A stretch of 64,000 nt of DNA from Candidatus Thorarchaeota archaeon (GCA_048882485.1 JBHLRP010000007.1:24474-88473); one strand, 5' to 3'. Positions 1-64,000 are shown, counted from the stretch's first letter. Notes: generated from the sequence alone by a model not told the origin. A program made the numbers and translations.

Positions 1-715
1 TTTCAGGATTGAGATGTTGGTATACATAAACATCAAGCGCCACTACCTGAGAAATCTTTGGTTCATATGCTGCAGCACGCAGTGCAAGAAATCCGCCTAG
101 CGAAATGCCAATGAGAGTGATATCAGAGAGGTTGAAGTATTCCAGAATTGCTGAGGTTGGTTTTTCCCACTCATGAGTCAGTTTCATACCATATCTTCTG
201 AGTGTTTTACCTTGACCGGGACCTTCAAAGAGAATGACCTCACATCCTCTATTTGCGAATATCTTTGCTATCGTGTAGAATTCCTCTATGAACGAGTCCA
301 ATCCTCCGTGAATGACAACAGTTCGATAGGCATCTGGCGGTGTCAGCCTCAGTGTGTGCAGATATCCAAATTCGAATGGCACCTCGGAAATTTTGAGACT
401 AGGATCTTCGATGTTTTCATAGAACAGAGTCTGAAATCTCTCATAGAGTTCCAGTTTGTCTGCATCATCACTAAATGTGAAGAATTCAGCTGCACGGTAG
501 TAGAATGCCGAGTTAATCATCCGGTTTTCGAATTCAGCCTTTTCAGCAAGGCCTATCATCTCTCGCTTCCAGTCATCGAAATTCTTGATCCTCGCTGCGA
601 CACTCTCAAAGTCCTCAGCACGAGCAAAGCCTAGAGACACCCACCTGTTCATCTGGAAATTGAAGTGCTTGTCCTTGTGAAAGGAGTGATAGCCAATTGG
701 GAGGTCGAACTCCAT
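1..715 (-). CDS. Alpha/beta-fold hydrolase (FrsA/esterase-like), 3' end outside the window
   Basis: Not in the ORF track. Manual minus-strand translation from ATG 715: MEFDLPIGYHSFHKDKHFNFQMNRW...YYRAAEFF...VVIHGGLDSFIEE...FEGPGQG...LIGISLGGFLALRAAAYEP, with a GxSxG nucleophile elbow; frame open to the window edge. Confidence 0.85.
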   Translation of the reverse strand, partial: MEFDLPIGYHSFHKDKHFNFQMNRWVSLGFARAEDFESVAARIKNFDDWKREMIGLAEKAEFENRMINSAFYYRAAEFFTFSDDADKLELYERFQTLFYENIEDPSLKISEVPFEFGYLHTLRLTPPDAYRTVVIHGGLDSFIEEFYTIAKIFANRGCEVILFEGPGQGKTLRRYGMKLTHEWEKPTSAILEYFNLSDITLIGISLGGFLALRAAAYEPKISQVVALDVYVYQHLNPE

Positions 716-804
716 GTGTCACAAGAGGAGCAAAAGCGTATAAGAATGACTGGAATCCAATTGCTTGGAGGGCTCTTCATGAAACATCGAGAGCTAGTGA
801 TGAT

Positions 805-897
805 GTGCTCACTTGTCCTCTTTGCGGCTTGAGATGCTTCCTCGATAGTGGTCTGTTCGACCACTATGCCTATTCTTGCTCCCAAATGCGACAGTGA
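805..897 (+). CDS. Possible 30-aa single zinc-finger microprotein
   Basis: GTG start inside ORF 697..897: VLTCPLCGLRCFLDSGLFDHYAYSCSQMRQ = C-x2-C-x12-H-x4-C with Leu three residues before His. Confidence 0.3.
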   Translation: MLTCPLCGLRCFLDSGLFDHYAYSCSQMRQ

Positions 898-1132
898 TGC
901 CTGCCAGAAAAATAGTCGTGATAATGATTGATAACAAGACTAGTACTTCGATCATCCCACTCTCATGATATTATTCGAATTTGAGCTAATAAACAATTGG
1001 CCATTTTCCTAATCATCTGTCATAAAGTAATCCTTAAGAGGGGTGTTTCTTGCCTCCGGGTTTAACTCACACAGGGAACTAGGCTGTTGACTTTCCATCA
1101 ATTGAAGGAGGACTTGGCGCCTAGATCAATCA

Positions 1133-3511
1133 GTGGTGAAACACATTATGCAATTATTCGAGACATTCAACGGTATGGTCTTAATTGAGCAGATCATGAT
1201 CTTTACGGTCATTCTAGCTGCCATAGCCAGTCTCGTGTATGCCTGGTGGCTCAGAAGAGGCGTCTTGGAACTGCCCAAAGGTACTGAGCAAATGCAGAAG
1301 GTGTGGAACGGAATCAGGGAAGGTGCTTTGTCTTATCTCGATAGACAACTGAGGACGATTTTACCAATATTGGTTGTATTGTCATTCCTTCTATTCTTCA
1401 CCGTTTATATTACCACACCAGAGCGAGGAACGGATATTCTATTTGGTCATACTCCAGACCAGGGACGACTCATTGTAGGAATCGGCAGGTCGTTGGCGTT
1501 TGTCTTGGGTGCTAGTTTTTCGCTCATGGTTGGACAGCTGGGGATGAGAATCGCTGTCGAGTCCAACATCCGTGTTGCACAGGCTACACGTGAAGGTGAA
1601 GACCGCTATAATCGTGCATTGACAATCTCTTATCGTGGCGGTACCTTTACAGGAATGCTGACTGACGGACTAGGTCTAATGGGAGGAACAATCATATTCA
1701 TCATCTATGGAATTGCAGCACCTGATGCACTCCTGGGATTTGGTTTGGGAGGCACTCTGCTTGCTCTATTCATGAGAGTTGGAGGCGGAATCTATACCAA
1801 GGCCGCTGATGTTGGTGCTGACCTAGTTGGCAAAGTGGAGCACGGCTTACCAGAAGATGATCCACGAAACGCTGCGGTTGTTGCCGATCTTGTAGGTGAC
1901 AATGTTGGAGACTGTGCCGGAATGGCAGCGGACATTTTCGAGTCATATGAAGTCACCATCGTTTCCGCTCTGATTCTGGCTATAGTGCTTTACATTGACA
2001 ATCCTGCGCTCCTTGTCTTTCCATTCGCCGTTGTGGTCTTTCCACTTTTTGTGAGAGCAATTGGAGTCATCTCTTCAATGATCGGTACCTTCATGGTTCC
2101 AGTCTGGCCAAGGATCCTTAGGAAGTCTGCAGTCTACGCAGAAAAAGCAATGTTTCTATCATATGAGGCATCTAGCGCTTTTACAATCATACTATCAATG
2201 ACACTCTCATGGTTCTATGTTGGAGACCTGAGATTCGGAATACTCATCGCAGTTGGTGTCATGCTGGCTGTATCATTCAATCCAATCACAAGCTATTTCA
2301 CATCGCTAAAGAAGCCTCCAGTGCAGGAGATCGTAAAGTCTGCTGATACTGGCTATGCAACATTCATACTCTCTGGCCTCGTTGCCGGCTATGAGTCGAC
2401 TGTTGCTGCGCTCGTAGTAATCGTTACCACATTTGGAATCTCAGCGGTGCTGTTCTTGGCTCCAGTTGCAGCTGCGGTGCCATGGTTCATAGATGGCATC
2501 TCTGGTAATCTCTGGACACTCTATGGTATTGCCCTGATTGGTATCGGAATGCTATCACACACTGGAAACAATGTGGCGATGGACTCCTATGGTCCAATCA
2601 GCGACAATGCAGCTGGCATTGGTGAGCTCTCACCTGGGGACTTTGACGATGATGCAATGAGGACTATGGCCGAGCTCGATGCAGTTGGGAACACAACTAA
2701 GGCCATCACTAAAGGTGTTGCAATAGCTTCTGCTGTCATTGCTGCAGTTAGCCTCTTTGATAGCTTCGTTGTTGTTGCGGGAATCGAACATCTACTCATG
2801 GACAATCCCCTTGTATTCTCAGGTCTGCTTCTGGGTGCCGCTCTCCCATGGCTCTTCTCAGCCTTGAACATCAAGGCAGTCACTCGTGCCGCTGGCGAGA
2901 TGGTCATGGAAGTTCGTAGGCAGTTCAGGATACCTGGAATCTTGGAGGGCACTAAGGCGCCTGACTATGATCGAGCGGTTGACATTTCCACCACTGCAGC
3001 TCAGAAAGAACTCATTTCCCTTGTGACTCTCACCGTTTCCATCCCGCTCATGGTTGGAATTCTATTCGGTGTCGAAGCTCTTGGAGGGTTCCTAGGTGGC
3101 ATCATTGTGTCTGGTCAACTCCTCGCTGTTTTCATGTCGAATTCAGGTGGCGCTTGGGACAATGCGAAGAAAAGTATCGAGGATGAGCCCTGCAGCATTG
3201 AGAACAACACTGGCAAAGGCTCAGAGCGGCACAAGTGCGGAGTTGTTGGTGACACTATCGGTGATCCATTAAAGGATACAGCAGGCCCTGCACTGAATCC
3301 AATGATCAAGGTCGTCAATCTCCTTGCATTGATTCTTGCTCCACTGCTGGTTCAGTTCAGTTTTGGAGCAGATGCTACAACAAATCTGATTCTTGTTGCA
3401 GTTCTCTTCGTGTTGTTTCTAATGACCGTCTGGGCCATGCGCAAGAGCACCAAGCCAGCTGACTTTGGCATGGGAACTCCGGAAATGGCAGTAGAGGCTC
3501 AGAACGAGTAG
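1133..3511 (+). CDS. hppA: Membrane-bound H+-translocating pyrophosphatase, K+-independent type
   Basis: Motifs GGGIYTKAADVGADLVGKVE, EDDPRN, DNVGD, GGAWDNAKK, GDTIGDPLKD; GNTTKA (Lys) is the K+-independent signature; many TM segments. Start may be ATG 1148. Confidence 0.96.
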   Translation: MVKHIMQLFETFNGMVLIEQIMIFTVILAAIASLVYAWWLRRGVLELPKGTEQMQKVWNGIREGALSYLDRQLRTILPILVVLSFLLFFTVYITTPERGTDILFGHTPDQGRLIVGIGRSLAFVLGASFSLMVGQLGMRIAVESNIRVAQATREGEDRYNRALTISYRGGTFTGMLTDGLGLMGGTIIFIIYGIAAPDALLGFGLGGTLLALFMRVGGGIYTKAADVGADLVGKVEHGLPEDDPRNAAVVADLVGDNVGDCAGMAADIFESYEVTIVSALILAIVLYIDNPALLVFPFAVVVFPLFVRAIGVISSMIGTFMVPVWPRILRKSAVYAEKAMFLSYEASSAFTIILSMTLSWFYVGDLRFGILIAVGVMLAVSFNPITSYFTSLKKPPVQEIVKSADTGYATFILSGLVAGYESTVAALVVIVTTFGISAVLFLAPVAAAVPWFIDGISGNLWTLYGIALIGIGMLSHTGNNVAMDSYGPISDNAAGIGELSPGDFDDDAMRTMAELDAVGNTTKAITKGVAIASAVIAAVSLFDSFVVVAGIEHLLMDNPLVFSGLLLGAALPWLFSALNIKAVTRAAGEMVMEVRRQFRIPGILEGTKAPDYDRAVDISTTAAQKELISLVTLTVSIPLMVGILFGVEALGGFLGGIIVSGQLLAVFMSNSGGAWDNAKKSIEDEPCSIENNTGKGSERHKCGVVGDTIGDPLKDTAGPALNPMIKVVNLLALILAPLLVQFSFGADATTNLILVAVLFVLFLMTVWAMRKSTKPADFGMGTPEMAVEAQNE

Positions 3512-3520
3512 TCAATCAAC

Positions 3521-3561
3521 AGAGGGTGGCATCTACAGCCACCTTCTCTCTGTTTTTCTTT
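3521..3561 (+). terminator. Hairpin plus U-tract after hppA
   Basis: AGAGGGTGGC-atctaca-GCCACCTTCT followed by ctctgtttttcttt. Confidence 0.7.
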
Positions 3562-3684
3562 CACTATAGTTTCAAGTTCAGTGTGAACTTCCTACAAAAT
3601 GCCGCTTAATCGACATGCTTTTCTTCGGAGAATGCAATACAATATAACAAATAGGCTGTAGTCTCATGTCATCGAGGTTAGGGA

Positions 3685-4851
3685 GTGGAAAATATGGAAG
3701 AAGAATTAGTCCCTGACACGTGTTTTGAAGGACATGAGTTCACGGTATGGTCTCTTGCTTTTACACCTGATGGCAGATACATAATCTCAGGCGGACAGGA
3801 TGCAACAATCAGGGTGTGGGACCTGCATTCAGGTAGTCAGGTCCACAAACTTAGCGGGCATCGTGGTGCCGTTTACGGACTGTCCGTTTTGGCAGATGGA
3901 ACTAGGGTGGTTTCTGTTGCTGATATGGACCTCGCAGTTCGAATTTGGGACATTGAAGCAGGAGAACCGATCAGCGCGCTAGCTCCGAATTCGGCACATG
4001 TCAATGCAGTCACTTCTTCTCCGGACAATCGGTATGTTGTAACTGGCGGAGATGATGGCAAGGCAAGAATCTGGGATATAGACAGTGGAGTTCTGCTTAG
4101 AGTCCTTGACCATGCGCGAAGCATATATTCAATGACAATTTCGCCGGACGGTCGGCATCTTGTCATCGGCTCAAAGACTACCGCAGGATCGATTGAGAAA
4201 GGACTCATCTGGGTATGGGACTTTGAGCTAGGAATGCTACTTCACACCCTTGAGAGCCATACAGGCCATGTCACATCCCTTGCAATGACTGCAGACTCAA
4301 GATACATTCTCTCAGGAGGACAGGACGGCACAGTCCGTCTATGGGATCTTGAAACTGGCACTCTCCTCTACACTATGGCTGGACACGAAGGGCCTGTGGT
4401 GATGGTCACTGTCACACCAGATGGCCAACACATCATCAGTGGTTCAAGCGATAATACTCTCCGTCTTTGGCAATTGCACGGAGGAGTGTTCATCCACTCA
4501 GTGGAACACACTGAGAACGTTCATGCGGTTGCAGTAAGCGCCAATGGCAGGCACATTGCAACAGGCGACGTTGAGGGCATAGTGCAGCTTTGGGACTTCC
4601 GAATCGGCACAAGCTGGGTTGATGACTCTATTGACAGGGAAGAAGCAAAGGAAACTGAACTTGCAGCATTCAGAGAAGTCCAGCTACGAAAAGTGATAAA
4701 CCGCTACGAGACCTTGCCGCTTGAGAGACTGAAGACCCTCCTGCGCTTCGAGGATATGGCTGAGCTCGAAGACTGGTTATTGGATTTGCCAGAGGAGGCG
4801 CCTGTCAAGATTGATGGAGATCTGTTGATAATTCGTAAGCAAGCAACTTAG
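3685..4851 (+). CDS. WD40 beta-propeller protein (7 repeats) with C-terminal PCI-like winged-helix domain
   Basis: Repeated GH...SGG.DGTVRLWD units; tail LRKVINRYETLPLERLKTLLRFEDMAELEDWLLDL...KIDGD. Confidence 0.9.
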   Translation: MENMEEELVPDTCFEGHEFTVWSLAFTPDGRYIISGGQDATIRVWDLHSGSQVHKLSGHRGAVYGLSVLADGTRVVSVADMDLAVRIWDIEAGEPISALAPNSAHVNAVTSSPDNRYVVTGGDDGKARIWDIDSGVLLRVLDHARSIYSMTISPDGRHLVIGSKTTAGSIEKGLIWVWDFELGMLLHTLESHTGHVTSLAMTADSRYILSGGQDGTVRLWDLETGTLLYTMAGHEGPVVMVTVTPDGQHIISGSSDNTLRLWQLHGGVFIHSVEHTENVHAVAVSANGRHIATGDVEGIVQLWDFRIGTSWVDDSIDREEAKETELAAFREVQLRKVINRYETLPLERLKTLLRFEDMAELEDWLLDLPEEAPVKIDGDLLIIRKQAT

Positions 4852-4945
4852 GATTGTACATCATTCTACACATGCGCCGCGTGAATGCAAAGTCTATTAT
4901 TCACCATCTTGGAGATTCTCGTCTAATCTCCATTTTGGATGCTGG

Positions 4946-6673
4946 ATGAGAGGGAATAGGATGAAGTCTAAATCTATGCACTTGCTTCTTTTGACACTCT
5001 TACTTGGCTCTCTCCTTTTGCCGGCGGGAGTTTCAGCCGAATTTGATTCGCCTATTGTGATAGTTGAGAAGGTAGATTACCCCTCAGTAGATCGAACATG
5101 GGAGGATATATCCCTACTCTACGAGGATCAGTTTCATAGCGCCGCTGAGGTTGATGAGGAGATAGAACGTTTCCATTCTCTCGTTCCAGAGCTCGTTGAC
5201 TTGGAAGTGATTGGCGAGAGTTATCAAGGCTTAAACATCAGCGCTCTTCGCATCACAAATGAGCTAAGTACTGTTCAGAAAGCCAAGACACTAGTGGTAG
5301 CTCATCACCATGGTAGGGAGCAGATCACTATCGAGATGGCACTACGGTTTATCCTAAGACTCCTTAATCTCTATGGAGTAGACGACACATTTACTGACTA
5401 CATAGACAGTCAGGAGATCTACATCATACCCACAATAAACCCTGATACTCTAAGTCATGTTCTCAACGGAAACCATTGGTTGAGAAAGAACCTGCATCCC
5501 TTTGATGATGATGGTGATAGTGAAGCTGATGAGGACCCGTGGGATGATGCCAACGGGGATGGAATAATATCCGGCTATGATGTCTACACAAAAACAGGTC
5601 CTGGAGGATCGACTGAATATCAATACACATACTTCGAGGGTGATGACGATGATGGTGATGGATTATTCAATGAAGATCCAATTGGGTATGTGGACTTGAA
5701 TCGCAATTACGCCACTGGCTGGGGAAACGATGAAGATTCATCACCTGATCCTCTGTCTCAGGTCTTTCGTGGTCTCTCAGCTTTCTCTGAACCTGAAACG
5801 CAAGTCTTTCGAGATTTTGCCAGACAGCACAGTTTTACAATGGCATATTCTCTGCACTCAGGTATCAATTCAACCTACTTCCCGACTGATGACTATGGTA
5901 ACTGGGCGGAACCCAGTATTTACTACGAAATCGTGATGGATTTCAATAGTTTCATGGGCGAGGGCTTTAACGACGTCCCTGGCTATCCGGGTGTCGAAGA
6001 TAGTTCACCGCAGGTGGTTGAACGCCATGCATATGGCGGCTACTGGGATGATTGGATGTATGTAGAACGAAGGACAACCGCCCCTGTTACCTTCGAGCTT
6101 TATCACAATGCAACAGTAGATGGACCTGCACACCTTACAGTCTATGAGGACAATTCCACACACTACATAGAAGAATTTACTGGCATCTATGGTTACTTTG
6201 CTCCAGTTGAGTCTGCAATTGAGAGGACCTGGCAAGACATGATGCCAGGTTTTGATTACCTGCTTGAGAACACTCCAATACTTGCTGGAACCAATCCCAC
6301 AGCGTCAGGTGGTATTGGCGAAGGTGATTCAGTTACGGTGGGCTTGTCTGTGACTTGTCAGAGCATTCTGTTTGACGCCACAGACCCAATCTATGGTTTC
6401 TTAGAATATGGCGGTCCTGTTCCTTCAGGCCTCACAATCTCAACTGCAATACTAGATGCAGGGGAAACCAGGACAATCTCAACTTCCTTTGACCTGCCCA
6501 GAGATTTGGGGAGCTCATCAGTTCAACTCTATGTAGGAAACAACTTCACAGGATACGTGCACCTTCGACTCTCATTAGGCGAAGCACCACCCCTTGACTG
6601 GCTTTCGATTGTAGCAGTTGGTAGTGTAGCCATGGTGGCAGTAGTCATTGTGATTGTTTGGAGGAAGCTGTGA
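4946..6673 (+). CDS. Secreted, membrane-anchored M14 zinc carboxypeptidase
   Basis: Signal peptide; HHGRE zinc motif, NPD, WLRKN, DLNRNY, FSEPET, SLHSG; DxDxDG Ca-binding-like loops; C-terminal TM helix ending RKL. Confidence 0.9.
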   Translation: MRGNRMKSKSMHLLLLTLLLGSLLLPAGVSAEFDSPIVIVEKVDYPSVDRTWEDISLLYEDQFHSAAEVDEEIERFHSLVPELVDLEVIGESYQGLNISALRITNELSTVQKAKTLVVAHHHGREQITIEMALRFILRLLNLYGVDDTFTDYIDSQEIYIIPTINPDTLSHVLNGNHWLRKNLHPFDDDGDSEADEDPWDDANGDGIISGYDVYTKTGPGGSTEYQYTYFEGDDDDGDGLFNEDPIGYVDLNRNYATGWGNDEDSSPDPLSQVFRGLSAFSEPETQVFRDFARQHSFTMAYSLHSGINSTYFPTDDYGNWAEPSIYYEIVMDFNSFMGEGFNDVPGYPGVEDSSPQVVERHAYGGYWDDWMYVERRTTAPVTFELYHNATVDGPAHLTVYEDNSTHYIEEFTGIYGYFAPVESAIERTWQDMMPGFDYLLENTPILAGTNPTASGGIGEGDSVTVGLSVTCQSILFDATDPIYGFLEYGGPVPSGLTISTAILDAGETRTISTSFDLPRDLGSSSVQLYVGNNFTGYVHLRLSLGEAPPLDWLSIVAVGSVAMVAVVIVIVWRKL

Positions 6674-6781
6674 GAGAACCTCGCCATATAGCTGGTCTGC
6701 ATCCCGCCTTCTTCCGGAAGTAGGCTATGCAAAATCCAATTCTGATTAGATTGCATAAGTAATGTGACTAAGAATGAGTTA

Positions 6782-6950
6782 GGGCACCGGTCCAAATCAC
6801 AAAAGGAAAGTAGGTATTCGCGTGGTTATTCCCCGGGAGCCGGGAAGTCCGAATCGGCTTTTGTGAGTTCACCCAGTTCAGCCGCTCCCTGGAGGGGAGA
6901 TTGTTTTTGATGATACTGAACCGGTCCCCTGAGGGTTCCCAGATTGGGTT
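6782..6950. ncRNA. Candidate structured RNA/DNA element between convergent genes
   Basis: Nested complementary segments 6782-6791/6920-6929, 6797-6805/6858-6866, 6838-6842/6855-6859, 6873-6881/6916-6924, 6885-6889/6895-6899; family not recognised. Confidence 0.3.
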
Positions 6951-7045
6951 TTCTAATAAAGCTACTTTTTGGGGAAAATGCGGCAAAATCAACGCGCCTA
7001 TCCCAATTGCATCATAAAGAGAGTCCACTAAGTATGCGAGGAAAT

Positions 7046-7060
7046 GTCCCTCGAAGGGAC
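7046..7060 (-). terminator. GC hairpin at the stop codon of the last SMC-operon gene
   Basis: Minus strand tagGTCCC-ttcga-GGGAC (first G shared with the stop), followed by atttcct. Confidence 0.4.
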
Positions 7061-7431
7061 TAATATCCCCATTCCTGTCCCAGTCTCTGTCTATACCAAC
7101 GTTGGCCTCGCTTTGTGAGCGAGTATTTACCTCCAATTTCCTGGAGGTGCCCCAATTCAATCATCCTTTCGATAACATTGAAGAGCTTGTCTTCCGATGC
7201 TCCTGTCGCTTTCTGAAGCATCAGAAAATCCATTTTGCCTTCTCTTTTCAAATGCTGGGCAATATCAAACTTACCAACTGCTTTAGTTTCTTTCCTTGAT
7301 ACTACCTCTCCACAATTGGTACAGAGCAGGTCACCTTTGAGGTCGTCTCTTGCTACCTCCTTGCTCCCACATATGGGACAGGTCGCCTTTGAGAATCTAA
7401 GGCTTCTTCTATGTGACATTGCTTTGACCAC
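7060..7431 (-). CDS. TFIIB-type Zn-ribbon plus winged-helix protein
   Basis: CPICGS...DDLKGDLLCTNCGEVV Zn ribbon, then HTH/wing LQKATGASEDKLFNVIERMIELGHLQEIGGKYSLTKRG. Confidence 0.8.
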   Translation of the reverse strand: MVKAMSHRRSLRFSKATCPICGSKEVARDDLKGDLLCTNCGEVVSRKETKAVGKFDIAQHLKREGKMDFLMLQKATGASEDKLFNVIERMIELGHLQEIGGKYSLTKRGQRWYRQRLGQEWGY

Positions 7432-7520
7432 GCCACTCTGGTTCGGCTTTCTTGATAAAACTAACGAAGTGACATTGAGTGCGGAACAGGCCCATGACCA
7501 TTATGTCACAAGAACCTCAG

Positions 7521-8027
7521 TCATGAGTCATCAGCGACAAGGCGTCTGAAGAATGCTTCATAGTCTATCTCAAATCCTACCCTAGTGCCTGGCCGCACAC
7601 GAGTACCTGTGTCGTCAAACTCGATGTAGCGTTGTGCAGCCAGTTCTTTCAGATCTAGTCTCACACCTCTTCTGGTCTTGCGTCTGAATTCCCGGACTCG
7701 ATTTATCGATACCCATCCGCCTTCCTGATAGGCGAGAGTGATGACTACTAGAAGAGTAGCTGCAAGTCGATCTGGAAGAACTGACTCTTCCAACAGTTGC
7801 TCGCTTCGTATTCTTGTATCAAGGTAAAAGACATGGTCGATTGGATTATGTCTAATCATAAGTCCGACTTCTGAAAGTCTTTTGTCAAGTGCGCCTAATC
7901 TTTGGAATAGAATATGCTTTCCTGTATCTTCGGGGAAACCAAGGGCACTGAGCATGTCCTCCACTCCCGCTCCGATAGGATTTCCTGAGCGGGTGAGAAG
8001 TCTCATTAGGATTATGTATTCGTTCAA
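7521..8027 (-). CDS. Kite-like tandem winged-helix subunit (Nse1/Nse3-MAGE/ScpB-like) of the SMC complex
   Basis: 168 aa with two wH-like halves (LDKRLSEVGLMI; TLLVVITLAYQEGGWVS...LKELAAQRYIE...RPGTRVGFEID); 4-bp overlap with the kleisin-like gene. Confidence 0.6.
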   Translation of the reverse strand: MNEYIILMRLLTRSGNPIGAGVEDMLSALGFPEDTGKHILFQRLGALDKRLSEVGLMIRHNPIDHVFYLDTRIRSEQLLEESVLPDRLAATLLVVITLAYQEGGWVSINRVREFRRKTRRGVRLDLKELAAQRYIEFDDTGTRVRPGTRVGFEIDYEAFFRRLVADDS

Positions 8028-8683
8028 GAGGCCGCCTCCCTTATGACTGTTCTATCATCGATATCGTACTGGAGAGTGCCCTTTGAAATTAGAATCACAA
8101 GATAGAGAAATCGTCGAAGGAACTCTTCAAAGTCCTCGTTGAGTATGATGTCATCGACAGGTATCTTCTCTCCCACCGGAATGCTCGCTCCAAACTCTTG
8201 TGCATCCTCCAGTAGAATTGCGTCCTCTGATGGGAACGCATATCCATTTGGCAACGGTGCAATGGTTGGGATTCTCTCTTCAGGCGGTTCCATTCCAAGT
8301 TTGTCAATAAACTGCCTAATACGGTTCGATGAACGATCCAGCGCCGAGTGATCTAAGTGCGATATTCCAACTGGATGGTGATATACTATCAGTCCAGCTA
8401 GCTCTCTCGCTGACATCGTCTTTAGTTTCGCCACATATAGCTCGGGAGACGCGAGGACTCGGGCAAGTTCCTGTACCTTGTTTACTTTGGCTCCTAATAC
8501 CTCGTTAAGCATCTCGTCTATGTCCAGCCTTGTTCCAACTTTGGCTGTAAGCTTTTGTAGCCTCTTATACTCAGGACTCAGTTTGATTTCAAGCGGGTTG
8601 ACCTTTCCTGAACGGACAGACTCTGCTATTCTGAGGATGTTCTCAGCAAAGGTCTTGATCTCGCTCACAGAAATACACCTCAT
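8024..8683 (-). CDS. Kleisin-like subunit (ScpA/Nse4-like)
   Basis: N-terminal VRSGKVNPLEIKL resembles the ScpA IDPWDIDI segment; C-terminal FLRRFLYLVILISKGTLQY resembles the kleisin C-terminal wH; 4-bp overlap with smc. Confidence 0.6.
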   Translation of the reverse strand: MRCISVSEIKTFAENILRIAESVRSGKVNPLEIKLSPEYKRLQKLTAKVGTRLDIDEMLNEVLGAKVNKVQELARVLASPELYVAKLKTMSARELAGLIVYHHPVGISHLDHSALDRSSNRIRQFIDKLGMEPPEERIPTIAPLPNGYAFPSEDAILLEDAQEFGASIPVGEKIPVDDIILNEDFEEFLRRFLYLVILISKGTLQYDIDDRTVIREAAS

Positions 8684-11600
8684 TGTCCCGAGAATCTAGG
8701 ACTCTCAACAATTACTGAGGGATCTGTTCCACCAGGAGAAACAACGCCGAGCCTCTTGTCAGCATGCTTCAGTAGGTGTGTGCTCTTCGCAGGTGTAAAG
8801 AGAATAAATTGGCTCCTGCGAGACGCATCATAAAGTAGTCTGCTCACTGACTCTGTATTGGTTGCATCTAGAAAGATATCTATTTCATCCAATGCATATG
8901 TTGGAGCTGGATTGAATCTCTGGAGGGCTAGAATCAGTGCTATCGCAATCAACGATCTCTCCCCTCCGGAGCCCTGACTTATCTCCCCAAACTCGTCACC
9001 CTTTATTCGGGACCTGAACTCCACACCATAAATACCCTCTCTGAGAGTCAGAGTGAATTTGGCTCGACCTGCGAACTCGGCCGTTGCTAGAATCTTGTTC
9101 ACATTCTTCTCCACTTTGGATAGAGTTGCATTCATACCATTGTGATACTGGTCTCGAATGTGCTTTACAGTAGCCTCAGCTTCGAAGAGTTCAACTTTCA
9201 ACGTGTCTACTTGAATTATCAGCTCGGAGAGTCGACCTCTTAGCCTGATTTCGGTATGAGCGACGGTCTCAGAAACATCCTCATAGTCATCAAGTAAATG
9301 CCGAACCCGCATCAATTCCTGCCTCGCTGTATCAAGTGACCTGACAACATCAGGTCTTATGCCCTTGTCAAGTTCTTGTTGAAGTCGCTTCTCCTCCTCT
9401 TCCATGTTGCGTAGCTGCTTCTGAGCCTGTAGAACAAGTAGTCGATTGTTCTTTATCATAAGATTCAGTTCTACTAGGCGTTCACCCACTGTCCGGAGAA
9501 TCTCGTTGATTCCACTCAATTCCTCCTTCAACTTGCTCTCTTTATCGCCAGACTCCAATAGACCCATCTCAAGGGTTTCAATCAATTCAGTTATTGAAGC
9601 TGCTTCGCTCTTGGAATTCTTTATCTCTTCTCTAAGTTCCCTGATTTGGTCTGAAAGCATTGTAATGTTCTCATTGTGTGCCTTCAAATCTGTCCGTCGA
9701 CGATCTTCATCTCGCTCCGTGGCGTGAAGGCCCCGCTCAACCTTTGAAAGGTCTCCCTGAAGTTTCCTCAACTTGAGTCGAATTGCTGACCTCTGCCCTG
9801 CAAGCCTGCTTCTCTCAGGTGGTTGTGAGCTGTCTAGCTTTCTCAGTTCTCTCTGAGCCTTTCCAATCTCCGCCTGCAATTCCTTTACTTCGTCATCAAG
9901 GCCTACAATCTTCTCCTGAACGACCGGTATGCTGTCTGATATCTTCTTCCTACGTTCCCATATGCTACTCCACCGCGTCATATACCCCTGCAGGTCGAGG
10001 ACCTTCTCTCTCTCATCTGTTGCTCTCTCGAGTTTCTCCATCACTTCCGTCATTTTCTTTCTTGCAACAATGAGTTCCCTCTCAATCTTCAGCAGACGAG
10101 TCTGAAGAGGTGCCGTTGACACCAATCCTGATGGTGCCTTCTTTGGATGACTTATGATGATCTTGGGAGTCACCTCTGCGACTGACCCATCACGTGATAC
10201 CGCCATGAAACCGTCTTTGCTTGCAACTCGTGATGCAACTCTGCCGGTACTTGTGAGGACAATATCGCCAAATGCCTCTCTCAGAAGCATCTTCTCATCA
10301 TCATCAAGAGAGAGAATATCCCATAACCAACCATCAATACCCTTACCAGAGGGAAGACTTGGCATTGATGACTTAGGTTCATCCCTGATTAGGATAATTG
10401 GTGATGGTGCGTCCGACTTGTCTCGCAGCCTCTGCATTAATGCATAGTCGGTTGGGTCACTGACAATGAAGGCAAAAGGAAGGTTGCCCGAAAACACTGC
10501 TTCTAAAGCATTAGAGTATTCATCACTCTCCAATAGAAGCTCCACCAGTGGTCCATTTACTGAAGTCAGATTATGCTCAGAAATCGCATCTTTCAGATCC
10601 CGCACGCCGCTAGGGATACGTTCTGATGACTCAGATAACATGACCTTGATCTCATCGGTCTCCTTCTGCAACTGAGAAATCAGACTTGAATTCTGGAATC
10701 TCCGTTCATTCAGTGTGGCTATCTCTCTCTCCAGCTGGCCCTTGCGTCGAGCAAGCTCCTTCTCATCCGTTTCCTCCAAAGCCTTCCATATGTGAGCCCA
10801 TTTGCTATCGATGCTCTGTAACTCCGCCTCTTCGTTTTGAAGCCGTTCTTGATGGCTCCTCAATAGTAGGTCCTTCTTCTCAATATCACTCTGAAGTGCC
10901 TTGTAAGCGATATACGCCTCAGTGCGAATCGTATTCCATTCTTCAAAGGCTGAGAGTTCCTGCTCGGTTCTTTCCAAATCAATTTCGATCGATTCAATCT
11001 CAGTGCTAATTTCTTTCCGATCCTGAAGATACTGCTCCTTATTTGCCACTGCCCTCTCGAGATCGTCCTTCGCCGCTGCCTTCTCTCGCTCTGTCTTCTT
11101 CAACTCCTTCTCAAGCTGATTAATCTCATTCACTGCGTCTTTTGACTCATCCTCTATCTTATGCATCCGCCTTCTTTCTTCATCTATACGTGCCTCAATC
11201 CCCCCAATCTCTCGTTGAAGTGATTCGAGGCGAGATTCTACTTCGAAGGCTGCCTTTTGATTCTCTTCTATTTGGTTTTCTAGTGATTTCTGCTCATCAA
11301 GGACATCTACTAGACCTGATTCTCTATTATTGATTTCATCTCTTAACTCGACCAGTCTGGCAACGATGTCATCAAGAGTTGCCCACTTCACCTCAATCTC
11401 TAGATCTTTCTCCTCATTCTTGAGTACGCGCTTCTTTTCCAATCTCTCAAGGTCATGTTTGAGTAGCTCAAGTTCTCTCTCAACAACCCTGGATTCATCA
11501 AGTGCCGTTTGCAGCTTTTGCTGGCTACGTGCCACATCTGTTTCTTGGACTGAAATACGATCTCGTACTTCGCTAAGACCTGTGCCTTCTTCAACCAGAC

Positions 11601-12048
11601 GACGGACCTCAATGGGATTCATCTCACGAAGTGCATTGATCCGTTCTTGAGGCATGAACACGAGGGTGTTGTCAATATCAAGGCCAAGTGAGCTGACAAG
11701 GAATCTCAATTCTGCAGCTTTCACCCGTTTTCCGTCTATGTATGCTTTAGGGATTCCATCACGATCAATACGGCGGAGAAAAGAGTGACTGATTCCTCCA
11801 TTATTCACATTCACCTCAACTTCGGCTGAATTGGCTCCATGCCTCACGAAATCGCTCCACTTGGAGTAGCGTTCCTCTCGTTGGTTTGATCCAAGTGCAA
11901 ACTTGATTGCGTGAAATACTGAGGTCTTTCCAGAGCCATTTGGTCCTATGATGACTGTAAGTCCAGGATCAAAGCTAACAACTCCCTCGTAGAAAGAGAG
12001 GAAGTTCTTGAGCCTGACTGAACCAATGTGGACCTTGGCCTTGCTCAC
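8680..12048 (-). CDS. smc: SMC ATPase of the Smc5/6 type
   Basis: Walker A GPNGSGKTS, Q-loop DNTLVFMPQERI, two long coiled coils around a hinge (NGPLVELL...ALEAVF..NLPFAFIVSD..D), signature QGSGGERS, Walker B ALDEIDIFLD, SQFILFTP. Likely start GTG 12048 after GGAGG; the ORF track extends to 12093. Confidence 0.93.
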   Translation of the reverse strand: MSKAKVHIGSVRLKNFLSFYEGVVSFDPGLTVIIGPNGSGKTSVFHAIKFALGSNQREERYSKWSDFVRHGANSAEVEVNVNNGGISHSFLRRIDRDGIPKAYIDGKRVKAAELRFLVSSLGLDIDNTLVFMPQERINALREMNPIEVRRLVEEGTGLSEVRDRISVQETDVARSQQKLQTALDESRVVERELELLKHDLERLEKKRVLKNEEKDLEIEVKWATLDDIVARLVELRDEINNRESGLVDVLDEQKSLENQIEENQKAAFEVESRLESLQREIGGIEARIDEERRRMHKIEDESKDAVNEINQLEKELKKTEREKAAAKDDLERAVANKEQYLQDRKEISTEIESIEIDLERTEQELSAFEEWNTIRTEAYIAYKALQSDIEKKDLLLRSHQERLQNEEAELQSIDSKWAHIWKALEETDEKELARRKGQLEREIATLNERRFQNSSLISQLQKETDEIKVMLSESSERIPSGVRDLKDAISEHNLTSVNGPLVELLLESDEYSNALEAVFSGNLPFAFIVSDPTDYALMQRLRDKSDAPSPIILIRDEPKSSMPSLPSGKGIDGWLWDILSLDDDEKMLLREAFGDIVLTSTGRVASRVASKDGFMAVSRDGSVAEVTPKIIISHPKKAPSGLVSTAPLQTRLLKIERELIVARKKMTEVMEKLERATDEREKVLDLQGYMTRWSSIWERRKKISDSIPVVQEKIVGLDDEVKELQAEIGKAQRELRKLDSSQPPERSRLAGQRSAIRLKLRKLQGDLSKVERGLHATERDEDRRRTDLKAHNENITMLSDQIRELREEIKNSKSEAASITELIETLEMGLLESGDKESKLKEELSGINEILRTVGERLVELNLMIKNNRLLVLQAQKQLRNMEEEEKRLQQELDKGIRPDVVRSLDTARQELMRVRHLLDDYEDVSETVAHTEIRLRGRLSELIIQVDTLKVELFEAEATVKHIRDQYHNGMNATLSKVEKNVNKILATAEFAGRAKFTLTLREGIYGVEFRSRIKGDEFGEISQGSGGERSLIAIALILALQRFNPAPTYALDEIDIFLDATNTESVSRLLYDASRRSQFILFTPAKSTHLLKHADKRLGVVSPGGTDPSVIVESPRFSGQ

Positions 12049-12061
12049 GCTTTGGTTCCTC

Positions 12062-13126
12062 CTACCTTCCCATGATTCTCCGTAGTCTGTCATTGTTCTT
12101 CTTTGCCCTCAGCAATCGAGTCAATCGATCTTCTGGAGTTCCCTTCATCAAGAATGGATACTCACTAAGGTATTCAAGGTCCTTTGAAGACAAAGGAAGA
12201 CTTGAGTTCAATGCCTCTATCACTCTCTGAGTTTCAGCATAATTATCACCGACAGCTAATAGGTAGAGTTGGTCCAGAAAATCATCAGGATACTCAGGTT
12301 CGACAGTATCTAAGCTGGGCACTTGTCTTCCCTGAATTCGAGTCAGTAAGTTGTCGAACGCCCTTTTTCTTCCCACTGGGAGAACTCCGCTTTCTTCGAT
12401 CATCCGTTCTAGCTTCTCTCTTGGAACTTCCTCCTGGACCTCCTGCAAAACCAGTTTCACAGCGAGATGCTTAGCTTCGCTGAAACTCCAACCTTCGCTG
12501 AGTTCTGCAGCATCTGTGGGACTTAGGTCTTCTCTCCCCTTGAACGCCGCTTCAAACAAACGTACTCGGTCATCAAGAGTGGCCTTTTCCGAAACGTACG
12601 CATGGTCAAAGAGAGACAGAAGCTCGGCATCCATTTCTTGTGGAGATGAAGTGGAAGCTACCAGAAGCACTTCATCTGTGTCCCAACTAACACGTTCAGA
12701 CTCGATTCCCAGCAGAGCTGATTCCCTTGTATGGGCTGGGGCAATATATTCAGCTCGATCAATGTATAGTATAGAGGGGGCATTCCTTTTCGCAAACTCG
12801 AACCAGAAACTAATCGATTCTCGCACTCTGTCAGGCCGTCCAAGGATTCTTTCCAGCCTAGGACGTACAATGTTGATTGGAATCTCTCGTGACAAGTAGT
12901 GCACAAATGCTTCGAAATCTGTGCCTATATTTCCTATCAATAACACCTTTCCGCCAAAAGCTAATCCTTTCTTTCTCAAGTCGTCGCTCAGGTTGCCAAT
13001 ATGTGTAATTGACTCATGAAAGGTTCTAGCCATCTCTCTAATGGAATATTGGCCTAGGCGGTCTTTTTCTAGATCCTCGGGCCTACTCAGGATGACCGTA
13101 TCTGCATAGATGTTGTCTTCTCCCAC
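12062..13126 (-). CDS. Degenerate, probably inactive AAA+ ATPase (Cdc48/PAN-like classical clade)
   Basis: KVLLIGNIGTDFE at the Walker A position; FEFAKRNAPSILYIDRAE at Walker B; VLLVASTSSPQEMDAELLSLFD (SRH without Arg finger); lid AELSEGWSFSEAKHL. Confidence 0.75.
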   Translation of the reverse strand: MGEDNIYADTVILSRPEDLEKDRLGQYSIREMARTFHESITHIGNLSDDLRKKGLAFGGKVLLIGNIGTDFEAFVHYLSREIPINIVRPRLERILGRPDRVRESISFWFEFAKRNAPSILYIDRAEYIAPAHTRESALLGIESERVSWDTDEVLLVASTSSPQEMDAELLSLFDHAYVSEKATLDDRVRLFEAAFKGREDLSPTDAAELSEGWSFSEAKHLAVKLVLQEVQEEVPREKLERMIEESGVLPVGRKRAFDNLLTRIQGRQVPSLDTVEPEYPDDFLDQLYLLAVGDNYAETQRVIEALNSSLPLSSKDLEYLSEYPFLMKGTPEDRLTRLLRAKKNNDRLRRIMGR

Positions 13127-13266
13127 AGTATTACCTCTCCGGCAGGCTTGCGAAACCTGACAACTTTTGCAAATAATGTCTTCGCAGTCAACAAGAATCC
13201 GCGCCGTCCCATCACGTTAATGCGCAAGGATTAAGTCACGTATTGCGTCATCCATCATGATTCTTC

Positions 13267-14979
13267 ATGAGCAGTCCGTCAGACATTCTCCGCGACAAGG
13301 TTTGGAACGCAATAACGACTGTTGAGAGTAGAGGTCTTTTCGTTCATTCAACTGATCTGACTATTCGCTTCAAGGAACGAGCAAGAACGAGTGACAAGGT
13401 AGCTACTCGACGCTTGCCTCAGATTGTAGGTGCTTGTGTTCTAAACACATTGGTACCTCGTTCTGCAATGCTCTTGGTAGGAGGACATGGTGGAGGCAAA
13501 ACCACACTAGTGAAGCTTCTTGGACGGATGATGACCGGGAAGAGTCTTGATGAGATTGATGATGGCATGCTTCGAGGACATCCACAGCTCACAGAAGAGA
13601 AGATGGTGGCTACTCTCCGTCCTGGCCCATTGATGAAGGATGGAGTGGAGGTTGTGGTGTGGAGGAACTTTGTCACAGGATTCTGGAAGATGATTGATGA
13701 AGTTAATCGTCTTACACCTCACGCTCAAAACATCCTACTTTCAATGCTCGCTGAAGGTGAGCTGAAATACTATGATGAGGTCAAAAAGTGCGAAGAGTAC
13801 TGTTTATTTGCCACGCTAAATCCATCAGACGCTGGAACATTCGAACTAGCGCCTCCTTTTTTGGATCGGTTCGGAATAGCTGTTCCGATTACAATGCCCT
13901 CCATCAATGACCTTGAACTCATTCTCACAACCCGGGATGAGCGGCTATTTGGCTATGATGAGCTCTGGCAAGTTCCAGCAATTCTCAGTGAAGAGGATCT
14001 TCTTACTATATGGAATCTAGCCGACAAGATACCTGTTTCCTCCAGAGCGTCGGAGTACATGCGTTCATTGGTCAGGGAGTTTGGCGCTTGCATTCGAACG
14101 GACAAGAGTCAGACACACGAGTTGACTGTTGAAACTGGACTCTGTGATGGCTGTCATTTCAACACTGCAAAGAGTGTCTGCAACAAGGTTGTAATTCCAC
14201 TTAGTGTGAGAGCCGCCAAAGATCTAAACCGGTATGCAAAGGCTGCAGCCTGGTTGGTTGGATCTGGGGAAGTTGGCGTAGAGATAGTGAAGTCGCTTGC
14301 CCCACTTGTTTTTTGGCATAGAACCCGTTTCACTGGCGATGAAATGGAGCGAGCTCCGTTCTATGGTGACAGGTTTGCATTCGTGGAACATCTCGTGGAG
14401 CTGGCATCAACTAGGTTCGCACAGCGGGAGGCTGCAATCGAGCTCATGGAGAAACTACGAACCGGTAGTGCTGGCAAAGATGCGCTTGATGAGCTAAAGG
14501 AAATGGGGAAGAGTGATCTCCTCGTCAAGATTGACTATATCGACTTTGCTAAGGAACTCAAAAAGAAACGCTATGTGAAAATGGTTCAAAGTATAGAGAA
14601 GGGAGTTAAAGACAAGGATGTGACCAAGCTTACTGAAGTTCACGCTGAGCTTATGAAGGACACTGATTTTCCCAATAGAAGCGTCCTACTGAATAGAGTG
14701 TCAGAAGCTCTACACAGACTAACACTCTCTCAGTTCAACATCACCTTCGAGCAATGGCAAGAACTTTGGACAGTCATAAGTCTTCGATACCCTCCCATGA
14801 CAAGTATCTTGAAGGAAACTCTCACACCTCCAAGGCGGAAAGTAGTGCGAACTAATGGGTTGACCCTCGTCATCTATGTTACTGGTGATAAGCCCGAATC
14901 ATCAGTCTTTCTTGAGATATCTGGAGGGACTGATGCGTTAGAATTGAAGAAAGAGATTGATTCGAGTCTTACAGAGTAG
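13267..14979 (+). CDS. MoxR-family AAA+ ATPase with Cys-rich insert
   Basis: GGHGGGKTT, MIDEVNR..PHAQNILL, FATLNP, ELAPPFLDRF, SVRAA; Cys cluster C...CDGC...C. Confidence 0.9.
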   Translation: MSSPSDILRDKVWNAITTVESRGLFVHSTDLTIRFKERARTSDKVATRRLPQIVGACVLNTLVPRSAMLLVGGHGGGKTTLVKLLGRMMTGKSLDEIDDGMLRGHPQLTEEKMVATLRPGPLMKDGVEVVVWRNFVTGFWKMIDEVNRLTPHAQNILLSMLAEGELKYYDEVKKCEEYCLFATLNPSDAGTFELAPPFLDRFGIAVPITMPSINDLELILTTRDERLFGYDELWQVPAILSEEDLLTIWNLADKIPVSSRASEYMRSLVREFGACIRTDKSQTHELTVETGLCDGCHFNTAKSVCNKVVIPLSVRAAKDLNRYAKAAAWLVGSGEVGVEIVKSLAPLVFWHRTRFTGDEMERAPFYGDRFAFVEHLVELASTRFAQREAAIELMEKLRTGSAGKDALDELKEMGKSDLLVKIDYIDFAKELKKKRYVKMVQSIEKGVKDKDVTKLTEVHAELMKDTDFPNRSVLLNRVSEALHRLTLSQFNITFEQWQELWTVISLRYPPMTSILKETLTPPRRKVVRTNGLTLVIYVTGDKPESSVFLEISGGTDALELKKEIDSSLTE

Positions 14980-14993
14980 GAGATTGCCGCTAG

Positions 14994-16712
14994 TTGACAG
15001 AAGCTCGGGAGCTAGGCAGAAGCGATCTATTGAGTGAGGTTGCACGCCGTGCATGGGAGCGTGCGCTCGCTGACTTTTATCATCCCCCTTTGCCTGATGT
15101 ACATGTAGAGCATAATGCAGATGCAAGCAGCTACTTCTATATTGATTCTGATGACTGGACAGTCCATCTGAACACAGCCGGAGTTCCTCCCAATCTTGAT
15201 ATGAACGAGGCTGAGCCCTACTTCAGATCAGTCTGTCACCATGAGATTCAGCATTACCTGGTCTGCCCTTATGATGCTGTGATGAATGGAATGATGTTTG
15301 CAGCTGCCAGATGTCATGTATCTGATGCAACTGCCTTGTTTGTGTGTAACCTGTTTGCCGATCTAGTTGTGGATTCAGCCTTGCTTAAGAGATATACACG
15401 TCTCACACATTCGCGTATCACATCCAATATCTTTGGCTCTTCCATGATGGGCCAAGCTCATAGTCCATTGTGGCTCTTGATAGTGTCCTGCTACAGAGCG
15501 ATGTGGGGCTTTCCACTTCCTTCAACAGTCACTATAGACAAGGAGACCTATGAGGCTGCTGAGTCGATAGCATGGATTAGCCGAAAATATATCGACACTG
15601 AGAAGAGGTGGCCCAAGGCAGTTGAGGAGATCGCTAAGATTGTGGCTCATTGGCAGCCTGATCGCGATGAGCCTCTTGCAGGCTATGGGGCAACTGCTGA
15701 GCCTGGCGAAGGAGGAGCCACAGGAACCGTATTCGTCCCACTTGATGTGGATTCGGTGATGGGCAACCCGACTGAGATACGAAATGGCGACCGCGCAAAG
15801 CGATGTATGAAAGATGCTGATGACGAGAATCTCGAGAAGGAAATGGAGCGGCTAGCAGTTGAGGTTGAACAAAGAGGTGGGGACCTTAGAGACCTCGAAG
15901 CTGTCTATCTGGTCGCTGGGATTGGTTCGAAGAGGAAAGAGTGGATTCGCTTCTGGTATAGGGCGAAGGTTCGTGGTCTCTTAAGATTTGATGTACGAGA
16001 GCGAAAAGCAGCAGGCTCCACACCGCTATCTACTCAGGTCTGGCGGCTAGGGGACCCAATTGAGGAGCTTGATGTTGTGCAGAGCCTACAGGCATTCCCT
16101 ATCCTAGTTCCCAATCTCTCTACTAGACGTTGGCTTAGGAAAGAGATGTACGGAGAGTATGAATCCGACACTCTTCCTGATCTACTGCTTGTGATTGACT
16201 CAAGTGGTTCAATGACTTGGTCAATGCGTGGGAAGACTGTGTCTGGGCCATACCACACGGCATTGGTTTCTGCGTTTGCAGCCATGGACGTTGCTCTTCG
16301 AAAAGGGAGCCGTGTGGCAGCTATCAACTTCTCGGATGGTGCTCGAATATGCAACTGGACTAGAGAACGTTCAGTTGTGGAAAAGGTGCTATTGGCTTAC
16401 CAAGGTGGAGGCACAGTTGCTCCAATAGAGAAGATCTCTGAATCTTGCGATGCTGCAGGCCCTCCGGTCATGGTCCTTATGATTACTGATGCCGAGATTG
16501 CCAACTGGAATCGGCTCATCAAGTCGATGGCAAAGCTCACTCGTCGCGGTCACAAGTATTTCATGTTCCACATCGAATCACCTGGATACGAGATTGATGA
16601 CCAAGCGCTTGTCGCGATGGCCAAGGCCGGGGTCTCCGCTATCCCCGTTGAGTCAGTGACGGATTTACCTGGATTGGTTGTGAGAGAGGTGAGAGGTGTC
16701 TACAATTCGTGA
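14994..16712 (+). CDS. vWA-domain protein with N-terminal HExxH metallopeptidase-like domain
   Basis: HHEIQH followed by NLFADLVVD; MIDAS DSSGSM, GGGT, ITDAE; 14 bp downstream of the MoxR gene. Confidence 0.85.
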   Translation: MTEARELGRSDLLSEVARRAWERALADFYHPPLPDVHVEHNADASSYFYIDSDDWTVHLNTAGVPPNLDMNEAEPYFRSVCHHEIQHYLVCPYDAVMNGMMFAAARCHVSDATALFVCNLFADLVVDSALLKRYTRLTHSRITSNIFGSSMMGQAHSPLWLLIVSCYRAMWGFPLPSTVTIDKETYEAAESIAWISRKYIDTEKRWPKAVEEIAKIVAHWQPDRDEPLAGYGATAEPGEGGATGTVFVPLDVDSVMGNPTEIRNGDRAKRCMKDADDENLEKEMERLAVEVEQRGGDLRDLEAVYLVAGIGSKRKEWIRFWYRAKVRGLLRFDVRERKAAGSTPLSTQVWRLGDPIEELDVVQSLQAFPILVPNLSTRRWLRKEMYGEYESDTLPDLLLVIDSSGSMTWSMRGKTVSGPYHTALVSAFAAMDVALRKGSRVAAINFSDGARICNWTRERSVVEKVLLAYQGGGTVAPIEKISESCDAAGPPVMVLMITDAEIANWNRLIKSMAKLTRRGHKYFMFHIESPGYEIDDQALVAMAKAGVSAIPVESVTDLPGLVVREVRGVYNS

Positions 16713-16718
16713 TGAATT

Positions 16719-18164
16719 CTAATCAGGAGCATCATCAGACGCTGTCGGTTGTGGAATACCCATCAAATATGCATGCATCGATCTTGCGGCTATTCTTCCT
16801 GCACCCATTGCCTCGATCACTGTAGCTGAACCAGTGACAATGTCACCGCCTGCCCAGACCTGTGGCAGGTTTGTGCGATTGTTCTCATTCACAACAATAT
16901 AGCCCCATTTGTTGAGTTCTAAGTCCGGCATTGTCTTTGTCAACAATGGATTTGCGCCTGCTCCGATTGAGATGATTACTTGATCGCATTCAATCTCGAA
17001 GTTTGATCCCTCGATCGGAATTGGTCGCTTTCTTCCGCTAGCGTCGGGTTCCCCAAGCTCCATCCTGATACATTCCATTCCTACAACTTCTCCATCTTTC
17101 CCAAGAATCTTCACAGGATTGGTCAACAACTTGAAGATGATGCCTTCCTCCTCCGCATGATGGACCTCTTCTCCTCTAGCAGGTAGTTGCTCACGCGCAC
17201 GTCTGTACACTATGGTGGTCTTTGCGCCCAGTCGCTTGGCAGTTCGTGCGGAATCCATCGCCACATTTCCGCCGCCTACAACGCAGACATGCTCACCAGG
17301 AGGTAATGGCGAGTCGTAGTCCGGGAATAGATACCCCTTCATTAGGTTACTGCGAGTCAGATACTCATTAGCTGAGTAGACTCCGTTCAACTCCTCGCCC
17401 TCAATTCGCATGAACCATGGAAGTCCTGCTCCTACACCGATGTATATTGCGTCATACTCCTCCATTAGTTCCTCCATCGTGACGGTCATGCCGGCAACTA
17501 CATTCAGCTCGAAGTTCACTCCCTGCCGCGCAAGGTAGTCGACCTCTGCTGCCACAATTTCCTTGGGGAGTCTGAACTCCGGGATCCCATAGACCAATAC
17601 GCCGCCCGCCTCATGGAGTGCTTCAAAGACAGTGATTTCATGCCCTTCAAGAACGAGGTCTCCTGCGACTGTCAAGCCTGATGGTCCAGAGCCAATCACT
17701 GCGACCTTCTTACCTGTTGACTTCGCCTTTGACGGAATTTCAACCAAATTGTTGTTCCGCTCGTAATCTGCGACAAAGCGTTCCAAAGCGCCAATGGACA
17801 CTCCTCCATACCTCTTGAACAGCGTGCAGTCTCCTTCACACTGATTCTCCTGCGGACAAACACGGCCAGTGACTGCTGGAAGCACATTCGTTTCTTTGAT
17901 GAGCTTGGCAGCGTCTCCAAACTTCCCTTCGCCCACTAGCTTGATGAATTCAGGGATTTGCACTCCCACAGGGCATCCATGAACGCAGGGCTGCTTCCTG
18001 CAGTCAAGACATCTCTTTGCTTCCTCCATGGCCTGTTCAGGAGTGAGTCCCAATGGAACTTCTTCGAAGTTCGCAGCACGTGCGGAAGAATCCTGTTCTG
18101 GCATCTTCGCCCTTGGAATGGCCATTCTCTCCTTTGGAGTGAGGCCATCCTTTCGCTTGCTCAT
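16719..18164 (-). CDS. nfnB: NfnB/SudA (GltD-like) large subunit of NADH-dependent ferredoxin:NADP+ oxidoreductase
   Basis: RCLDC...CVHGCP, GRVCPQENQCEGDC, GSGPSG, YGIPEFRL, GGGNVAMD, YRR, AGGDIVTG. Confidence 0.92.
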   Translation of the reverse strand: MSKRKDGLTPKERMAIPRAKMPEQDSSARAANFEEVPLGLTPEQAMEEAKRCLDCRKQPCVHGCPVGVQIPEFIKLVGEGKFGDAAKLIKETNVLPAVTGRVCPQENQCEGDCTLFKRYGGVSIGALERFVADYERNNNLVEIPSKAKSTGKKVAVIGSGPSGLTVAGDLVLEGHEITVFEALHEAGGVLVYGIPEFRLPKEIVAAEVDYLARQGVNFELNVVAGMTVTMEELMEEYDAIYIGVGAGLPWFMRIEGEELNGVYSANEYLTRSNLMKGYLFPDYDSPLPPGEHVCVVGGGNVAMDSARTAKRLGAKTTIVYRRAREQLPARGEEVHHAEEEGIIFKLLTNPVKILGKDGEVVGMECIRMELGEPDASGRKRPIPIEGSNFEIECDQVIISIGAGANPLLTKTMPDLELNKWGYIVVNENNRTNLPQVWAGGDIVTGSATVIEAMGAGRIAARSMHAYLMGIPQPTASDDAPD

Positions 18165-19033
18165 TGGGACACCTCCTTCTTTTGCTTCTCTAGAGGCGCC
18201 ACGTTCGCCGTACAGCTGTAGAATTGAAACGCCATGTTCTCCTCAGCAACATATGCTCTCTTTCTGGCAAAGACTAAGTCCCAATTTACTTGATGTCCGT
18301 CGAAGTCAGGGCCATCAACACAAGCAAACTTGGTCGACCCACCAACCTCAACACGGCATACTCCACACATTCCAGTTCCATCAATCATCAGTGTGTTCAA
18401 AGCCACCACGGTTGGGATATCGTGCGGCTGAGTACCTTGGCTTGAGACCATCATCATATACGTACAGCCGACAAAATGTGCATGGTCTATCTTGCCCTCC
18501 TTCTCCAGGATATGTGGTAGAGCCTCCTTGGCATGCCCTTTGATGCCCCGTGACCCATCTCCAGTGACTAGGTATAGCTCATCAAGTACTTCTCGTAGGT
18601 TCTCCTCATTATAGATAATATATGAGGTTCTAGCTTCAAGCATTCCCACTACGCGGTTTCCTGCTTCCTTGAACGCCTTGGCTAATGGGTAGATAGCGCC
18701 AATTCCATAGCAGCCACCTCCTAGGAGGACAGTCCCATGGTTCTCAATTTTGGTTGGTCTCCCTAATGGGCCTACAAGAGTGTGCACAACCTGGCCCGGG
18801 CTCATTTTGCCCAGCTTCATTGTGGTCACGCCTGCTTCGAGATAGTATATTGTTATAGTGCCAGCTTCTGAATCCCAGTCTGACAGGGTGAGAGGCACTC
18901 TCTCTCCAACCTCGTCTGGAATAAGCATAATGAATTGACCTGCCTTGGCACGACGAGCTATGATGGGCGCTTTAAGCACTAATCGTCGTGTATTCGGAAC
19001 GACTTCGGTGTTCTCAAGAATCTGTCCTTTCAC
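18161..19033 (-). CDS. nfnA: NfnA/SudB (PyrK-like) small subunit
   Basis: AKAGQFIML...ERVPLT, GPLG, GGGCYG, MIDGTGMCGVCRV...CVDGPDF. Confidence 0.92.
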   Translation of the reverse strand: MKGQILENTEVVPNTRRLVLKAPIIARRAKAGQFIMLIPDEVGERVPLTLSDWDSEAGTITIYYLEAGVTTMKLGKMSPGQVVHTLVGPLGRPTKIENHGTVLLGGGCYGIGAIYPLAKAFKEAGNRVVGMLEARTSYIIYNEENLREVLDELYLVTGDGSRGIKGHAKEALPHILEKEGKIDHAHFVGCTYMMMVSSQGTQPHDIPTVVALNTLMIDGTGMCGVCRVEVGGSTKFACVDGPDFDGHQVNWDLVFARKRAYVAEENMAFQFYSCTANVAPLEKQKKEVSQ

Positions 19034-21339
19034 CTCGCCACCTCCTGTTTCTGAGAAGCTTGTTTCTCCTCCATGCGTTTCAATAGATCATCAAGTGAGT
19101 CTGTGGAGATGGCTGCATCACGATATGGCAATGCCTTGACGAATGTGCCAAGGTCTGTGACTCTGTCCGGCAACGATGCTCCTCGATATCTCGGATACCA
19201 CTCATTCTTCTCCTTGGTCGCGGGTTTCCAAGATGCTCTCTGAGCCTGTCCACCCACCTCGATATTCCGGCTGAGATGCTGCAGTTCCTCCCATATCTCC
19301 TCGGCATTGGTAAATGAGAATCCATCAATTCCCAATTTCTTAGCAATGTCAGCAAAGATACGCCAGTCCTCTTTTGCAATACCCGGAGGTTTGGCTGCTT
19401 GTTTCAACTTAAAGGGCCTCATTTCAAGATTCACGAATGTGCCATCTTCTTCAACGAAGGCTGCTGATGGAAGGATAATCGAAGCTCTCTCAATCCATTC
19501 AGAAGGATATGGTGATTGATAGATTATAATTGGGACCTTCTCGAAACCTTTCATAGAGATTGAGCCGTCTGCAACATAGAGAACATCGAGCTGGCCTTTC
19601 TTAGCCTTCTCACGCATCTCTGTTAGATGTAAGCCATCGGAGAACTCGCCCTTCCCCCATGCCTTCTTGACTACCGCGGCGGCTTTCTTCACTGTCACAG
19701 ATGAAGGCCCTGGAAGCATATCAGGGCGCAATCCTGCTCTAATAGCCCCTGCCTCGTTGCCCAATGGGAACATAGGCAGAATAATCCCGTCATCGCCGGC
19801 AATCCTTACTAGGGACCTGAGAGCAAGCCTTGGCTCAGGCGACTCAAGGATTCTGGGTCCAATAATAATTGCACCTCTTCCAGACTTGGTGACTTCTAAT
19901 AGTCTCTTTGCCTGACCACCTTTTACGCCTGCGAGCTTCTCCTTTTTGTCTGCTAAATCACTGAGAAGTTTGTGAAGCTTCTTCGGTGAAACTGGGGCGT
20001 ATTCTGTAGCCCATCTACGTAGGTTCATTCCAACCTCATCTAACACAATAAGAGGTGTGCCTTCTTTCACAAACTTGTAGGTCAATTTTGCTACAACTTG
20101 GTGCGTCTTAACGAAGTCGCCTCCGACAGATATTATCCAGTCCGCCTCTTCGAGAGCATCAAGAGATTGGATTCGGTGGAAATCCTGGTCCCTGGCCAGT
20201 TCCTTGTGAATCAGAGCTGGGAAGTCAGATCCCTGAAAATCTACATTGGGGCTTTTGATGCCTGCTCTAGCCAACTTGTTGAATAGGTAAGCTGACTCTG
20301 TGCTCATGTTTGGACTGCCGAGAAGGCCCGCTCGATTGGGGTCAGCATCGCCAAAAATCCCTGCGACTTCGGCAACAGCGTCATCCCACGATACAGGAAT
20401 TAGTTCGTCTCCTCTTCTCACATGAGGTGCCTTTAGCCTGTCAGGAGCATTCACCATAGAGGGAATGCAGAATCTTCCAAGAACGCACATGTGACCGTAG
20501 TTGGGAGCGCTCTTCCTGTCGCCTGGTCCCGTTCCCATAATTCGGTCCCATTTCACATCAAGTCGTGTCTGACAGCCAACTCCGCACAATACGCAGGTGG
20601 ATTCCTCTTCAGAATCAGCCACGCCCATCCATTTGGTCATTCTTGGCATCAATGCCCCTGTTGGGCAGACATCGATACACGCCCCACAGAACCAGCATCC
20701 ACTATCGATGTGTGAGGTTCCGAATGCTGTGTCAACACGCGTTTCATGTCCTCTCTGAGAGAACGTTATAGCACCCGTTCCACGCACTTCATCACATACA
20801 CGAACGCATCTTGCGCATAGAATGCACAGATTGTAGTCTCGATCAAAGAATGGGTCTTCTCTCTCGATTGGCTCGCTCTTGTAATAGGGTTGGTAATCCA
20901 AATCCCTTATCTCCAAGAACTCGACAACCTCTCTCAATTCACAAATATCACGATTAGGACATGTATTGCATCCTGTCACTGCCCCTGCTCTGTGTGACTC
21001 GGTTCTATATTTCAAGCAGTCTGGCCACTCAAAGCAGACGAGGCATGCACTGGGATGTTCTCTGAGGATGAGCTGCAGGATATTGCGCTTCATCTTTAGC
21101 AAGTCATCGGTCTCAGTCTTGATGACCATTCCTTCCTTCGGCGATGTAGTACAGGCGGCTTGATACCCTCTCCATCCCTCAACTTCAATCAGACATAATC
21201 GACAACCGCCATAGGCTTCGAGTTCTTCATGGTCACAAAGGGTTGGAATCTGAATGCCAGCGGACCTAGCAACATCGAGCACTGATTGAGCGTCCTTGGC
21301 AAACTCCACTTTCTTGTCGTTAATGAACATTGTAGGCAT
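19030..21339 (-). CDS. NuoG/Fdh-alpha-like Fe-S subunit without a Mo/W ligand or H-cluster
   Basis: Start ATG 21339 (MPTMFINDKK), overlapping the upstream stop; IPTLC...GGCRLC...AAC, HPSACLVC, CILCARCVRVC, CWFCGACIDVCP, CVLCGVGC; the ligand position reads NVDFQGSD with no Cys/Sec. Confidence 0.85.
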   Translation of the reverse strand: MPTMFINDKKVEFAKDAQSVLDVARSAGIQIPTLCDHEELEAYGGCRLCLIEVEGWRGYQAACTTSPKEGMVIKTETDDLLKMKRNILQLILREHPSACLVCFEWPDCLKYRTESHRAGAVTGCNTCPNRDICELREVVEFLEIRDLDYQPYYKSEPIEREDPFFDRDYNLCILCARCVRVCDEVRGTGAITFSQRGHETRVDTAFGTSHIDSGCWFCGACIDVCPTGALMPRMTKWMGVADSEEESTCVLCGVGCQTRLDVKWDRIMGTGPGDRKSAPNYGHMCVLGRFCIPSMVNAPDRLKAPHVRRGDELIPVSWDDAVAEVAGIFGDADPNRAGLLGSPNMSTESAYLFNKLARAGIKSPNVDFQGSDFPALIHKELARDQDFHRIQSLDALEEADWIISVGGDFVKTHQVVAKLTYKFVKEGTPLIVLDEVGMNLRRWATEYAPVSPKKLHKLLSDLADKKEKLAGVKGGQAKRLLEVTKSGRGAIIIGPRILESPEPRLALRSLVRIAGDDGIILPMFPLGNEAGAIRAGLRPDMLPGPSSVTVKKAAAVVKKAWGKGEFSDGLHLTEMREKAKKGQLDVLYVADGSISMKGFEKVPIIIYQSPYPSEWIERASIILPSAAFVEEDGTFVNLEMRPFKLKQAAKPPGIAKEDWRIFADIAKKLGIDGFSFTNAEEIWEELQHLSRNIEVGGQAQRASWKPATKEKNEWYPRYRGASLPDRVTDLGTFVKALPYRDAAISTDSLDDLLKRMEEKQASQKQEVAR

Positions 21340-23165
21340 TATTTGCCACCTCCCTTCTGGAAAGCTTGGATTTTTTCCACGGCTGACGCTTTTGGTGGAC
21401 AGACCTCGAAGCAAGCTCCGCATTTTATACAAAGGTCTTGATCTATCACATGGACAACATCTTTCTCTCCGGTTATTGCGCTGGCTGGGCAAATCCTCTT
21501 GCAAGCGCCGCATGCAATGCATGTTTCAGCATTGATATTGTACTTGATGAGTTCCTTACAGACCATAGCCCTGCATTTCTTGTCATTGATATGTTCTTCA
21601 TACTCCTCTCGAAAGTATCGAAGAGTTGTAAGCACAGGATTTGGCGCAGTCTGGCCAAGACCACACAGTGACCCATCTTTCACAGTGTTGGCCAACTCCG
21701 CTAAAGCTTCTATATCGCCAGACTCACCTTCACCAGACTTAATCTTGTCCAGCAGTTTGAGCATCTGAAGTGTGCCAATTCTGCATGGAGCACACTTTCC
21801 GCAGGATTCCTCTTGAGCGAATGAGAGGAAGTAGCGAGCAACATCGACCATGCATGTTGTCTCGTCCATCACGATCATCCCGCCAGAGCCCATTATGGTT
21901 CCAGCTTGAGTCAACGAGTCATAGTCCACCGGTAGATCGAGCTTGTCTGCTGGAACACAGCCGCCAGATGGACCACCAGTTTGGACAGCTTTGAATTCTG
22001 CATCGTCCTGGATGCCGCCTCCAATATCGAAGATGATAGTGCGCAGAGTTGTACCCATTGGAACTTCAACAAGACCAGAGTTCTCCACTTTTCCAGTTAG
22101 TGCAAAGACTGCTGTTCCTTTGCTCTTTTCAGAACCTACAGAGGAGAACCAATCTGCACCCTTCGCTAGGATGTGTGCAGACGATGCTAGAGATTTGGCA
22201 TTATTGAGTACAGTAGGTTTGCCCCAGAGGCCACTCTCCGTTGGGTACGGGGGTCTTGGCCTTGGCATTCCCCTCTTTCCCTCAATGGATGCTAGCAGTG
22301 CAGTTTCTTCACCACACACAAATGCCCCTGCGCCTTCCTTGACGTGCACCTGTGCACTGAAGTCCGATCCTAAAATATCGCTGCCAACGAATCCTCTTGC
22401 TTTCGCATCCTCTAGGGCTTTTCTAAAGCGCTTGACAGCTAATGGGTATTCATGGCGGACGTATATGTATGCATCACTCGCACCAATCGCATAGCATGCA
22501 ATCAGCATCCCCTCCAGCACGCTGTGAGGATCCGCTTCAAGCAACGAACGATCCATGAACGCTCCAGGGTCTCCCTCATCAGCATTGCAGACGACATATT
22601 TCTGGTCGCCTGGTGCATTTCTTCCAAGCTTCCATTTTAGGCCCGTTGAGAATCCGGCTCCGCCTCTCCCTCTGAGACCAGAGCTGATGACCTCCTCCAC
22701 TACCTCCTCGGGCGTCATCGTAGTCAATGCCCTCTTGAGGCCTTCATATCCGCCTCTACCGATGTAGTCATCTATATTCTCTGGGTCAATCTCTCCACAG
22801 TTATGCAGAATGATTCTGTGCTGATGCGAATAGAATGGAATCTCATCATATTTCGGAATCTTCTCCTCTGTGTTTGGCTCAATGTAGTAAAGCCGCTCCA
22901 AGGGTTGGCCATTGATCAGGTGGGACTCGACAATATCGGGAACATCCGACTCTTGGACCATCGCATAGAACGTTCCCTCTGGCTGGATGGCTATAATTGG
23001 TCCCTGCTGACAAAATCCATGGCAACCAGTTTTCTTGACTTGAACCTTCTTCTCAGCACCTTGCTTCTTGACTTCTTCGACTAGCTTCTCGTGGATGACG
23101 GCAGACTTGGAGGACTCACATCCGGTCCCTCTGCAGATGAAGACGGTTCTAATATCCTCTGTCAT
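21339..23165 (-). CDS. nuoF: NuoF/HydB-like FMN/NAD-binding subunit with N-terminal 2Fe-2S and C-terminal 2x[4Fe-4S] domains
   Basis: CRGTGC...GCHGFC, GLRGRGGAGF, CNADEGDPGAFMDR, GAFVCGEET, GGPSGGC, ESCGKCAPCR, CIACGACKRICP, CIKCGACFEVCP. Confidence 0.93.
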   Translation of the reverse strand: MTEDIRTVFICRGTGCESSKSAVIHEKLVEEVKKQGAEKKVQVKKTGCHGFCQQGPIIAIQPEGTFYAMVQESDVPDIVESHLINGQPLERLYYIEPNTEEKIPKYDEIPFYSHQHRIILHNCGEIDPENIDDYIGRGGYEGLKRALTTMTPEEVVEEVISSGLRGRGGAGFSTGLKWKLGRNAPGDQKYVVCNADEGDPGAFMDRSLLEADPHSVLEGMLIACYAIGASDAYIYVRHEYPLAVKRFRKALEDAKARGFVGSDILGSDFSAQVHVKEGAGAFVCGEETALLASIEGKRGMPRPRPPYPTESGLWGKPTVLNNAKSLASSAHILAKGADWFSSVGSEKSKGTAVFALTGKVENSGLVEVPMGTTLRTIIFDIGGGIQDDAEFKAVQTGGPSGGCVPADKLDLPVDYDSLTQAGTIMGSGGMIVMDETTCMVDVARYFLSFAQEESCGKCAPCRIGTLQMLKLLDKIKSGEGESGDIEALAELANTVKDGSLCGLGQTAPNPVLTTLRYFREEYEEHINDKKCRAMVCKELIKYNINAETCIACGACKRICPASAITGEKDVVHVIDQDLCIKCGACFEVCPPKASAVEKIQAFQKGGGK

Positions 23166-23632
23166 TTACTAGCCCCCTTCTTCTCGTCCTCTTTGTCCTT
23201 CTTGTCGATCTGCTGGAAGAGTCTTGACATTTTGCGCTGTGTCATCTTTCCGTGAACCTCGTCATCGACCACAGCTACAGGAGCTAGAGCACAGCATCCA
23301 AGACATGCTACACGTTCCAGACTATACTTACCATCCTCAGTTGTTTCACCAGGCTCTACTCCCAGGCGTTCCGTAGTCGCAGCAAGCAGGCTTCCTCCTC
23401 CCTGAACAAAACATGCAGTTCCCATGCACATCTTCAATTGATGCTTGCCAGGCGGAGAAAAGCGGAAGTTCTTGTAGAAGGTAGCCACGCCGTAGACCTC
23501 TTGCTCGCTTAGATGCATCTCCTCTGCTAGCCATTGAACAGCCTCTCGAGGGATGTATCCAAGACGCACCTGAATCTTCTGAAGGTGGGGGATAAGCTCT
23601 GAAACAAGAGATTCTCTGGAAGGTTCGTGCAT
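23162..23632 (-). CDS. nuoE: NuoE/HydC-like [2Fe-2S] subunit
   Basis: VATFY, CMGTAC, CLGCCALAP. Confidence 0.93.
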   Translation of the reverse strand: MHEPSRESLVSELIPHLQKIQVRLGYIPREAVQWLAEEMHLSEQEVYGVATFYKNFRFSPPGKHQLKMCMGTACFVQGGGSLLAATTERLGVEPGETTEDGKYSLERVACLGCCALAPVAVVDDEVHGKMTQRKMSRLFQQIDKKDKEDEKKGASK

Positions 23633-23771
23633 GAATCGGGCACCCTTGTATCACAGATAAAAGGATTTGGAAACGACTTGGAATTTGAAGCGTCACAAGA
23701 GAGGATGCAAGGATTGCATGTATTGTAAGGGTTCATTAGACAGAGGCAGGCTTCCTTAGTCTAGGTGTGTA

Positions 23772-25295
23772 TTGTTGCAAAAAGCCCCTATGACGACTCA
23801 GGAGATGCGGGTCTTGGAGCTCAATTCTGAGTATCTAGGTGTCACGCATAGCATGCTCATGCAGAATGCTGGTCGCGAAGTTGCACGCGTGGTCACGTCA
23901 AACGAGAAGGTAAAAGGCAAGAGAATTGTGATCCTCTGTGGCCTGGGAGGCAATGGCGGCGATGGAATGGTGGCTGCGAGATATCTTCATGAAGAAGGAG
24001 CAGCTGTTGAAGTCTACCTTTTAGGCTCTGAGAATGATATATCCAACCGTGAAACCATCATCAATTGGGGGATATTGAAGAATCTCCAGGAGATATCCCG
24101 GGGTGTTCTGAAGACAGAGTCCTCTGTTAGGAAGACCAAGTCAATTATTGATGCCGACATTATTATTGACGGCATGATGGGATTTGGTCTAAAGAGTCGT
24201 TTACGGGAGCCAATCATATCTGGAGTTGAAATGTTCAATAAGTCAACGGCTAAGAAGTATGCAATTGATGTTCCTACAGGCATTAATTCAGATACAGGGG
24301 AGATTCATGGCAAGGCGGTGAATGCAGATGTGACAATCGCGCTTCACGGGCCGAAGAAGGGAACTCTAGCAGTGAAAGAACTGGTTGGGAAGACGAAAAT
24401 TGTTTCAATAGGGATTCCTGCAGAGGCTAGTACCATATGTGGACCTGGTGACCTGTCCTACTTTGTACAGCCACGCAAGTCTACAGCTCGAAAAGGGGAT
24501 TTTGGAAGAATACTAGTGGTTGGTGGTAGTGATGTCTATTCTGGAGCGCCAGCTCTAGCTGGCCTCGCAGCCCTTCGTACAGGTGCGGACCTGGTAAGCA
24601 TAATTGCCCCTGAGCCAGTTGTTGCAGCTGTACGGTCCTATAGCCCGAATCTAATGGTCAGCAGTCTGGGAACTCGAGTCCTCATGCAAGAGTCAGTCGA
24701 TTCCATCATTGAGGCCGCAGCCTCCCAAGACGTTGTTGCACTTGGACCCGGCTTGGGTCTTGACCATGAGACCGTTTTGGCTGTCAGGGCAATTGTTAGC
24801 GAGTTGGTTCAAATGTCAAAACCAATCATTATGGATGCTGATGGACTCAAGGCTTTGGCTGGATCGGAGCAATGCCTGAATCCAGACTTCTCCGTACTTA
24901 CACCTCATTGGGGAGAGCTATCTATCTTAATGGAGAAGAATATTGGAGTTTCGAGTGATATGGCAAATCGAATATCCATGGCTCTAGAAACCGCAAAGAA
25001 GTATGACTCAGTAATCTTGCTCAAGGGGCCGATTGACATTGTTGCTCATCCTGATGGACGGCACAAACTAAATCGCACCGGGGTTCCGGCGATGAGTGTG
25101 GGGGGTACAGGTGATGTTCTGTCAGGGATTGTTGCTGCTTTGCTGGCAAGAGGACATGGTGCTTTCAAAGCGGCTTCAGCCGCAGCCTTCGTGTCAGGTT
25201 CAGCTGGTGAATTAGCTTTCAACGACCTTGGCGATCATATCATGGCCACTGATTGCATAGATAGGATTCCAGCAGCAATGAGTTCCAGACACTAA
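23772..25295 (+). CDS. nnr: Bifunctional NAD(P)H-hydrate epimerase/dehydratase (NnrE-NnrD)
   Basis: LMQNAG, GLGGNGGDG, DVPTG; KGDFGRILVVGGS, GPGLG, DADGL, LTPHWGE, GGTGDVLSG. Confidence 0.94.
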   Translation: MLQKAPMTTQEMRVLELNSEYLGVTHSMLMQNAGREVARVVTSNEKVKGKRIVILCGLGGNGGDGMVAARYLHEEGAAVEVYLLGSENDISNRETIINWGILKNLQEISRGVLKTESSVRKTKSIIDADIIIDGMMGFGLKSRLREPIISGVEMFNKSTAKKYAIDVPTGINSDTGEIHGKAVNADVTIALHGPKKGTLAVKELVGKTKIVSIGIPAEASTICGPGDLSYFVQPRKSTARKGDFGRILVVGGSDVYSGAPALAGLAALRTGADLVSIIAPEPVVAAVRSYSPNLMVSSLGTRVLMQESVDSIIEAAASQDVVALGPGLGLDHETVLAVRAIVSELVQMSKPIIMDADGLKALAGSEQCLNPDFSVLTPHWGELSILMEKNIGVSSDMANRISMALETAKKYDSVILLKGPIDIVAHPDGRHKLNRTGVPAMSVGGTGDVLSGIVAALLARGHGAFKAASAAAFVSGSAGELAFNDLGDHIMATDCIDRIPAAMSSRH

Positions 25296-26272
25296 TCTAT
25301 GATTGGCATCTTGCTTAGGAGTGACCTAGCTAGCGACTTGTTCTCCTTATGGACCGGCACCCATACAATTCCTGCGCCAGGTTGCCCGTAAAGCATGACT
25401 GATTTATTGGGTGCTAGGAGGACTCCAGGGAATCCCATGAGGTCTTCTTCTCCATCAACAACAATCAAGGATTTCTTCTTGTCACGTATCGCTGTATCGA
25501 TGGTGGACCATGCTTCAGGATATAGCACCGCCGCAGGATTATAGAACATGTATTCTCGTTCTCCAGAGAAAGTTACTTCGAATTTCCCTCGTTTCGTGAT
25601 TCCATCCACAATCGACACATCAGGGATGAATCCTTCCTCAATAAGAGTCGCCGCGGTTACATCACCCACAGCTATGACACACTTTGGATTCTCTTCGATA
25701 ATTCTTTTAACTACTCCCTTCTGGGGCGGGCCATCCATCTTGTGGTATAGGTCTCCTTTTGGCGCCTTAAGGTCGCCTCTTTGCGAGAAATCGAGTCTTC
25801 GTGGTGGTTCCTTGGTTCCTCTGAGACGTTTTCCTTCTCTATCTATTTCCCCTTTCCGAACTCTGGCTGAGGTGAGTTTGTTTCCGTCGTATGCTCGGAC
25901 TGGCTTTAGGTAATCAAGGACATCTTCGTATCCGGTCCTCTTATCCAGCGCACCGGATCTCACTTCATCACAGCAAGGCCCTTGATACATCAAGAACGTC
26001 GTTGCTCCATCAATGGCAAGCAACTCGCTGAACCGCGTCATTGTGATGGCATCAATTGTTTCATTCAGTTCTTCTTCCCTAAGGTATTCCTTCAGCTTTG
26101 CGAGCCTATCTCCAATTGGTTGGATTATGCACTGAAGGTCAAGATTCCTTCCCACAATCTCACCCCCCGTGACCGCCGCAACGGGACTGGGCATGTCTGA
26201 CAATTTATCTATCAATGCTTGATGTCCCAGATGGAATCTATCAAAGAGGTTCAGCGCATAGGTGCCTGTCAT
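25292..26272 (-). CDS. Fusion of archaeal phosphopantetheine adenylyltransferase and GTP-dependent dephospho-CoA kinase (DUF359)
   Basis: N-terminal FDRFHLGH and KLTSARVRKGEIDREG; C-terminal VGDVT, DGITKR, NPA, VDGEEDL, YGQPG. Confidence 0.85.
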   Translation of the reverse strand: MTGTYALNLFDRFHLGHQALIDKLSDMPSPVAAVTGGEIVGRNLDLQCIIQPIGDRLAKLKEYLREEELNETIDAITMTRFSELLAIDGATTFLMYQGPCCDEVRSGALDKRTGYEDVLDYLKPVRAYDGNKLTSARVRKGEIDREGKRLRGTKEPPRRLDFSQRGDLKAPKGDLYHKMDGPPQKGVVKRIIEENPKCVIAVGDVTAATLIEEGFIPDVSIVDGITKRGKFEVTFSGEREYMFYNPAAVLYPEAWSTIDTAIRDKKKSLIVVDGEEDLMGFPGVLLAPNKSVMLYGQPGAGIVWVPVHKENKSLARSLLSKMPIID

Positions 26273-26358
26273 GAATCACACACTCACTATGTCTGTTTTG
26301 AAACTTTAATATCCTTGTTTAACATGTCTGATTCCATTCGTATTGCAGAGCCATCAGA

Positions 26359-27054
26359 ATGAAAATACTAGCGGTAGCAGACGTACATAGTCCTCGGTTT
26401 CATGAAGAGTTCAAATTAGAGCTCTCCACGCACTCTGATCCTGATATGTTCCTCATGGCCGGTGACATGATAAACCGGGGAAATGCTGATGAAATTGTAC
26501 GAGTTCTTGATACGATAGAAGATACCCTTGGTGTTGACTTCCCCATCATAGGCTGCTTTGGAAATGAAGAATATGCTGAGATACGTAAGCACCTAGCAAG
26601 CCTTGTCGAGGGGAGGATGATCTTTCTTGATGAACAGTATTCTTCAGTGAAATCAGATGGCAAGATGGTTGGTATCGTTGGTACACAAGGTTCTCTTGAC
26701 AAAGCAACCACATGGCAAAGGCGCAACATACCCTCTATAAAGAGGGTCTTCGAGAGACGTGCAGCCAGAGCATCAACCCTTCTAAAGGGTATCATGAAAA
26801 AGGTGGACTACACCATCCTCCTTATGCATTACAGTCCCTGCCTAGAGACCTGCGAAGGGGAAGAAACCAAAGCCTTTGCTTGGCTAGGAAGCAGGAAGTT
26901 CTATAGTGTGGTTGAGAAGCGTCAGCCCAACCTGGTCATTCATGGACATGTCCACAACGCCTCGAAACATGAGGCTGTCATAGGACGCACGCTCGTTCGA
27001 AACGTATCCCTTCCTGCAGTAGGCAAGATTACCGAGCTCAATCTTTGGAGCTAG
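26359..27054 (+). CDS. Calcineurin-like metallophosphoesterase
   Basis: ADVH, AGDM, GNEE, MHYSP, HGHVH. Confidence 0.9.
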   Translation: MKILAVADVHSPRFHEEFKLELSTHSDPDMFLMAGDMINRGNADEIVRVLDTIEDTLGVDFPIIGCFGNEEYAEIRKHLASLVEGRMIFLDEQYSSVKSDGKMVGIVGTQGSLDKATTWQRRNIPSIKRVFERRAARASTLLKGIMKKVDYTILLMHYSPCLETCEGEETKAFAWLGSRKFYSVVEKRQPNLVIHGHVHNASKHEAVIGRTLVRNVSLPAVGKITELNLWS

Positions 27055-27056
27055 TT

Positions 27057-27485
27057 CTATGGATATGCATGCCCCGTTACTTTGAGTACTGGCTCGAACT
27101 TGTATCCATATACAATGACGCCTGCATCACCGTGCTGAGTGATCTTGCGGAAACACGCCCTAACTCTCATTCCGATCTTGACTTCATCCAAATCGACATT
27201 GACAATTTGGGCTGTAATCCGTGCTCCTTCGTCCAACTCTACCTGTGCCACAACATAGGGGATTTGTCGCTTGAAGTCCTCTGGTCCTTGACGTACAATA
27301 GCAAATGTATGAATCTTGCCAAGCCCCTTGAACTTGTGCGCCTCCAGTACTCCTTTTCGTCTGCAAGTTGGACAGACTGGTCTAGGCGGAAAGAAGAATG
27401 TATCACATGTCTTGCAGTGATTACCTTCAATGTTGTATATGGCCCGAATTCTTCTCCAGACCTGTGCTACTCCATGTGTTGCCAT
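27057..27485 (-). CDS. DUF35 Zn-ribbon/OB-fold scaffold of the thiolase-HMGCS complex
   Basis: CKTC...FFPPRPVCPTC, OB fold ending YGYKF; follows thiolase. Confidence 0.92.
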   Translation of the reverse strand: MATHGVAQVWRRIRAIYNIEGNHCKTCDTFFFPPRPVCPTCRRKGVLEAHKFKGLGKIHTFAIVRQGPEDFKRQIPYVVAQVELDEGARITAQIVNVDLDEVKIGMRVRACFRKITQHGDAGVIVYGYKFEPVLKVTGHAYP

Positions 27486-27492
27486 TCTCTTT

Positions 27493-28653
27493 CTACCTCC
27501 CTAGGATGTGGACAATCGAAGTTGCCCCTGTTCCTCCAATATTGACAGCGAGTCCCCTCTCAGCACCATCAACCTGTCTTCCTCCACCCTGTTCACGCAG
27601 TTGGAGTGTGAGTTCCACGATTTGTGCAACTCCTGTTGCGCCAATCGGATGGCCACGAGCCTTGAGGCCCCCAGAGGTGTTCACTGGGAACTTTCCTCCA
27701 ACCTCAGTTAGGCCATCACTCAATGCCTGGCCGCCCTTGCCCTTATCCACAATGCCCACGTCTTCTGTGAGGGTTATCTCACCAATAGTGAAGCTATCAT
27801 GAAGTTCGAAAACATTGATGTCATTTATTTCCACCTTTGCTTTCTTCAATGCCTCTCTGGATGATCTGACCACTGCATCCATAGTGCAAATATCTCTTCT
27901 ATCATGAAGTGCCAAGGTGTCGCTGGCTTGTGTGGAAGCCTCAATATACACAGGAGTGTCTGTGAAGTCCTTTGCTTTCTCCTCTGTACACATAATGAGT
28001 CCAGCTGCACCATCTGCCACAGGAGAAGAATGAAGAACTCGCAGTGGGTCTGCGAGCATACCTGAACCCATGACCACCTTGAGCGGCACCGGACGCTGGA
28101 ATTGAGCGTATGGATTGTGAGCAGCATTTGCATGATTCTTAACAGTTGGTAGGCTAAGTTGCTCCTCTGTCGTTCCAAACTCCTCCATATGACGTCGAGC
28201 AATGAATGCATAGAGTGCTGGAAAAGTCGCTCCAAACATGCCCTCCCATTCCCAGTCGCCAGCAACGCTTATGGTGTTCATCGCTTCTGTCTGGTTTACG
28301 TCGCTCATCTTCTCTGTTCCAAGGACCATCATGACTTCGTGTTCGCCAGAACGGATTGCCATGTACGCCTGTCTTACTGCGGCACCTCCGCTGGCACAAG
28401 CTGCTTCAACACTGTAGGCAGGGACTCCACCCAAGCCGCCGGCGTCAACTGCAAGGGCACCAAGATGCTCTTGCCCGGTGAACCTCCCTGCACTCATGTT
28501 TCCTATGCAGACTGCTCCAATGTCAGCTCCACGAACACCTGAGTCGAAGATGGCAACCATAGCCGCTTCGAGAGTGATATCACGGATACTCTGCTCCCAT
28601 AGTTCTCCGAATTGACTGAGTCCTACACCAACAATAGCTACTCGATTTCCCAT
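27493..28653 (-). CDS. Archaeal acetoacetyl-CoA thiolase
   Basis: VEAACASG, KNHANA, ELHDSF, NTSGGLKARGHPIGATG. Confidence 0.93.
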   Translation of the reverse strand: MGNRVAIVGVGLSQFGELWEQSIRDITLEAAMVAIFDSGVRGADIGAVCIGNMSAGRFTGQEHLGALAVDAGGLGGVPAYSVEAACASGGAAVRQAYMAIRSGEHEVMMVLGTEKMSDVNQTEAMNTISVAGDWEWEGMFGATFPALYAFIARRHMEEFGTTEEQLSLPTVKNHANAAHNPYAQFQRPVPLKVVMGSGMLADPLRVLHSSPVADGAAGLIMCTEEKAKDFTDTPVYIEASTQASDTLALHDRRDICTMDAVVRSSREALKKAKVEINDINVFELHDSFTIGEITLTEDVGIVDKGKGGQALSDGLTEVGGKFPVNTSGGLKARGHPIGATGVAQIVELTLQLREQGGGRQVDGAERGLAVNIGGTGATSIVHILGR

Positions 28654-28662
28654 ATGATCACC

Positions 28663-29706
28663 TCACCCAAGTGCGACAATCTTCCTTCGATATTTCGCGT
28701 AGACAGAATAGCTGATGTATGTCTTTCTCGCGATATAATCATCCACAGTTGGGACCTCGCCTCTCCGACTCTCAATTTCCTCCTCTACCTTGATTGAAAA
28801 TGCATCACTTCCTGCTCCTGAGCCATAGGCCACCATGAATACCTTTGAGCCGGGATCTGCAATGTCTAGGATTCTCGCCAAGCCCATCATTGCTGAAGCG
28901 GAATAGGTGTTGCCAATCTGCTGGACCACAAGGCTGTCCTCCAGCTTCTCTGGAGGAACCCCCAATTGATTGCCCATTGCTACAGGAAATTTCCCATTGG
29001 GCATATGAAATACGAAGTAGTCGTAGTCCTCAACAGTTGTCTTTGTCTTCTTTAGCAGCGATTTTGCTCCGGCACCGACATGGCGGAAATACGCTGGCTC
29101 TCCAGTGAATCTCGCGCCGTGACTTGGAAAATCTTCGCCCTCTCTCCGCCAGAAGTCTGGAGTGTCGGTTGTAAATGAAACTGTTTCCTCAATTGTTGCC
29201 ACAGGGTTCTTTTTGCCGATCAAGAATGCTGCACCACCTGCAGCAGCTGAATACTCGAGGGCGTCGCCTGGACGGCCCTGTGCTGTGTCAGAACCAATTG
29301 CCAATCCAATTTTGATCATATTTGAGTCGACTAGCCCCATGCATGTCTGGACTGCTGCAGTGCCTGCCTTGCATGCAAACTCAAAGTCCGCACATGTGAT
29401 GTCATGCGTGCATCCAATGGCTTCAGCAACAATCGTGCCCGTGGGCTTGACAGCGTATGGGTGTGACTCTGAGCCTACATAGACTGCTCCTATATCGGTG
29501 GGATCTATACCTCCCTGCTTCACAGCGTTACGGGCAGCTTCCACAGAAATCGTAGCCACATCCTCGTCTGGTCCTGGTACGGACTTCTCAAACACAGCAA
29601 GACCCTTAGCAAGCTTGGGACCATCTTCACCCCAGACTTCTGCGATATCTTCAGTTTTAATGCGATAGCGTGGTACGTAGACTCCATAGCCAACAATGCC
29701 TACCAT
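28663..29706 (-). CDS. Archaeal hydroxymethylglutaryl-CoA synthase
   Basis: [46 protein letters not shown]. Confidence 0.95.
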
Positions 29707-30008
29707 TTACACTCTCTCCATTCGATACGTGAATTGTCGAATTACGTTACGTCATTTTAGGTGGAACTTAAACTCTTCGTCATCGAGCCTCTTAAGAACA
29801 TTATTGAAGGGCCCTATTCTTGTCACGACTATCACCGAATGTCCTTCATCAGTTCGGTTGATGCCGATTGTATCGTCTTCTTCCCTGCTATTTATGACTA
29901 GCGTTGATACATCTGAGTCTGTCGAAAAAGCAAAACAGTAATGACGACAAGTTGCGGAGCGAATTAAGGCTATAAGCGCAAACAGTCGATAAATGCTAGG
30001 TGAGTTCA

Positions 30009-30197
30009 ATGTCAACCTTGAGTACAAAATACAGGCGTGTAATTGTGGAGGAAACTAAGACAGCAAGGCAACTCCTTGACGAACTGGATCTTTCTACGGA
30101 TCATGTAGTACTTGTCGAAGGGAAACGCATGGAGCTTGATGATCTACTCGATGAAAACACACTAGTCATTGTTCTCCCGCTTATTGCAGGTGGATGA
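30009..30197 (+). CDS. MoaD/ThiS/SAMP ubiquitin-like protein
   Basis: 62 aa beta-grasp pattern ending LPLIAGG; ATG 30009 follows GGTGA (alternative start GTG 30000). Confidence 0.85.
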   Translation: MSTLSTKYRRVIVEETKTARQLLDELDLSTDHVVLVEGKRMELDDLLDENTLVIVLPLIAGG

Positions 30198-30213
30198 TGT
30201 ATCCAGCCGTGCT

Positions 30214-31572
30214 TCAGCCATTTGTTGTTTCTTCTATTTGAATTCCCAAATCTGAGGCCATTGTATAGAGAATCACCTGGGCCTTTGCTCTCTGTTCCTT
30301 TCTTGGGATCTCAGCCATCTCCTTCACATTTTCATTCAGACTCTTCATCAGGATTCGACTAGAGCCAGAGCTATACTGCGTGGCCTTCTTTGGTGTGGCA
30401 TGGATGCTCTCAGGCAGTCCTAGCCGCTCCGCGAGTTCTCGAAAAATGACTTTTCTCTCCGGCTGTTCGCCCAAGTGGATTTTCCATCTTGATGGAATGC
30501 CAAGTGCCAATTCAATGAACGCTGTTGAGAGATATGGGAAATAGGACTCAACGCGATGGGCCGCAATGGCTCTATCATCTCTCTCTATGTTGGTTTCATG
30601 AGTTGTTGCTGCTTCCTGCCACAGCTTTGCATCAAGGGCATCTTCCCCCTCCTCCTCGAAGATTCTCACATGTCTAGCATAGCCAGCAAATAACTCGTCA
30701 GGGCCTTGTCCGGACAGCATAAGTGAAATACCATCATTGGATGCCTGACTAGATGCAAGATAGAATGGTAGAGCAATCTCCAGATCCATTAGATTTGCAC
30801 TCTCAATGGAGTACATGAGATGCGGGAGGACTTCCCACACCACGTCCGAGTTGATTTCCACAGCATTGAGATTCATTCCTAAGGCATCTGCCGCGCTAGC
30901 TGCTGCAATACGGTCGTGAAAGGGTGCCGATGAAGCGGTGTAGAGCTGCACATCCATGCATGTTTCTTTTGCAAGCAGAGCAACAAGTGAGCTATCAACT
31001 CCGCCCGAAAACAGGACTCCCACACGCCGCCCTCTAATCCGTGTAAACGAAGCTCGTAACGCAATCTCCAAACGTCTGATTAACTCGTCGCGTGGAATAT
31101 CCTGGATGCGAGATGGAGGACCCATCTTTGCATCCTCGGTGGCAGTTATATCCTCAATTCCCGTTATCTTGAGACATTGCCCTGGCTGGAGTGAAGTGAC
31201 ATTCCTAGCCCCAGCTTCCCAAAGAGCCTTTCTTTCACTGGAGAAGAGTATGGCCTTGCCTGATTTGGCATAATAAAGCGGTTTCATCGAAAAGAACCGT
31301 CGCTTTAACTCAACTCCTTCATGATTCACCGACATGAATAGTGAATCTACTTGTTCTCCTCCCACAACAATCAGAATTCTCTCCATGTCCTCTTTGATGA
31401 TGAATGATTCAAGTGGGAGTGTTCTAGTCTTGATGACGACGAGGCAATCACTATTCATTGTTAAACTAAATGTTCTCGCCTCTCCCCTGTGCGATAGCTT
31501 TTGGGACATTCTCTCTACTAAATCTAGGGCTTCTACTGTTCTATCTGAAATTGCACCAGCTATGCCTGCCAT
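30214..31572 (-). CDS. Asparagine synthetase B-like ATP pyrophosphatase with degenerate glutaminase domain
   Basis: MAGIAG (Cys1 absent), SHRGE, KPLYY, FSGGVDSS, SGQGPDELFAGY, ERDDR, KKATQYSSG. Confidence 0.85.
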   Translation of the reverse strand: MAGIAGAISDRTVEALDLVERMSQKLSHRGEARTFSLTMNSDCLVVIKTRTLPLESFIIKEDMERILIVVGGEQVDSLFMSVNHEGVELKRRFFSMKPLYYAKSGKAILFSSERKALWEAGARNVTSLQPGQCLKITGIEDITATEDAKMGPPSRIQDIPRDELIRRLEIALRASFTRIRGRRVGVLFSGGVDSSLVALLAKETCMDVQLYTASSAPFHDRIAAASAADALGMNLNAVEINSDVVWEVLPHLMYSIESANLMDLEIALPFYLASSQASNDGISLMLSGQGPDELFAGYARHVRIFEEEGEDALDAKLWQEAATTHETNIERDDRAIAAHRVESYFPYLSTAFIELALGIPSRWKIHLGEQPERKVIFRELAERLGLPESIHATPKKATQYSSGSSRILMKSLNENVKEMAEIPRKEQRAKAQVILYTMASDLGIQIEETTNG

Positions 31573-31606
31573 TAAAAAAGCAACGCTCCTTCTTTCGAGG
31601 AGGCAA
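31573..31606 (-). terminator. Hairpin plus U-tract immediately before the asnB-like start
   Basis: Minus strand ttgcCTCCTc-gaaa-gaAGGAGcgttgcttttttaATG. Confidence 0.45.
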
Positions 31607-31635
31607 GATGCATTGCTGAGTGATTGTCCTAGTGC

Positions 31636-32055
31636 TCACTCGCCAACAGGCACCTGCTCAAGCACGACTTTCTGAACTCCGGTGATTCCGTTTAGGAATC
31701 CATCAAGGTCCTTTACAGTCACAGCAAGCTGTTGCGGGGTGAAATAGCATTCGTAATAGCATTGATCAGCCGCTTGACATATGCCGCTCGTGAATAGAAT
31801 ATCATCAAGTCCTGCCTTCATGAAGATTGTAGTTAGTTCCTCGAGGAAGCTTTTGCTTAGCTTCTCAATCTCCAGTTTGAGGTACATCACAACCTCACTG
31901 TCAACCGGATAGAGCTTGACATTCTTGTCTTTCATCACTAGAATGGCAAGACCGAATGGCTGCTTTATTCCATCAACAAATTCCTTTGGAAGCGTGACAA
32001 CGTTTCCAGTATTAATCTCGAGGACCCTTGCTCTTGTCATGTCGGCTTCTTTCAA
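31636..32055 (-). CDS. Hypothetical protein, AbrB-like N-terminus plus ACT-like C-terminus
   Basis: NTGNVVTLPKEFVD (AbrB-like); FLEELTTIF...ILFTSGIC...LNGITGVQKV (ACT-like). Confidence 0.55.
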   Translation of the reverse strand: MKEADMTRARVLEINTGNVVTLPKEFVDGIKQPFGLAILVMKDKNVKLYPVDSEVVMYLKLEIEKLSKSFLEELTTIFMKAGLDDILFTSGICQAADQCYYECYFTPQQLAVTVKDLDGFLNGITGVQKVVLEQVPVGE

Positions 32056-32127
32056 TTTCTCACCCTCTTGGGTACACGAGCAGAAGAGAGCGCTCTCAAT
32101 TTATCTCTTACGGGCAGGCGAAAATCA

Positions 32128-33765
32128 TCATCTCTTCCGGAACCAAGAGCGTAATTTTGCTATGGCAGCAGGTTCTGGACGCTCAACTTCGTGAAGCTTC
32201 CACAGATCTTCCTCAGATCCGTCGAACTCCAGGAACGCAACACCACCTTCTGATCGTAAATGTTCCATTTCCTGGAGTTTACTCAGAAGCCATGCCTTTC
32301 TGGATACTGGCATTCTAGCAGTTGCGAGGTCAAATATATGCGGATGGATGTCAAAGACCAGTGCTCTCTCACTCAGATACTCTAGTGCACCATCCTCCAA
32401 AGTCTTGCTAATCTTTTCCCTATCCGTGAAAAATGATGCCGCGACTGACATATTCGGGTATTTCTCAGGAAGGTTCATAGCGAATTTGAAAGACTTTCTG
32501 AATTTGGAAAGATGCGTAGCTGCATCAAGAATGAGTATGGTTTCTGGCTTGCCTTCAAACTCCTCTTCTGACATCTCGATATCGGATTCCAGCTCAATGT
32601 CTTGCTGCTCTATGACTTCTTGGATGAGCTGATCTGTTACTGGCGGTAGGTCGCTATCTTTGATCTCCGTTAAGTCTTCGTATTCCATGGGAATCTCGTC
32701 AAACTCCTCTTCTTTCTTCTTCCTACCACTCTTAAAATCGGGTTGAGGTTCTCTTTTGGGGCGTCTGTGTGGTGGAATGTACCCTACCTCTTCAACCAGG
32801 TGTTGAAGAATTAATGGAAGAAAGAGATCATAGAGCGTGCCTCTCGTTTCAAGAATGAGCAGTACCGGTGTATAGTTCGAAACCGACTCAATCAGACCTG
32901 ATTGATACTCATCATCAATTACGAAGAACTTCTCAAGATTTTCCCTGGAGTAACCCTCTTCGACGCGCTTGGTCCAGTCTGCATAGACATCCTTTACTTC
33001 CTGTTTTCTCCTGTCACGCACTAGACTCATGAACTTCCCGAGATATTTAACGCCGCGAGACACAGCAGTAGCCGGGCTAATGAACACCGTCATGAGTCCA
33101 ACTGCTTCTCCAGCATACTCACTGGCTTCTGCATCGCGCATCTTGCCCATCACTTCCTCCGTCAGAGAGGGCGGGCCAAGCTTCTCAACAAGAACCTCTA
33201 TCATCCCTTGTACGTCCTCAAAAGAGGCATCCCCCGGTCCAATTCGCTCTCCAACCGGCGACGCATCGGAGAGGACTTCAGCGAAAACGTTTGGGCGTTT
33301 GATGAGCCACTTGAGGGGGATTTTCAAGGATGTGTAGTCATGGAGCCACGTCCTGTCTGAGTCCTTGAGACCAAAATAGAACTTGGTCGACTCTGGAAAT
33401 ACATCATCAAACTCCTCCATAAACTGGTCAAATCCCGATTTGGTACTAAGACCCATCTCTCCCTTTTCCATCGCATCGACTACAAAGAGAAGGCCTTGTT
33501 CCTTCTTCTTCGCCTCACCTGCAAGGGCGAGCATAACCTGCTTTGGAGACAAGTATAGACGATCACTTTCTGCATAAGGTGCATCGAAGAATGAGAACAT
33601 TCCCATTTTGCGCCATGGCTTTCCGGACAGGTCCTCCTTGACCAAATGTGAGAACCACTCAAATCCACGTTTGTATCTCGAAATGCTTTCATCATCGGTT
33701 CCTGTAGTTGGCATGCAATGCACCCTTGTAGCTGCGAACGGTGTCGTTTCTACTGAGTACCTCAT
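32128..33765 (-). CDS. Hypothetical protein, possibly a degenerate HerA/VirB4-like P-loop fold
   Basis: 545 aa; LLFVVDAMEKGEM and TILILDAATHL...EKYPNMSVAASF resemble HerA/VirB4 strands; no Walker A; acidic insert. Confidence 0.6.
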   Translation of the reverse strand: MRYSVETTPFAATRVHCMPTTGTDDESISRYKRGFEWFSHLVKEDLSGKPWRKMGMFSFFDAPYAESDRLYLSPKQVMLALAGEAKKKEQGLLFVVDAMEKGEMGLSTKSGFDQFMEEFDDVFPESTKFYFGLKDSDRTWLHDYTSLKIPLKWLIKRPNVFAEVLSDASPVGERIGPGDASFEDVQGMIEVLVEKLGPPSLTEEVMGKMRDAEASEYAGEAVGLMTVFISPATAVSRGVKYLGKFMSLVRDRRKQEVKDVYADWTKRVEEGYSRENLEKFFVIDDEYQSGLIESVSNYTPVLLILETRGTLYDLFLPLILQHLVEEVGYIPPHRRPKREPQPDFKSGRKKKEEEFDEIPMEYEDLTEIKDSDLPPVTDQLIQEVIEQQDIELESDIEMSEEEFEGKPETILILDAATHLSKFRKSFKFAMNLPEKYPNMSVAASFFTDREKISKTLEDGALEYLSERALVFDIHPHIFDLATARMPVSRKAWLLSKLQEMEHLRSEGGVAFLEFDGSEEDLWKLHEVERPEPAAIAKLRSWFRKR

Positions 33766-33794
33766 ATGTGCTGAGATAAACCTATTGACGCAGA

Positions 33795-34991
33795 CTAGTC
33801 CAGCCTAAGTGCGTAGAGGCCACCAACAGCCGCAACAGCGATGATTCCAATGATGAGACCCCATCTCCAATCAATGAGAGGTGGAGGTGGATTGTTTGGA
33901 TCTTCTTCAAGCAACAGGTCTTCGTATTGAGCCCCCAGGTATGTCAGTGATTTGACAGCGTAGGATGAGATGTACATCGAACCTGTTTCTGCTCCAGGTA
34001 CAAGCGCGAAGCTGCCATCAACTGCCTGACAGTCAATAATGAATCGGGATGCAAGGTCTGCATCTACCGAAGCCAAGCCACCTAGTAGGTCAAGTGCTCT
34101 AAGCGCCCAATAAGTGCTGCCCAAATTCGTGTCGTTTGTCAGCAGGCCTTCTTCGAAACCTCCAATGAATGTGTTGGAGCTTGTGGAAATCACCTGTCTC
34201 TGCAGAATCCAGTCAATTATGCCCTGACGATTCGGGATAGTTTCTCCCAAGATTGTCAATGCTAGGACTCCAGCAGCTGTAGCTGTCACTCCGGGTAGGT
34301 CTGAATCGGGGCTAAGCTTGAATGCATCTTCGTTCATGCAACTGAGAATCCAATCTACTATATCTGTAGAATTCCAAAGCCACTTTTCCCAAGTGTCGTC
34401 CTCATCTGTCTGTAACGCAATCTCCATTGAATTGAGGGCTCGAAATGTTGAGATAATATCTGGTGAATTGCCAACCTCGTTAGAGAACCCTCCTTCCTCT
34501 GTATGTGTCTGATTAATCCAGATAAGCGCTGCAGTTCCGTTCAGTTCAACAGAGTTGATACCAGGAATATCTCCAAGTACATCCTGACTCAGTAGGTCAA
34601 ACAGATTGATTGCGTCAAAGGCATTCTTTTGATTCACAGGTCCTGCTATATGTTCTCCAAAGCCGCCGTATCTATCTGCTGTTTCTGAAACAAGTATCCA
34701 GTGAAGTTTCTCTGTGAAATTCTTTACACTGATGAAATCTAAGACGGGGGGCCTGACTCCCAATAGGTTCCAATCGTTGAATATTGATATAGCGCCGAAG
34801 GTTGTGTATACGTAGGATGCTTCTTGGCCAGGGAGCGTGAAGCCGCCCTCTGTCGGGTCATAATTCTCATCAATGTAGGCCCTTAGGGACTGTCTTCGAG
34901 TTGTAGGATTTGCCGAAACTGGTTGTACTGCTATTGTCACAACAACCAGTGCAATCGCAATTGTAATTGCAGCGATTCTGATGCTTCTCAT
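33795..34991 (-). CDS. Secreted, membrane-anchored prenyltransferase/squalene-cyclase alpha-alpha barrel repeat protein
   Basis: Signal peptide; repeats such as FIIDCQAVDGSFALVPG, WINQTHTEEGGFS, WILQRQ...GGFE; C-terminal TM helix. Confidence 0.85.
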   Translation of the reverse strand: MRSIRIAAITIAIALVVVTIAVQPVSANPTTRRQSLRAYIDENYDPTEGGFTLPGQEASYVYTTFGAISIFNDWNLLGVRPPVLDFISVKNFTEKLHWILVSETADRYGGFGEHIAGPVNQKNAFDAINLFDLLSQDVLGDIPGINSVELNGTAALIWINQTHTEEGGFSNEVGNSPDIISTFRALNSMEIALQTDEDDTWEKWLWNSTDIVDWILSCMNEDAFKLSPDSDLPGVTATAAGVLALTILGETIPNRQGIIDWILQRQVISTSSNTFIGGFEEGLLTNDTNLGSTYWALRALDLLGGLASVDADLASRFIIDCQAVDGSFALVPGAETGSMYISSYAVKSLTYLGAQYEDLLLEEDPNNPPPPLIDWRWGLIIGIIAVAAVGGLYALRLD

Positions 34992-35017
34992 ACGGACATC
35001 CCGTCTAGATGTGATAT

Positions 35018-35039
35018 CGCGGAGCGTTTCTGCTCCGCG
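35018..35039. promoter_or_regulatory. Perfect 8-bp inverted repeat upstream of the prenyltransferase-barrel gene
   Basis: CGCGGAGC-gtttct-GCTCCGCG. Confidence 0.35.
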
Positions 35040-35117
35040 TGAGAAGCCACGGACTGTAGAGCGGTTATTAACGTTTCCCCAAGTAACGGATTGTACTACG
35101 AAATTAGCGATGCTGAA

Positions 35118-36062
35118 TTACAGCGGGCCTCTCTGAACTTCGCGAATATGCTTGTAGGCAGAATCTGCAGCGATAGCACCTTGACCAGCAGCAACCACAA
35201 TCTGCTTCATCGATTCAACAACGTCTCCAGCAGCGAAGAAACCTGGGATGTTTGTTCTTTGCTCTCCATCTGCATAGATTTCTCCCCGACTGTTCATCTT
35301 GACACCGAGAGGCTTGGCGAGCTTGCTTTCTGGATCAGAACCCAAGGCCACAAAAGTCCCATCAACCTCTAATGTTCTTCTTTCCCCGGTCTTGACATTC
35401 TCCAATTCGAGCTCTCTAAGAAGATGTTCGTCTCCGCGGAACTCCTTGACCATGGTATCCCATAAGATTTCCACATGAGTGTCGAATATCATTTGCTGGA
35501 TGATATGTTCAGCTCGTAGGCGATTCCTCCGATGAATTAGATAGAGGGTGTCTGTCAGTTCTGAAAGATAAAGCGCTTCAGTGACTGCGGTATTGCCACC
35601 GCCAACAACCGCCAGCGTCTTATTTCTGAATAGAGGTCCGTCGCACGTTGCACAATAGGAAACGCCGCGCCCAGTATATTGCTCCTCACCAGGCAGGTTC
35701 AATTTCCTATGCCCTCCACCGGTAGCAAGTACAATAGCCTGAGCTTGATACACACCGCGTCTTGTATCGAGATGGAAACCACCATTATTATCCATCTCGA
35801 TGCTTCTAACTTCAGTTATTTCTTTGATAGTCGCTCCACTCTTCCTGACCTGTTCCTTCATCTTCTCAGCTAGTTCTATTCCTGTGATGAAGGAGTAACC
35901 TGGGTAGTTTTCAATACCTGGTGATGTCGCCTGTGCTCCCCCAAGGACTTTTGACTCAAGGAGTATGGTCTTCAGTCCATATCGTGAGCCATAGATGGCA
36001 GCTGTCATGCCAGCGGGGCCTCCGCCTATGACAACTAATTCCCAGGTCAAGTCTTCGGTCAT
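35118..36062 (-). CDS. trxB: Thioredoxin-disulfide reductase
   Basis: GGGPAG, IENYPG, GVSYCATCDG, GGGNTA, HRR, AAGDV. Confidence 0.95.
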   Translation of the reverse strand: MTEDLTWELVVIGGGPAGMTAAIYGSRYGLKTILLESKVLGGAQATSPGIENYPGYSFITGIELAEKMKEQVRKSGATIKEITEVRSIEMDNNGGFHLDTRRGVYQAQAIVLATGGGHRKLNLPGEEQYTGRGVSYCATCDGPLFRNKTLAVVGGGNTAVTEALYLSELTDTLYLIHRRNRLRAEHIIQQMIFDTHVEILWDTMVKEFRGDEHLLRELELENVKTGERRTLEVDGTFVALGSDPESKLAKPLGVKMNSRGEIYADGEQRTNIPGFFAAGDVVESMKQIVVAAGQGAIAADSAYKHIREVQRGPL

Positions 36063-36138
36063 ATTGGTCCTCCATCAAAAGGAGCTATGCGCAGCTCAGT
36101 CATCGATACTCCTCTAATTAAGACTTGTTTGACGGTCC

Positions 36139-36987
36139 TCACGCTAAGAGACTTTCTAGTAGTGCAACGGATTCTAGGCCCTTTGGAGACCATGCGTCGC
36201 GCCCAATGGGTTTCAGCAAGTCATTGATTCTAACAAAAGTCACTTCTCTTATTGGCATGCTCGGACGCTTCTGTAGGAAAGCCGCTTTTCTGAATCTCTG
36301 GGGGTCGTAGCTGAAAGTTTGACCTGGTCCAATAACAAGTACGAGGTCTACACATTCCAAGCCTTCCCAAATCCAAGCTGTATCATTGAATGATTCTATT
36401 ACCACGAGGTCGGTGCCATCTTCAACACGAGAGAATGAGGAGTTCACGCAATCCTCGAGATTCATGTTCTCGAATTGTTGTATCTCCTCAAGGGATTCAA
36501 TTGCCTGCTTCTCAACATCTTCTGTGAGAAGTTTAAACTCCTCATATGTAAGGAGTAGGTCGCCTTTTTCAATAAGCCTCTCTGCACCAAGAATCGTTGA
36601 ACGTATGCCCTTGTCATCAGGCCAACTGAAACGTTGCAGCGCGATGATCGAATCCGGTCCTGCAAGACCGAGTGTACTTGGCACATTCAGCAAAGGTTTG
36701 GCAGGCGAAGCCGGTACATACAGCCTGTGGATGGGATTGAGAATGTAGTCATCCTTCCTCGATTCCGTCAGTTTCTTAATAGATGCAAGGTCTGCAGAGA
36801 AAATCCGTTTCTGCTCTAGCAGATGTTGAGTATGGGCGAACCTTTGCCAGTAGTTATGAGCACTCATTGGCTTGAAATATTCAATAGAACTGAAATGGTG
36901 ATGCATGCTGTCAATCAATAGCCCTGCGAACGTGGTCTTTCCTGAATCGAAAGAACTCATGCCCACTAGCAGGACTCGCTTTGTCAT
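36139..36987 (-). CDS. Predicted archaeal P-loop NTPase (BioD/CobQ-like)
   Basis: GMSSFDSGKTT, YFKPMSAHNYW, LNPIHRL, VVIESFND. Confidence 0.75.
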   Translation of the reverse strand: MTKRVLLVGMSSFDSGKTTFAGLLIDSMHHHFSSIEYFKPMSAHNYWQRFAHTQHLLEQKRIFSADLASIKKLTESRKDDYILNPIHRLYVPASPAKPLLNVPSTLGLAGPDSIIALQRFSWPDDKGIRSTILGAERLIEKGDLLLTYEEFKLLTEDVEKQAIESLEEIQQFENMNLEDCVNSSFSRVEDGTDLVVIESFNDTAWIWEGLECVDLVLVIGPGQTFSYDPQRFRKAAFLQKRPSMPIREVTFVRINDLLKPIGRDAWSPKGLESVALLESLLA

Positions 36988-37001
36988 CGGAGTATTGCTC
37001 C

Positions 37002-37034
37002 AGAAAAAGAATAGAGAAGGAGCCCGTAGGCTCC
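37002..37034 (-). terminator. Thermosome terminator: UNCG-tetraloop hairpin plus U-rich tail
   Basis: Minus strand GGAGCC-TACG-GGCTCC then ttctctattctttttct. Confidence 0.75.
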
Positions 37035-37052
37035 CTGCTTTCCTTAGACGTT

Positions 37053-38714
37053 CTACATCATGCCGGGCATTCCGCCCATGCCACCCATGCCGCCCATTCC
37101 GCCCGGTGGACCTTCGGCACCTGGCGGTGGACCTGCCTTGGCAGCAATCACATCGTCAATCCTTAGGATCATCTGTGCAGCTTCAGCAGCAGAACGGATA
37201 GCCTGACTCTTAACACGGGATGGCTCAATGACTCCAACCTTCATCATATCAGTGGACTTGCCCTTGAATACGTCAACGCCATGCCAGAGTCCAGTTTCCT
37301 TGGAGTGCGCCTTCTTCAGGTCGGCAATGATGTCAATTGGGTCATGTCCGCCATTCTCGGCAAGAGTCTTGGGTACGACTCGTAGCGCCTCGGCAAAGGC
37401 TTCAATGGCTAACTGTTCGCGGCCCTTGACTTTATCAGCATAGGTCTCTAGACGTTTGGATATCTCAGACTCTGTAGAACCGCCACCAGCGACGTAAGTG
37501 CCGTCTTCAACAACGTTTCTCACGACGCAAAGGGCATCATGTAGTGCTCTGTCTGCTTCATCCACAACGTGCTCTGTCCCGCCTCTAATGACAATTGATA
37601 CGGCCTTGGGATCTTTGCAGTTTCTGACATAGACAAGCTTGTCGTCAGCAATCCTTACTTCTTCAACAAGACCGGCTTGACCCAGGTTCTCAGACGATAG
37701 CTCATTCAAGTTGGAAGCAATCTGCCCGCCTGTGGCTTTTGCTAGCTTCTCCAGAGTGCTCTTCTTAGCTCTCCGGATTGACATCACACCTGCCTTGGCT
37801 AAGTAATGTTGAGCCACGTCGTCTATGCCCTTCTGACAGATGAGTACAGTTGCACCAGAGTCAATGACCTTATCAACCATGGTCTTCAGCATGCGCTCTT
37901 CCTCATCCAGGAATGCCTTAATCTGGTCTGGGTTGTCAATCTTGATCTCTGCATCAAACTCGGTCTTCTCAACCTCGATGGCTGCATTGACCAGAGCAAT
38001 CTTAGCGTTCTCGACCTTCTTGGGCATTGCGGCATGTACGACCTCCTTGTCAATCACCATGCCGTTTACGAGCTCTGTTTCTATGAGGCTTTTGCCCTGT
38101 TTCTTGATAATCTCAATCATGTCAACGTCAGCAGTGATTTTGCCATTGCTATCTTCAGTAATCTGCAGAACTGCGTCTACTGCAATCTTAGCGAAGTGAC
38201 CCTTGGAGCCAGAAATTGATTTGCTGTTCATCGAAGTTTCGGCGATTTCGGTAAGAACCTTCTTGTCCATTCCTATCATTGAAACTGAAATCTCTTTGAG
38301 AATTCTTGTCGCCTCTTCAGCAGCCTTCTGATAGCCGCTCACAAGAATGGTTGGATGGATCTTCTTCTCTAGAAGGTCCTCAGCTCTCTTGAGGAGCTCT
38401 CCAGCAATCACAACTGAGGTGGTTGTACCGTCACCGGTCTCTTGGTCTTGGCTCTTTGCAACCTCAACAAGCATCTTTGCGGCAGGATGTTGCACGTCAA
38501 TCTCCTTCAGGATTGATGCACCATCGTTGGTGATTGTTACATCGCCTAAAGAATCAACTAGCATCTTGTCCATGCCGCGAGGCCCAAGAGTGGACTTCAC
38601 AGCATCAGAGATGACAATGCCTGCCATGATGTTGTTGCCTTGTGCTGACTTTCCTCGGGTACGAGATGTACCTTCCTTGAGGATGAGCACTGGTGTTCCG
38701 GACATCTGTGCCAT
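37053..38714 (-). CDS. thsA: Thermosome (group II chaperonin) subunit
   Basis: TLGPRGMDKML, TITNDGA, GDGTTT, ILRIDD, C-terminal GGM repeats; alpha versus beta subunit not resolved. Confidence 0.96.
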   Translation of the reverse strand: MAQMSGTPVLILKEGTSRTRGKSAQGNNIMAGIVISDAVKSTLGPRGMDKMLVDSLGDVTITNDGASILKEIDVQHPAAKMLVEVAKSQDQETGDGTTTSVVIAGELLKRAEDLLEKKIHPTILVSGYQKAAEEATRILKEISVSMIGMDKKVLTEIAETSMNSKSISGSKGHFAKIAVDAVLQITEDSNGKITADVDMIEIIKKQGKSLIETELVNGMVIDKEVVHAAMPKKVENAKIALVNAAIEVEKTEFDAEIKIDNPDQIKAFLDEEERMLKTMVDKVIDSGATVLICQKGIDDVAQHYLAKAGVMSIRRAKKSTLEKLAKATGGQIASNLNELSSENLGQAGLVEEVRIADDKLVYVRNCKDPKAVSIVIRGGTEHVVDEADRALHDALCVVRNVVEDGTYVAGGGSTESEISKRLETYADKVKGREQLAIEAFAEALRVVPKTLAENGGHDPIDIIADLKKAHSKETGLWHGVDVFKGKSTDMMKVGVIEPSRVKSQAIRSAAEAAQMILRIDDVIAAKAGPPPGAEGPPGGMGGMGGMGGMPGMM

Positions 38715-38881
38715 TTTATTTTCCTCTAATGGTTGTTTAAATTATAAAAGTGTACATACACTTCGTATGCACTTCTGTTAAAACTGCCCATGGACTTCGT
38801 ATAAAAACTTTCCCAAATGTGAGTCTGATGAATGGAAAGACCCAATTGCCTTTTGTGTAATTTCGGCGTGAGGAAATCAAA

Positions 38882-39346
38882 ATGGTCATCACAGCACGGC
38901 GCGTCTTGGTTGTTCTAATCCTCCTTTCGTTGATTCTAGGTCTAGGCTTCGCAGTCTTGGACTATAACTATCTCGGCATCGGCCAAGCAGGCGACCAGGG
39001 ACTGTTCTACATCAGCGGAATACAAGACACGAATAATAATGAGTCGTATACTGTTGATTTCCGTGGTGTGAGCTTTACCTTCATGCACTATAACCTCCCA
39101 GTATTTTATGATGAAAACGGAACTGCGCATACAATAGTTGATGCTCCTAATACAGCCCACTTCATGATAACATATCCTGACGATGAAGTGGAATATCTCA
39201 AACTCAATGTGGGTGGATTTGTGGCAATTCGGCCGGGTTCTCCCTTGCGTCCGGTATTTGGAAATCATACTACTCCAAAGGCTGGAGTTGCTACGGCGTT
39301 CACAGCACAACTCCATTTCAAATGGGTCTATCTTGTTGCAGTCTGA
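38882..39346 (+). CDS. Hypothetical protein with N-terminal membrane anchor/signal
   Basis: RRVLVVLILLSLILGLGFAVL, then a beta-rich domain with N-x-S/T sequons. Confidence 0.65.
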   Translation: MVITARRVLVVLILLSLILGLGFAVLDYNYLGIGQAGDQGLFYISGIQDTNNNESYTVDFRGVSFTFMHYNLPVFYDENGTAHTIVDAPNTAHFMITYPDDEVEYLKLNVGGFVAIRPGSPLRPVFGNHTTPKAGVATAFTAQLHFKWVYLVAV

Positions 39347-39465
39347 ATCCTAGAAGCAATGGACCTACACATCCTGAGAATCTTTTCCTCTGAAGTAAAG
39401 ATGATAAGTGGGAGTCGATAGTCACAGCCAACTCAGATGTTTGTGAGATTTGAGGAGGCAAGTGA

Positions 39466-41184
39466 TTGGACATCACAATCAATATAGGCGGCGAAGCTGG
39501 TCAGGGAATAGATACGATCGGTGACCTGTTAACGCAGGTCTTCGTACAGTCCGGTTTCTACACCTTCACCATCAAGGACTTTGAGTCCAGAATTCGAGGA
39601 GGGTATAATTTTAGTCAGATCAGAGTTGCTGACTGGCCTATACATGCTCCGGTGGATAGCATAGATCTTATAGTTGCACTCTCTCGCGATGCTATTGTTG
39701 GGAAACGCAAGCAGCTTGTGGATGGAGGAGTCATTATATTCAATGACAGCATTGAGTACGATGAACTCGATGCGTGTCACTATCCAGCCCCATTGGAGAA
39801 GATCGCGAAAGAGATCGGTGGCAACATCAGGATGATGAACGCGGCTGCTCTGGGGGCAGTACTAGCAATCATCAAGTATCCATTCAAGCTAGCGGATGAA
39901 GCTCTTAGTGGCATATTTCTGAGAAAGGGTCGCAAGATCGTAGATGCAAATGTAGAGGTAGCTAAAGCACTTTACGACTTGACTATGGAGAAATGGACAG
40001 GATCATGTGCTCATGATTTGAGTGACGTCAAGACAGGGCCATCCAAGGATCGACTCATTCTCACGGGAAATCGTGCCATCGCACTAGGAGCTATGGCTGC
40101 AAATCTCAAATGGATTTCCTCTTATCCAATGAGCCCCTCAACAGCTTGCTTTCAAGATGTAGTTGGTAATGCCCAGCGCCTGAAGATTGGGACACTTCAG
40201 ACTGAGGATGAGATTGCTTCAATAACTATGGCGACAGGTGCTTCCTTTGCTGGAGCGCGTAGTATGATAACTACTTCGGGCGGTGGTTTCTCACTTATGG
40301 TTGAAGGCCTAGGCTTGGCTGCGATGACTGAAACACCTATTGTTATCTACAACGCCCAGCGTCCTGGCCCAAGTACGGGATTGCCAACACGAACTGAGCA
40401 GGGCGATTTATTATTCATGCTGACGGCCAGCCAGGGTGAATTTCCAAGAATAATGCTTGCGCCAAAGGATCCAATCGAAGGCTTTGAGGTGGCCACTAGG
40501 GCATTCAATCTCGCGGATAAGTTCCAAGTCCCTGTCATGATTCTAGGTGACCAATACTTCGCTGACTCTGTAATGAATGTGCCAAGAATTGACGCGACGA
40601 AAGTGGAGATTGACAGGGGAAAGAGAGCACCTGAGAAAATGTCGGAGCAGTATGAGCGATTCAAGCTGACAGGCGACGGGGTTTCCCCAATTGCATTTCC
40701 GGGGGACAAGGGCAAATTCGTTGTTGCTTCTGGCAATGTGCATCTCGAGAATGGCCATATTACAGAAGCCCCCGCTATGCGGAATTTGATGGTTGAGAAG
40801 TTCATGAAGAAGGTTCCTGGAATTCTGAAGTCCCTCAATCCTCCCATGATTTTTGGCGGTAGGGGGGCAGAGAATACTCTGTTGACTTGGGGGTCTACCT
40901 GGGGAGCTGCCTATGAGGCAGTGAAGGTGCTCTCCGACAAGGGAGTGTCGATGAATCAGCTGCATTTCTGTGATGTGTTTCCACTGAAGACTCATATCTT
41001 GACAGAGATCTTCAACGAGTCTAAAAAAGTAATAGCAGTTGAACAAAATGCGTCTTCTCAATTCGCTAAACTTGTACGAATGGAAACCGGGCTCACAGTG
41101 GACCAGCATGTCAACAAGTATGATGGGAGACCTATGACACCACGATTCATAATGGATCGGCTCAGGGAGGTTGGCATATCATGA
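39466..41184 (+). CDS. korA: 2-oxoacid:ferredoxin oxidoreductase alpha subunit (gamma-alpha fusion)
   Basis: GGEAGQG, ESRIRGG, YPMSP, EDEIA, TSGGGFSLM, QRPGPSTGLPT. Confidence 0.93.
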   Translation: MDITINIGGEAGQGIDTIGDLLTQVFVQSGFYTFTIKDFESRIRGGYNFSQIRVADWPIHAPVDSIDLIVALSRDAIVGKRKQLVDGGVIIFNDSIEYDELDACHYPAPLEKIAKEIGGNIRMMNAAALGAVLAIIKYPFKLADEALSGIFLRKGRKIVDANVEVAKALYDLTMEKWTGSCAHDLSDVKTGPSKDRLILTGNRAIALGAMAANLKWISSYPMSPSTACFQDVVGNAQRLKIGTLQTEDEIASITMATGASFAGARSMITTSGGGFSLMVEGLGLAAMTETPIVIYNAQRPGPSTGLPTRTEQGDLLFMLTASQGEFPRIMLAPKDPIEGFEVATRAFNLADKFQVPVMILGDQYFADSVMNVPRIDATKVEIDRGKRAPEKMSEQYERFKLTGDGVSPIAFPGDKGKFVVASGNVHLENGHITEAPAMRNLMVEKFMKKVPGILKSLNPPMIFGGRGAENTLLTWGSTWGAAYEAVKVLSDKGVSMNQLHFCDVFPLKTHILTEIFNESKKVIAVEQNASSQFAKLVRMETGLTVDQHVNKYDGRPMTPRFIMDRLREVGIS

Positions 41185-42047
41185 TAACAAATGATCAGCT
41201 GGAGGGTCCACAGAAAGTCACTTGGTGCAAGGGGTGTGGGAACTTTGGGATTCTAGCCGGTTTGAAGAAGGCAGTAGGTGAATTGGGAGTCCCTCAGAAT
41301 GAGTTTGTGATTGTTTCTGGAATTGGTTGTGGTAGTAAGATACCGCACTACATCAATCTGAATGCAATTCACACACTGCATGGCAGAGCGATGACTGTTG
41401 CACAAGGTGTGCATCTTGCGAATCTTGACCTGAAGGTTCTTGTCCATGTCGGAGATGGAGATACATTAGGAGAGGGATTAGGTCATCTCCTGCATGCAGC
41501 TAGACGAAATGTAGACATCTCGGTGTTTCTTCACAACAATGGGGTGATGGGACTCACGAAGGGTCAATTCTCACCTTCTGCACCAAGAGGATATGTGTCG
41601 AAAACCTCGCCACCTGAGGCCGGAGCACCTATGAATCCTGTAAACATAGTAGCTTACGCTCTGACCGCTGGTGCAACCTTTGTCGCCCGAGGCTTCTCGG
41701 GCGATCAGAAAGGTCTTGTCGCATTGATGAGAAAGGCGATCAAACACAAGGGATTTGCCCTCGTGGACATTTTGCAGCCGTGTCAGACTTGGAATCGAGT
41801 CTTGAACTGGAAATTCTATAATGAGCACACATACTCTCTCCAGGATAATGGGCATGATACCACCAACAAGATAGCAGCTCTCGAGAAGGCCTTTAGCAAT
41901 GGTGAGAAGATTCCTATCGGAGTGTTCTTTGAAGAGAATGCGCCCACACTAGCTGATAGTCTTGCACTTCCTGCAGATGGACGCCTCCGCGACCATAAGA
42001 CGGATATCAAAGAGGTTCAAGCTATCATTGATGAGCTAGTCCTGTAG
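41181..42047 (+). CDS. korB: 2-oxoacid:ferredoxin oxidoreductase beta subunit
   Basis: WCKGCG, SGIGC, LHGR, TPP motif GDGD...NN, LTKGQ, LQPC. Confidence 0.93.
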   Translation: MITNDQLEGPQKVTWCKGCGNFGILAGLKKAVGELGVPQNEFVIVSGIGCGSKIPHYINLNAIHTLHGRAMTVAQGVHLANLDLKVLVHVGDGDTLGEGLGHLLHAARRNVDISVFLHNNGVMGLTKGQFSPSAPRGYVSKTSPPEAGAPMNPVNIVAYALTAGATFVARGFSGDQKGLVALMRKAIKHKGFALVDILQPCQTWNRVLNWKFYNEHTYSLQDNGHDTTNKIAALEKAFSNGEKIPIGVFFEENAPTLADSLALPADGRLRDHKTDIKEVQAIIDELVL

Positions 42048-42074
42048 ATTGGGACTCCCAAGAAGTGGTTTCCA

Positions 42075-43463
42075 ATGACAAAGAATAGGATTGAGAAGGA
42101 TGTTCTTGGAGAACTGAAAGTTCCTGCTGAGGCATATTGGGGAATAAACACTCAACGTGCCCTCATGAACTTCAAAATCAGCGGTCGCAGGATGCCTGAA
42201 CAATTCATTCTCGCACTAGCCACAGTGAAGAAGGCATGCCTCCTGGCAAATATGGATCTTGGGACGATTTCACCAGAGATTGGAAAAGCGATTCAGCAGG
42301 CTGTCGATGAAATCCTCAAAGACGGAAAGATGCTTGACCAATTTCCAATTGATGTCTTTCAGACAGGTTCAGGAACTCAGTCTAATATGAATATGAATGA
42401 GGTTCTGGCCAACAGAGCCAACGAGATTTTGGGCAAGCCTCGAGGAAAGAAGAAACCTGTTCATCCAAACGATCATGTCAATTCCGGCCAATCCTCCAAT
42501 GATGTTATACCTACTGCGATGCACATAGCAGCACTTGAAGCATTGACGAATGAGTTAATGCCAGAACTTGAGAAGTTAATTCACGGTCTCGATGAGAAGG
42601 CGAAGGAATTCAGAGAGATTGTAAAGGTCGGTCGCACACATCTGCAAGATGCTGTTCCAATTCCTCTGTCTATGGAGTTTGATGTTTACAGAACCCAGAT
42701 GGTCAATAATATGGCCGACCTGCAGGCTGCACGTGACGAGCTTGTCGTGGTGCCTATTGGAGGCACAGCGCTGGGGACAGGTCTCAATGCTCCAGAAGGA
42801 TTCGCAGAGAAGGCTGCAAAGTATTTGGCGAAATTCGTCAGGCTTCCGATTCGCACAAGCGCTGTAAAGGCTGAAGGCATAGCTTCGCACCGCGCAATGG
42901 TGCGCTTGAGTTCAAGCCTGCGACTTCTTGCTCTCGCATGCATCAAGATGGCTAATGATATCCGCTGGATGGGCAGCGGACCACGTGCAGGGCTTGGCGA
43001 ACTAATCCTTCCTCAGAACGAGCCGGGCTCCTCAATCATGCCCGGGAAGATCAACCCAACCCAATCAGAGGCATTGATTCAGGTATGTGCACAGGTTATT
43101 GGTCATGATGCAGTGGTTTCATTTGCGGAGAGTCAAGGGAGCATTCTTGACTTGAACATTTCAAAGCCTGTCATTATTGTCAATACTCTAGATGCTATTG
43201 GTATCCTTTCAAATGGAATCAAATCTTTCAGGCTACATTGCTTGGCTGGTCTCAAAGCGAATAAAGACAGAATTGAGCAGCAACTTGAGAGGAGCCTGAT
43301 GATTGTAACAAGACTGTCGCCTGTCATCGGGTATGATAAGGCAGGCGAGGTCGCTAAAAGAGCGTATGAAACTGGAAAAAGTGTCCGAGAAACAGTTGAA
43401 GGGATGGGAATTGAGATAAAAGGTGACCTCGACGCTCTTCTTGATCCAAAGAAGATGGTATAA
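42075..43463 (+). CDS. fumC: Class II fumarate hydratase
   Basis: [41 protein letters not shown]. Confidence 0.93.
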
Positions 43464-43480
43464 AAGAGGAGGTTGCGAAG

Positions 43481-45160
43481 ACGAATCATATTCATGATGT
43501 ATTGGTTATTGGAGCAGGTCTCTCAGGTCTGCGTGTCGCCATTGAGCTGACTGAGCAATATGACGTGGCTCTTCTGACCAAGGTGCATCCATTGAGGTCT
43601 CACTCTGTCGCCGCCCAAGGGGGCATCAATGCATCACTGAGCCCAGAGGACTCTTGGGAATCACACGCATTTGACACCGTGAAGGGCTCTGATTATCTGG
43701 CTGACCAAGATGTTGTTGAGGTGATGGCGAAAGAAGCTCCGCGAGCAGTAATTGAGAATGAGCAGTGGGGCACAGCCTTTTCCAGAACTGAGGACGGACG
43801 CATCGCGCAGCGACCCTTTGGCGGGGCTGCCTATCCGCGAACATGTTACGCCGCAGATAGGACCGGACACAATCTACTCCATACGACTTTCGAACAAGCG
43901 CTCAGACTAGGCGTCAAGTTCTACCACGAATGGTTCGTCACCTCCCTTGTCAAATCTGAAAAACGCGTCTGCGGTGTCACTGCTCTTGAGATAGCCACAG
44001 GTGAGATACATGGATTCACAGGCAAAGCTGTTGTTCTCGCGACAGGGGGTTTTGGGCGTGTCTACGGGCATTCCACCAATGCGCTCATCAACACAGGTGA
44101 TGGTGCTGCCATAGCTTTGCGGGCGGGTGTTCCGCTTAAGGATATGGAATTCGTTCAGTTTCATCCCACAACATTGGTGCCATCAAGCATTCTCATCACC
44201 GAGGGTGCTCGTGGCGAAGGAGGGTATCTCCTCAATAAGGAAGGTAAGAGGTTCATGGACAGGTATGCTCCAAAAGACATGGAGCTGGCACCAAGAGACA
44301 TTGTGGCTAGAGCTATTCAGACCGAGATTAACGAAGGCAGAGGATTTGATGATTACTATGTTCATCTTGATCTGAGGCATCTAGGCAAAGACAAGATCAT
44401 GGAGCGATTACCCGGCATCCGGGAAATATCAATGTACTTCGCTGGAGTTGATCCGATCGAAGAGCCAATTCCAGTTCGTCCTGGGCAGCACTACTCAATG
44501 GGTGGCATTCACTGCAACAAGGATGGTGAAACGCCTCTCAATGGCCTCTTCGCTGTGGGTGAAACAGCTTGCATGAGTGTTCATGGTGCGAACAGACTTG
44601 GAGGCAACTCGCTTCTGGAAACTCTTGTATTTGGCAGACTGGTCGGACAGAAGGTTGGGAAGCATATTTCCGATGCCAAAGAAGTCGATGAGTGCACAGT
44701 TGATGATGCTGCATTTGCAATGAGAGAGAAGATTCAGTCCATACTTCTGAGAGAATCGGGAGAGTCACATGCTGAGATCAAGGAAGAGATGGACAAAATC
44801 ATGGACAATGAGGTCGGGGTGTTTCGAGACCAAGAAATCCTGGAGTCCGCCCTGAAGGCGATTCGATTCTTGAAAGAACGCTATGAGAACATTGCACTCC
44901 CGAAGTGTGACACTAAATTCAACTACTCACTTGTAAGAGCACTAGAACTCGAGAACATGCTACAACTTGCTGAAGTCATAACAATGACTGCTCTGATGCG
45001 ACGGGAGAGCAGGGGCGCGCACTGGCGAATCGATTATGGAACCCGTGATGATGAGAACTTCCTGAAGCATTCTCTGGTGACAATGATTGAAGATTTCCTC
45101 AAGACTGAGTATATTGATGTCACACTTGGGATGTTTGAGGTGAAGGAGAGAAAGTACTGA
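43481..45160 (+). CDS. sdhA: Succinate dehydrogenase/fumarate reductase flavoprotein
   Basis: [12 protein letters not shown], covalent-FAD motif [41 protein letters not shown]. First canonical start is TTG 43502; the SD points to ACG 43481. Confidence 0.93.
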
Positions 45161-45891
45161 TGATGTTCAGAGTAGCACGAAGTCGCGAAGGAGAGAAGAT
45201 TGCCCACTATGACCTCTATAAGGTGGACCTTCGCAAAGGAATGACAGTGTTAGATGTCCTGTTTCAAATTCAGGACTTCATGGATGAGTCACTTGCTTTC
45301 AGATATTCATGTAGAGGTTCAGTATGCGGGAGCTGCGCAATGCTTGTGAACAAGATTCCTGTCCTTGCTTGCAGGACTCAGGTGAGTTCACTGAAGGACT
45401 CCTCCTTGAAACTCAAGTCTTTTGCGGCACTGACTGACTCTCCTCAGGGCTGGAATCCCGAAACCGAGGTACTTGTAGAGCCTTTGCCAAATCTGCCTAT
45501 TCTGAAGGACCTAGTTGTTGATATGACACAATTCTATGAAGCTTTGGAGTCCTTGAAACTCTGGGCAGAACCAGCAAAGGGGAGCGAACCACGGTCACAA
45601 AGCCCAGCAGAGCGGAAGAAGATTGAGCGCTATGTGAACTGCATCATGTGTGCACTTTGCTTTGGTTCCTGTCCTATCAATGCGGAGAAGGAAGAATATG
45701 TTGGGCCCGCGGCATTAGCGAAAGCTTGGCGCTTCTCCGAAGACTCTCGAACCGAGGAGTCAAAGAGATATCTTGAAGCTGCGAATGCACCTAAAGGATC
45801 ATCATTGTGCAATTTAATCTACAATTGCGTAAAGGTGTGTCCAAAAGGCGTTGCTCCGGGTGGGGCAATTAGAAAATTGAAAGAGTTGTGA
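45160..45891 (+). CDS. sdhB: Succinate dehydrogenase/fumarate reductase iron-sulfur subunit
   Basis: SCRGSVCGSC...LAC, CIMCALCFGSCP, CNLIYNCVKVCP. Confidence 0.93.
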   Translation: MMFRVARSREGEKIAHYDLYKVDLRKGMTVLDVLFQIQDFMDESLAFRYSCRGSVCGSCAMLVNKIPVLACRTQVSSLKDSSLKLKSFAALTDSPQGWNPETEVLVEPLPNLPILKDLVVDMTQFYEALESLKLWAEPAKGSEPRSQSPAERKKIERYVNCIMCALCFGSCPINAEKEEYVGPAALAKAWRFSEDSRTEESKRYLEAANAPKGSSLCNLIYNCVKVCPKGVAPGGAIRKLKEL

Positions 45892-45922
45892 AATCAGGCA
45901 ATAGTCTGTAAATCACCAGAAG

Positions 45923-46150
45923 TTAAGCTCCACCTAGCTGCTTCATTCGATTCAGGGCTTCAGCATAATCTTCAGCTGCGCCGTCAAAGAACGCCGCATC
46001 ATTTACTTTCGAATAGTAGATTTTCCCTGATCCTGTAGGCTTGATCTTCACAGTGTCATCTCTAATTGGATAGCGACCGAATATTCTCATAATGAGATAG
46101 AGTGGTCCCAGTGTGAGGATCATGAAGGCAACGATTTCTGGAATCAACAC
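45923..46150 (-). CDS. Small single-TM hypothetical protein
   Basis: 75 aa with a hydrophobic N-terminal helix; fills the intergenic gap. Confidence 0.55.
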   Translation of the reverse strand: MLIPEIVAFMILTLGPLYLIMRIFGRYPIRDDTVKIKPTGSGKIYYSKVNDAAFFDGAAEDYAEALNRMKQLGGA

Positions 46151-46222
46151 ACTTCCTTCTTGTATGTTATATGAAATGACTTGTTAAGATATATGCCTGA
46201 AAGCATATAGGCTCTTTGACCG

Positions 46223-46690
46223 CTAGGCATTTCTTGCCATCCTTAGGAGAATTGCAACTTGCCCCGCATGATGAGTCACATGGTAGCCAGCAATTATACG
46301 GAGAATTATCTCTAGAGATCCCTGCTTTAGGAGAGATGGAGGTGGTAGATTCATCTCCTCATCTAGATTCTCATCAGTTAGCTGCTCGCATAGCTCTTTG
46401 AAAGTCTGATACACCGCACGCACATGGACCTTCAGCCTACCCTCAATTGTATCCACATCCTTCTCTTCATGCTGTGTCAGGTTGATACCCAGGAGATTGG
46501 CTATCTCACTCATTACCAACATCAGGACAATGGTGGCATGATAAACTACTTCTGAAGCCGAAGGCCCACCTTCCTGTGAGGTCCATTCCATTTCTTCATC
46601 AGTGCCGCTGATCTGTGTTATGAGCCAGTTGCGAGCACCCAATCCCAACCTCAACAAGTCACCTTGTTTTCCAGATAGCTCTTTCGTCAT
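46223..46690 (-). CDS. DinB/YfiT-family protein
   Basis: SASEVVYH and HVTHHAGQV metal-binding His pattern. Confidence 0.85.
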   Translation of the reverse strand: MTKELSGKQGDLLRLGLGARNWLITQISGTDEEMEWTSQEGGPSASEVVYHATIVLMLVMSEIANLLGINLTQHEEKDVDTIEGRLKVHVRAVYQTFKELCEQLTDENLDEEMNLPPPSLLKQGSLEIILRIIAGYHVTHHAGQVAILLRMARNA

Positions 46691-46703
46691 CCTTCAGCCT
46701 CTG

Positions 46704-47792
46704 CTAGCTTTCCATTTCTTTCCAAAGAGTTCCATCCATAACCTTCAGCCTCTCTCGTGTGACATTCAAGGCTACATCAGAAATGTCGCTAACCATCCAG
46801 GTGCGGCCTAGATTCTGAGCAGCTACTGCTGTTGTTCCCGAGCCACAGAAGAAGTCTGCTACCATATCGCCCGGATCACTAGCGCATTCAATGATGCGCT
46901 CGAGGAGCGCTGTAGGCTTTTGAGTGATAAAGCCTGTATATTCTTTTGAAGCGCCTTGAATTGGATTGATATCAATCCATAGATCAGAAACCAAGATTCC
47001 GGGAACTTCCTCCAAGTATTGCTTCTTGGAGTATCTCTGATTCTTGCTAGTGTAAATGCGTCCTTCTTTCCACCATCTCTCAAGAGTTTCTTTCCTGTAG
47101 AGGTAAGGTGCGGTTCTGCCTCTCCATTCAAACTGCATGCGATTCTCGGTTCTTTGGATGCCCTGCGCTTCAATCTCAATAAGGCGGAACTTTCCTCGCT
47201 CATCCTTGTATCTATATGGCTTTAGGGACTTCTCATCATGCGTTCGGTAAACAGGTTTCGTTTCAAACTCCGTGATGTCTTTCGCATAGAGGAGGATATT
47301 GTCATGTTGACTTCCGAAGCCCTTGCTTTGTGACTTGGGGCTGTTGGTCCTTCGCCAAACGATGTCATTGAGGAAATTCGATTCTCCAAAGATGTTGTCA
47401 AGCATGGTCTTCAAGTAGTGTGACACATGTAGGTCGACATGAAGCCAGAGACTCCCATCTCTACGCAGGAGTGGTCTCATAGATTCGATTCTCTCCCGCA
47501 TGAACTGAAGATATTCCTGAAGACCCCCCTCCCATTTGTCAGTGTAAGTGGCCTCTTCCCTTAGGATTGGCGCGTGGCCTGGCGTACCCTTCCCCCTCTT
47601 TTTTAGAGAGTATTCTGTTCCAGAGAAATAGGGTGGATCTATATAGATGAGTCGAATTCTTTCAAGATACTTTCTTCCTTTTTCCTTCAGGAACTGCAAG
47701 CAATCACCTGAGTAGATGATATTGGCTGACTCATCCATAGACTGTGCAAGGTGTTTCTTCCTTAAGAGGCCTTTCAGTCCGGAGGAGTACAT
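46704..47792 (-). CDS. Site-specific DNA amino-methyltransferase (beta class, Mod-like), no adjacent endonuclease
   Basis: IYIDPPY precedes TQKP and DFFCGSGTT. Confidence 0.92.
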   Translation of the reverse strand: MYSSGLKGLLRKKHLAQSMDESANIIYSGDCLQFLKEKGRKYLERIRLIYIDPPYFSGTEYSLKKRGKGTPGHAPILREEATYTDKWEGGLQEYLQFMRERIESMRPLLRRDGSLWLHVDLHVSHYLKTMLDNIFGESNFLNDIVWRRTNSPKSQSKGFGSQHDNILLYAKDITEFETKPVYRTHDEKSLKPYRYKDERGKFRLIEIEAQGIQRTENRMQFEWRGRTAPYLYRKETLERWWKEGRIYTSKNQRYSKKQYLEEVPGILVSDLWIDINPIQGASKEYTGFITQKPTALLERIIECASDPGDMVADFFCGSGTTAVAAQNLGRTWMVSDISDVALNVTRERLKVMDGTLWKEMES

Positions 47793-47864
47793 ACACTATT
47801 CTCCGGCAATGATATATTATCGATTTCATTCCAAGCTCTAGCTACATGTGGAGGCCATTTTGAG

Positions 47865-50567
47865 ATGGATCGTGCTCAGACTCAAATGATATCGGCATTC
47901 ATGATGTTTCTTCTTCTCCCTGGAGTCGTTCTGGGATTAGTCGTGGCTGGTCCTCTTACTCCAGCTCAAGCTTCAAGTATGGTGCATGCTGTGGCCGTTG
48001 GGAGTGATGCTGCTCCTGCTGTAGTGGGTTCTCTCGAACTTGATTCAACTTCAATCACGCTTGACCAAGCTGATACCATCTCTGAGGCTTTGGGGCTATC
48101 TGGCGTGTCTGTGATTATCCTTATAGATACTCCACTTGGGCCAGCAGATGTCGCTCCTCTTCTGGCATACCTGAATAATGGGGGGGGATTACTCATGCTA
48201 CTTGGTCCTGCTACTTCCATCAATGGAACTGGATTGCAGGAACTGGGCATTACGCTGAGTAACAATGTTGATAGCAGTCCCGATCAAGCTAATGTTGTCA
48301 CTCGTATTGTGAATCCCACTCATGCCGCCCTTGGCTATGATTGGTCATCAGCTCCTCCTACTGAGAAGATCACCGTTCTCCCATCTCTTTCAGCTGTATC
48401 ATCTATCCTTCTGGCGAACGACACTGGATTTGGAACTTACGGCGCACCAATTCTTGTTCATACTCCAATCGGCGCAGGCAATGTCATGGTATACACTTCG
48501 TGGCTGACAGTTGACGTAATGGCTGACAATGGCCAAATCAACGAGGAAATCGTGCTCTGGCCCTACTTCAACTACTTCCTATACTCTTCTACCATGTTTC
48601 TCGGCGAAGAAACGGCCTTCACATATGCTGAATGGAACTATTCTCCGGTTCCGAAGTTTGAGCAGCAGGCCATTATCGGAATTATTGTTGTTGTCTTGGC
48701 TGTAGTGACATTTTCTTCTTATCGTACAATGAAGAGGAGGTCGAAGAGTCACCCAGAAGTGCTGACTGAGATTGAACGGGCTGAATTGCTCATAGAAGTG
48801 GAGGATGTGATAGACAACTGGGAAGATATTGGAATGCACAGGCAACTCGGTGGCTTTCTAATTCAACTCTTCATCACCCTACTCTTAGTTATTCCACGTG
48901 TAGTACTGACCATTATGGTCTATCCATTATTCATCCTGCCATTTCCCCAAGCAGCCGGATGGTACTCATTCAGTGTAAACCTCTTTCTTGGTCTATGGAC
49001 CCTATTTGATCTTGGCACAAGTGTTGCACTGGCGAAATACTTTGCAGAATATAGAGTCACACAGCCCGAAGAGGCAGTCAAGTATGCCCAGATATTCGTC
49101 TGGTTTCAATGTATCACCGGAGTTGTGCAGGTTTCCATCGTGGCATTTGTGGGATCAATAGTCTTTCCACACACCTACCTAGCGCACCTCTCTTATGTCT
49201 TCATTGCTCATTCTGTTTTCCAATTCCCTGGATTCACACTACTATTCATTCATGTTTTCCGGGGCATGAACAGAATTGACTACCAACAAGTGACTTACGT
49301 GCTGAAATACATAGTATTCGACATAGTCGGGCAATATTCGTTGATTATCGTATTTCGGATTTGGGGCGCTGGCAATCCTATATTCGGTGAAGCTTTGGGG
49401 GGCGCTATAGGACAGGCCATTGGGTCTTACTTATCTGAGTGGCTCACGTTCTTTGTCTGTCTCTACATATTTCGTGGATTGGGTCTCAAGACCGGCACAC
49501 TGTTTCGAATCGACTTTGGCAGAGAGCAAATCACCAGGGCTCTGAAGTTTGGTGGAAAGTGGACTGTAGGAGCAGCGGCTGTTCCGTTGGTTTGGTTCTA
49601 TCAGATGCTTCTAATCAGCACAAACCTCTTGAATTGGTCGGCTCTCCAAGGGCAGTTTCAGCTGGCATGGGATCTTGCCATAATGGTTTCAGTAGTAGGT
49701 CTATTCATGGAGGGAATGCTTGGTGGCGTTTCTGAGGCGTATTCTCATGCTAAAAAGAAACTCACTGAGCTTTATACAGCTCAAGGCTTGAAATATGGAG
49801 CATTCTTTGTGTTCTGGCTAATTTCGGTTCTGGCAGCCCTTGGTTGGAGGGCAATTCTGGGAGCCGCAGGTGCTGAGTGGGCATATGCAGCTGAACTCCT
49901 CCAATTTTTCCTTATCTTCCAGCTCTTTGGTTTCTGGAGCTGGCTCGGTGACTGGATGTTCGCTGGTGCAGACCGAACCGGTCTCGCGGCAGCCGCTTGG
50001 ATTCTCGAACAGTCGCTGCGAGCAATCTTCATGACATACCTTGTGTTGACAGAACCGATTGTGTTCGGGCTCTATCTTGGAGGAATGCCTGGGATAATAA
50101 CAGGCTATAGTCTAGCACTTGTCATCAAGGACATTGCAATGTGGGCTCTTATCAGACGCACCATCTCTGCTCCAAAGCTCTATCTCTGGCAGAGCTATGC
50201 CGGACCTGCTATTGCGGCAATCGCAAACTTCCTCGTGCTTGAGATACTTGCTGTGTTTATCTGGCAGGGAGAGATTGTGACATCTGCCATATTGTTCTTC
50301 ATTGGTGTCCTTCCATCACTTTACCTGTATTCATTCATTAGCGGACTCACTGGTACCTGGGATACGCGAACAGTAACGGAATTCAAGCGTGCATCAGACA
50401 TGGTGACTATGCGGGGTATTGGATGGCTGGCTAGAAGATTCTATGGATCAATAGCTCTTGGATCGAGGATATCGCCCATCCATGACAGATTCCCAATTGA
50501 CATCTATGACGAAGCAATGAAGGAAGCTGAGGAGCTGACTAGAGAAAAGAAACAGCTAGTGATTTAG
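47865..50567 (+). CDS. MOP/flippase-like multi-pass membrane protein with N-terminal extracytoplasmic GATase-like domain
   Basis: N-terminal signal/TM; LLAYLNNGGGLLMLLG; then a dozen or more TM helices including LFDLGTSVALAKYFAEY (Wzx/MurJ-like). Confidence 0.7.
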   Translation: MDRAQTQMISAFMMFLLLPGVVLGLVVAGPLTPAQASSMVHAVAVGSDAAPAVVGSLELDSTSITLDQADTISEALGLSGVSVIILIDTPLGPADVAPLLAYLNNGGGLLMLLGPATSINGTGLQELGITLSNNVDSSPDQANVVTRIVNPTHAALGYDWSSAPPTEKITVLPSLSAVSSILLANDTGFGTYGAPILVHTPIGAGNVMVYTSWLTVDVMADNGQINEEIVLWPYFNYFLYSSTMFLGEETAFTYAEWNYSPVPKFEQQAIIGIIVVVLAVVTFSSYRTMKRRSKSHPEVLTEIERAELLIEVEDVIDNWEDIGMHRQLGGFLIQLFITLLLVIPRVVLTIMVYPLFILPFPQAAGWYSFSVNLFLGLWTLFDLGTSVALAKYFAEYRVTQPEEAVKYAQIFVWFQCITGVVQVSIVAFVGSIVFPHTYLAHLSYVFIAHSVFQFPGFTLLFIHVFRGMNRIDYQQVTYVLKYIVFDIVGQYSLIIVFRIWGAGNPIFGEALGGAIGQAIGSYLSEWLTFFVCLYIFRGLGLKTGTLFRIDFGREQITRALKFGGKWTVGAAAVPLVWFYQMLLISTNLLNWSALQGQFQLAWDLAIMVSVVGLFMEGMLGGVSEAYSHAKKKLTELYTAQGLKYGAFFVFWLISVLAALGWRAILGAAGAEWAYAAELLQFFLIFQLFGFWSWLGDWMFAGADRTGLAAAAWILEQSLRAIFMTYLVLTEPIVFGLYLGGMPGIITGYSLALVIKDIAMWALIRRTISAPKLYLWQSYAGPAIAAIANFLVLEILAVFIWQGEIVTSAILFFIGVLPSLYLYSFISGLTGTWDTRTVTEFKRASDMVTMRGIGWLARRFYGSIALGSRISPIHDRFPIDIYDEAMKEAEELTREKKQLVI

Positions 50568-50609
50568 ATGTGATGTTTGTAGAATGGAAACTCGAAGGAA
50601 GAGAGGAAT

Positions 50610-50858
50610 CTACATCTCAAGGTCTTCTGGAAGCTCTTCACCATGCTCTTCGCTTTCTGCAGCCTCACGAGCTATGCCTATCTTTATGAGCGTGACAAGA
50701 TACCCTGCAATTCTATTCCGAACCTTCTTGGTCTTGACGTCGGTGAGCTGCTCTACAAGTCTCTTGTTGCTCTCAAAATCCTCTGTGAAGGTGTCTGGAT
50801 ACAACTGAAGCAACATTCTTGCTGCGTTTTTGATGTATCGTGGTCTTACGCTACCCAA
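50610..50858 (-). CDS. rps17e: 30S ribosomal protein eS17
   Basis: TTG 50858: MGSVRPRYIKNAAR...FTEDFESNKRLV...KKVRNRIAGY; the ORF-track N-terminal extension is spurious. Confidence 0.95.
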   Translation of the reverse strand: MGSVRPRYIKNAARMLLQLYPDTFTEDFESNKRLVEQLTDVKTKKVRNRIAGYLVTLIKIGIAREAAESEEHGEELPEDLEM

Positions 50859-50954
50859 TTCTAACTCACCGTGTGATGTGACTGAAACATCGTGCCCTAG
50901 AGTATGAATATAAAGCATGTGGTGCCTACTTCGTTTGGGAGCGGCGATTAGCCA

Positions 50955-52709
50955 ATGCATTACGAAACCCTTGCTCTTGCATACGAGGAAATTGAAGATA
51001 CTACGGGCACTCTTGAGAAGACAAGACTCTTCTCCGATCTGTTGGAAAAGGCGGATCCTCTGGAAGTCGATAGAATTGTGGCTCTAACGATTGCCAAGCT
51101 CCATCCAGATTGGGCAGGAGAGCCTGAAATCGGGATTGCGGAAAAGATGGCCGTTCAAGTCGTTGCGGCAGCCGCTTCCGTCAGAGAAAGCTTGGTTAAG
51201 GAGAAGCTGAGAGAGGTTGGTGATATTGGCGCTGCAGCTGAATCTTTGTTGCAGGACGGTGCGCAGACTTCTCTCTTCGCAGAAGAATTGACAGTCCAAC
51301 ACGTCTATGACACTCTTGACGCGATGTCACGTATCAGTGGCAAAGGCAGTGCAAAGGACAAGACAGCTAAGCTTGTAGGTCTCCTATCTGACTCATCACC
51401 TCTTGAGGCCAAATACATACTGCGTACAATTACTGGGCAGCTCAGGTTAGGGCTTGGATACATGGGTGTCATGGACTCTCTAGCGATGGCATTCGCAGGC
51501 GGAAAAGAAGCACGTGAACCAATAGAGAACGCATTCAATGTCTGCAGCGACCTAGCAGCCGTTGCACGAACTCTCGCAACTGAAGGGATTTACGCGGTGG
51601 GAAACGTCAAGACAACAGTAGGTCGGCCTATTAGAATGATGGCCGCAAAGAAGCTTTCCGACTCAAGTGAGATAATCGAGAAGGCCGGACCTGAAGTTCT
51701 AGTAGAATACAAGTATGACGGGGAACGAGTTCAAGTGCATAAGAATGGTGATGACGTCACTCTTTTCTCAAGGCGTCAAGAAGTGATAACAGAACAGTAT
51801 CCTGATGTCGTTGAACTAGTAAGAGCTCAAGTTAGGGCTGAAACATGTGTCCTTGAGGGTGAATGTGTTGCAATAGATCTTGAAACAGGACGAAGTCGTC
51901 CATTTCAGGAACTCATGAGGCGTCGAAGAAAGACAGACATCGATGAGATGAGCGAGGAGGTCCCTGTTGCAGTCTATTTCTTTGACATACTGTTCCACGA
52001 AGGCAAGGATGTAACAGATCTTCCAATGAGCAAGAGAAGAGAGCTGCTTGAGAAGACAGTCGAAAAGAGTGATAGAGTTTCGCTGACAGTTGGTGAGTTG
52101 ACTTCTGATCCCGAGCGACTTGATGAGATATTCACCAATGCTATTGAAACAGGTCATGAAGGAGTAATTGCGAAAGCCGTGCATGAGAACTCAACATACC
52201 AAGCAGGTTCTCGAAGCTGGTTATGGATCAAGTTGAAGGCATCATACCAAGAAGGGATGTCCGATTCCGTGGATCTAGTTGTTGTTGGTGCATTCCATGG
52301 CCGAGGCAAGAGAACAGGTCTATATGGGGCAATTCTGACTTCAGTCTATGATGAAGACTCAGATACATTCCCAACTGTCTGTAAAATAGGGACTGGTTTC
52401 ACTGATGCAATGTTGAGTGAGTTCAAGGAGCGACTGGATCGGCACAAGCTGGAAACACGGAGTCCTAAGGTTGTATCGGAAATGGATGCTGAAGTCTGGT
52501 TCAATCCTGAAGAGGTAATTGAGGTTCTTGGTGACGAGATTACTATCAGTCCTATTCACCCCGCAGGCAAACGCCAAATCAAGGATGGAGGACTCGCGAT
52601 ACGATTCCCAAGATTCACGGGTCGATGGAGGGACGACAAGGATCCCCGTCAGGCTACCTCTGTAAATGAGCTAATTGAGCTATTTGACAGACAGCGAAGT
52701 AGAGGCTAG
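50955..52709 (+). CDS. lig: ATP-dependent DNA ligase
   Basis: EYKYDGER, LEGE, FDIL, EGVIAK, WIKLK, IRFPRF. Confidence 0.96.
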   Translation: MHYETLALAYEEIEDTTGTLEKTRLFSDLLEKADPLEVDRIVALTIAKLHPDWAGEPEIGIAEKMAVQVVAAAASVRESLVKEKLREVGDIGAAAESLLQDGAQTSLFAEELTVQHVYDTLDAMSRISGKGSAKDKTAKLVGLLSDSSPLEAKYILRTITGQLRLGLGYMGVMDSLAMAFAGGKEAREPIENAFNVCSDLAAVARTLATEGIYAVGNVKTTVGRPIRMMAAKKLSDSSEIIEKAGPEVLVEYKYDGERVQVHKNGDDVTLFSRRQEVITEQYPDVVELVRAQVRAETCVLEGECVAIDLETGRSRPFQELMRRRRKTDIDEMSEEVPVAVYFFDILFHEGKDVTDLPMSKRRELLEKTVEKSDRVSLTVGELTSDPERLDEIFTNAIETGHEGVIAKAVHENSTYQAGSRSWLWIKLKASYQEGMSDSVDLVVVGAFHGRGKRTGLYGAILTSVYDEDSDTFPTVCKIGTGFTDAMLSEFKERLDRHKLETRSPKVVSEMDAEVWFNPEEVIEVLGDEITISPIHPAGKRQIKDGGLAIRFPRFTGRWRDDKDPRQATSVNELIELFDRQRSRG

Positions 52710-52772
52710 GGGATGTGAGTCCGACAGTTTAAGAAGCAAGTCCGTCCTGTGCAATAGACGGAGTGAAATCGG

Positions 52773-53231
52773 ATGCATAGTATTCGGGTGAACGATCAGC
52801 GTCTTCATTTCAGTTCTGCCCATTTCGTCATAGGCGCTGATTATTGTGAAACCCTCCATGGACATAATTACTTCGTTGATATCACCGTTTCAGGACCACT
52901 TGATTCAGAAGGCATGGTAATGGATTTCAGAGAAATCAAGAAGAAGGCGATTCAGATATGCGAGCGACTTGATCATAAGACTTTGCTGCCCAGCAAGTCA
53001 AAATCCATCGAGGTTAATGATAGTGATTTCTCATATGAGGTGACTGTGAGCGGCAAACGCTATGTCTTTCCAAAGGAAGACTGTTTCGTATTGCCCATTG
53101 ATGCAACAACAGCTGAACGACTTGCAGAGTATATTGCATCCCAGATGGACCTCCGCGAAAGCTATGCTGTGAAGGTCTGTGTGAGTGAGAGTATTGGTTC
53201 TATGGGCTGTTTTGAGTCAAAAGCCGCCTAG
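52773..53231 (+). CDS. queD: 6-carboxy-5,6,7,8-tetrahydropterin synthase (QueD/PTPS)
   Basis: FSSAHF, CETLHGHNY (CxxxHGH), LDHK, TTAERLA. Confidence 0.9.
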   Translation: MHSIRVNDQRLHFSSAHFVIGADYCETLHGHNYFVDITVSGPLDSEGMVMDFREIKKKAIQICERLDHKTLLPSKSKSIEVNDSDFSYEVTVSGKRYVFPKEDCFVLPIDATTAERLAEYIASQMDLRESYAVKVCVSESIGSMGCFESKAA

Positions 53232-54661
53232 ACTTCATTAGATAATCTTGGGAACCAGACCTTGAATTTAGCTCCACTAGTCCAATCACCTTCTATTCGA
53301 TCAGTGACCTCTATGGCTCCACCGTATTTCTCTGCAATTTGACATGCTTGGTGGATTCCAACTCCTCCGAATCGTCTATTAGGATCGAAGAGTGTCTTCT
53401 TCATTTCGTCCTTGATACCAGGACCATCATCTGATATCCTGACCTCGTACTCATCCTCATGAGCTTCAAGACTTACCCAGATGTGTGTTTCCTCCTCTCT
53501 GCTATGTCTCACTGCATTTTCCAAGATATTGAACAACAAGAGTCGAATATATTTGTCAGCCCTCACATTGGCTTCAGTCACCTTACAGTCAATTTCTACG
53601 GTAACGCCTTCTTGCTTCTCCTGAAACTCCTGAACGCAATCTATCAGTGTCCTGCAGAGTGAGACTCTTTTCAAAGGCTCCTGAAGTAGGTCTCTCGTGG
53701 CGTGCACAGCCGCGATTAACTCATCACAGCGTTCTACAGAACTTTCTATTTCTGCAAGGACTCTTGGATCCCTTTCAGGGCTGTGTTCTTGGGTCAGAAG
53801 TTCTGTGCCAATCTTTATGGCTTGGAGTTGGTTCCTGATGTCATGCTGCAAAATGTCCAAGTAAAGCGTGGCAATATTGCTGGTCGCTCGAAGCTCTTCC
53901 TCGACTCTCTTGAGCTCAGTGACATCATGAACCACTGCCACTATTCGGCTTCCATCCTCGTGAGGACTCAGCGTTGTCCAGTAGGCGCGCCTTTCATCAT
54001 CATCAATCAAGAACTCGAAGCTGCGCGCTGTCGAATCGGTCTGAACCTTCTCGAGATTTGACATATAGAGTTCTGTCACCTCAGCTGGCATGAGTTCGCC
54101 AATCCACTTGCCTTGAAATTGAGCGGGATCCAGTTCCGCACGAAGTCCTCTCGCAGAGTAGTACTCGGAGATTTTCCCTTTGCGGTCCAGGACAAAGACG
54201 ATATCTCGAAGTGATTTCACAAGCATTCGATGTTTCATTTCCGATTCGCGGAGTGCTTCTTCAGCCTCTCGCTGGGTCTGACGAACTTCAGCTTCCTTAA
54301 TTTCCCGTTGGATTGCTGGAACTAATCTGGCTAGGTTGTCCTTCTTCAGATAATCATGGACACCAGCCTTCATCATTCGCACAGCTACATCCTCGGAGAT
54401 AGCTCCTGAAACTATGATGAATGGAATGTCCCGTTTGCCGGCTCTGACCAGCTCAAGCGCTTCCTCCGTGCTGAAATTAGGCAACATATAATCGCAGAGG
54501 ACTAGGTCCCATGCGTCTGATTCAAGTGCTTTCCTCATCGCTTCATCGGTCCATACACGATGAATCTCAGGGCTGTAGCCACCTTTCTTTAGTTCACGTT
54601 CTATTAGGATTGCATCATCCTCTGAATCCTCTATCAGGAGGATGCGAATCCAATTTGTCAC
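53228..54661 (-). CDS. Hybrid receiver-PAS-histidine kinase
   Basis: ILLIEDSEDD, LCDYMLP, DYLKK; PAS; HDIRNQL, NILENAVRH, DDGPGI, GVG. Start GTG 54661 overlaps the upstream stop. Confidence 0.9.
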   Translation of the reverse strand: MTNWIRILLIEDSEDDAILIERELKKGGYSPEIHRVWTDEAMRKALESDAWDLVLCDYMLPNFSTEEALELVRAGKRDIPFIIVSGAISEDVAVRMMKAGVHDYLKKDNLARLVPAIQREIKEAEVRQTQREAEEALRESEMKHRMLVKSLRDIVFVLDRKGKISEYYSARGLRAELDPAQFQGKWIGELMPAEVTELYMSNLEKVQTDSTARSFEFLIDDDERRAYWTTLSPHEDGSRIVAVVHDVTELKRVEEELRATSNIATLYLDILQHDIRNQLQAIKIGTELLTQEHSPERDPRVLAEIESSVERCDELIAAVHATRDLLQEPLKRVSLCRTLIDCVQEFQEKQEGVTVEIDCKVTEANVRADKYIRLLLFNILENAVRHSREEETHIWVSLEAHEDEYEVRISDDGPGIKDEMKKTLFDPNRRFGGVGIHQACQIAEKYGGAIEVTDRIEGDWTSGAKFKVWFPRLSNEV

Positions 54662-55107
54662 TTGCCAGAACCTCCTTTGGGACTGACATTTAGGAGCAGC
54701 CAATATAGACCAAGTGTCTGGACTGCCTTCACAAACTGGTCAAAGTCCACAGGCTTCTGTATATAGCTATTAGCTCCAAGATTGTAGCTCTCTATGATGT
54801 CCTGCTCTTCTTTGGACGATGTCAAAATGACTGTTGGAAGAAGCTTGAATTCTTCTGAATTCCTAATTGTTTTGAGAAACTCAAGGCCGCCCATCCGCGG
54901 CATCTTGAGATCGAGAAGGATTACCATTGGAATCTCTCTTGTATCACGGCTGCTGAATTTCCCTTCTCCCTTCAAGTACTCCAGAGCCTCTTTACCATCG
55001 TTTGCTACATCAACTTGGTCGGCGATGTTCGCCTTTTCCAAGGCCCTCCTAGTGAGGAGCACATCGTCTCGATTATCTTCGACGAGGAGGATTCTATCGC
55101 CGGTCAA
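54658..55107 (-). CDS. Single-domain response regulator (Rcp1/CheY-like)
   Basis: LLVEDNRDD, LLDLKMP, LTSS, GANSYIQKP, LGLYWL. Confidence 0.93.
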   Translation of the reverse strand: MTGDRILLVEDNRDDVLLTRRALEKANIADQVDVANDGKEALEYLKGEGKFSSRDTREIPMVILLDLKMPRMGGLEFLKTIRNSEEFKLLPTVILTSSKEEQDIIESYNLGANSYIQKPVDFDQFVKAVQTLGLYWLLLNVSPKGGSGK

Positions 55108-58100
55108 TTGGAGTCCTCCGCTTTCTTTCTGAGTGTGAAATAGAATGTTGCACCTTTCCCTGTTTCTCCTTCTGCCCAGACTCTGCCTCCGTGTCGACTG
55201 ATGGCCCGTTCCACAGTTGCCAGTCCTATACCTGAGCCTTCGAACTCGTCAGCCTTATGTAGACGTTGGAACGGCTTAAACAGTCTTTCGGCAAATTCCA
55301 TCTCAAATCCTGCTCCATTGTCTTTCACATAATATACTGATTCGCCTTCGACATCAACTGACCCGAATTCGATTATTGGTTCATCCACTGAAGAGGTGAA
55401 TTTCCATGCATTGCTCAAGAGGTTTTGGAGTGCCGCTCTCATCAGACGCCTGTCACATCTGTTTCTTAATCCTTCCTCAATGACAATCCTAGGGTTCCTT
55501 TCGGGATCGCTCTCCCTCAGGTCCTTGATCACTTCTTCGGCCATCAACGACAGATTGACCGAAACTCTATCCATTTCCAACCTTGTTACTCTTGAGAGGT
55601 CGAGAATATCATCAATTTGGCCAGCCATTCTTATAGCTGCGCGCCTAATCCGCTCCAGGTAGTCCTTTCCAGTATTGTCAAGAGTTTCTTTGTAGTCCTC
55701 CAATAGTGCTTGACTGAACCCATCCATTGTCCGAAGAGGCGCTCTTAAGTCGTGAGAAACTGTGTAGGCAAATGCTTCCAGCTCCTTATTTGCTGAAGCC
55801 AACTCAGCCGTGCGTTCTTCCACCAATTTGTTAAGCTGCTCGTTGAGTCTTCGTACTTCTCTCTCTGCGCGAACCCTGTCTGTAAGATCTAGAAAGGATA
55901 CTGCTATCATTCCAGGAAGCACAGGAAATATACTTGTTCTGACTGCCCTAATCACTTGGTCTTCTTCGACTCTCACATCCTCCGTGTGCCATGGAATGCC
56001 CTCTTTCACTACTCGTCGACATTGCTCGATAACCATTGCCCTCTGATGACTTGATGCTATTTCTTCCAATGTCTTTCCCACTAATGATGTACCAGAAGTA
56101 TTCAGCATCGAGTCAATGGCAGGATTTACCTCAACCAAACGGAGGGCGCCGTCAGAATCCTGCTCCAATAATTGGAGTCCAATTGGTATTTCATTGAAGA
56201 TACTACGGAATTTTTCTTCAGCAGCTGCGAGTGCCTCCTGTGATCTCAGTTTCTCAAGCACTTGAGCGAACATATCTGCCACAGTTTCAAAGAATATTCG
56301 AGCCTCCTCTTCCATTTCCTTTTTATCCTTCGAAGCGATACCTAGCACACCCAGCAAGTCCTTCTTACTGTCTAGCAGGGGCCAGACTATTGCTGACCGA
56401 ATTTCCAATCTCTCTAGCCATTCGTAGAAGGAATCTAGCGATTCATCTACACTAATGTCTGGTGCGAATATTGGCTTCTTGGTCAATGCTACATTTGAGA
56501 TAACGAATTTCCTACCAGCTTCTTCATCTAATGGCATTGAGCCCGCGAGCAACTCGTCCTTCATTCCTATTCTAGAAATTGTGATGAGTTTTGATTCATC
56601 TTGATTGGGGATGCTTACCGAGCCCTTTTCGAATCCAAGCGTTTCAATAAGCCCTGATAGAACCTGGCTGCATAAATCATCAACCGATTTGGAGTAGACT
56701 GCTGCCTCTGCGATAAGTTTGAAAGCTCTTCTTTCCCGCTTGACCGTTTCTTCGGCCAATACACGTGCCGTGATGTCACGTACAACCGATATCACGCTCT
56801 TTTCATCTTCATGCCTGCTCATCTTAGCTGAAAACCAATGCGGAATGCCGCGCACCTCAAGGGGATAATCGTAGATCCTGGTTTCACCAGATTCTCGTAC
56901 AGCTTGAACATTCTCTAGGTAGGCGTCTGCCATTTCCGGTGGAAGGATTTCTTTGACATGTCTACCAAGGAACTCTTCAGGTGGCGCCACAAGGTATTGC
57001 TTTTCAGCCCCATAGAACTCTACATTTCTATCCTTCTCGTTATAGACAAACACCAGGTCTTGCATCGATTGAACCAGTGTTCTGTATCTCTCCTCAGACT
57101 CTTTGAGGGCGGCTTCAGCCCAACGCTTTTCAGTAATATCCTCGCCCGAACTGATGAGACCGATAATCTGCCCTTCATCATCTTTGAGGACAACAGAACT
57201 CCATTCAATCAGTCTTTCCTCATCATTGAATGTGACTATGTGCCTCTCCTGTCTTTCAATCTCCTCCAGACTGCCGGACATCAACTGATTGAAGGCTGCA
57301 CGCACCTCAATTCTTTCCCTCTCGGGCACCAGCTTGAACCAGCTTGTTCCTATGGCCTCACTAGGGCTACATGAAAAGACCTCACATCCTTTCCTATTAA
57401 GGAGGGTAATCTTGCCTTCTCTGTTGAGAACAAGAAATATCACTCCTGCCATGTCCAAATAGAGCTGAGCCCTGTCCCTCTCGCCCCGAAGAGCCTCCTC
57501 TGCCCGCTTTTGTGCTTCTGACGCTTGATGTTTCTCGGTTATGTCGATGATTGAGGACTGCATCGCCTGACTGCCAGCATAATCGATGATACTTGCAAAG
57601 GACTCAACCCACCTAATCTCGCCATCAGGGCGAAGGATGCGGTATTTTGTGCTACCTAATCGCTTTCCGCCTTTCATGTATTCCCTGTATCGTTCTCTGA
57701 GTCGTTCGCGGTCATCAGAATGTATAACATCCCAAATCCCAGAACCTACATCTCCGTCAATAATTTCCTCAACTGAACGACCCATGATGTCCGCGTAGGT
57801 CTGATTGCAGTATACGACACCATCTCCTGCCATTATTGCTAACCCTTGAATCGACTGCTCTGCAAGAGCTCTATACTTGCCTTCTGACTCACGCAGTTCC
57901 ATCTCTATCTTTTGCCTGCCTGTAATATCTCGCACAACGACCACGAAGCTTTCAGGCGTTCCATCCGAATCACGAATGACTGTTCCGTTAACTTCTGCGA
58001 GGTATGTGCTGTTATCGGCTCGAAGGAGGATTAACCGCACTGACTCAGGAATCTCACGTCCTTCATGAATCGCTCGCAACATGATTTCCTTGGCATTGCC

Positions 58101-59792
58101 TCTGTCTTCCACGCTGACGAAATCAAAGAATGATTTGCCTATCAAATCCTTCTCTGAATCATAGCCAGAGATTTTCTGAGCAATTCTGTTGGCCATACGA
58201 ATATTCCCGTCTAGATCTCCTACTACTATAGCATCAGGTGATGTTTCTACAAGTCTACGATAGCGTTCCTCTGAAGTCTTCAACGCCTCTTCCGCTTGCT
58301 TCCTATCAGCGATATCCAGAATAGTTCCCGTCGCTCTCTTTGTACCTCCTTCTTCATTTAGCTCCAATACACTGCCGCGTTCCATGACCCACTTGTATTC
58401 GCCAGATTTCGTCCGCATACGATGTTCGGAAACATACGGAATGCTTCTGTCTTCGACATGCTTGAGCCATCTTGCTTCCAAGAGTTCAAGATCATTGGGA
58501 TGTATTAGAGATTCCCAATCACCATAGCTTGTCCCCATTTCGTTTACATCATATCCAAGAATTCTCGCATAGCCTTCATCGAAGTGGAATATATCATTCT
58601 CAGCGTCCCAATCCCAAACACCAAGTTTCGCTCCTTTTAAGGCAAGATCGAGACGTTCTTCAGACTCTCGAAGTATTCTCTCAGCTTTGACCTGATCTGT
58701 TACATCGCGAGTAATGCCCATTATACCAGTTGGCTCATCATTTTCATCACGCAAGATTGACATCCGCATCTCAGCAGGGAATGATGAACCATCTTTTCGG
58801 AGAAGTGTTGTTTTTACTATACCAATATCCTCCCCCTTGACTAGTCTCATTATGATTTCGGCTGCCCTCTCCCTGCCCTCCTCCGGAGTCAAAGAAAAGC
58901 CGTCCATTCCTATCATTTCTTCAGCATTCTCATATCCGTGAAGTATAGCTGTTTGGGCACTTACCATTTCGAAATGGCCATCAAGGCTAGCTACCGTAAT
59001 GGCATCGGGCGATGTATCGATTAGCCGACGTATACGCTCCTCACTCTCCCTTAGCTCCTTCTCAGCCGCTTTCCGCGAACTGATGTCCCTAACTATACTC
59101 TGTAGATAGAGAGGTTCCCCTGAATCGTCTGAGATTAGGGCCATATTGATTTCTACTGGAAATAGATTTCCATCTTTTCGTTTGAAAGTGCGCTCGTACA
59201 CTGGCAACGATTCGCCCTTCTTGAGAATGTCGAGTCTTTCTGAGCTATCATCAACCTCCGATGGTGCTATCGTATCAAAGTATGAACGTCCAAGCAGCTC
59301 TTGTCTTTCATAGCCAAGCATCTCGAGACCTTGCTTGTTGGAATCGATCATGATGCCCTCCAGAGTCATTATGAATACCCCATCGTTGGTTTCCTCAAAG
59401 AGTGCCTGGTACTTCCTCATGGCTTCTTCTTGCTCCATTAGAATTGGACGTACAATCAAATAGAATCCAGTTGGCCCAGCTTGGCTCTGTATAGTTCCGC
59501 TCACGACGTCAGCAAGAATGCCCAACCCTGTCCGTGATCTGAGAGTGATTTCTATGGTTTCTTTTGCCGCAAGACCGGGATGAAATTCTCTGCTATTCGC
59601 ATGGAGAATGCCGCTAAGGGTTTGGCTCTCCATCTCTCTGACCTGATATCCCAGGATATCCGCAAAGGCTCTGTTTGAATGAACAACTTTGCTTGCATTA
59701 TCAATGATGACAAATCCATCAGTGATTTGCTCCGCTAATATATAGCAGCTGGGAAGGTGTACCCCAACCAAACTGGTCATTGCAATGTCCAA
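55104..59792 (-). CDS. Cytoplasmic multi-PAS (about 9) plus GAF sensor histidine kinase
   Basis: Repeated (R)DIT..K.AE..LRESEERYR PAS linkers; GAF; AYTVSHDLRAPLR, NLLSNAWKF, DNGAGF, GSGIGLA; no TM helix. Confidence 0.93.
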   Translation of the reverse strand: MDIAMTSLVGVHLPSCYILAEQITDGFVIIDNASKVVHSNRAFADILGYQVREMESQTLSGILHANSREFHPGLAAKETIEITLRSRTGLGILADVVSGTIQSQAGPTGFYLIVRPILMEQEEAMRKYQALFEETNDGVFIMTLEGIMIDSNKQGLEMLGYERQELLGRSYFDTIAPSEVDDSSERLDILKKGESLPVYERTFKRKDGNLFPVEINMALISDDSGEPLYLQSIVRDISSRKAAEKELRESEERIRRLIDTSPDAITVASLDGHFEMVSAQTAILHGYENAEEMIGMDGFSLTPEEGRERAAEIIMRLVKGEDIGIVKTTLLRKDGSSFPAEMRMSILRDENDEPTGIMGITRDVTDQVKAERILRESEERLDLALKGAKLGVWDWDAENDIFHFDEGYARILGYDVNEMGTSYGDWESLIHPNDLELLEARWLKHVEDRSIPYVSEHRMRTKSGEYKWVMERGSVLELNEEGGTKRATGTILDIADRKQAEEALKTSEERYRRLVETSPDAIVVGDLDGNIRMANRIAQKISGYDSEKDLIGKSFFDFVSVEDRGNAKEIMLRAIHEGREIPESVRLILLRADNSTYLAEVNGTVIRDSDGTPESFVVVVRDITGRQKIEMELRESEGKYRALAEQSIQGLAIMAGDGVVYCNQTYADIMGRSVEEIIDGDVGSGIWDVIHSDDRERLRERYREYMKGGKRLGSTKYRILRPDGEIRWVESFASIIDYAGSQAMQSSIIDITEKHQASEAQKRAEEALRGERDRAQLYLDMAGVIFLVLNREGKITLLNRKGCEVFSCSPSEAIGTSWFKLVPERERIEVRAAFNQLMSGSLEEIERQERHIVTFNDEERLIEWSSVVLKDDEGQIIGLISSGEDITEKRWAEAALKESEERYRTLVQSMQDLVFVYNEKDRNVEFYGAEKQYLVAPPEEFLGRHVKEILPPEMADAYLENVQAVRESGETRIYDYPLEVRGIPHWFSAKMSRHEDEKSVISVVRDITARVLAEETVKRERRAFKLIAEAAVYSKSVDDLCSQVLSGLIETLGFEKGSVSIPNQDESKLITISRIGMKDELLAGSMPLDEEAGRKFVISNVALTKKPIFAPDISVDESLDSFYEWLERLEIRSAIVWPLLDSKKDLLGVLGIASKDKKEMEEEARIFFETVADMFAQVLEKLRSQEALAAAEEKFRSIFNEIPIGLQLLEQDSDGALRLVEVNPAIDSMLNTSGTSLVGKTLEEIASSHQRAMVIEQCRRVVKEGIPWHTEDVRVEEDQVIRAVRTSIFPVLPGMIAVSFLDLTDRVRAEREVRRLNEQLNKLVEERTAELASANKELEAFAYTVSHDLRAPLRTMDGFSQALLEDYKETLDNTGKDYLERIRRAAIRMAGQIDDILDLSRVTRLEMDRVSVNLSLMAEEVIKDLRESDPERNPRIVIEEGLRNRCDRRLMRAALQNLLSNAWKFTSSVDEPIIEFGSVDVEGESVYYVKDNGAGFEMEFAERLFKPFQRLHKADEFEGSGIGLATVERAISRHGGRVWAEGETGKGATFYFTLRKKAEDSN

Positions 59793-59980
59793 CTCCTCTC
59801 AATATAGGACGCTTAGAACAGACCCCTTGCTGAGAAGAATGAATAATACCATTTTGGTGACACCCTTAGCAGATTAGATGATTTTTCGAGGAATAAACAG
59901 CTGCTATGCTTCTTGAGGCCAATCACAAACCTAAAAGGAGACTATCCTGCGTCTGCAGAGCCTAGAAGAGGCGAACCTCA

Positions 59981-60793
59981 TTGGTTGTAGACACACAGAA
60001 TGAGAAGCCACGACACCGAATTCAACTCAACAAAGTCGGTGTCAAGGATCTCAAGACCTTTCTCATCACAGAGCGAAGTGGACTGCGGCATCACTTGATT
60101 CCAAAAATCGAGTTCACAATCGACCTACCTGCTGACCTCAAGGGCGTTCACATGTCGCGGCTAGTCGAATCGATGACTGAAGTAATTAGCGAGGAGTTCA
60201 GTGTCTACAAGTCAGTTGAGGAGCTTCAGAATCGTATACTTGACGCTTTATCCGTGAAGCACAGCTTCAAACGTGGGGAGATCACCTTCGATTTTGAGTT
60301 CAGTTATGCTACAAAGACACCTGCCTCAAGGATGCGAACATGGGAAGTCTGTGACATAACCGCATCGACTGCGAAAGAGGAGGGCAAGCCCAACATTCAC
60401 TGTGCCGAGGTCAAGGTTATTGGAAACACCGTCTGTCCCCATTGCATGGCCAACAACCACGGGCTCACTCATATGCAAAGGGCCGTCGGAACGCTTGGGG
60501 TAAAAGGAACTACCGACCAGATTCCGACCTATGGTGATATGATTGATGTGATTGAACGTTCCTTCTCGAGTCCAACATATTCCTTATTGAAACTTGAGGA
60601 TGAGATGCATGTCACAAAGAAAATGCATGATAATCCTCTCTTTGTTGAGGATGTGTGTAGAAACATCCTCCAGAACGCAAAGGAGAAGTTTGATTCATTG
60701 ACTCTTGAAATATATGCTGAAGCACGATCTCTCGAGAGCATTCACAAGCATGATGTCATAGCACAAGGACAGATTGTTGTCAACGGCGGGTAG
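59981..60793 (+). CDS. mptA: GTP cyclohydrolase MptA/FolE2 family
   Basis: DTQNEKP, KVGV, KGVHMSR, VCPHC, HMQR, LLKLEDE, NPLFVED, ESIHKHD. Confidence 0.9.
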   Translation: MVVDTQNEKPRHRIQLNKVGVKDLKTFLITERSGLRHHLIPKIEFTIDLPADLKGVHMSRLVESMTEVISEEFSVYKSVEELQNRILDALSVKHSFKRGEITFDFEFSYATKTPASRMRTWEVCDITASTAKEEGKPNIHCAEVKVIGNTVCPHCMANNHGLTHMQRAVGTLGVKGTTDQIPTYGDMIDVIERSFSSPTYSLLKLEDEMHVTKKMHDNPLFVEDVCRNILQNAKEKFDSLTLEIYAEARSLESIHKHDVIAQGQIVVNGG

Positions 60794-60920
60794 CTATTCT
60801 CTTTTTTCGAATCAATAATCGAAAAGAGGTCTTATGATAAGACCAAAAAGGTACTTTAAGGGAATTCTGCCTCGAACTGTGTTAGACGTCTTATTCGCCG
60901 TTCAATTGGGGATGTGAAAT

Positions 60921-63900
60921 CTGAGGCAAAAGGTAAGAGCCAAAAGGACCCTTCTATTAGCAACTATATTGTTGCTTGCCATATTAGTGGGCCCTGCGTT
61001 TCCATTCATGGCTTCTACCAATTCGGATGTTTCCCGGTTTGCGAACTCTCAGGATGAAGCAAAAAATCCGATTTCGCCCGTGCAGATTGATGAAAAAGAA
61101 AGCTTCAGTACATCTGCGCACACAGTTGAAGGCGTTCTCGATCCAGTTTCTGTTGAGCAGCGTGGAGTAGTAACTTCCGGCACTCAGTCTATTCGAACAG
61201 ACACTAATCCAAATGTTATGTATGATATTCCTATTGATGACGCTCATAATTGGCTTGGGAGCACGGCAAATGTATCCATAACTGATTTAGAGCGACTATA
61301 CATCGTCAATGGAACTTTCGATAGTGGAACTCCTGGAGTCAATTTATACCCTAATGGCACTGTTTCTGCCTTTCCTTATGGGTGGAGTTCAAATAGTACA
61401 ACCTCTGATATCGCCACCATCCAACGATCTGAATACGATGTGACTGGTACCAAATTCATAAGGGTAGAGAACGAAGGGCATTCAATTGGAACAGGATCAA
61501 ACCTGCGGTACCAACATGTCTTAGACACTGAGATCATGTGGACCCAGAATATAACAAATGCACCTTACTCTGAAGACTTTGTCCTCAATTTGGATTATCT
61601 CTATGAATGGGGCCCTTTGGATGTCGCTTTAGGGAATTCGATCTGTCTAGTGGCATATATTGATGGAAATGAAGTATGGAGTGTCGCACTTCCATCATTA
61701 TCACAGAGGAATCAGTGGTATAGTACTGGAAACATTGATGTCCATATTCCAGGCGCCAGCACCAATCTCTTCTTTGAAATAGGCCTTGTAATCAACGCCA
61801 CACATAATCTGGATCCTGCATTGTACGGTTTTGTCAATGCAGTCCTCATTACAGGCTTGATAGATGGGCTGGGAATATTGAATCCAACGCCTCCAACTCC
61901 CTCTTCAGTAGATCTCCAGTTTACAGCAGGTGGAGATTTTGCACCCATTACAGGAATAAGTGGTAGTGGGGTGGCTTCTATTACCAACAGCTCCTACTGG
62001 AACGTCAATCCTCTGCATGTTAGTATAAGCTCCAATGTGAGTGTTTCATTCAATTATGAAGCCAAGCTGCTCTCTCACAGGTACACTGATTCCTACTGGG
62101 GTTCTGATTTTTCGAAATACGGTGTTTACTATCAAGTTTCTACTGGTGGAAGTCCTGAACTTGGCTTCTTTACCTATATAGGCTCCCTGGAGGATTATCA
62201 GAATCCATCCGTAATCGTAACCTATCCGTCAGATTGGGAGAATATTACTGTTATTGATTCAGGCGCAACACCTGTTACGAGTCAATGTGTCATCTCTCAA
62301 GGTTCACTAGTTATCCCCTCTTCAGTACTTAATGCTCTAGGCTGGTGGTTTTTCGACCTCCAATCACCAAATTATGTTAATACGATGGAAATGCAGGTCT
62401 ACGAAGCTGGCGGGGATCAATGGATTCAGGAATCCCTATTCAGGACCGGGAACATCTCCAGAGTTTCAATATCTATTTCTTCAGGACCAAACGTTCCCGA
62501 GCCGCTAAACCTTGTCAATCTTACATGGATTATGCCAAATGGCACAGTCTGGTATCAGGAGTCACAAAGTGGCGGAGTTTCTGGTGCCTTAATTTCCAGT
62601 GAGCTTGTTTTTGGTCCCCTAAACACCACTGCCGGTGAATGGGAGCTGCATTTACATTGGGCAAATGGGACTGAGATTGCTCTGGGTGAATCTACATTTG
62701 AAATCCATCATAGAGCTAGCCTGGAGCGACACTCTACCATGAACGACCCCTTTGAAGCAGAAGCCGGACAATTGGTCTTCGCCCAGTTTGTTTACAAGGA
62801 CGCCGAAAATGGTCAGTACATCCTAGATGCGATTTCGACAATACAGGGATATTGGCCTGGTCCAACTGCCACCTTCGTTGCCAATCCATCTCAAAAGTGG
62901 TGGGATGCAAGCTTTGACACGTCCATTCTTGGACCTAGTGATACTCTGATTATTGTTAATGCTACACACCCCTATTTCGACAATGTTTCATCCAGCTTCA
63001 CCATTCGGATATACTTCACTAACAACGAACTTACAATCGATGAAGTTTCAGCGGATGTTTCTCTCGAGTCTTCTTATCTAGCGAATTTCAGCTACAAGGA
63101 TCAATTCGGAACTGGCATTTCTGGGGCGAATGTTTCTATTTCCTACAACGGTCCTGGAGGAGGTCTTACATGGACCGACCCGATTGATGAGGGGCTTGGA
63201 GAATATAATGTCAAATTTACTCCTCACATATCCGGGATTTATGCTATTACAATTGCTGCAGATGCTGGGTTCTATGAAAGGGCAGACAGTACACTCGTCC
63301 TTAATGTGGGAGAACTATACTCTGAGATTACGAGCTTGAATGGAACTGGAGCGTTCATCCAGTTCGGGCAGACGTATAGACTTGTTTTAAGATATACAAA
63401 CGGAACTGGTCATGGTCTGCCTGGAGCTGATATAGTGAATATTAGCACATCGGAGGCAGGACTGAATATCGGTCCAACTGTGGATGAAGGAGATGGATAC
63501 TACTCGATTTTGCTTGACCCTCAAGTTTCTACCACCTATACCATCCTATTCCGTGTGAATCTAACAAATCATGAAACACAGTTTATTCCATTCTCAATTA
63601 CAGTCACAAAGATACAGATGGAACTGTCCTTGGTTTCCTTCAATCAGACTATTGCGATAGACCAGACATGTACTGCCATCTTGAATGTCACCAGTACACT
63701 GATGGGCGCACTCGATACGGCTAATGTGTACATTTCGAATCCACCAATGGCTCTCACTGTATCTCCGACAGTGAATTTGGGGGGTGGCATCTTTCGCATC
63801 AACATTAATAGCAGTCAAATAGACTCATTCATTTTGGTTTTCGTGGCAACCGAGGCAAACCACGGGGACAATTCAATTCAAGCTACCCTAAATATACAAT

Positions 63901-64000
63901 CAATACAGACCGATTTTAGTACGGCAGAAGGTAGTGCATCGGATCAAACAGAATTCATGAGCACCTATGAATTGATTGTCTTCTTTGAGCGTGTTGACCC
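60921..64000 (+). CDS. Large secreted surface/S-layer-like glycoprotein, over 1000 aa, 3' end outside the window
   Basis: Not in the ORF track. The start (LRQKVRAKRTLLLATILLLAILVGPAFPFMA signal peptide) and the window end translate in the same frame; beta-rich, many N-x-S/T sequons, Ig-like repeats (GISGANV, DEGLGEY, DEGDGYYSI, NLGGGIF). Confidence 0.8.
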   Translation, partial: MRQKVRAKRTLLLATILLLAILVGPAFPFMASTNSDVSRFANSQDEAKNPISPVQIDEKESFSTSAHTVEGVLDPVSVEQRGVVTSGTQSIRTDTNPNVMYDIPIDDAHNWLGSTANVSITDLERLYIVNGTFDSGTPGVNLYPNGTVSAFPYGWSSNSTTSDIATIQRSEYDVTGTKFIRVENEGHSIGTGSNLRYQHVLDTEIMWTQNITNAPYSEDFVLNLDYLYEWGPLDVALGNSICLVAYIDGNEVWSVALPSLSQRNQWYSTGNIDVHIPGASTNLFFEIGLVINATHNLDPALYGFVNAVLITGLIDGLGILNPTPPTPSSVDLQFTAGGDFAPITGISGSGVASITNSSYWNVNPLHVSISSNVSVSFNYEAKLLSHRYTDSYWGSDFSKYGVYYQVSTGGSPELGFFTYIGSLEDYQNPSVIVTYPSDWENITVIDSGATPVTSQCVISQGSLVIPSSVLNALGWWFFDLQSPNYVNTMEMQVYEAGGDQWIQESLFRTGNISRVSISISSGPNVPEPLNLVNLTWIMPNGTVWYQESQSGGVSGALISSELVFGPLNTTAGEWELHLHWANGTEIALGESTFEIHHRASLERHSTMNDPFEAEAGQLVFAQFVYKDAENGQYILDAISTIQGYWPGPTATFVANPSQKWWDASFDTSILGPSDTLIIVNATHPYFDNVSSSFTIRIYFTNNELTIDEVSADVSLESSYLANFSYKDQFGTGISGANVSISYNGPGGGLTWTDPIDEGLGEYNVKFTPHISGIYAITIAADAGFYERADSTLVLNVGELYSEITSLNGTGAFIQFGQTYRLVLRYTNGTGHGLPGADIVNISTSEAGLNIGPTVDEGDGYYSILLDPQVSTTYTILFRVNLTNHETQFIPFSITVTKIQMELSLVSFNQTIAIDQTCTAILNVTSTLMGALDTANVYISNPPMALTVSPTVNLGGGIFRININSSQIDSFILVFVATEANHGDNSIQATLNIQSIQTDFSTAEGSASDQTEFMSTYELIVFFERVD

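Follow-up and report, generated by a model that had tools for sequence, protein, structure and literature searches.

Operons of an SMC, a kleisin and a kite gene related to SMC5/6 are described for the TACK and Asgard archaea (van Hooff et al., bioRxiv 10.1101/2024.01.07.573240; Yoshinaga & Inagaki, 10.1101/2021.05.15.444277 / PMC8665677). In the accessible parts of both sources the complex has three subunits and its experimental study is called for (10.1101/2024.01.07.573240; PMC8665677), and the accessible supplements of van Hooff et al. (10.1101/2024.01.07.573240) mention neither MoxR nor vWA proteins. Separately, the group 2.2 jumbo phages carry a metallopeptidase-vWA/MoxR pair (PMC7824862).

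Here we analysed a 64,000-nucleotide stretch of DNA (the window) from a Thorarchaeon, in which a first-pass annotation had proposed a seven-gene chromosome-maintenance or anti-MGE module without known description. All seven open reading frames were found on the strands it gave, and its junctions (13 bp, two 4-bp overlaps, 89 bp and 140 bp) were all confirmed. Its SMC, AAA-like, MoxR, VWA and Zn ribbon/wH calls held in Pfam-type domain matches. The arrangement is not due to chance because the block is kept across the family. The window neighbours of the block are metabolic genes; among those in the window is a GltD/PyrK-type pair, followed by NuoG/F-like genes.

The best explanation for the whole mechanism appears to be a six-gene chromosome-maintenance unit of the Asgard archaea, to which we give a probability of about 0.5. 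The lack of a known description holds in part, as the core is already published, while no description of the pseudo-AAA and MoxR-vWA accessories with an SMC5/6-like operon was found in a literature search that mostly did not cover subscription journals.

The SMC-kleisin-kite core

The SMC gene (8680..12048, minus strand) encodes 1122 aa with SMC_N (E 1e-40) and SMC_hinge (E 2e-6) matches, the hinge lying at about residues 511-623 in the numbering of the long ORF. Its Walker A, Q-loop, signature, Walker B and D-loop are intact and the catalytic motifs are kept in 33 orthologues. The switch strand carries the TP of Smc5/Smc6, and the Q-loop motif is also common to Smc5/6. Translation starts at GTG 12048, where the preceding GGAGG box overlaps the stop of the upstream AAA gene (gene end 12062) and the gap between the two genes is 13 bp; the mechanical ORF start at 12093 was rejected as an over-extension.

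Our SMC head tree is unrooted, being built without the Rad50 outgroup; five further rows (two Loki, two f20 and Baldr) were also omitted. In it the canonical SMC clade splits off with a support of 100/99 and the window SMC lies outside, on the same side of this unrooted split as Smc5/Smc6, represented by two eukaryotic rows. Grouping it with the canonical Asgard SMC was rejected (p-AU 4e-94), and an exclusive clade with the eukaryotic Smc5/6 was neither supported nor rejected (p-AU 0.058, with the same two rows and no root). In our tree, SMCs of Freyarchaeia, Hadarchaea and one more family (f17) are closer to Smc5/6 than the window SMC clade is. Full-length SMC profile scores do not favour Smc5/6, and the PDB matches are dominated by the coiled coil.

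The kleisin gene (8024..8683, minus strand; 219 aa with a C-terminal winged helix) lies between the SMC and kite genes, overlapping the former by ATGA (8680-8683) and the latter by TTGA (8024-8027). The kite gene (7521..8027, minus strand) encodes a tandem winged-helix protein of 168 aa. Neither protein has a Pfam match, including PF04079 for the kite, and searching the PDB by sequence with the vWA, kite and kleisin profiles brought no decisive match. Both calls are instead supported by profile comparison and fold search. The kleisin aligns with Asgard ScpA by HHalign (probability 82%, E 1e-5, 138 columns), and in some TACK operons its profile also matches the middle gene.

The AF2 model of the kite (pLDDT 83) gives full-length Foldseek matches to ScpB, MAGE-G1, Nse1, MukE and JetB. 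Foldseek ranks ScpB first as the archetype; VIA ties Nse1 and ScpB, the Nse1 comparison having Z 10.3 and rmsd 9.5 over 150 aligned residues. As a lead only, the kite also falls to an Atlas MAGE cluster at 0.78.

Each genome has one SMC of this type and one kite, and a canonical Smc-ScpAB operon lies elsewhere in the Thorarchaeon genome (contig C25). The core is the second, SMC5/6-related operon already published for Asgard/TACK archaea. The Smc5/6-type core claimed at first is borne out by the SMC head motifs and tree, the kleisin profile and the kite fold.

A degenerate AAA protein directly ahead of the SMC

The operon is headed by a degenerate classical-clade AAA protein, the pseudo-AAA (12062..13126, minus strand; 354 aa), recognised by its AAA domain match and fold. 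Both its Walker A, which reads GNIGTDF, and Walker B are lost, and a canonical Walker A is missing in 71 of its 72 full-length relatives. Residues ~2-259, the part covered by the whole-model fold searches, have the fold of a classical AAA with lid (Foldseek E~1e-9; VIA Z 18.7, rmsd 3.5, 227 aligned). The C-terminal ~85 residues (~270-354; window 12062-12319) form a unique conserved helical domain.

The gene is single copy in 43/51 Thorarchaeota, in two Loki families (44/48 and 4/4), in three of four Jordarchaeales and in the one Baldrarchaeia genome, and its operon is also present in a closed Loki-type genome. It stands directly upstream of a same-strand SMC gene in 52 of 52 Asgard loci, 24 of which had been chosen through the AAA gene rather than the SMC. 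The synteny asked for by the first-pass annotation thus extends well beyond the family.

The relatives in Hel- and Freyarchaeia retain Walker A. A C-terminal profile built without Freyarchaeia still detects the intact Freyarchaeia AAA (E~1e-4 against 7,460 background ORFs), and in a tree with long branches a 100/99 branch separates all the SMC-adjacent AAAs from the Cdc48/PAN/Vps4-type proteins. No pseudo-AAA was found among 251 Thermoproteota genomes, and scanning viral contigs yielded no confirmed relative. Two candidates were rejected: open frames of 1589 and 1563 aa that suggested a pseudo-AAA-SMC fusion are separate ORFs with stops, and the Caldarchaeum AAA beside an SMC is on the opposite strand and does not match the pseudo-AAA profiles. 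From these sequence comparisons, the pseudo-AAA is quite probably a fourth component of the SMC-kleisin-kite complex.

The MoxR and zincin-vWA pair and the extent of the unit

A 140-bp intergenic region (13127..13266) lies between the pseudo-AAA gene and the divergent MoxR gene. An alignment of 13 Thorarchaeia regions has conserved back-to-back archaeal BRE/TATA-like boxes, on the minus (13172-13184) and plus (13223-13235) strands, with an invariant GCGC (13201-13204) between them. The boxes are putative promoters, and their composite motif is unique within the genome. A sigma-70/terminator scan gave no excess over shuffled sequence, and a short motif common to two upstream regions was dropped as frequent genome-wide.

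The MoxR-clade AAA+ ATPase (13267..14979, plus strand; 570 aa; AAA_5/AAA_3/lid matches) has intact Walker A/B, a C-terminal extension and an invariant insert predicted to bind metal (C275-C293-C296-H297-C305). After 14 bp follows the vWA protein (14994..16712, plus strand; 572 aa), with a VWA match, a complete MIDAS (D402, S404, S406, T474, D499) and an HExxH at 83-87, in which H83/E84/H87 together with N119/D123 are invariant. A putative zincin motif, HExxH with a downstream third ligand, occurs in 43 of 49 orthologues. Orthologues from lineages that have this SMC clade all retain HExxH (43/43), and those from lineages in which the clade was not found have all lost it (6/6), probably in a single event. 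None of the 49 orthologues, of about 555-650 aa, carries an effector fusion.

The pair is linked divergently to the operon in 43/44 Thorarchaeota, and co-oriented upstream of it in Jordarchaeales and Baldrarchaeia; in two further assemblies it follows the kite in the same orientation, and one Helarchaeales contig has the vWA gene directly upstream of the SMC operon. The first-pass annotation had named a lack of synteny in related genomes as grounds for rejection, and the linkage reaches beyond the family in three gene orders. Other neighbour genes of the block are not retained beyond Thorarchaeia. In four genomes of one genus exactly six genes (pseudo-AAA, SMC, kleisin, kite, MoxR and vWA) are missing, probably by a single event, with both flanks intact, and a fifth genome of that genus keeps all six.

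The Zn-ribbon/wH gene (7060..7431, minus strand; 119-123 aa) begins 89 bp after the kite stop, with a conserved start probably at ATG 7419, and its product has a TFIIB Zn ribbon match and a weak wH match. The first-pass annotation counted it in, and a seven-gene machine with this protein as a subunit or dedicated regulator would suit its high conservation and its place after the kite in nearly all Thorarchaeia. Yet it was not found outside the two Thorarchaeia-order families, an MFS gene separates it from the kite in some genomes, and it is retained in 4/4 genomes that lost the other six. Being Thorarchaeia-only and surviving the six-gene deletion, it is a bystander outside the module, and hence the unit comprises six genes, not seven. 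The seven-gene machine is very improbable and already largely refuted.

The unit may also be smaller, with the pseudo-AAA, SMC, kleisin and kite alone, so that MoxR-vWA would be a general chaperone/peptidase placed there by ancestral neighbourhood or shared regulation, without acting on the ring. In Lokiarchaeia with both, MoxR is unlinked to the SMC operon in 40/40 genomes (480 kb apart in the closed genome), and four Loki genomes with the operon (93-100% complete) have neither MoxR nor vWA found. Relatives of the pair stand alone in 12 Thermoproteota loci and lie away from the SMC5/6-like operon in two other Asgard families; moreover, a contiguous deletion can take out unrelated genes.

However, three gene orders preserve the adjacency; among them are two operons co-oriented throughout, with junctions overlapping or of 1-17 bp. 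The deletion ends coincide with the six genes. The pair also adjoins a different SMC in seven genomes of two Loki families; this was rejected as the canonical SMC and is a third one. The four-gene unit is thus a tentative, less probable reading than the six-gene unit.

Six Freyarchaeia-type genomes with the AAA-SMC operon have no MoxR orthologue found, and neither the pseudo-AAA nor MoxR-vWA was seen in 77 non-Asgard SMC5/6-related loci, so the ring can work without them. The pair's claimed membership stands as linkage in three orders and is qualified by Lokiarchaeia, Freyarchaeia and TACK, where the pair is either missing or not linked to the operon. We hold it slightly better than an even bet that MoxR-vWA is an optional remodeller of the ring.

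The pair could instead serve to mature the Fe-S/flavin oxidoreductase cluster next to it (16719-23632), in the way that RavA-ViaA acts on respiratory complexes, the SMC operon being incidental. A GltD/PyrK-type pair abuts the vWA gene in most Thorarchaeota loci read, and the insertion or repair of metal clusters is a role of MoxR-vWA pairs (PMC7159879). This is very doubtful, since the redox cluster remains where MoxR-vWA is deleted and does not adjoin the pair in the loci read from Jordarchaeales, Baldrarchaeia, Loki and TACK.

Possible mechanism and comparison with known systems

All functional links among the genes rest on gene context, and it is from this that we infer ring loading, unloading or proteolysis by the AAA+/vWA proteins, as first suggested. 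By homology, an SMC homodimer with the kleisin and kite would form a second, SMC5/6-related ring beside the canonical Smc-ScpAB. Going by its family, this ring would be loaded onto DNA, where it would translocate or extrude loops, probably serving replication or repair. The pseudo-AAA would derive from a once active Cdc48/PAN-type motor, its P-loop still present in Helarchaeales and Freyarchaeia, that decayed to a non-catalytic adaptor acting via its lid and C-terminal helical domain.

The MoxR hexamer and the zincin-vWA adaptor would form a chaperone/peptidase pair of earlier origin that was recruited to serve the ring optionally. A client peptide on the ring (the kleisin linker, the kite or the pseudo-AAA) may be captured by the vWA MIDAS, MoxR may pull it using ATP, and the zincin domain may bind or clip it, so that the ring is released or turned over. 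The conserved proximity of the pseudo-AAA and MoxR-vWA points to undescribed helpers for ring handling.

A stronger version makes them a dedicated ring-release machine for the Asgard SMC5/6-type complex, in which the pseudo-AAA is a stoichiometric subunit and the MoxR unfoldase and zinc-peptidase adaptor open or cleave the kleisin. It would be a prokaryotic functional analogue, older than eukaryotes, of separase/Wapl/p97 control, and we consider it unlikely.

The eukaryotic Smc5/6 and Wadjet restrict extrachromosomal DNA. The block may likewise be an anti-plasmid or anti-virus system, where the ring senses small DNA circles and MoxR/zincin-vWA is a threshold switch or effector. Its loss from four genomes marks it as dispensable, and MoxR-vWA with an inactive NTPase as the third component occurs in conflict systems (PMC7159879). 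Against this, no JetD/MksG nuclease gene is in the window block or the orthologous loci read, which also have no variable effector, and PADLOC gave no specific match.

The genes are single copy and near-universal in Thor and Loki, their trees roughly follow the lineages, MoxR is 47-97% identical across orthologues, and the neighbours are metabolic. With no nuclease, a single copy and near-universal presence, the block looks like housekeeping rather than defence. Of the two roles first claimed, chromosome maintenance is therefore favoured and the anti-MGE one is improbable.

To our knowledge, no dedicated ATP-driven remodeller or peptidase of an SMC ring is known in prokaryotes, and the proposed one, if true, would be the first such regulator. 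The accessories bear on the SMC5/6 origin and on the regulation of prokaryotic SMC rings without hawks, Nse2 or Nse5/6. Should the complex require a fourth subunit specific to Asgard archaea, reconstitution from three genes could fail or give misleading results. With active forms in Hel/Freya and dead ones in Thor/Loki/Jord/Baldr, the AAA offers a natural series from motor to adaptor. Since a closed Loki-type genome carries the pseudo-AAA operon, cultured Lokiarchaeia or co-expression should allow the idea to be tested.

The pseudo-AAA resembles the classical-clade AAAs (Cdc48/p97/VAT, PAN, FtsH, Vps4; PF00004) in the fold of residues ~2-259; unlike them, it has no Walker A/B, a single AAA domain, the unique C-terminal domain and a fixed coupling to the SMC gene. 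The adjacent MoxR and MIDAS-vWA genes are as in RavA-ViaA, midasin and CoxD-CoxE, and the N-terminal zincin motif fused to the vWA is as in the jumbo-phage pair (PMC7824862). Unlike the known pairs, the window MoxR has the Cys-rich insert and C-terminal extension, and the pair is linked to an SMC operon.

The ternary conflict systems (Kaur et al., PMC7159879) likewise bring MoxR, vWA and an inactive NTPase into one neighbourhood. Here, in contrast, a classical-clade pseudo-AAA that has no peptidase domain takes the third place, not STAND, VMAP, FtsH or beta-propeller, and the genes are single-copy, conservedly inherited and free of variable effectors. Wadjet (JetABCD/MksBEFG) shares the SMC-kleisin-kite core in one operon, whereas the window SMC is not MukB-type and its locus is stably chromosomal.

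With the eukaryotic Smc5/6-Nse1-4, the window system shares the Q-loop and switch-strand motifs, a kleisin and kite, and the same side of the canonical split. Unlike it, there are one SMC gene (a homodimer), one kite without RING and no Nse2/5/6 seen, in place of the Smc5-Smc6 heterodimer with two kites and the RING on Nse1. With the published archaeal operons it shares the SMC-kleisin-kite order, the second copy beside the canonical Smc-ScpAB, the Smc5/6-like head motifs and the Asgard host. The window SMC has 1122 aa, whereas the arms in the 77 non-Asgard loci are mostly much shorter (580-710 aa in TACK and ~980 aa in Hadarchaea), and unlike the published operons, as far as their accessible descriptions go, the window operon is headed by a pseudo-AAA and linked to MoxR-vWA.

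Gene layout and the SMC core

The first-pass annotation placed seven ORFs at 7060–16712, and their strands and junctions all match the window sequence. By the names of its homologues, the genome belongs to Thorarchaeota. The SMC gene starts with GTG at 12048, leaving the 13-bp gap from the pseudo-AAA gene, and encodes 1122 residues. Both flanks are metabolic. On the left are a pyrophosphatase, a WD40 beta-propeller protein (3685–4851) and a membrane-anchored M14 zinc carboxypeptidase (4946–6673), the last being present only in close relatives. On the right, a minus-strand redox cluster (16719–23632) holds a GltD/PyrK-type (NfnAB-like) pair, NuoG-like and NuoF-like genes and a small gene, in an arrangement that differs between Thorarchaeota. 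The 140-bp divergent gap carries conserved back-to-back BRE/TATA-like boxes with an invariant GCGC between them, which fits two putative promoters, possibly under shared control.

The window SMC has a head and a hinge with intact catalytic motifs, and the same genome has a canonical Smc-ScpA-ScpB operon on a different contig. In the head-domain tree, canonical and bacterial SMCs form one clade (support 100/99) and the window SMC with its Thor, Jord and Loki orthologues forms a separate one (100/99); constrained grouping with the canonical Asgard SMC is rejected. The Q-loop and switch strands are like those of Smc5/Smc6, TP replacing TH or SL, and in this unrooted tree the two eukaryotic rows have a closer sister than the window SMC. 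Profile comparison aligns the middle gene with ScpA (prob 82%, E 1e-5). The last gene has a predicted tandem winged-helix fold and full-length matches to ScpB, MAGE-G1, Nse1, MukE and JetB.

This SMC-kleisin-kite is the SMC5/6-related operon already reported from TACK and Asgard archaea (10.1101/2024.01.07.573240; 10.1101/2021.05.15.444277). The initial reading of the core as an SMC-kleisin-kite of Smc5/6 type holds.

The TACK SMC5/6-related SMCs are short-armed (580–710 aa) and those of Hadarchaea are ~980 aa; at about half of these loci (L134–L213) a gene of ~950 aa, annotated if at all as an Lhr-type helicase, adjoins the operon. At loci L111–L115 (Asgard families f17 and f20), an SMC5/6-side SMC is followed by two small genes of kleisin and kite size, running on into a primase large subunit and a ThiF/E1-like gene; in f17 a divergent Hel308-like helicase lies beside the operon. 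The kite gene was not found anywhere in one 88% complete genome (G011).

The pseudo-AAA protein

The pseudo-AAA (12062–13126, minus, 354 aa) is modelled as a classical-clade AAA domain (p97, VAT, FtsH, PAN) that a flexible linker joins to a helical C-terminal domain (residues ~270–354), and both Walker A and Walker B are gone. Erosion of the nucleotide-binding subdomain goes further in Jordarchaeales and Baldrarchaeia, which keep the lid and C-terminal domain. This C-terminal domain defines a small family (104 clusters at 50% identity); a search of 251 Thermoproteota genomes did not find the domain.

In a survey of 220 Asgard genomes, the gene is single copy in 43 of 51 Thorarchaeota and in their sister family, in 3/4 Jordarchaeales, in 1/1 Baldrarchaeia and in two Loki families (44/48 and 4/4). 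Its proposed synteny with the SMC is borne out, as a same-strand SMC follows directly at all 52 Asgard loci examined, 24 of them selected via the AAA gene and not via the SMC. The distance from its stop to the first conserved SMC motif is at most 190 bp wherever measurable.

One Helarchaeales family member retains Walker A. In Freyarchaeia/Jordarchaeia, a Walker A-intact AAA with the same C-terminal domain precedes a shorter SMC of a different SMC5/6-side clade, and none of 77 non-Asgard SMC5/6-related loci (TACK, Hadarchaea, other) has a co-oriented upstream AAA. We infer an Asgard-specific addition, a motor at origin and an adaptor later. From gene context, we give a probability of about three in four that the pseudo-AAA is an adaptor bound to the SMC ring.

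Two loci of family f16 (L098, L099) have a Walker A-intact AAA without a detected pseudo-AAA-type C-terminal domain, then a canonical-clade SMC and a kite matching the window kite profile, possibly a hybrid operon; ScpB is matched in 0/4 f16 genomes. One Jordarchaeales pseudo-AAA (L068:8954-9792) is in two frames, by decay or assembly error.

The MoxR-vWA pair and the Zn-ribbon gene

MoxR (13267–14979, plus) has Walker A and B and an invariant Cys/His insert, and the vWA protein (14994–16712, plus) combines an HExxH motif and a putative third ligand with a complete MIDAS; by these motifs both look catalytically intact. HExxH loss is restricted to two families (f17, f20) in which the window SMC clade was not found; most of their loci have an unknown gene of 440–480 aa ahead of MoxR.

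Synteny within the family carries little weight on its own, as the redox genes beside the block are also conserved, and rearrangement is stronger evidence of linkage. The pair lies beside the operon in several orders: divergent in 43 of the 44 Thorarchaeota having both genes, upstream on the operon's strand (MoxR-vWA-AAA-SMC-kleisin-kite) in Jordarchaeales and Baldrarchaeia, and downstream on that strand (AAA-SMC-kleisin-kite-MoxR-vWA) in two other assemblies. On a Helarchaeales contig, vWA is immediately upstream of AAA. The SMC-linked MoxRs of these differing orders form a single family in the tree. Four genomes of a single Thor genus have GltD abutting the Zn-ribbon gene and lack precisely the six intervening genes, probably by one event; pseudo-AAA, SMC, kite, MoxR and vWA were not found elsewhere in these genomes, and a fifth genome of the genus keeps all six.

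In seven Loki genomes of two families, the pair faces tail-to-tail a third SMC accompanied by a weak ScpB. This SMC (L090:2677-6893, L092, L094, L116–L118, L120) is of the canonical clade, ~1195–1206 aa, with no ScpA in between and a canonical operon elsewhere.

Against a dedicated role at the SMC5/6-related operon, MoxR is unlinked to it in 40/40 Loki genomes, four near-complete Loki genomes have the operon without the pair, and no MoxR orthologue was found in Freyarchaeia-type genomes. Shorter relatives of the pair occur in 28/251 Thermoproteota genomes, stand-alone in 12/12 loci read. MoxR-vWA is therefore an older, optional module.

Those Thermoproteota units (L253–L264) have three genes, for a protein of ~105 aa, a MoxR of 406 aa that shares the Cys insert of the window MoxR but whose Walker A is non-canonical, and a zincin-vWA protein; SMC5/6-type genes are absent within about 9 kb. 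In the sister family (L055:15396-18890), MoxR and vWA are separated by an opposite-strand gene of 1164 aa, and a gene of 145 aa occupies the divergent gap. A second, unrelated AAA_5/vWA-like pair with two unknown genes lies co-oriented upstream of a pseudo-AAA at L241:3657-7947. MoxR matches with internal stops in two Loki genomes (G210:C7, G123:C2) reflect decay or assembly error.

The Zn-ribbon/wH gene, first counted as a module member, is a bystander and perhaps a transcription factor. It was found only in two Thorarchaeia-order families (48/51 and 1/1 genomes), survives the six-gene deletion and in some genomes is parted from the operon by an inserted MFS gene. The product of 7060–7431 joins a TFIIB-type Zn ribbon to a winged helix; it is highly conserved and apparently Thorarchaeia-specific, and could be an undescribed transcription activator. 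The opposite-strand MFS transporter gene sits at varying operon points in several Thorarchaeota (L037:6795-8243, L038:1793-3223, L040:525-1904, L045:6498-7844).

Mechanism, role and known systems

SMC rings of this family load onto DNA and translocate, and MoxR-vWA pairs capture a peptide and then pull. By homology, the SMC-kleisin-kite would form an ATP-driven ring, the pseudo-AAA has an inactive AAA fold, and MoxR is apparently active, partnered by a MIDAS/zincin adaptor. The pseudo-AAA would sit on the ring as adaptor and MoxR-vWA would service either of them. That MoxR-vWA acts on the ring or its adaptor is slightly favoured, and ring release through kleisin opening or cleavage seems unlikely.

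As to role, chromosome maintenance is favoured over the anti-MGE defence first suggested, because inheritance is single-copy, near-universal and conserved with no nuclease or effector, and because related operons adjoin DNA-metabolism genes: an Lhr-type helicase in Hadarchaea, the ~950-aa gene of the same cluster at many TACK loci, and primase and helicase in two Asgard families.

Jumbo phages have a zincin-vWA/MoxR pair (PMC7824862) and bacteria have MoxR-vWA ternary systems (PMC7159879), with no SMC link in the parts of these papers covered. MoxR and vWA are likewise absent from the portion of the van Hooff et al. supplementary data covered (10.1101/2024.01.07.573240). The accessory set was called undescribed, and the accessories were found in no paper among the literature searched; the core they accompany is already published.
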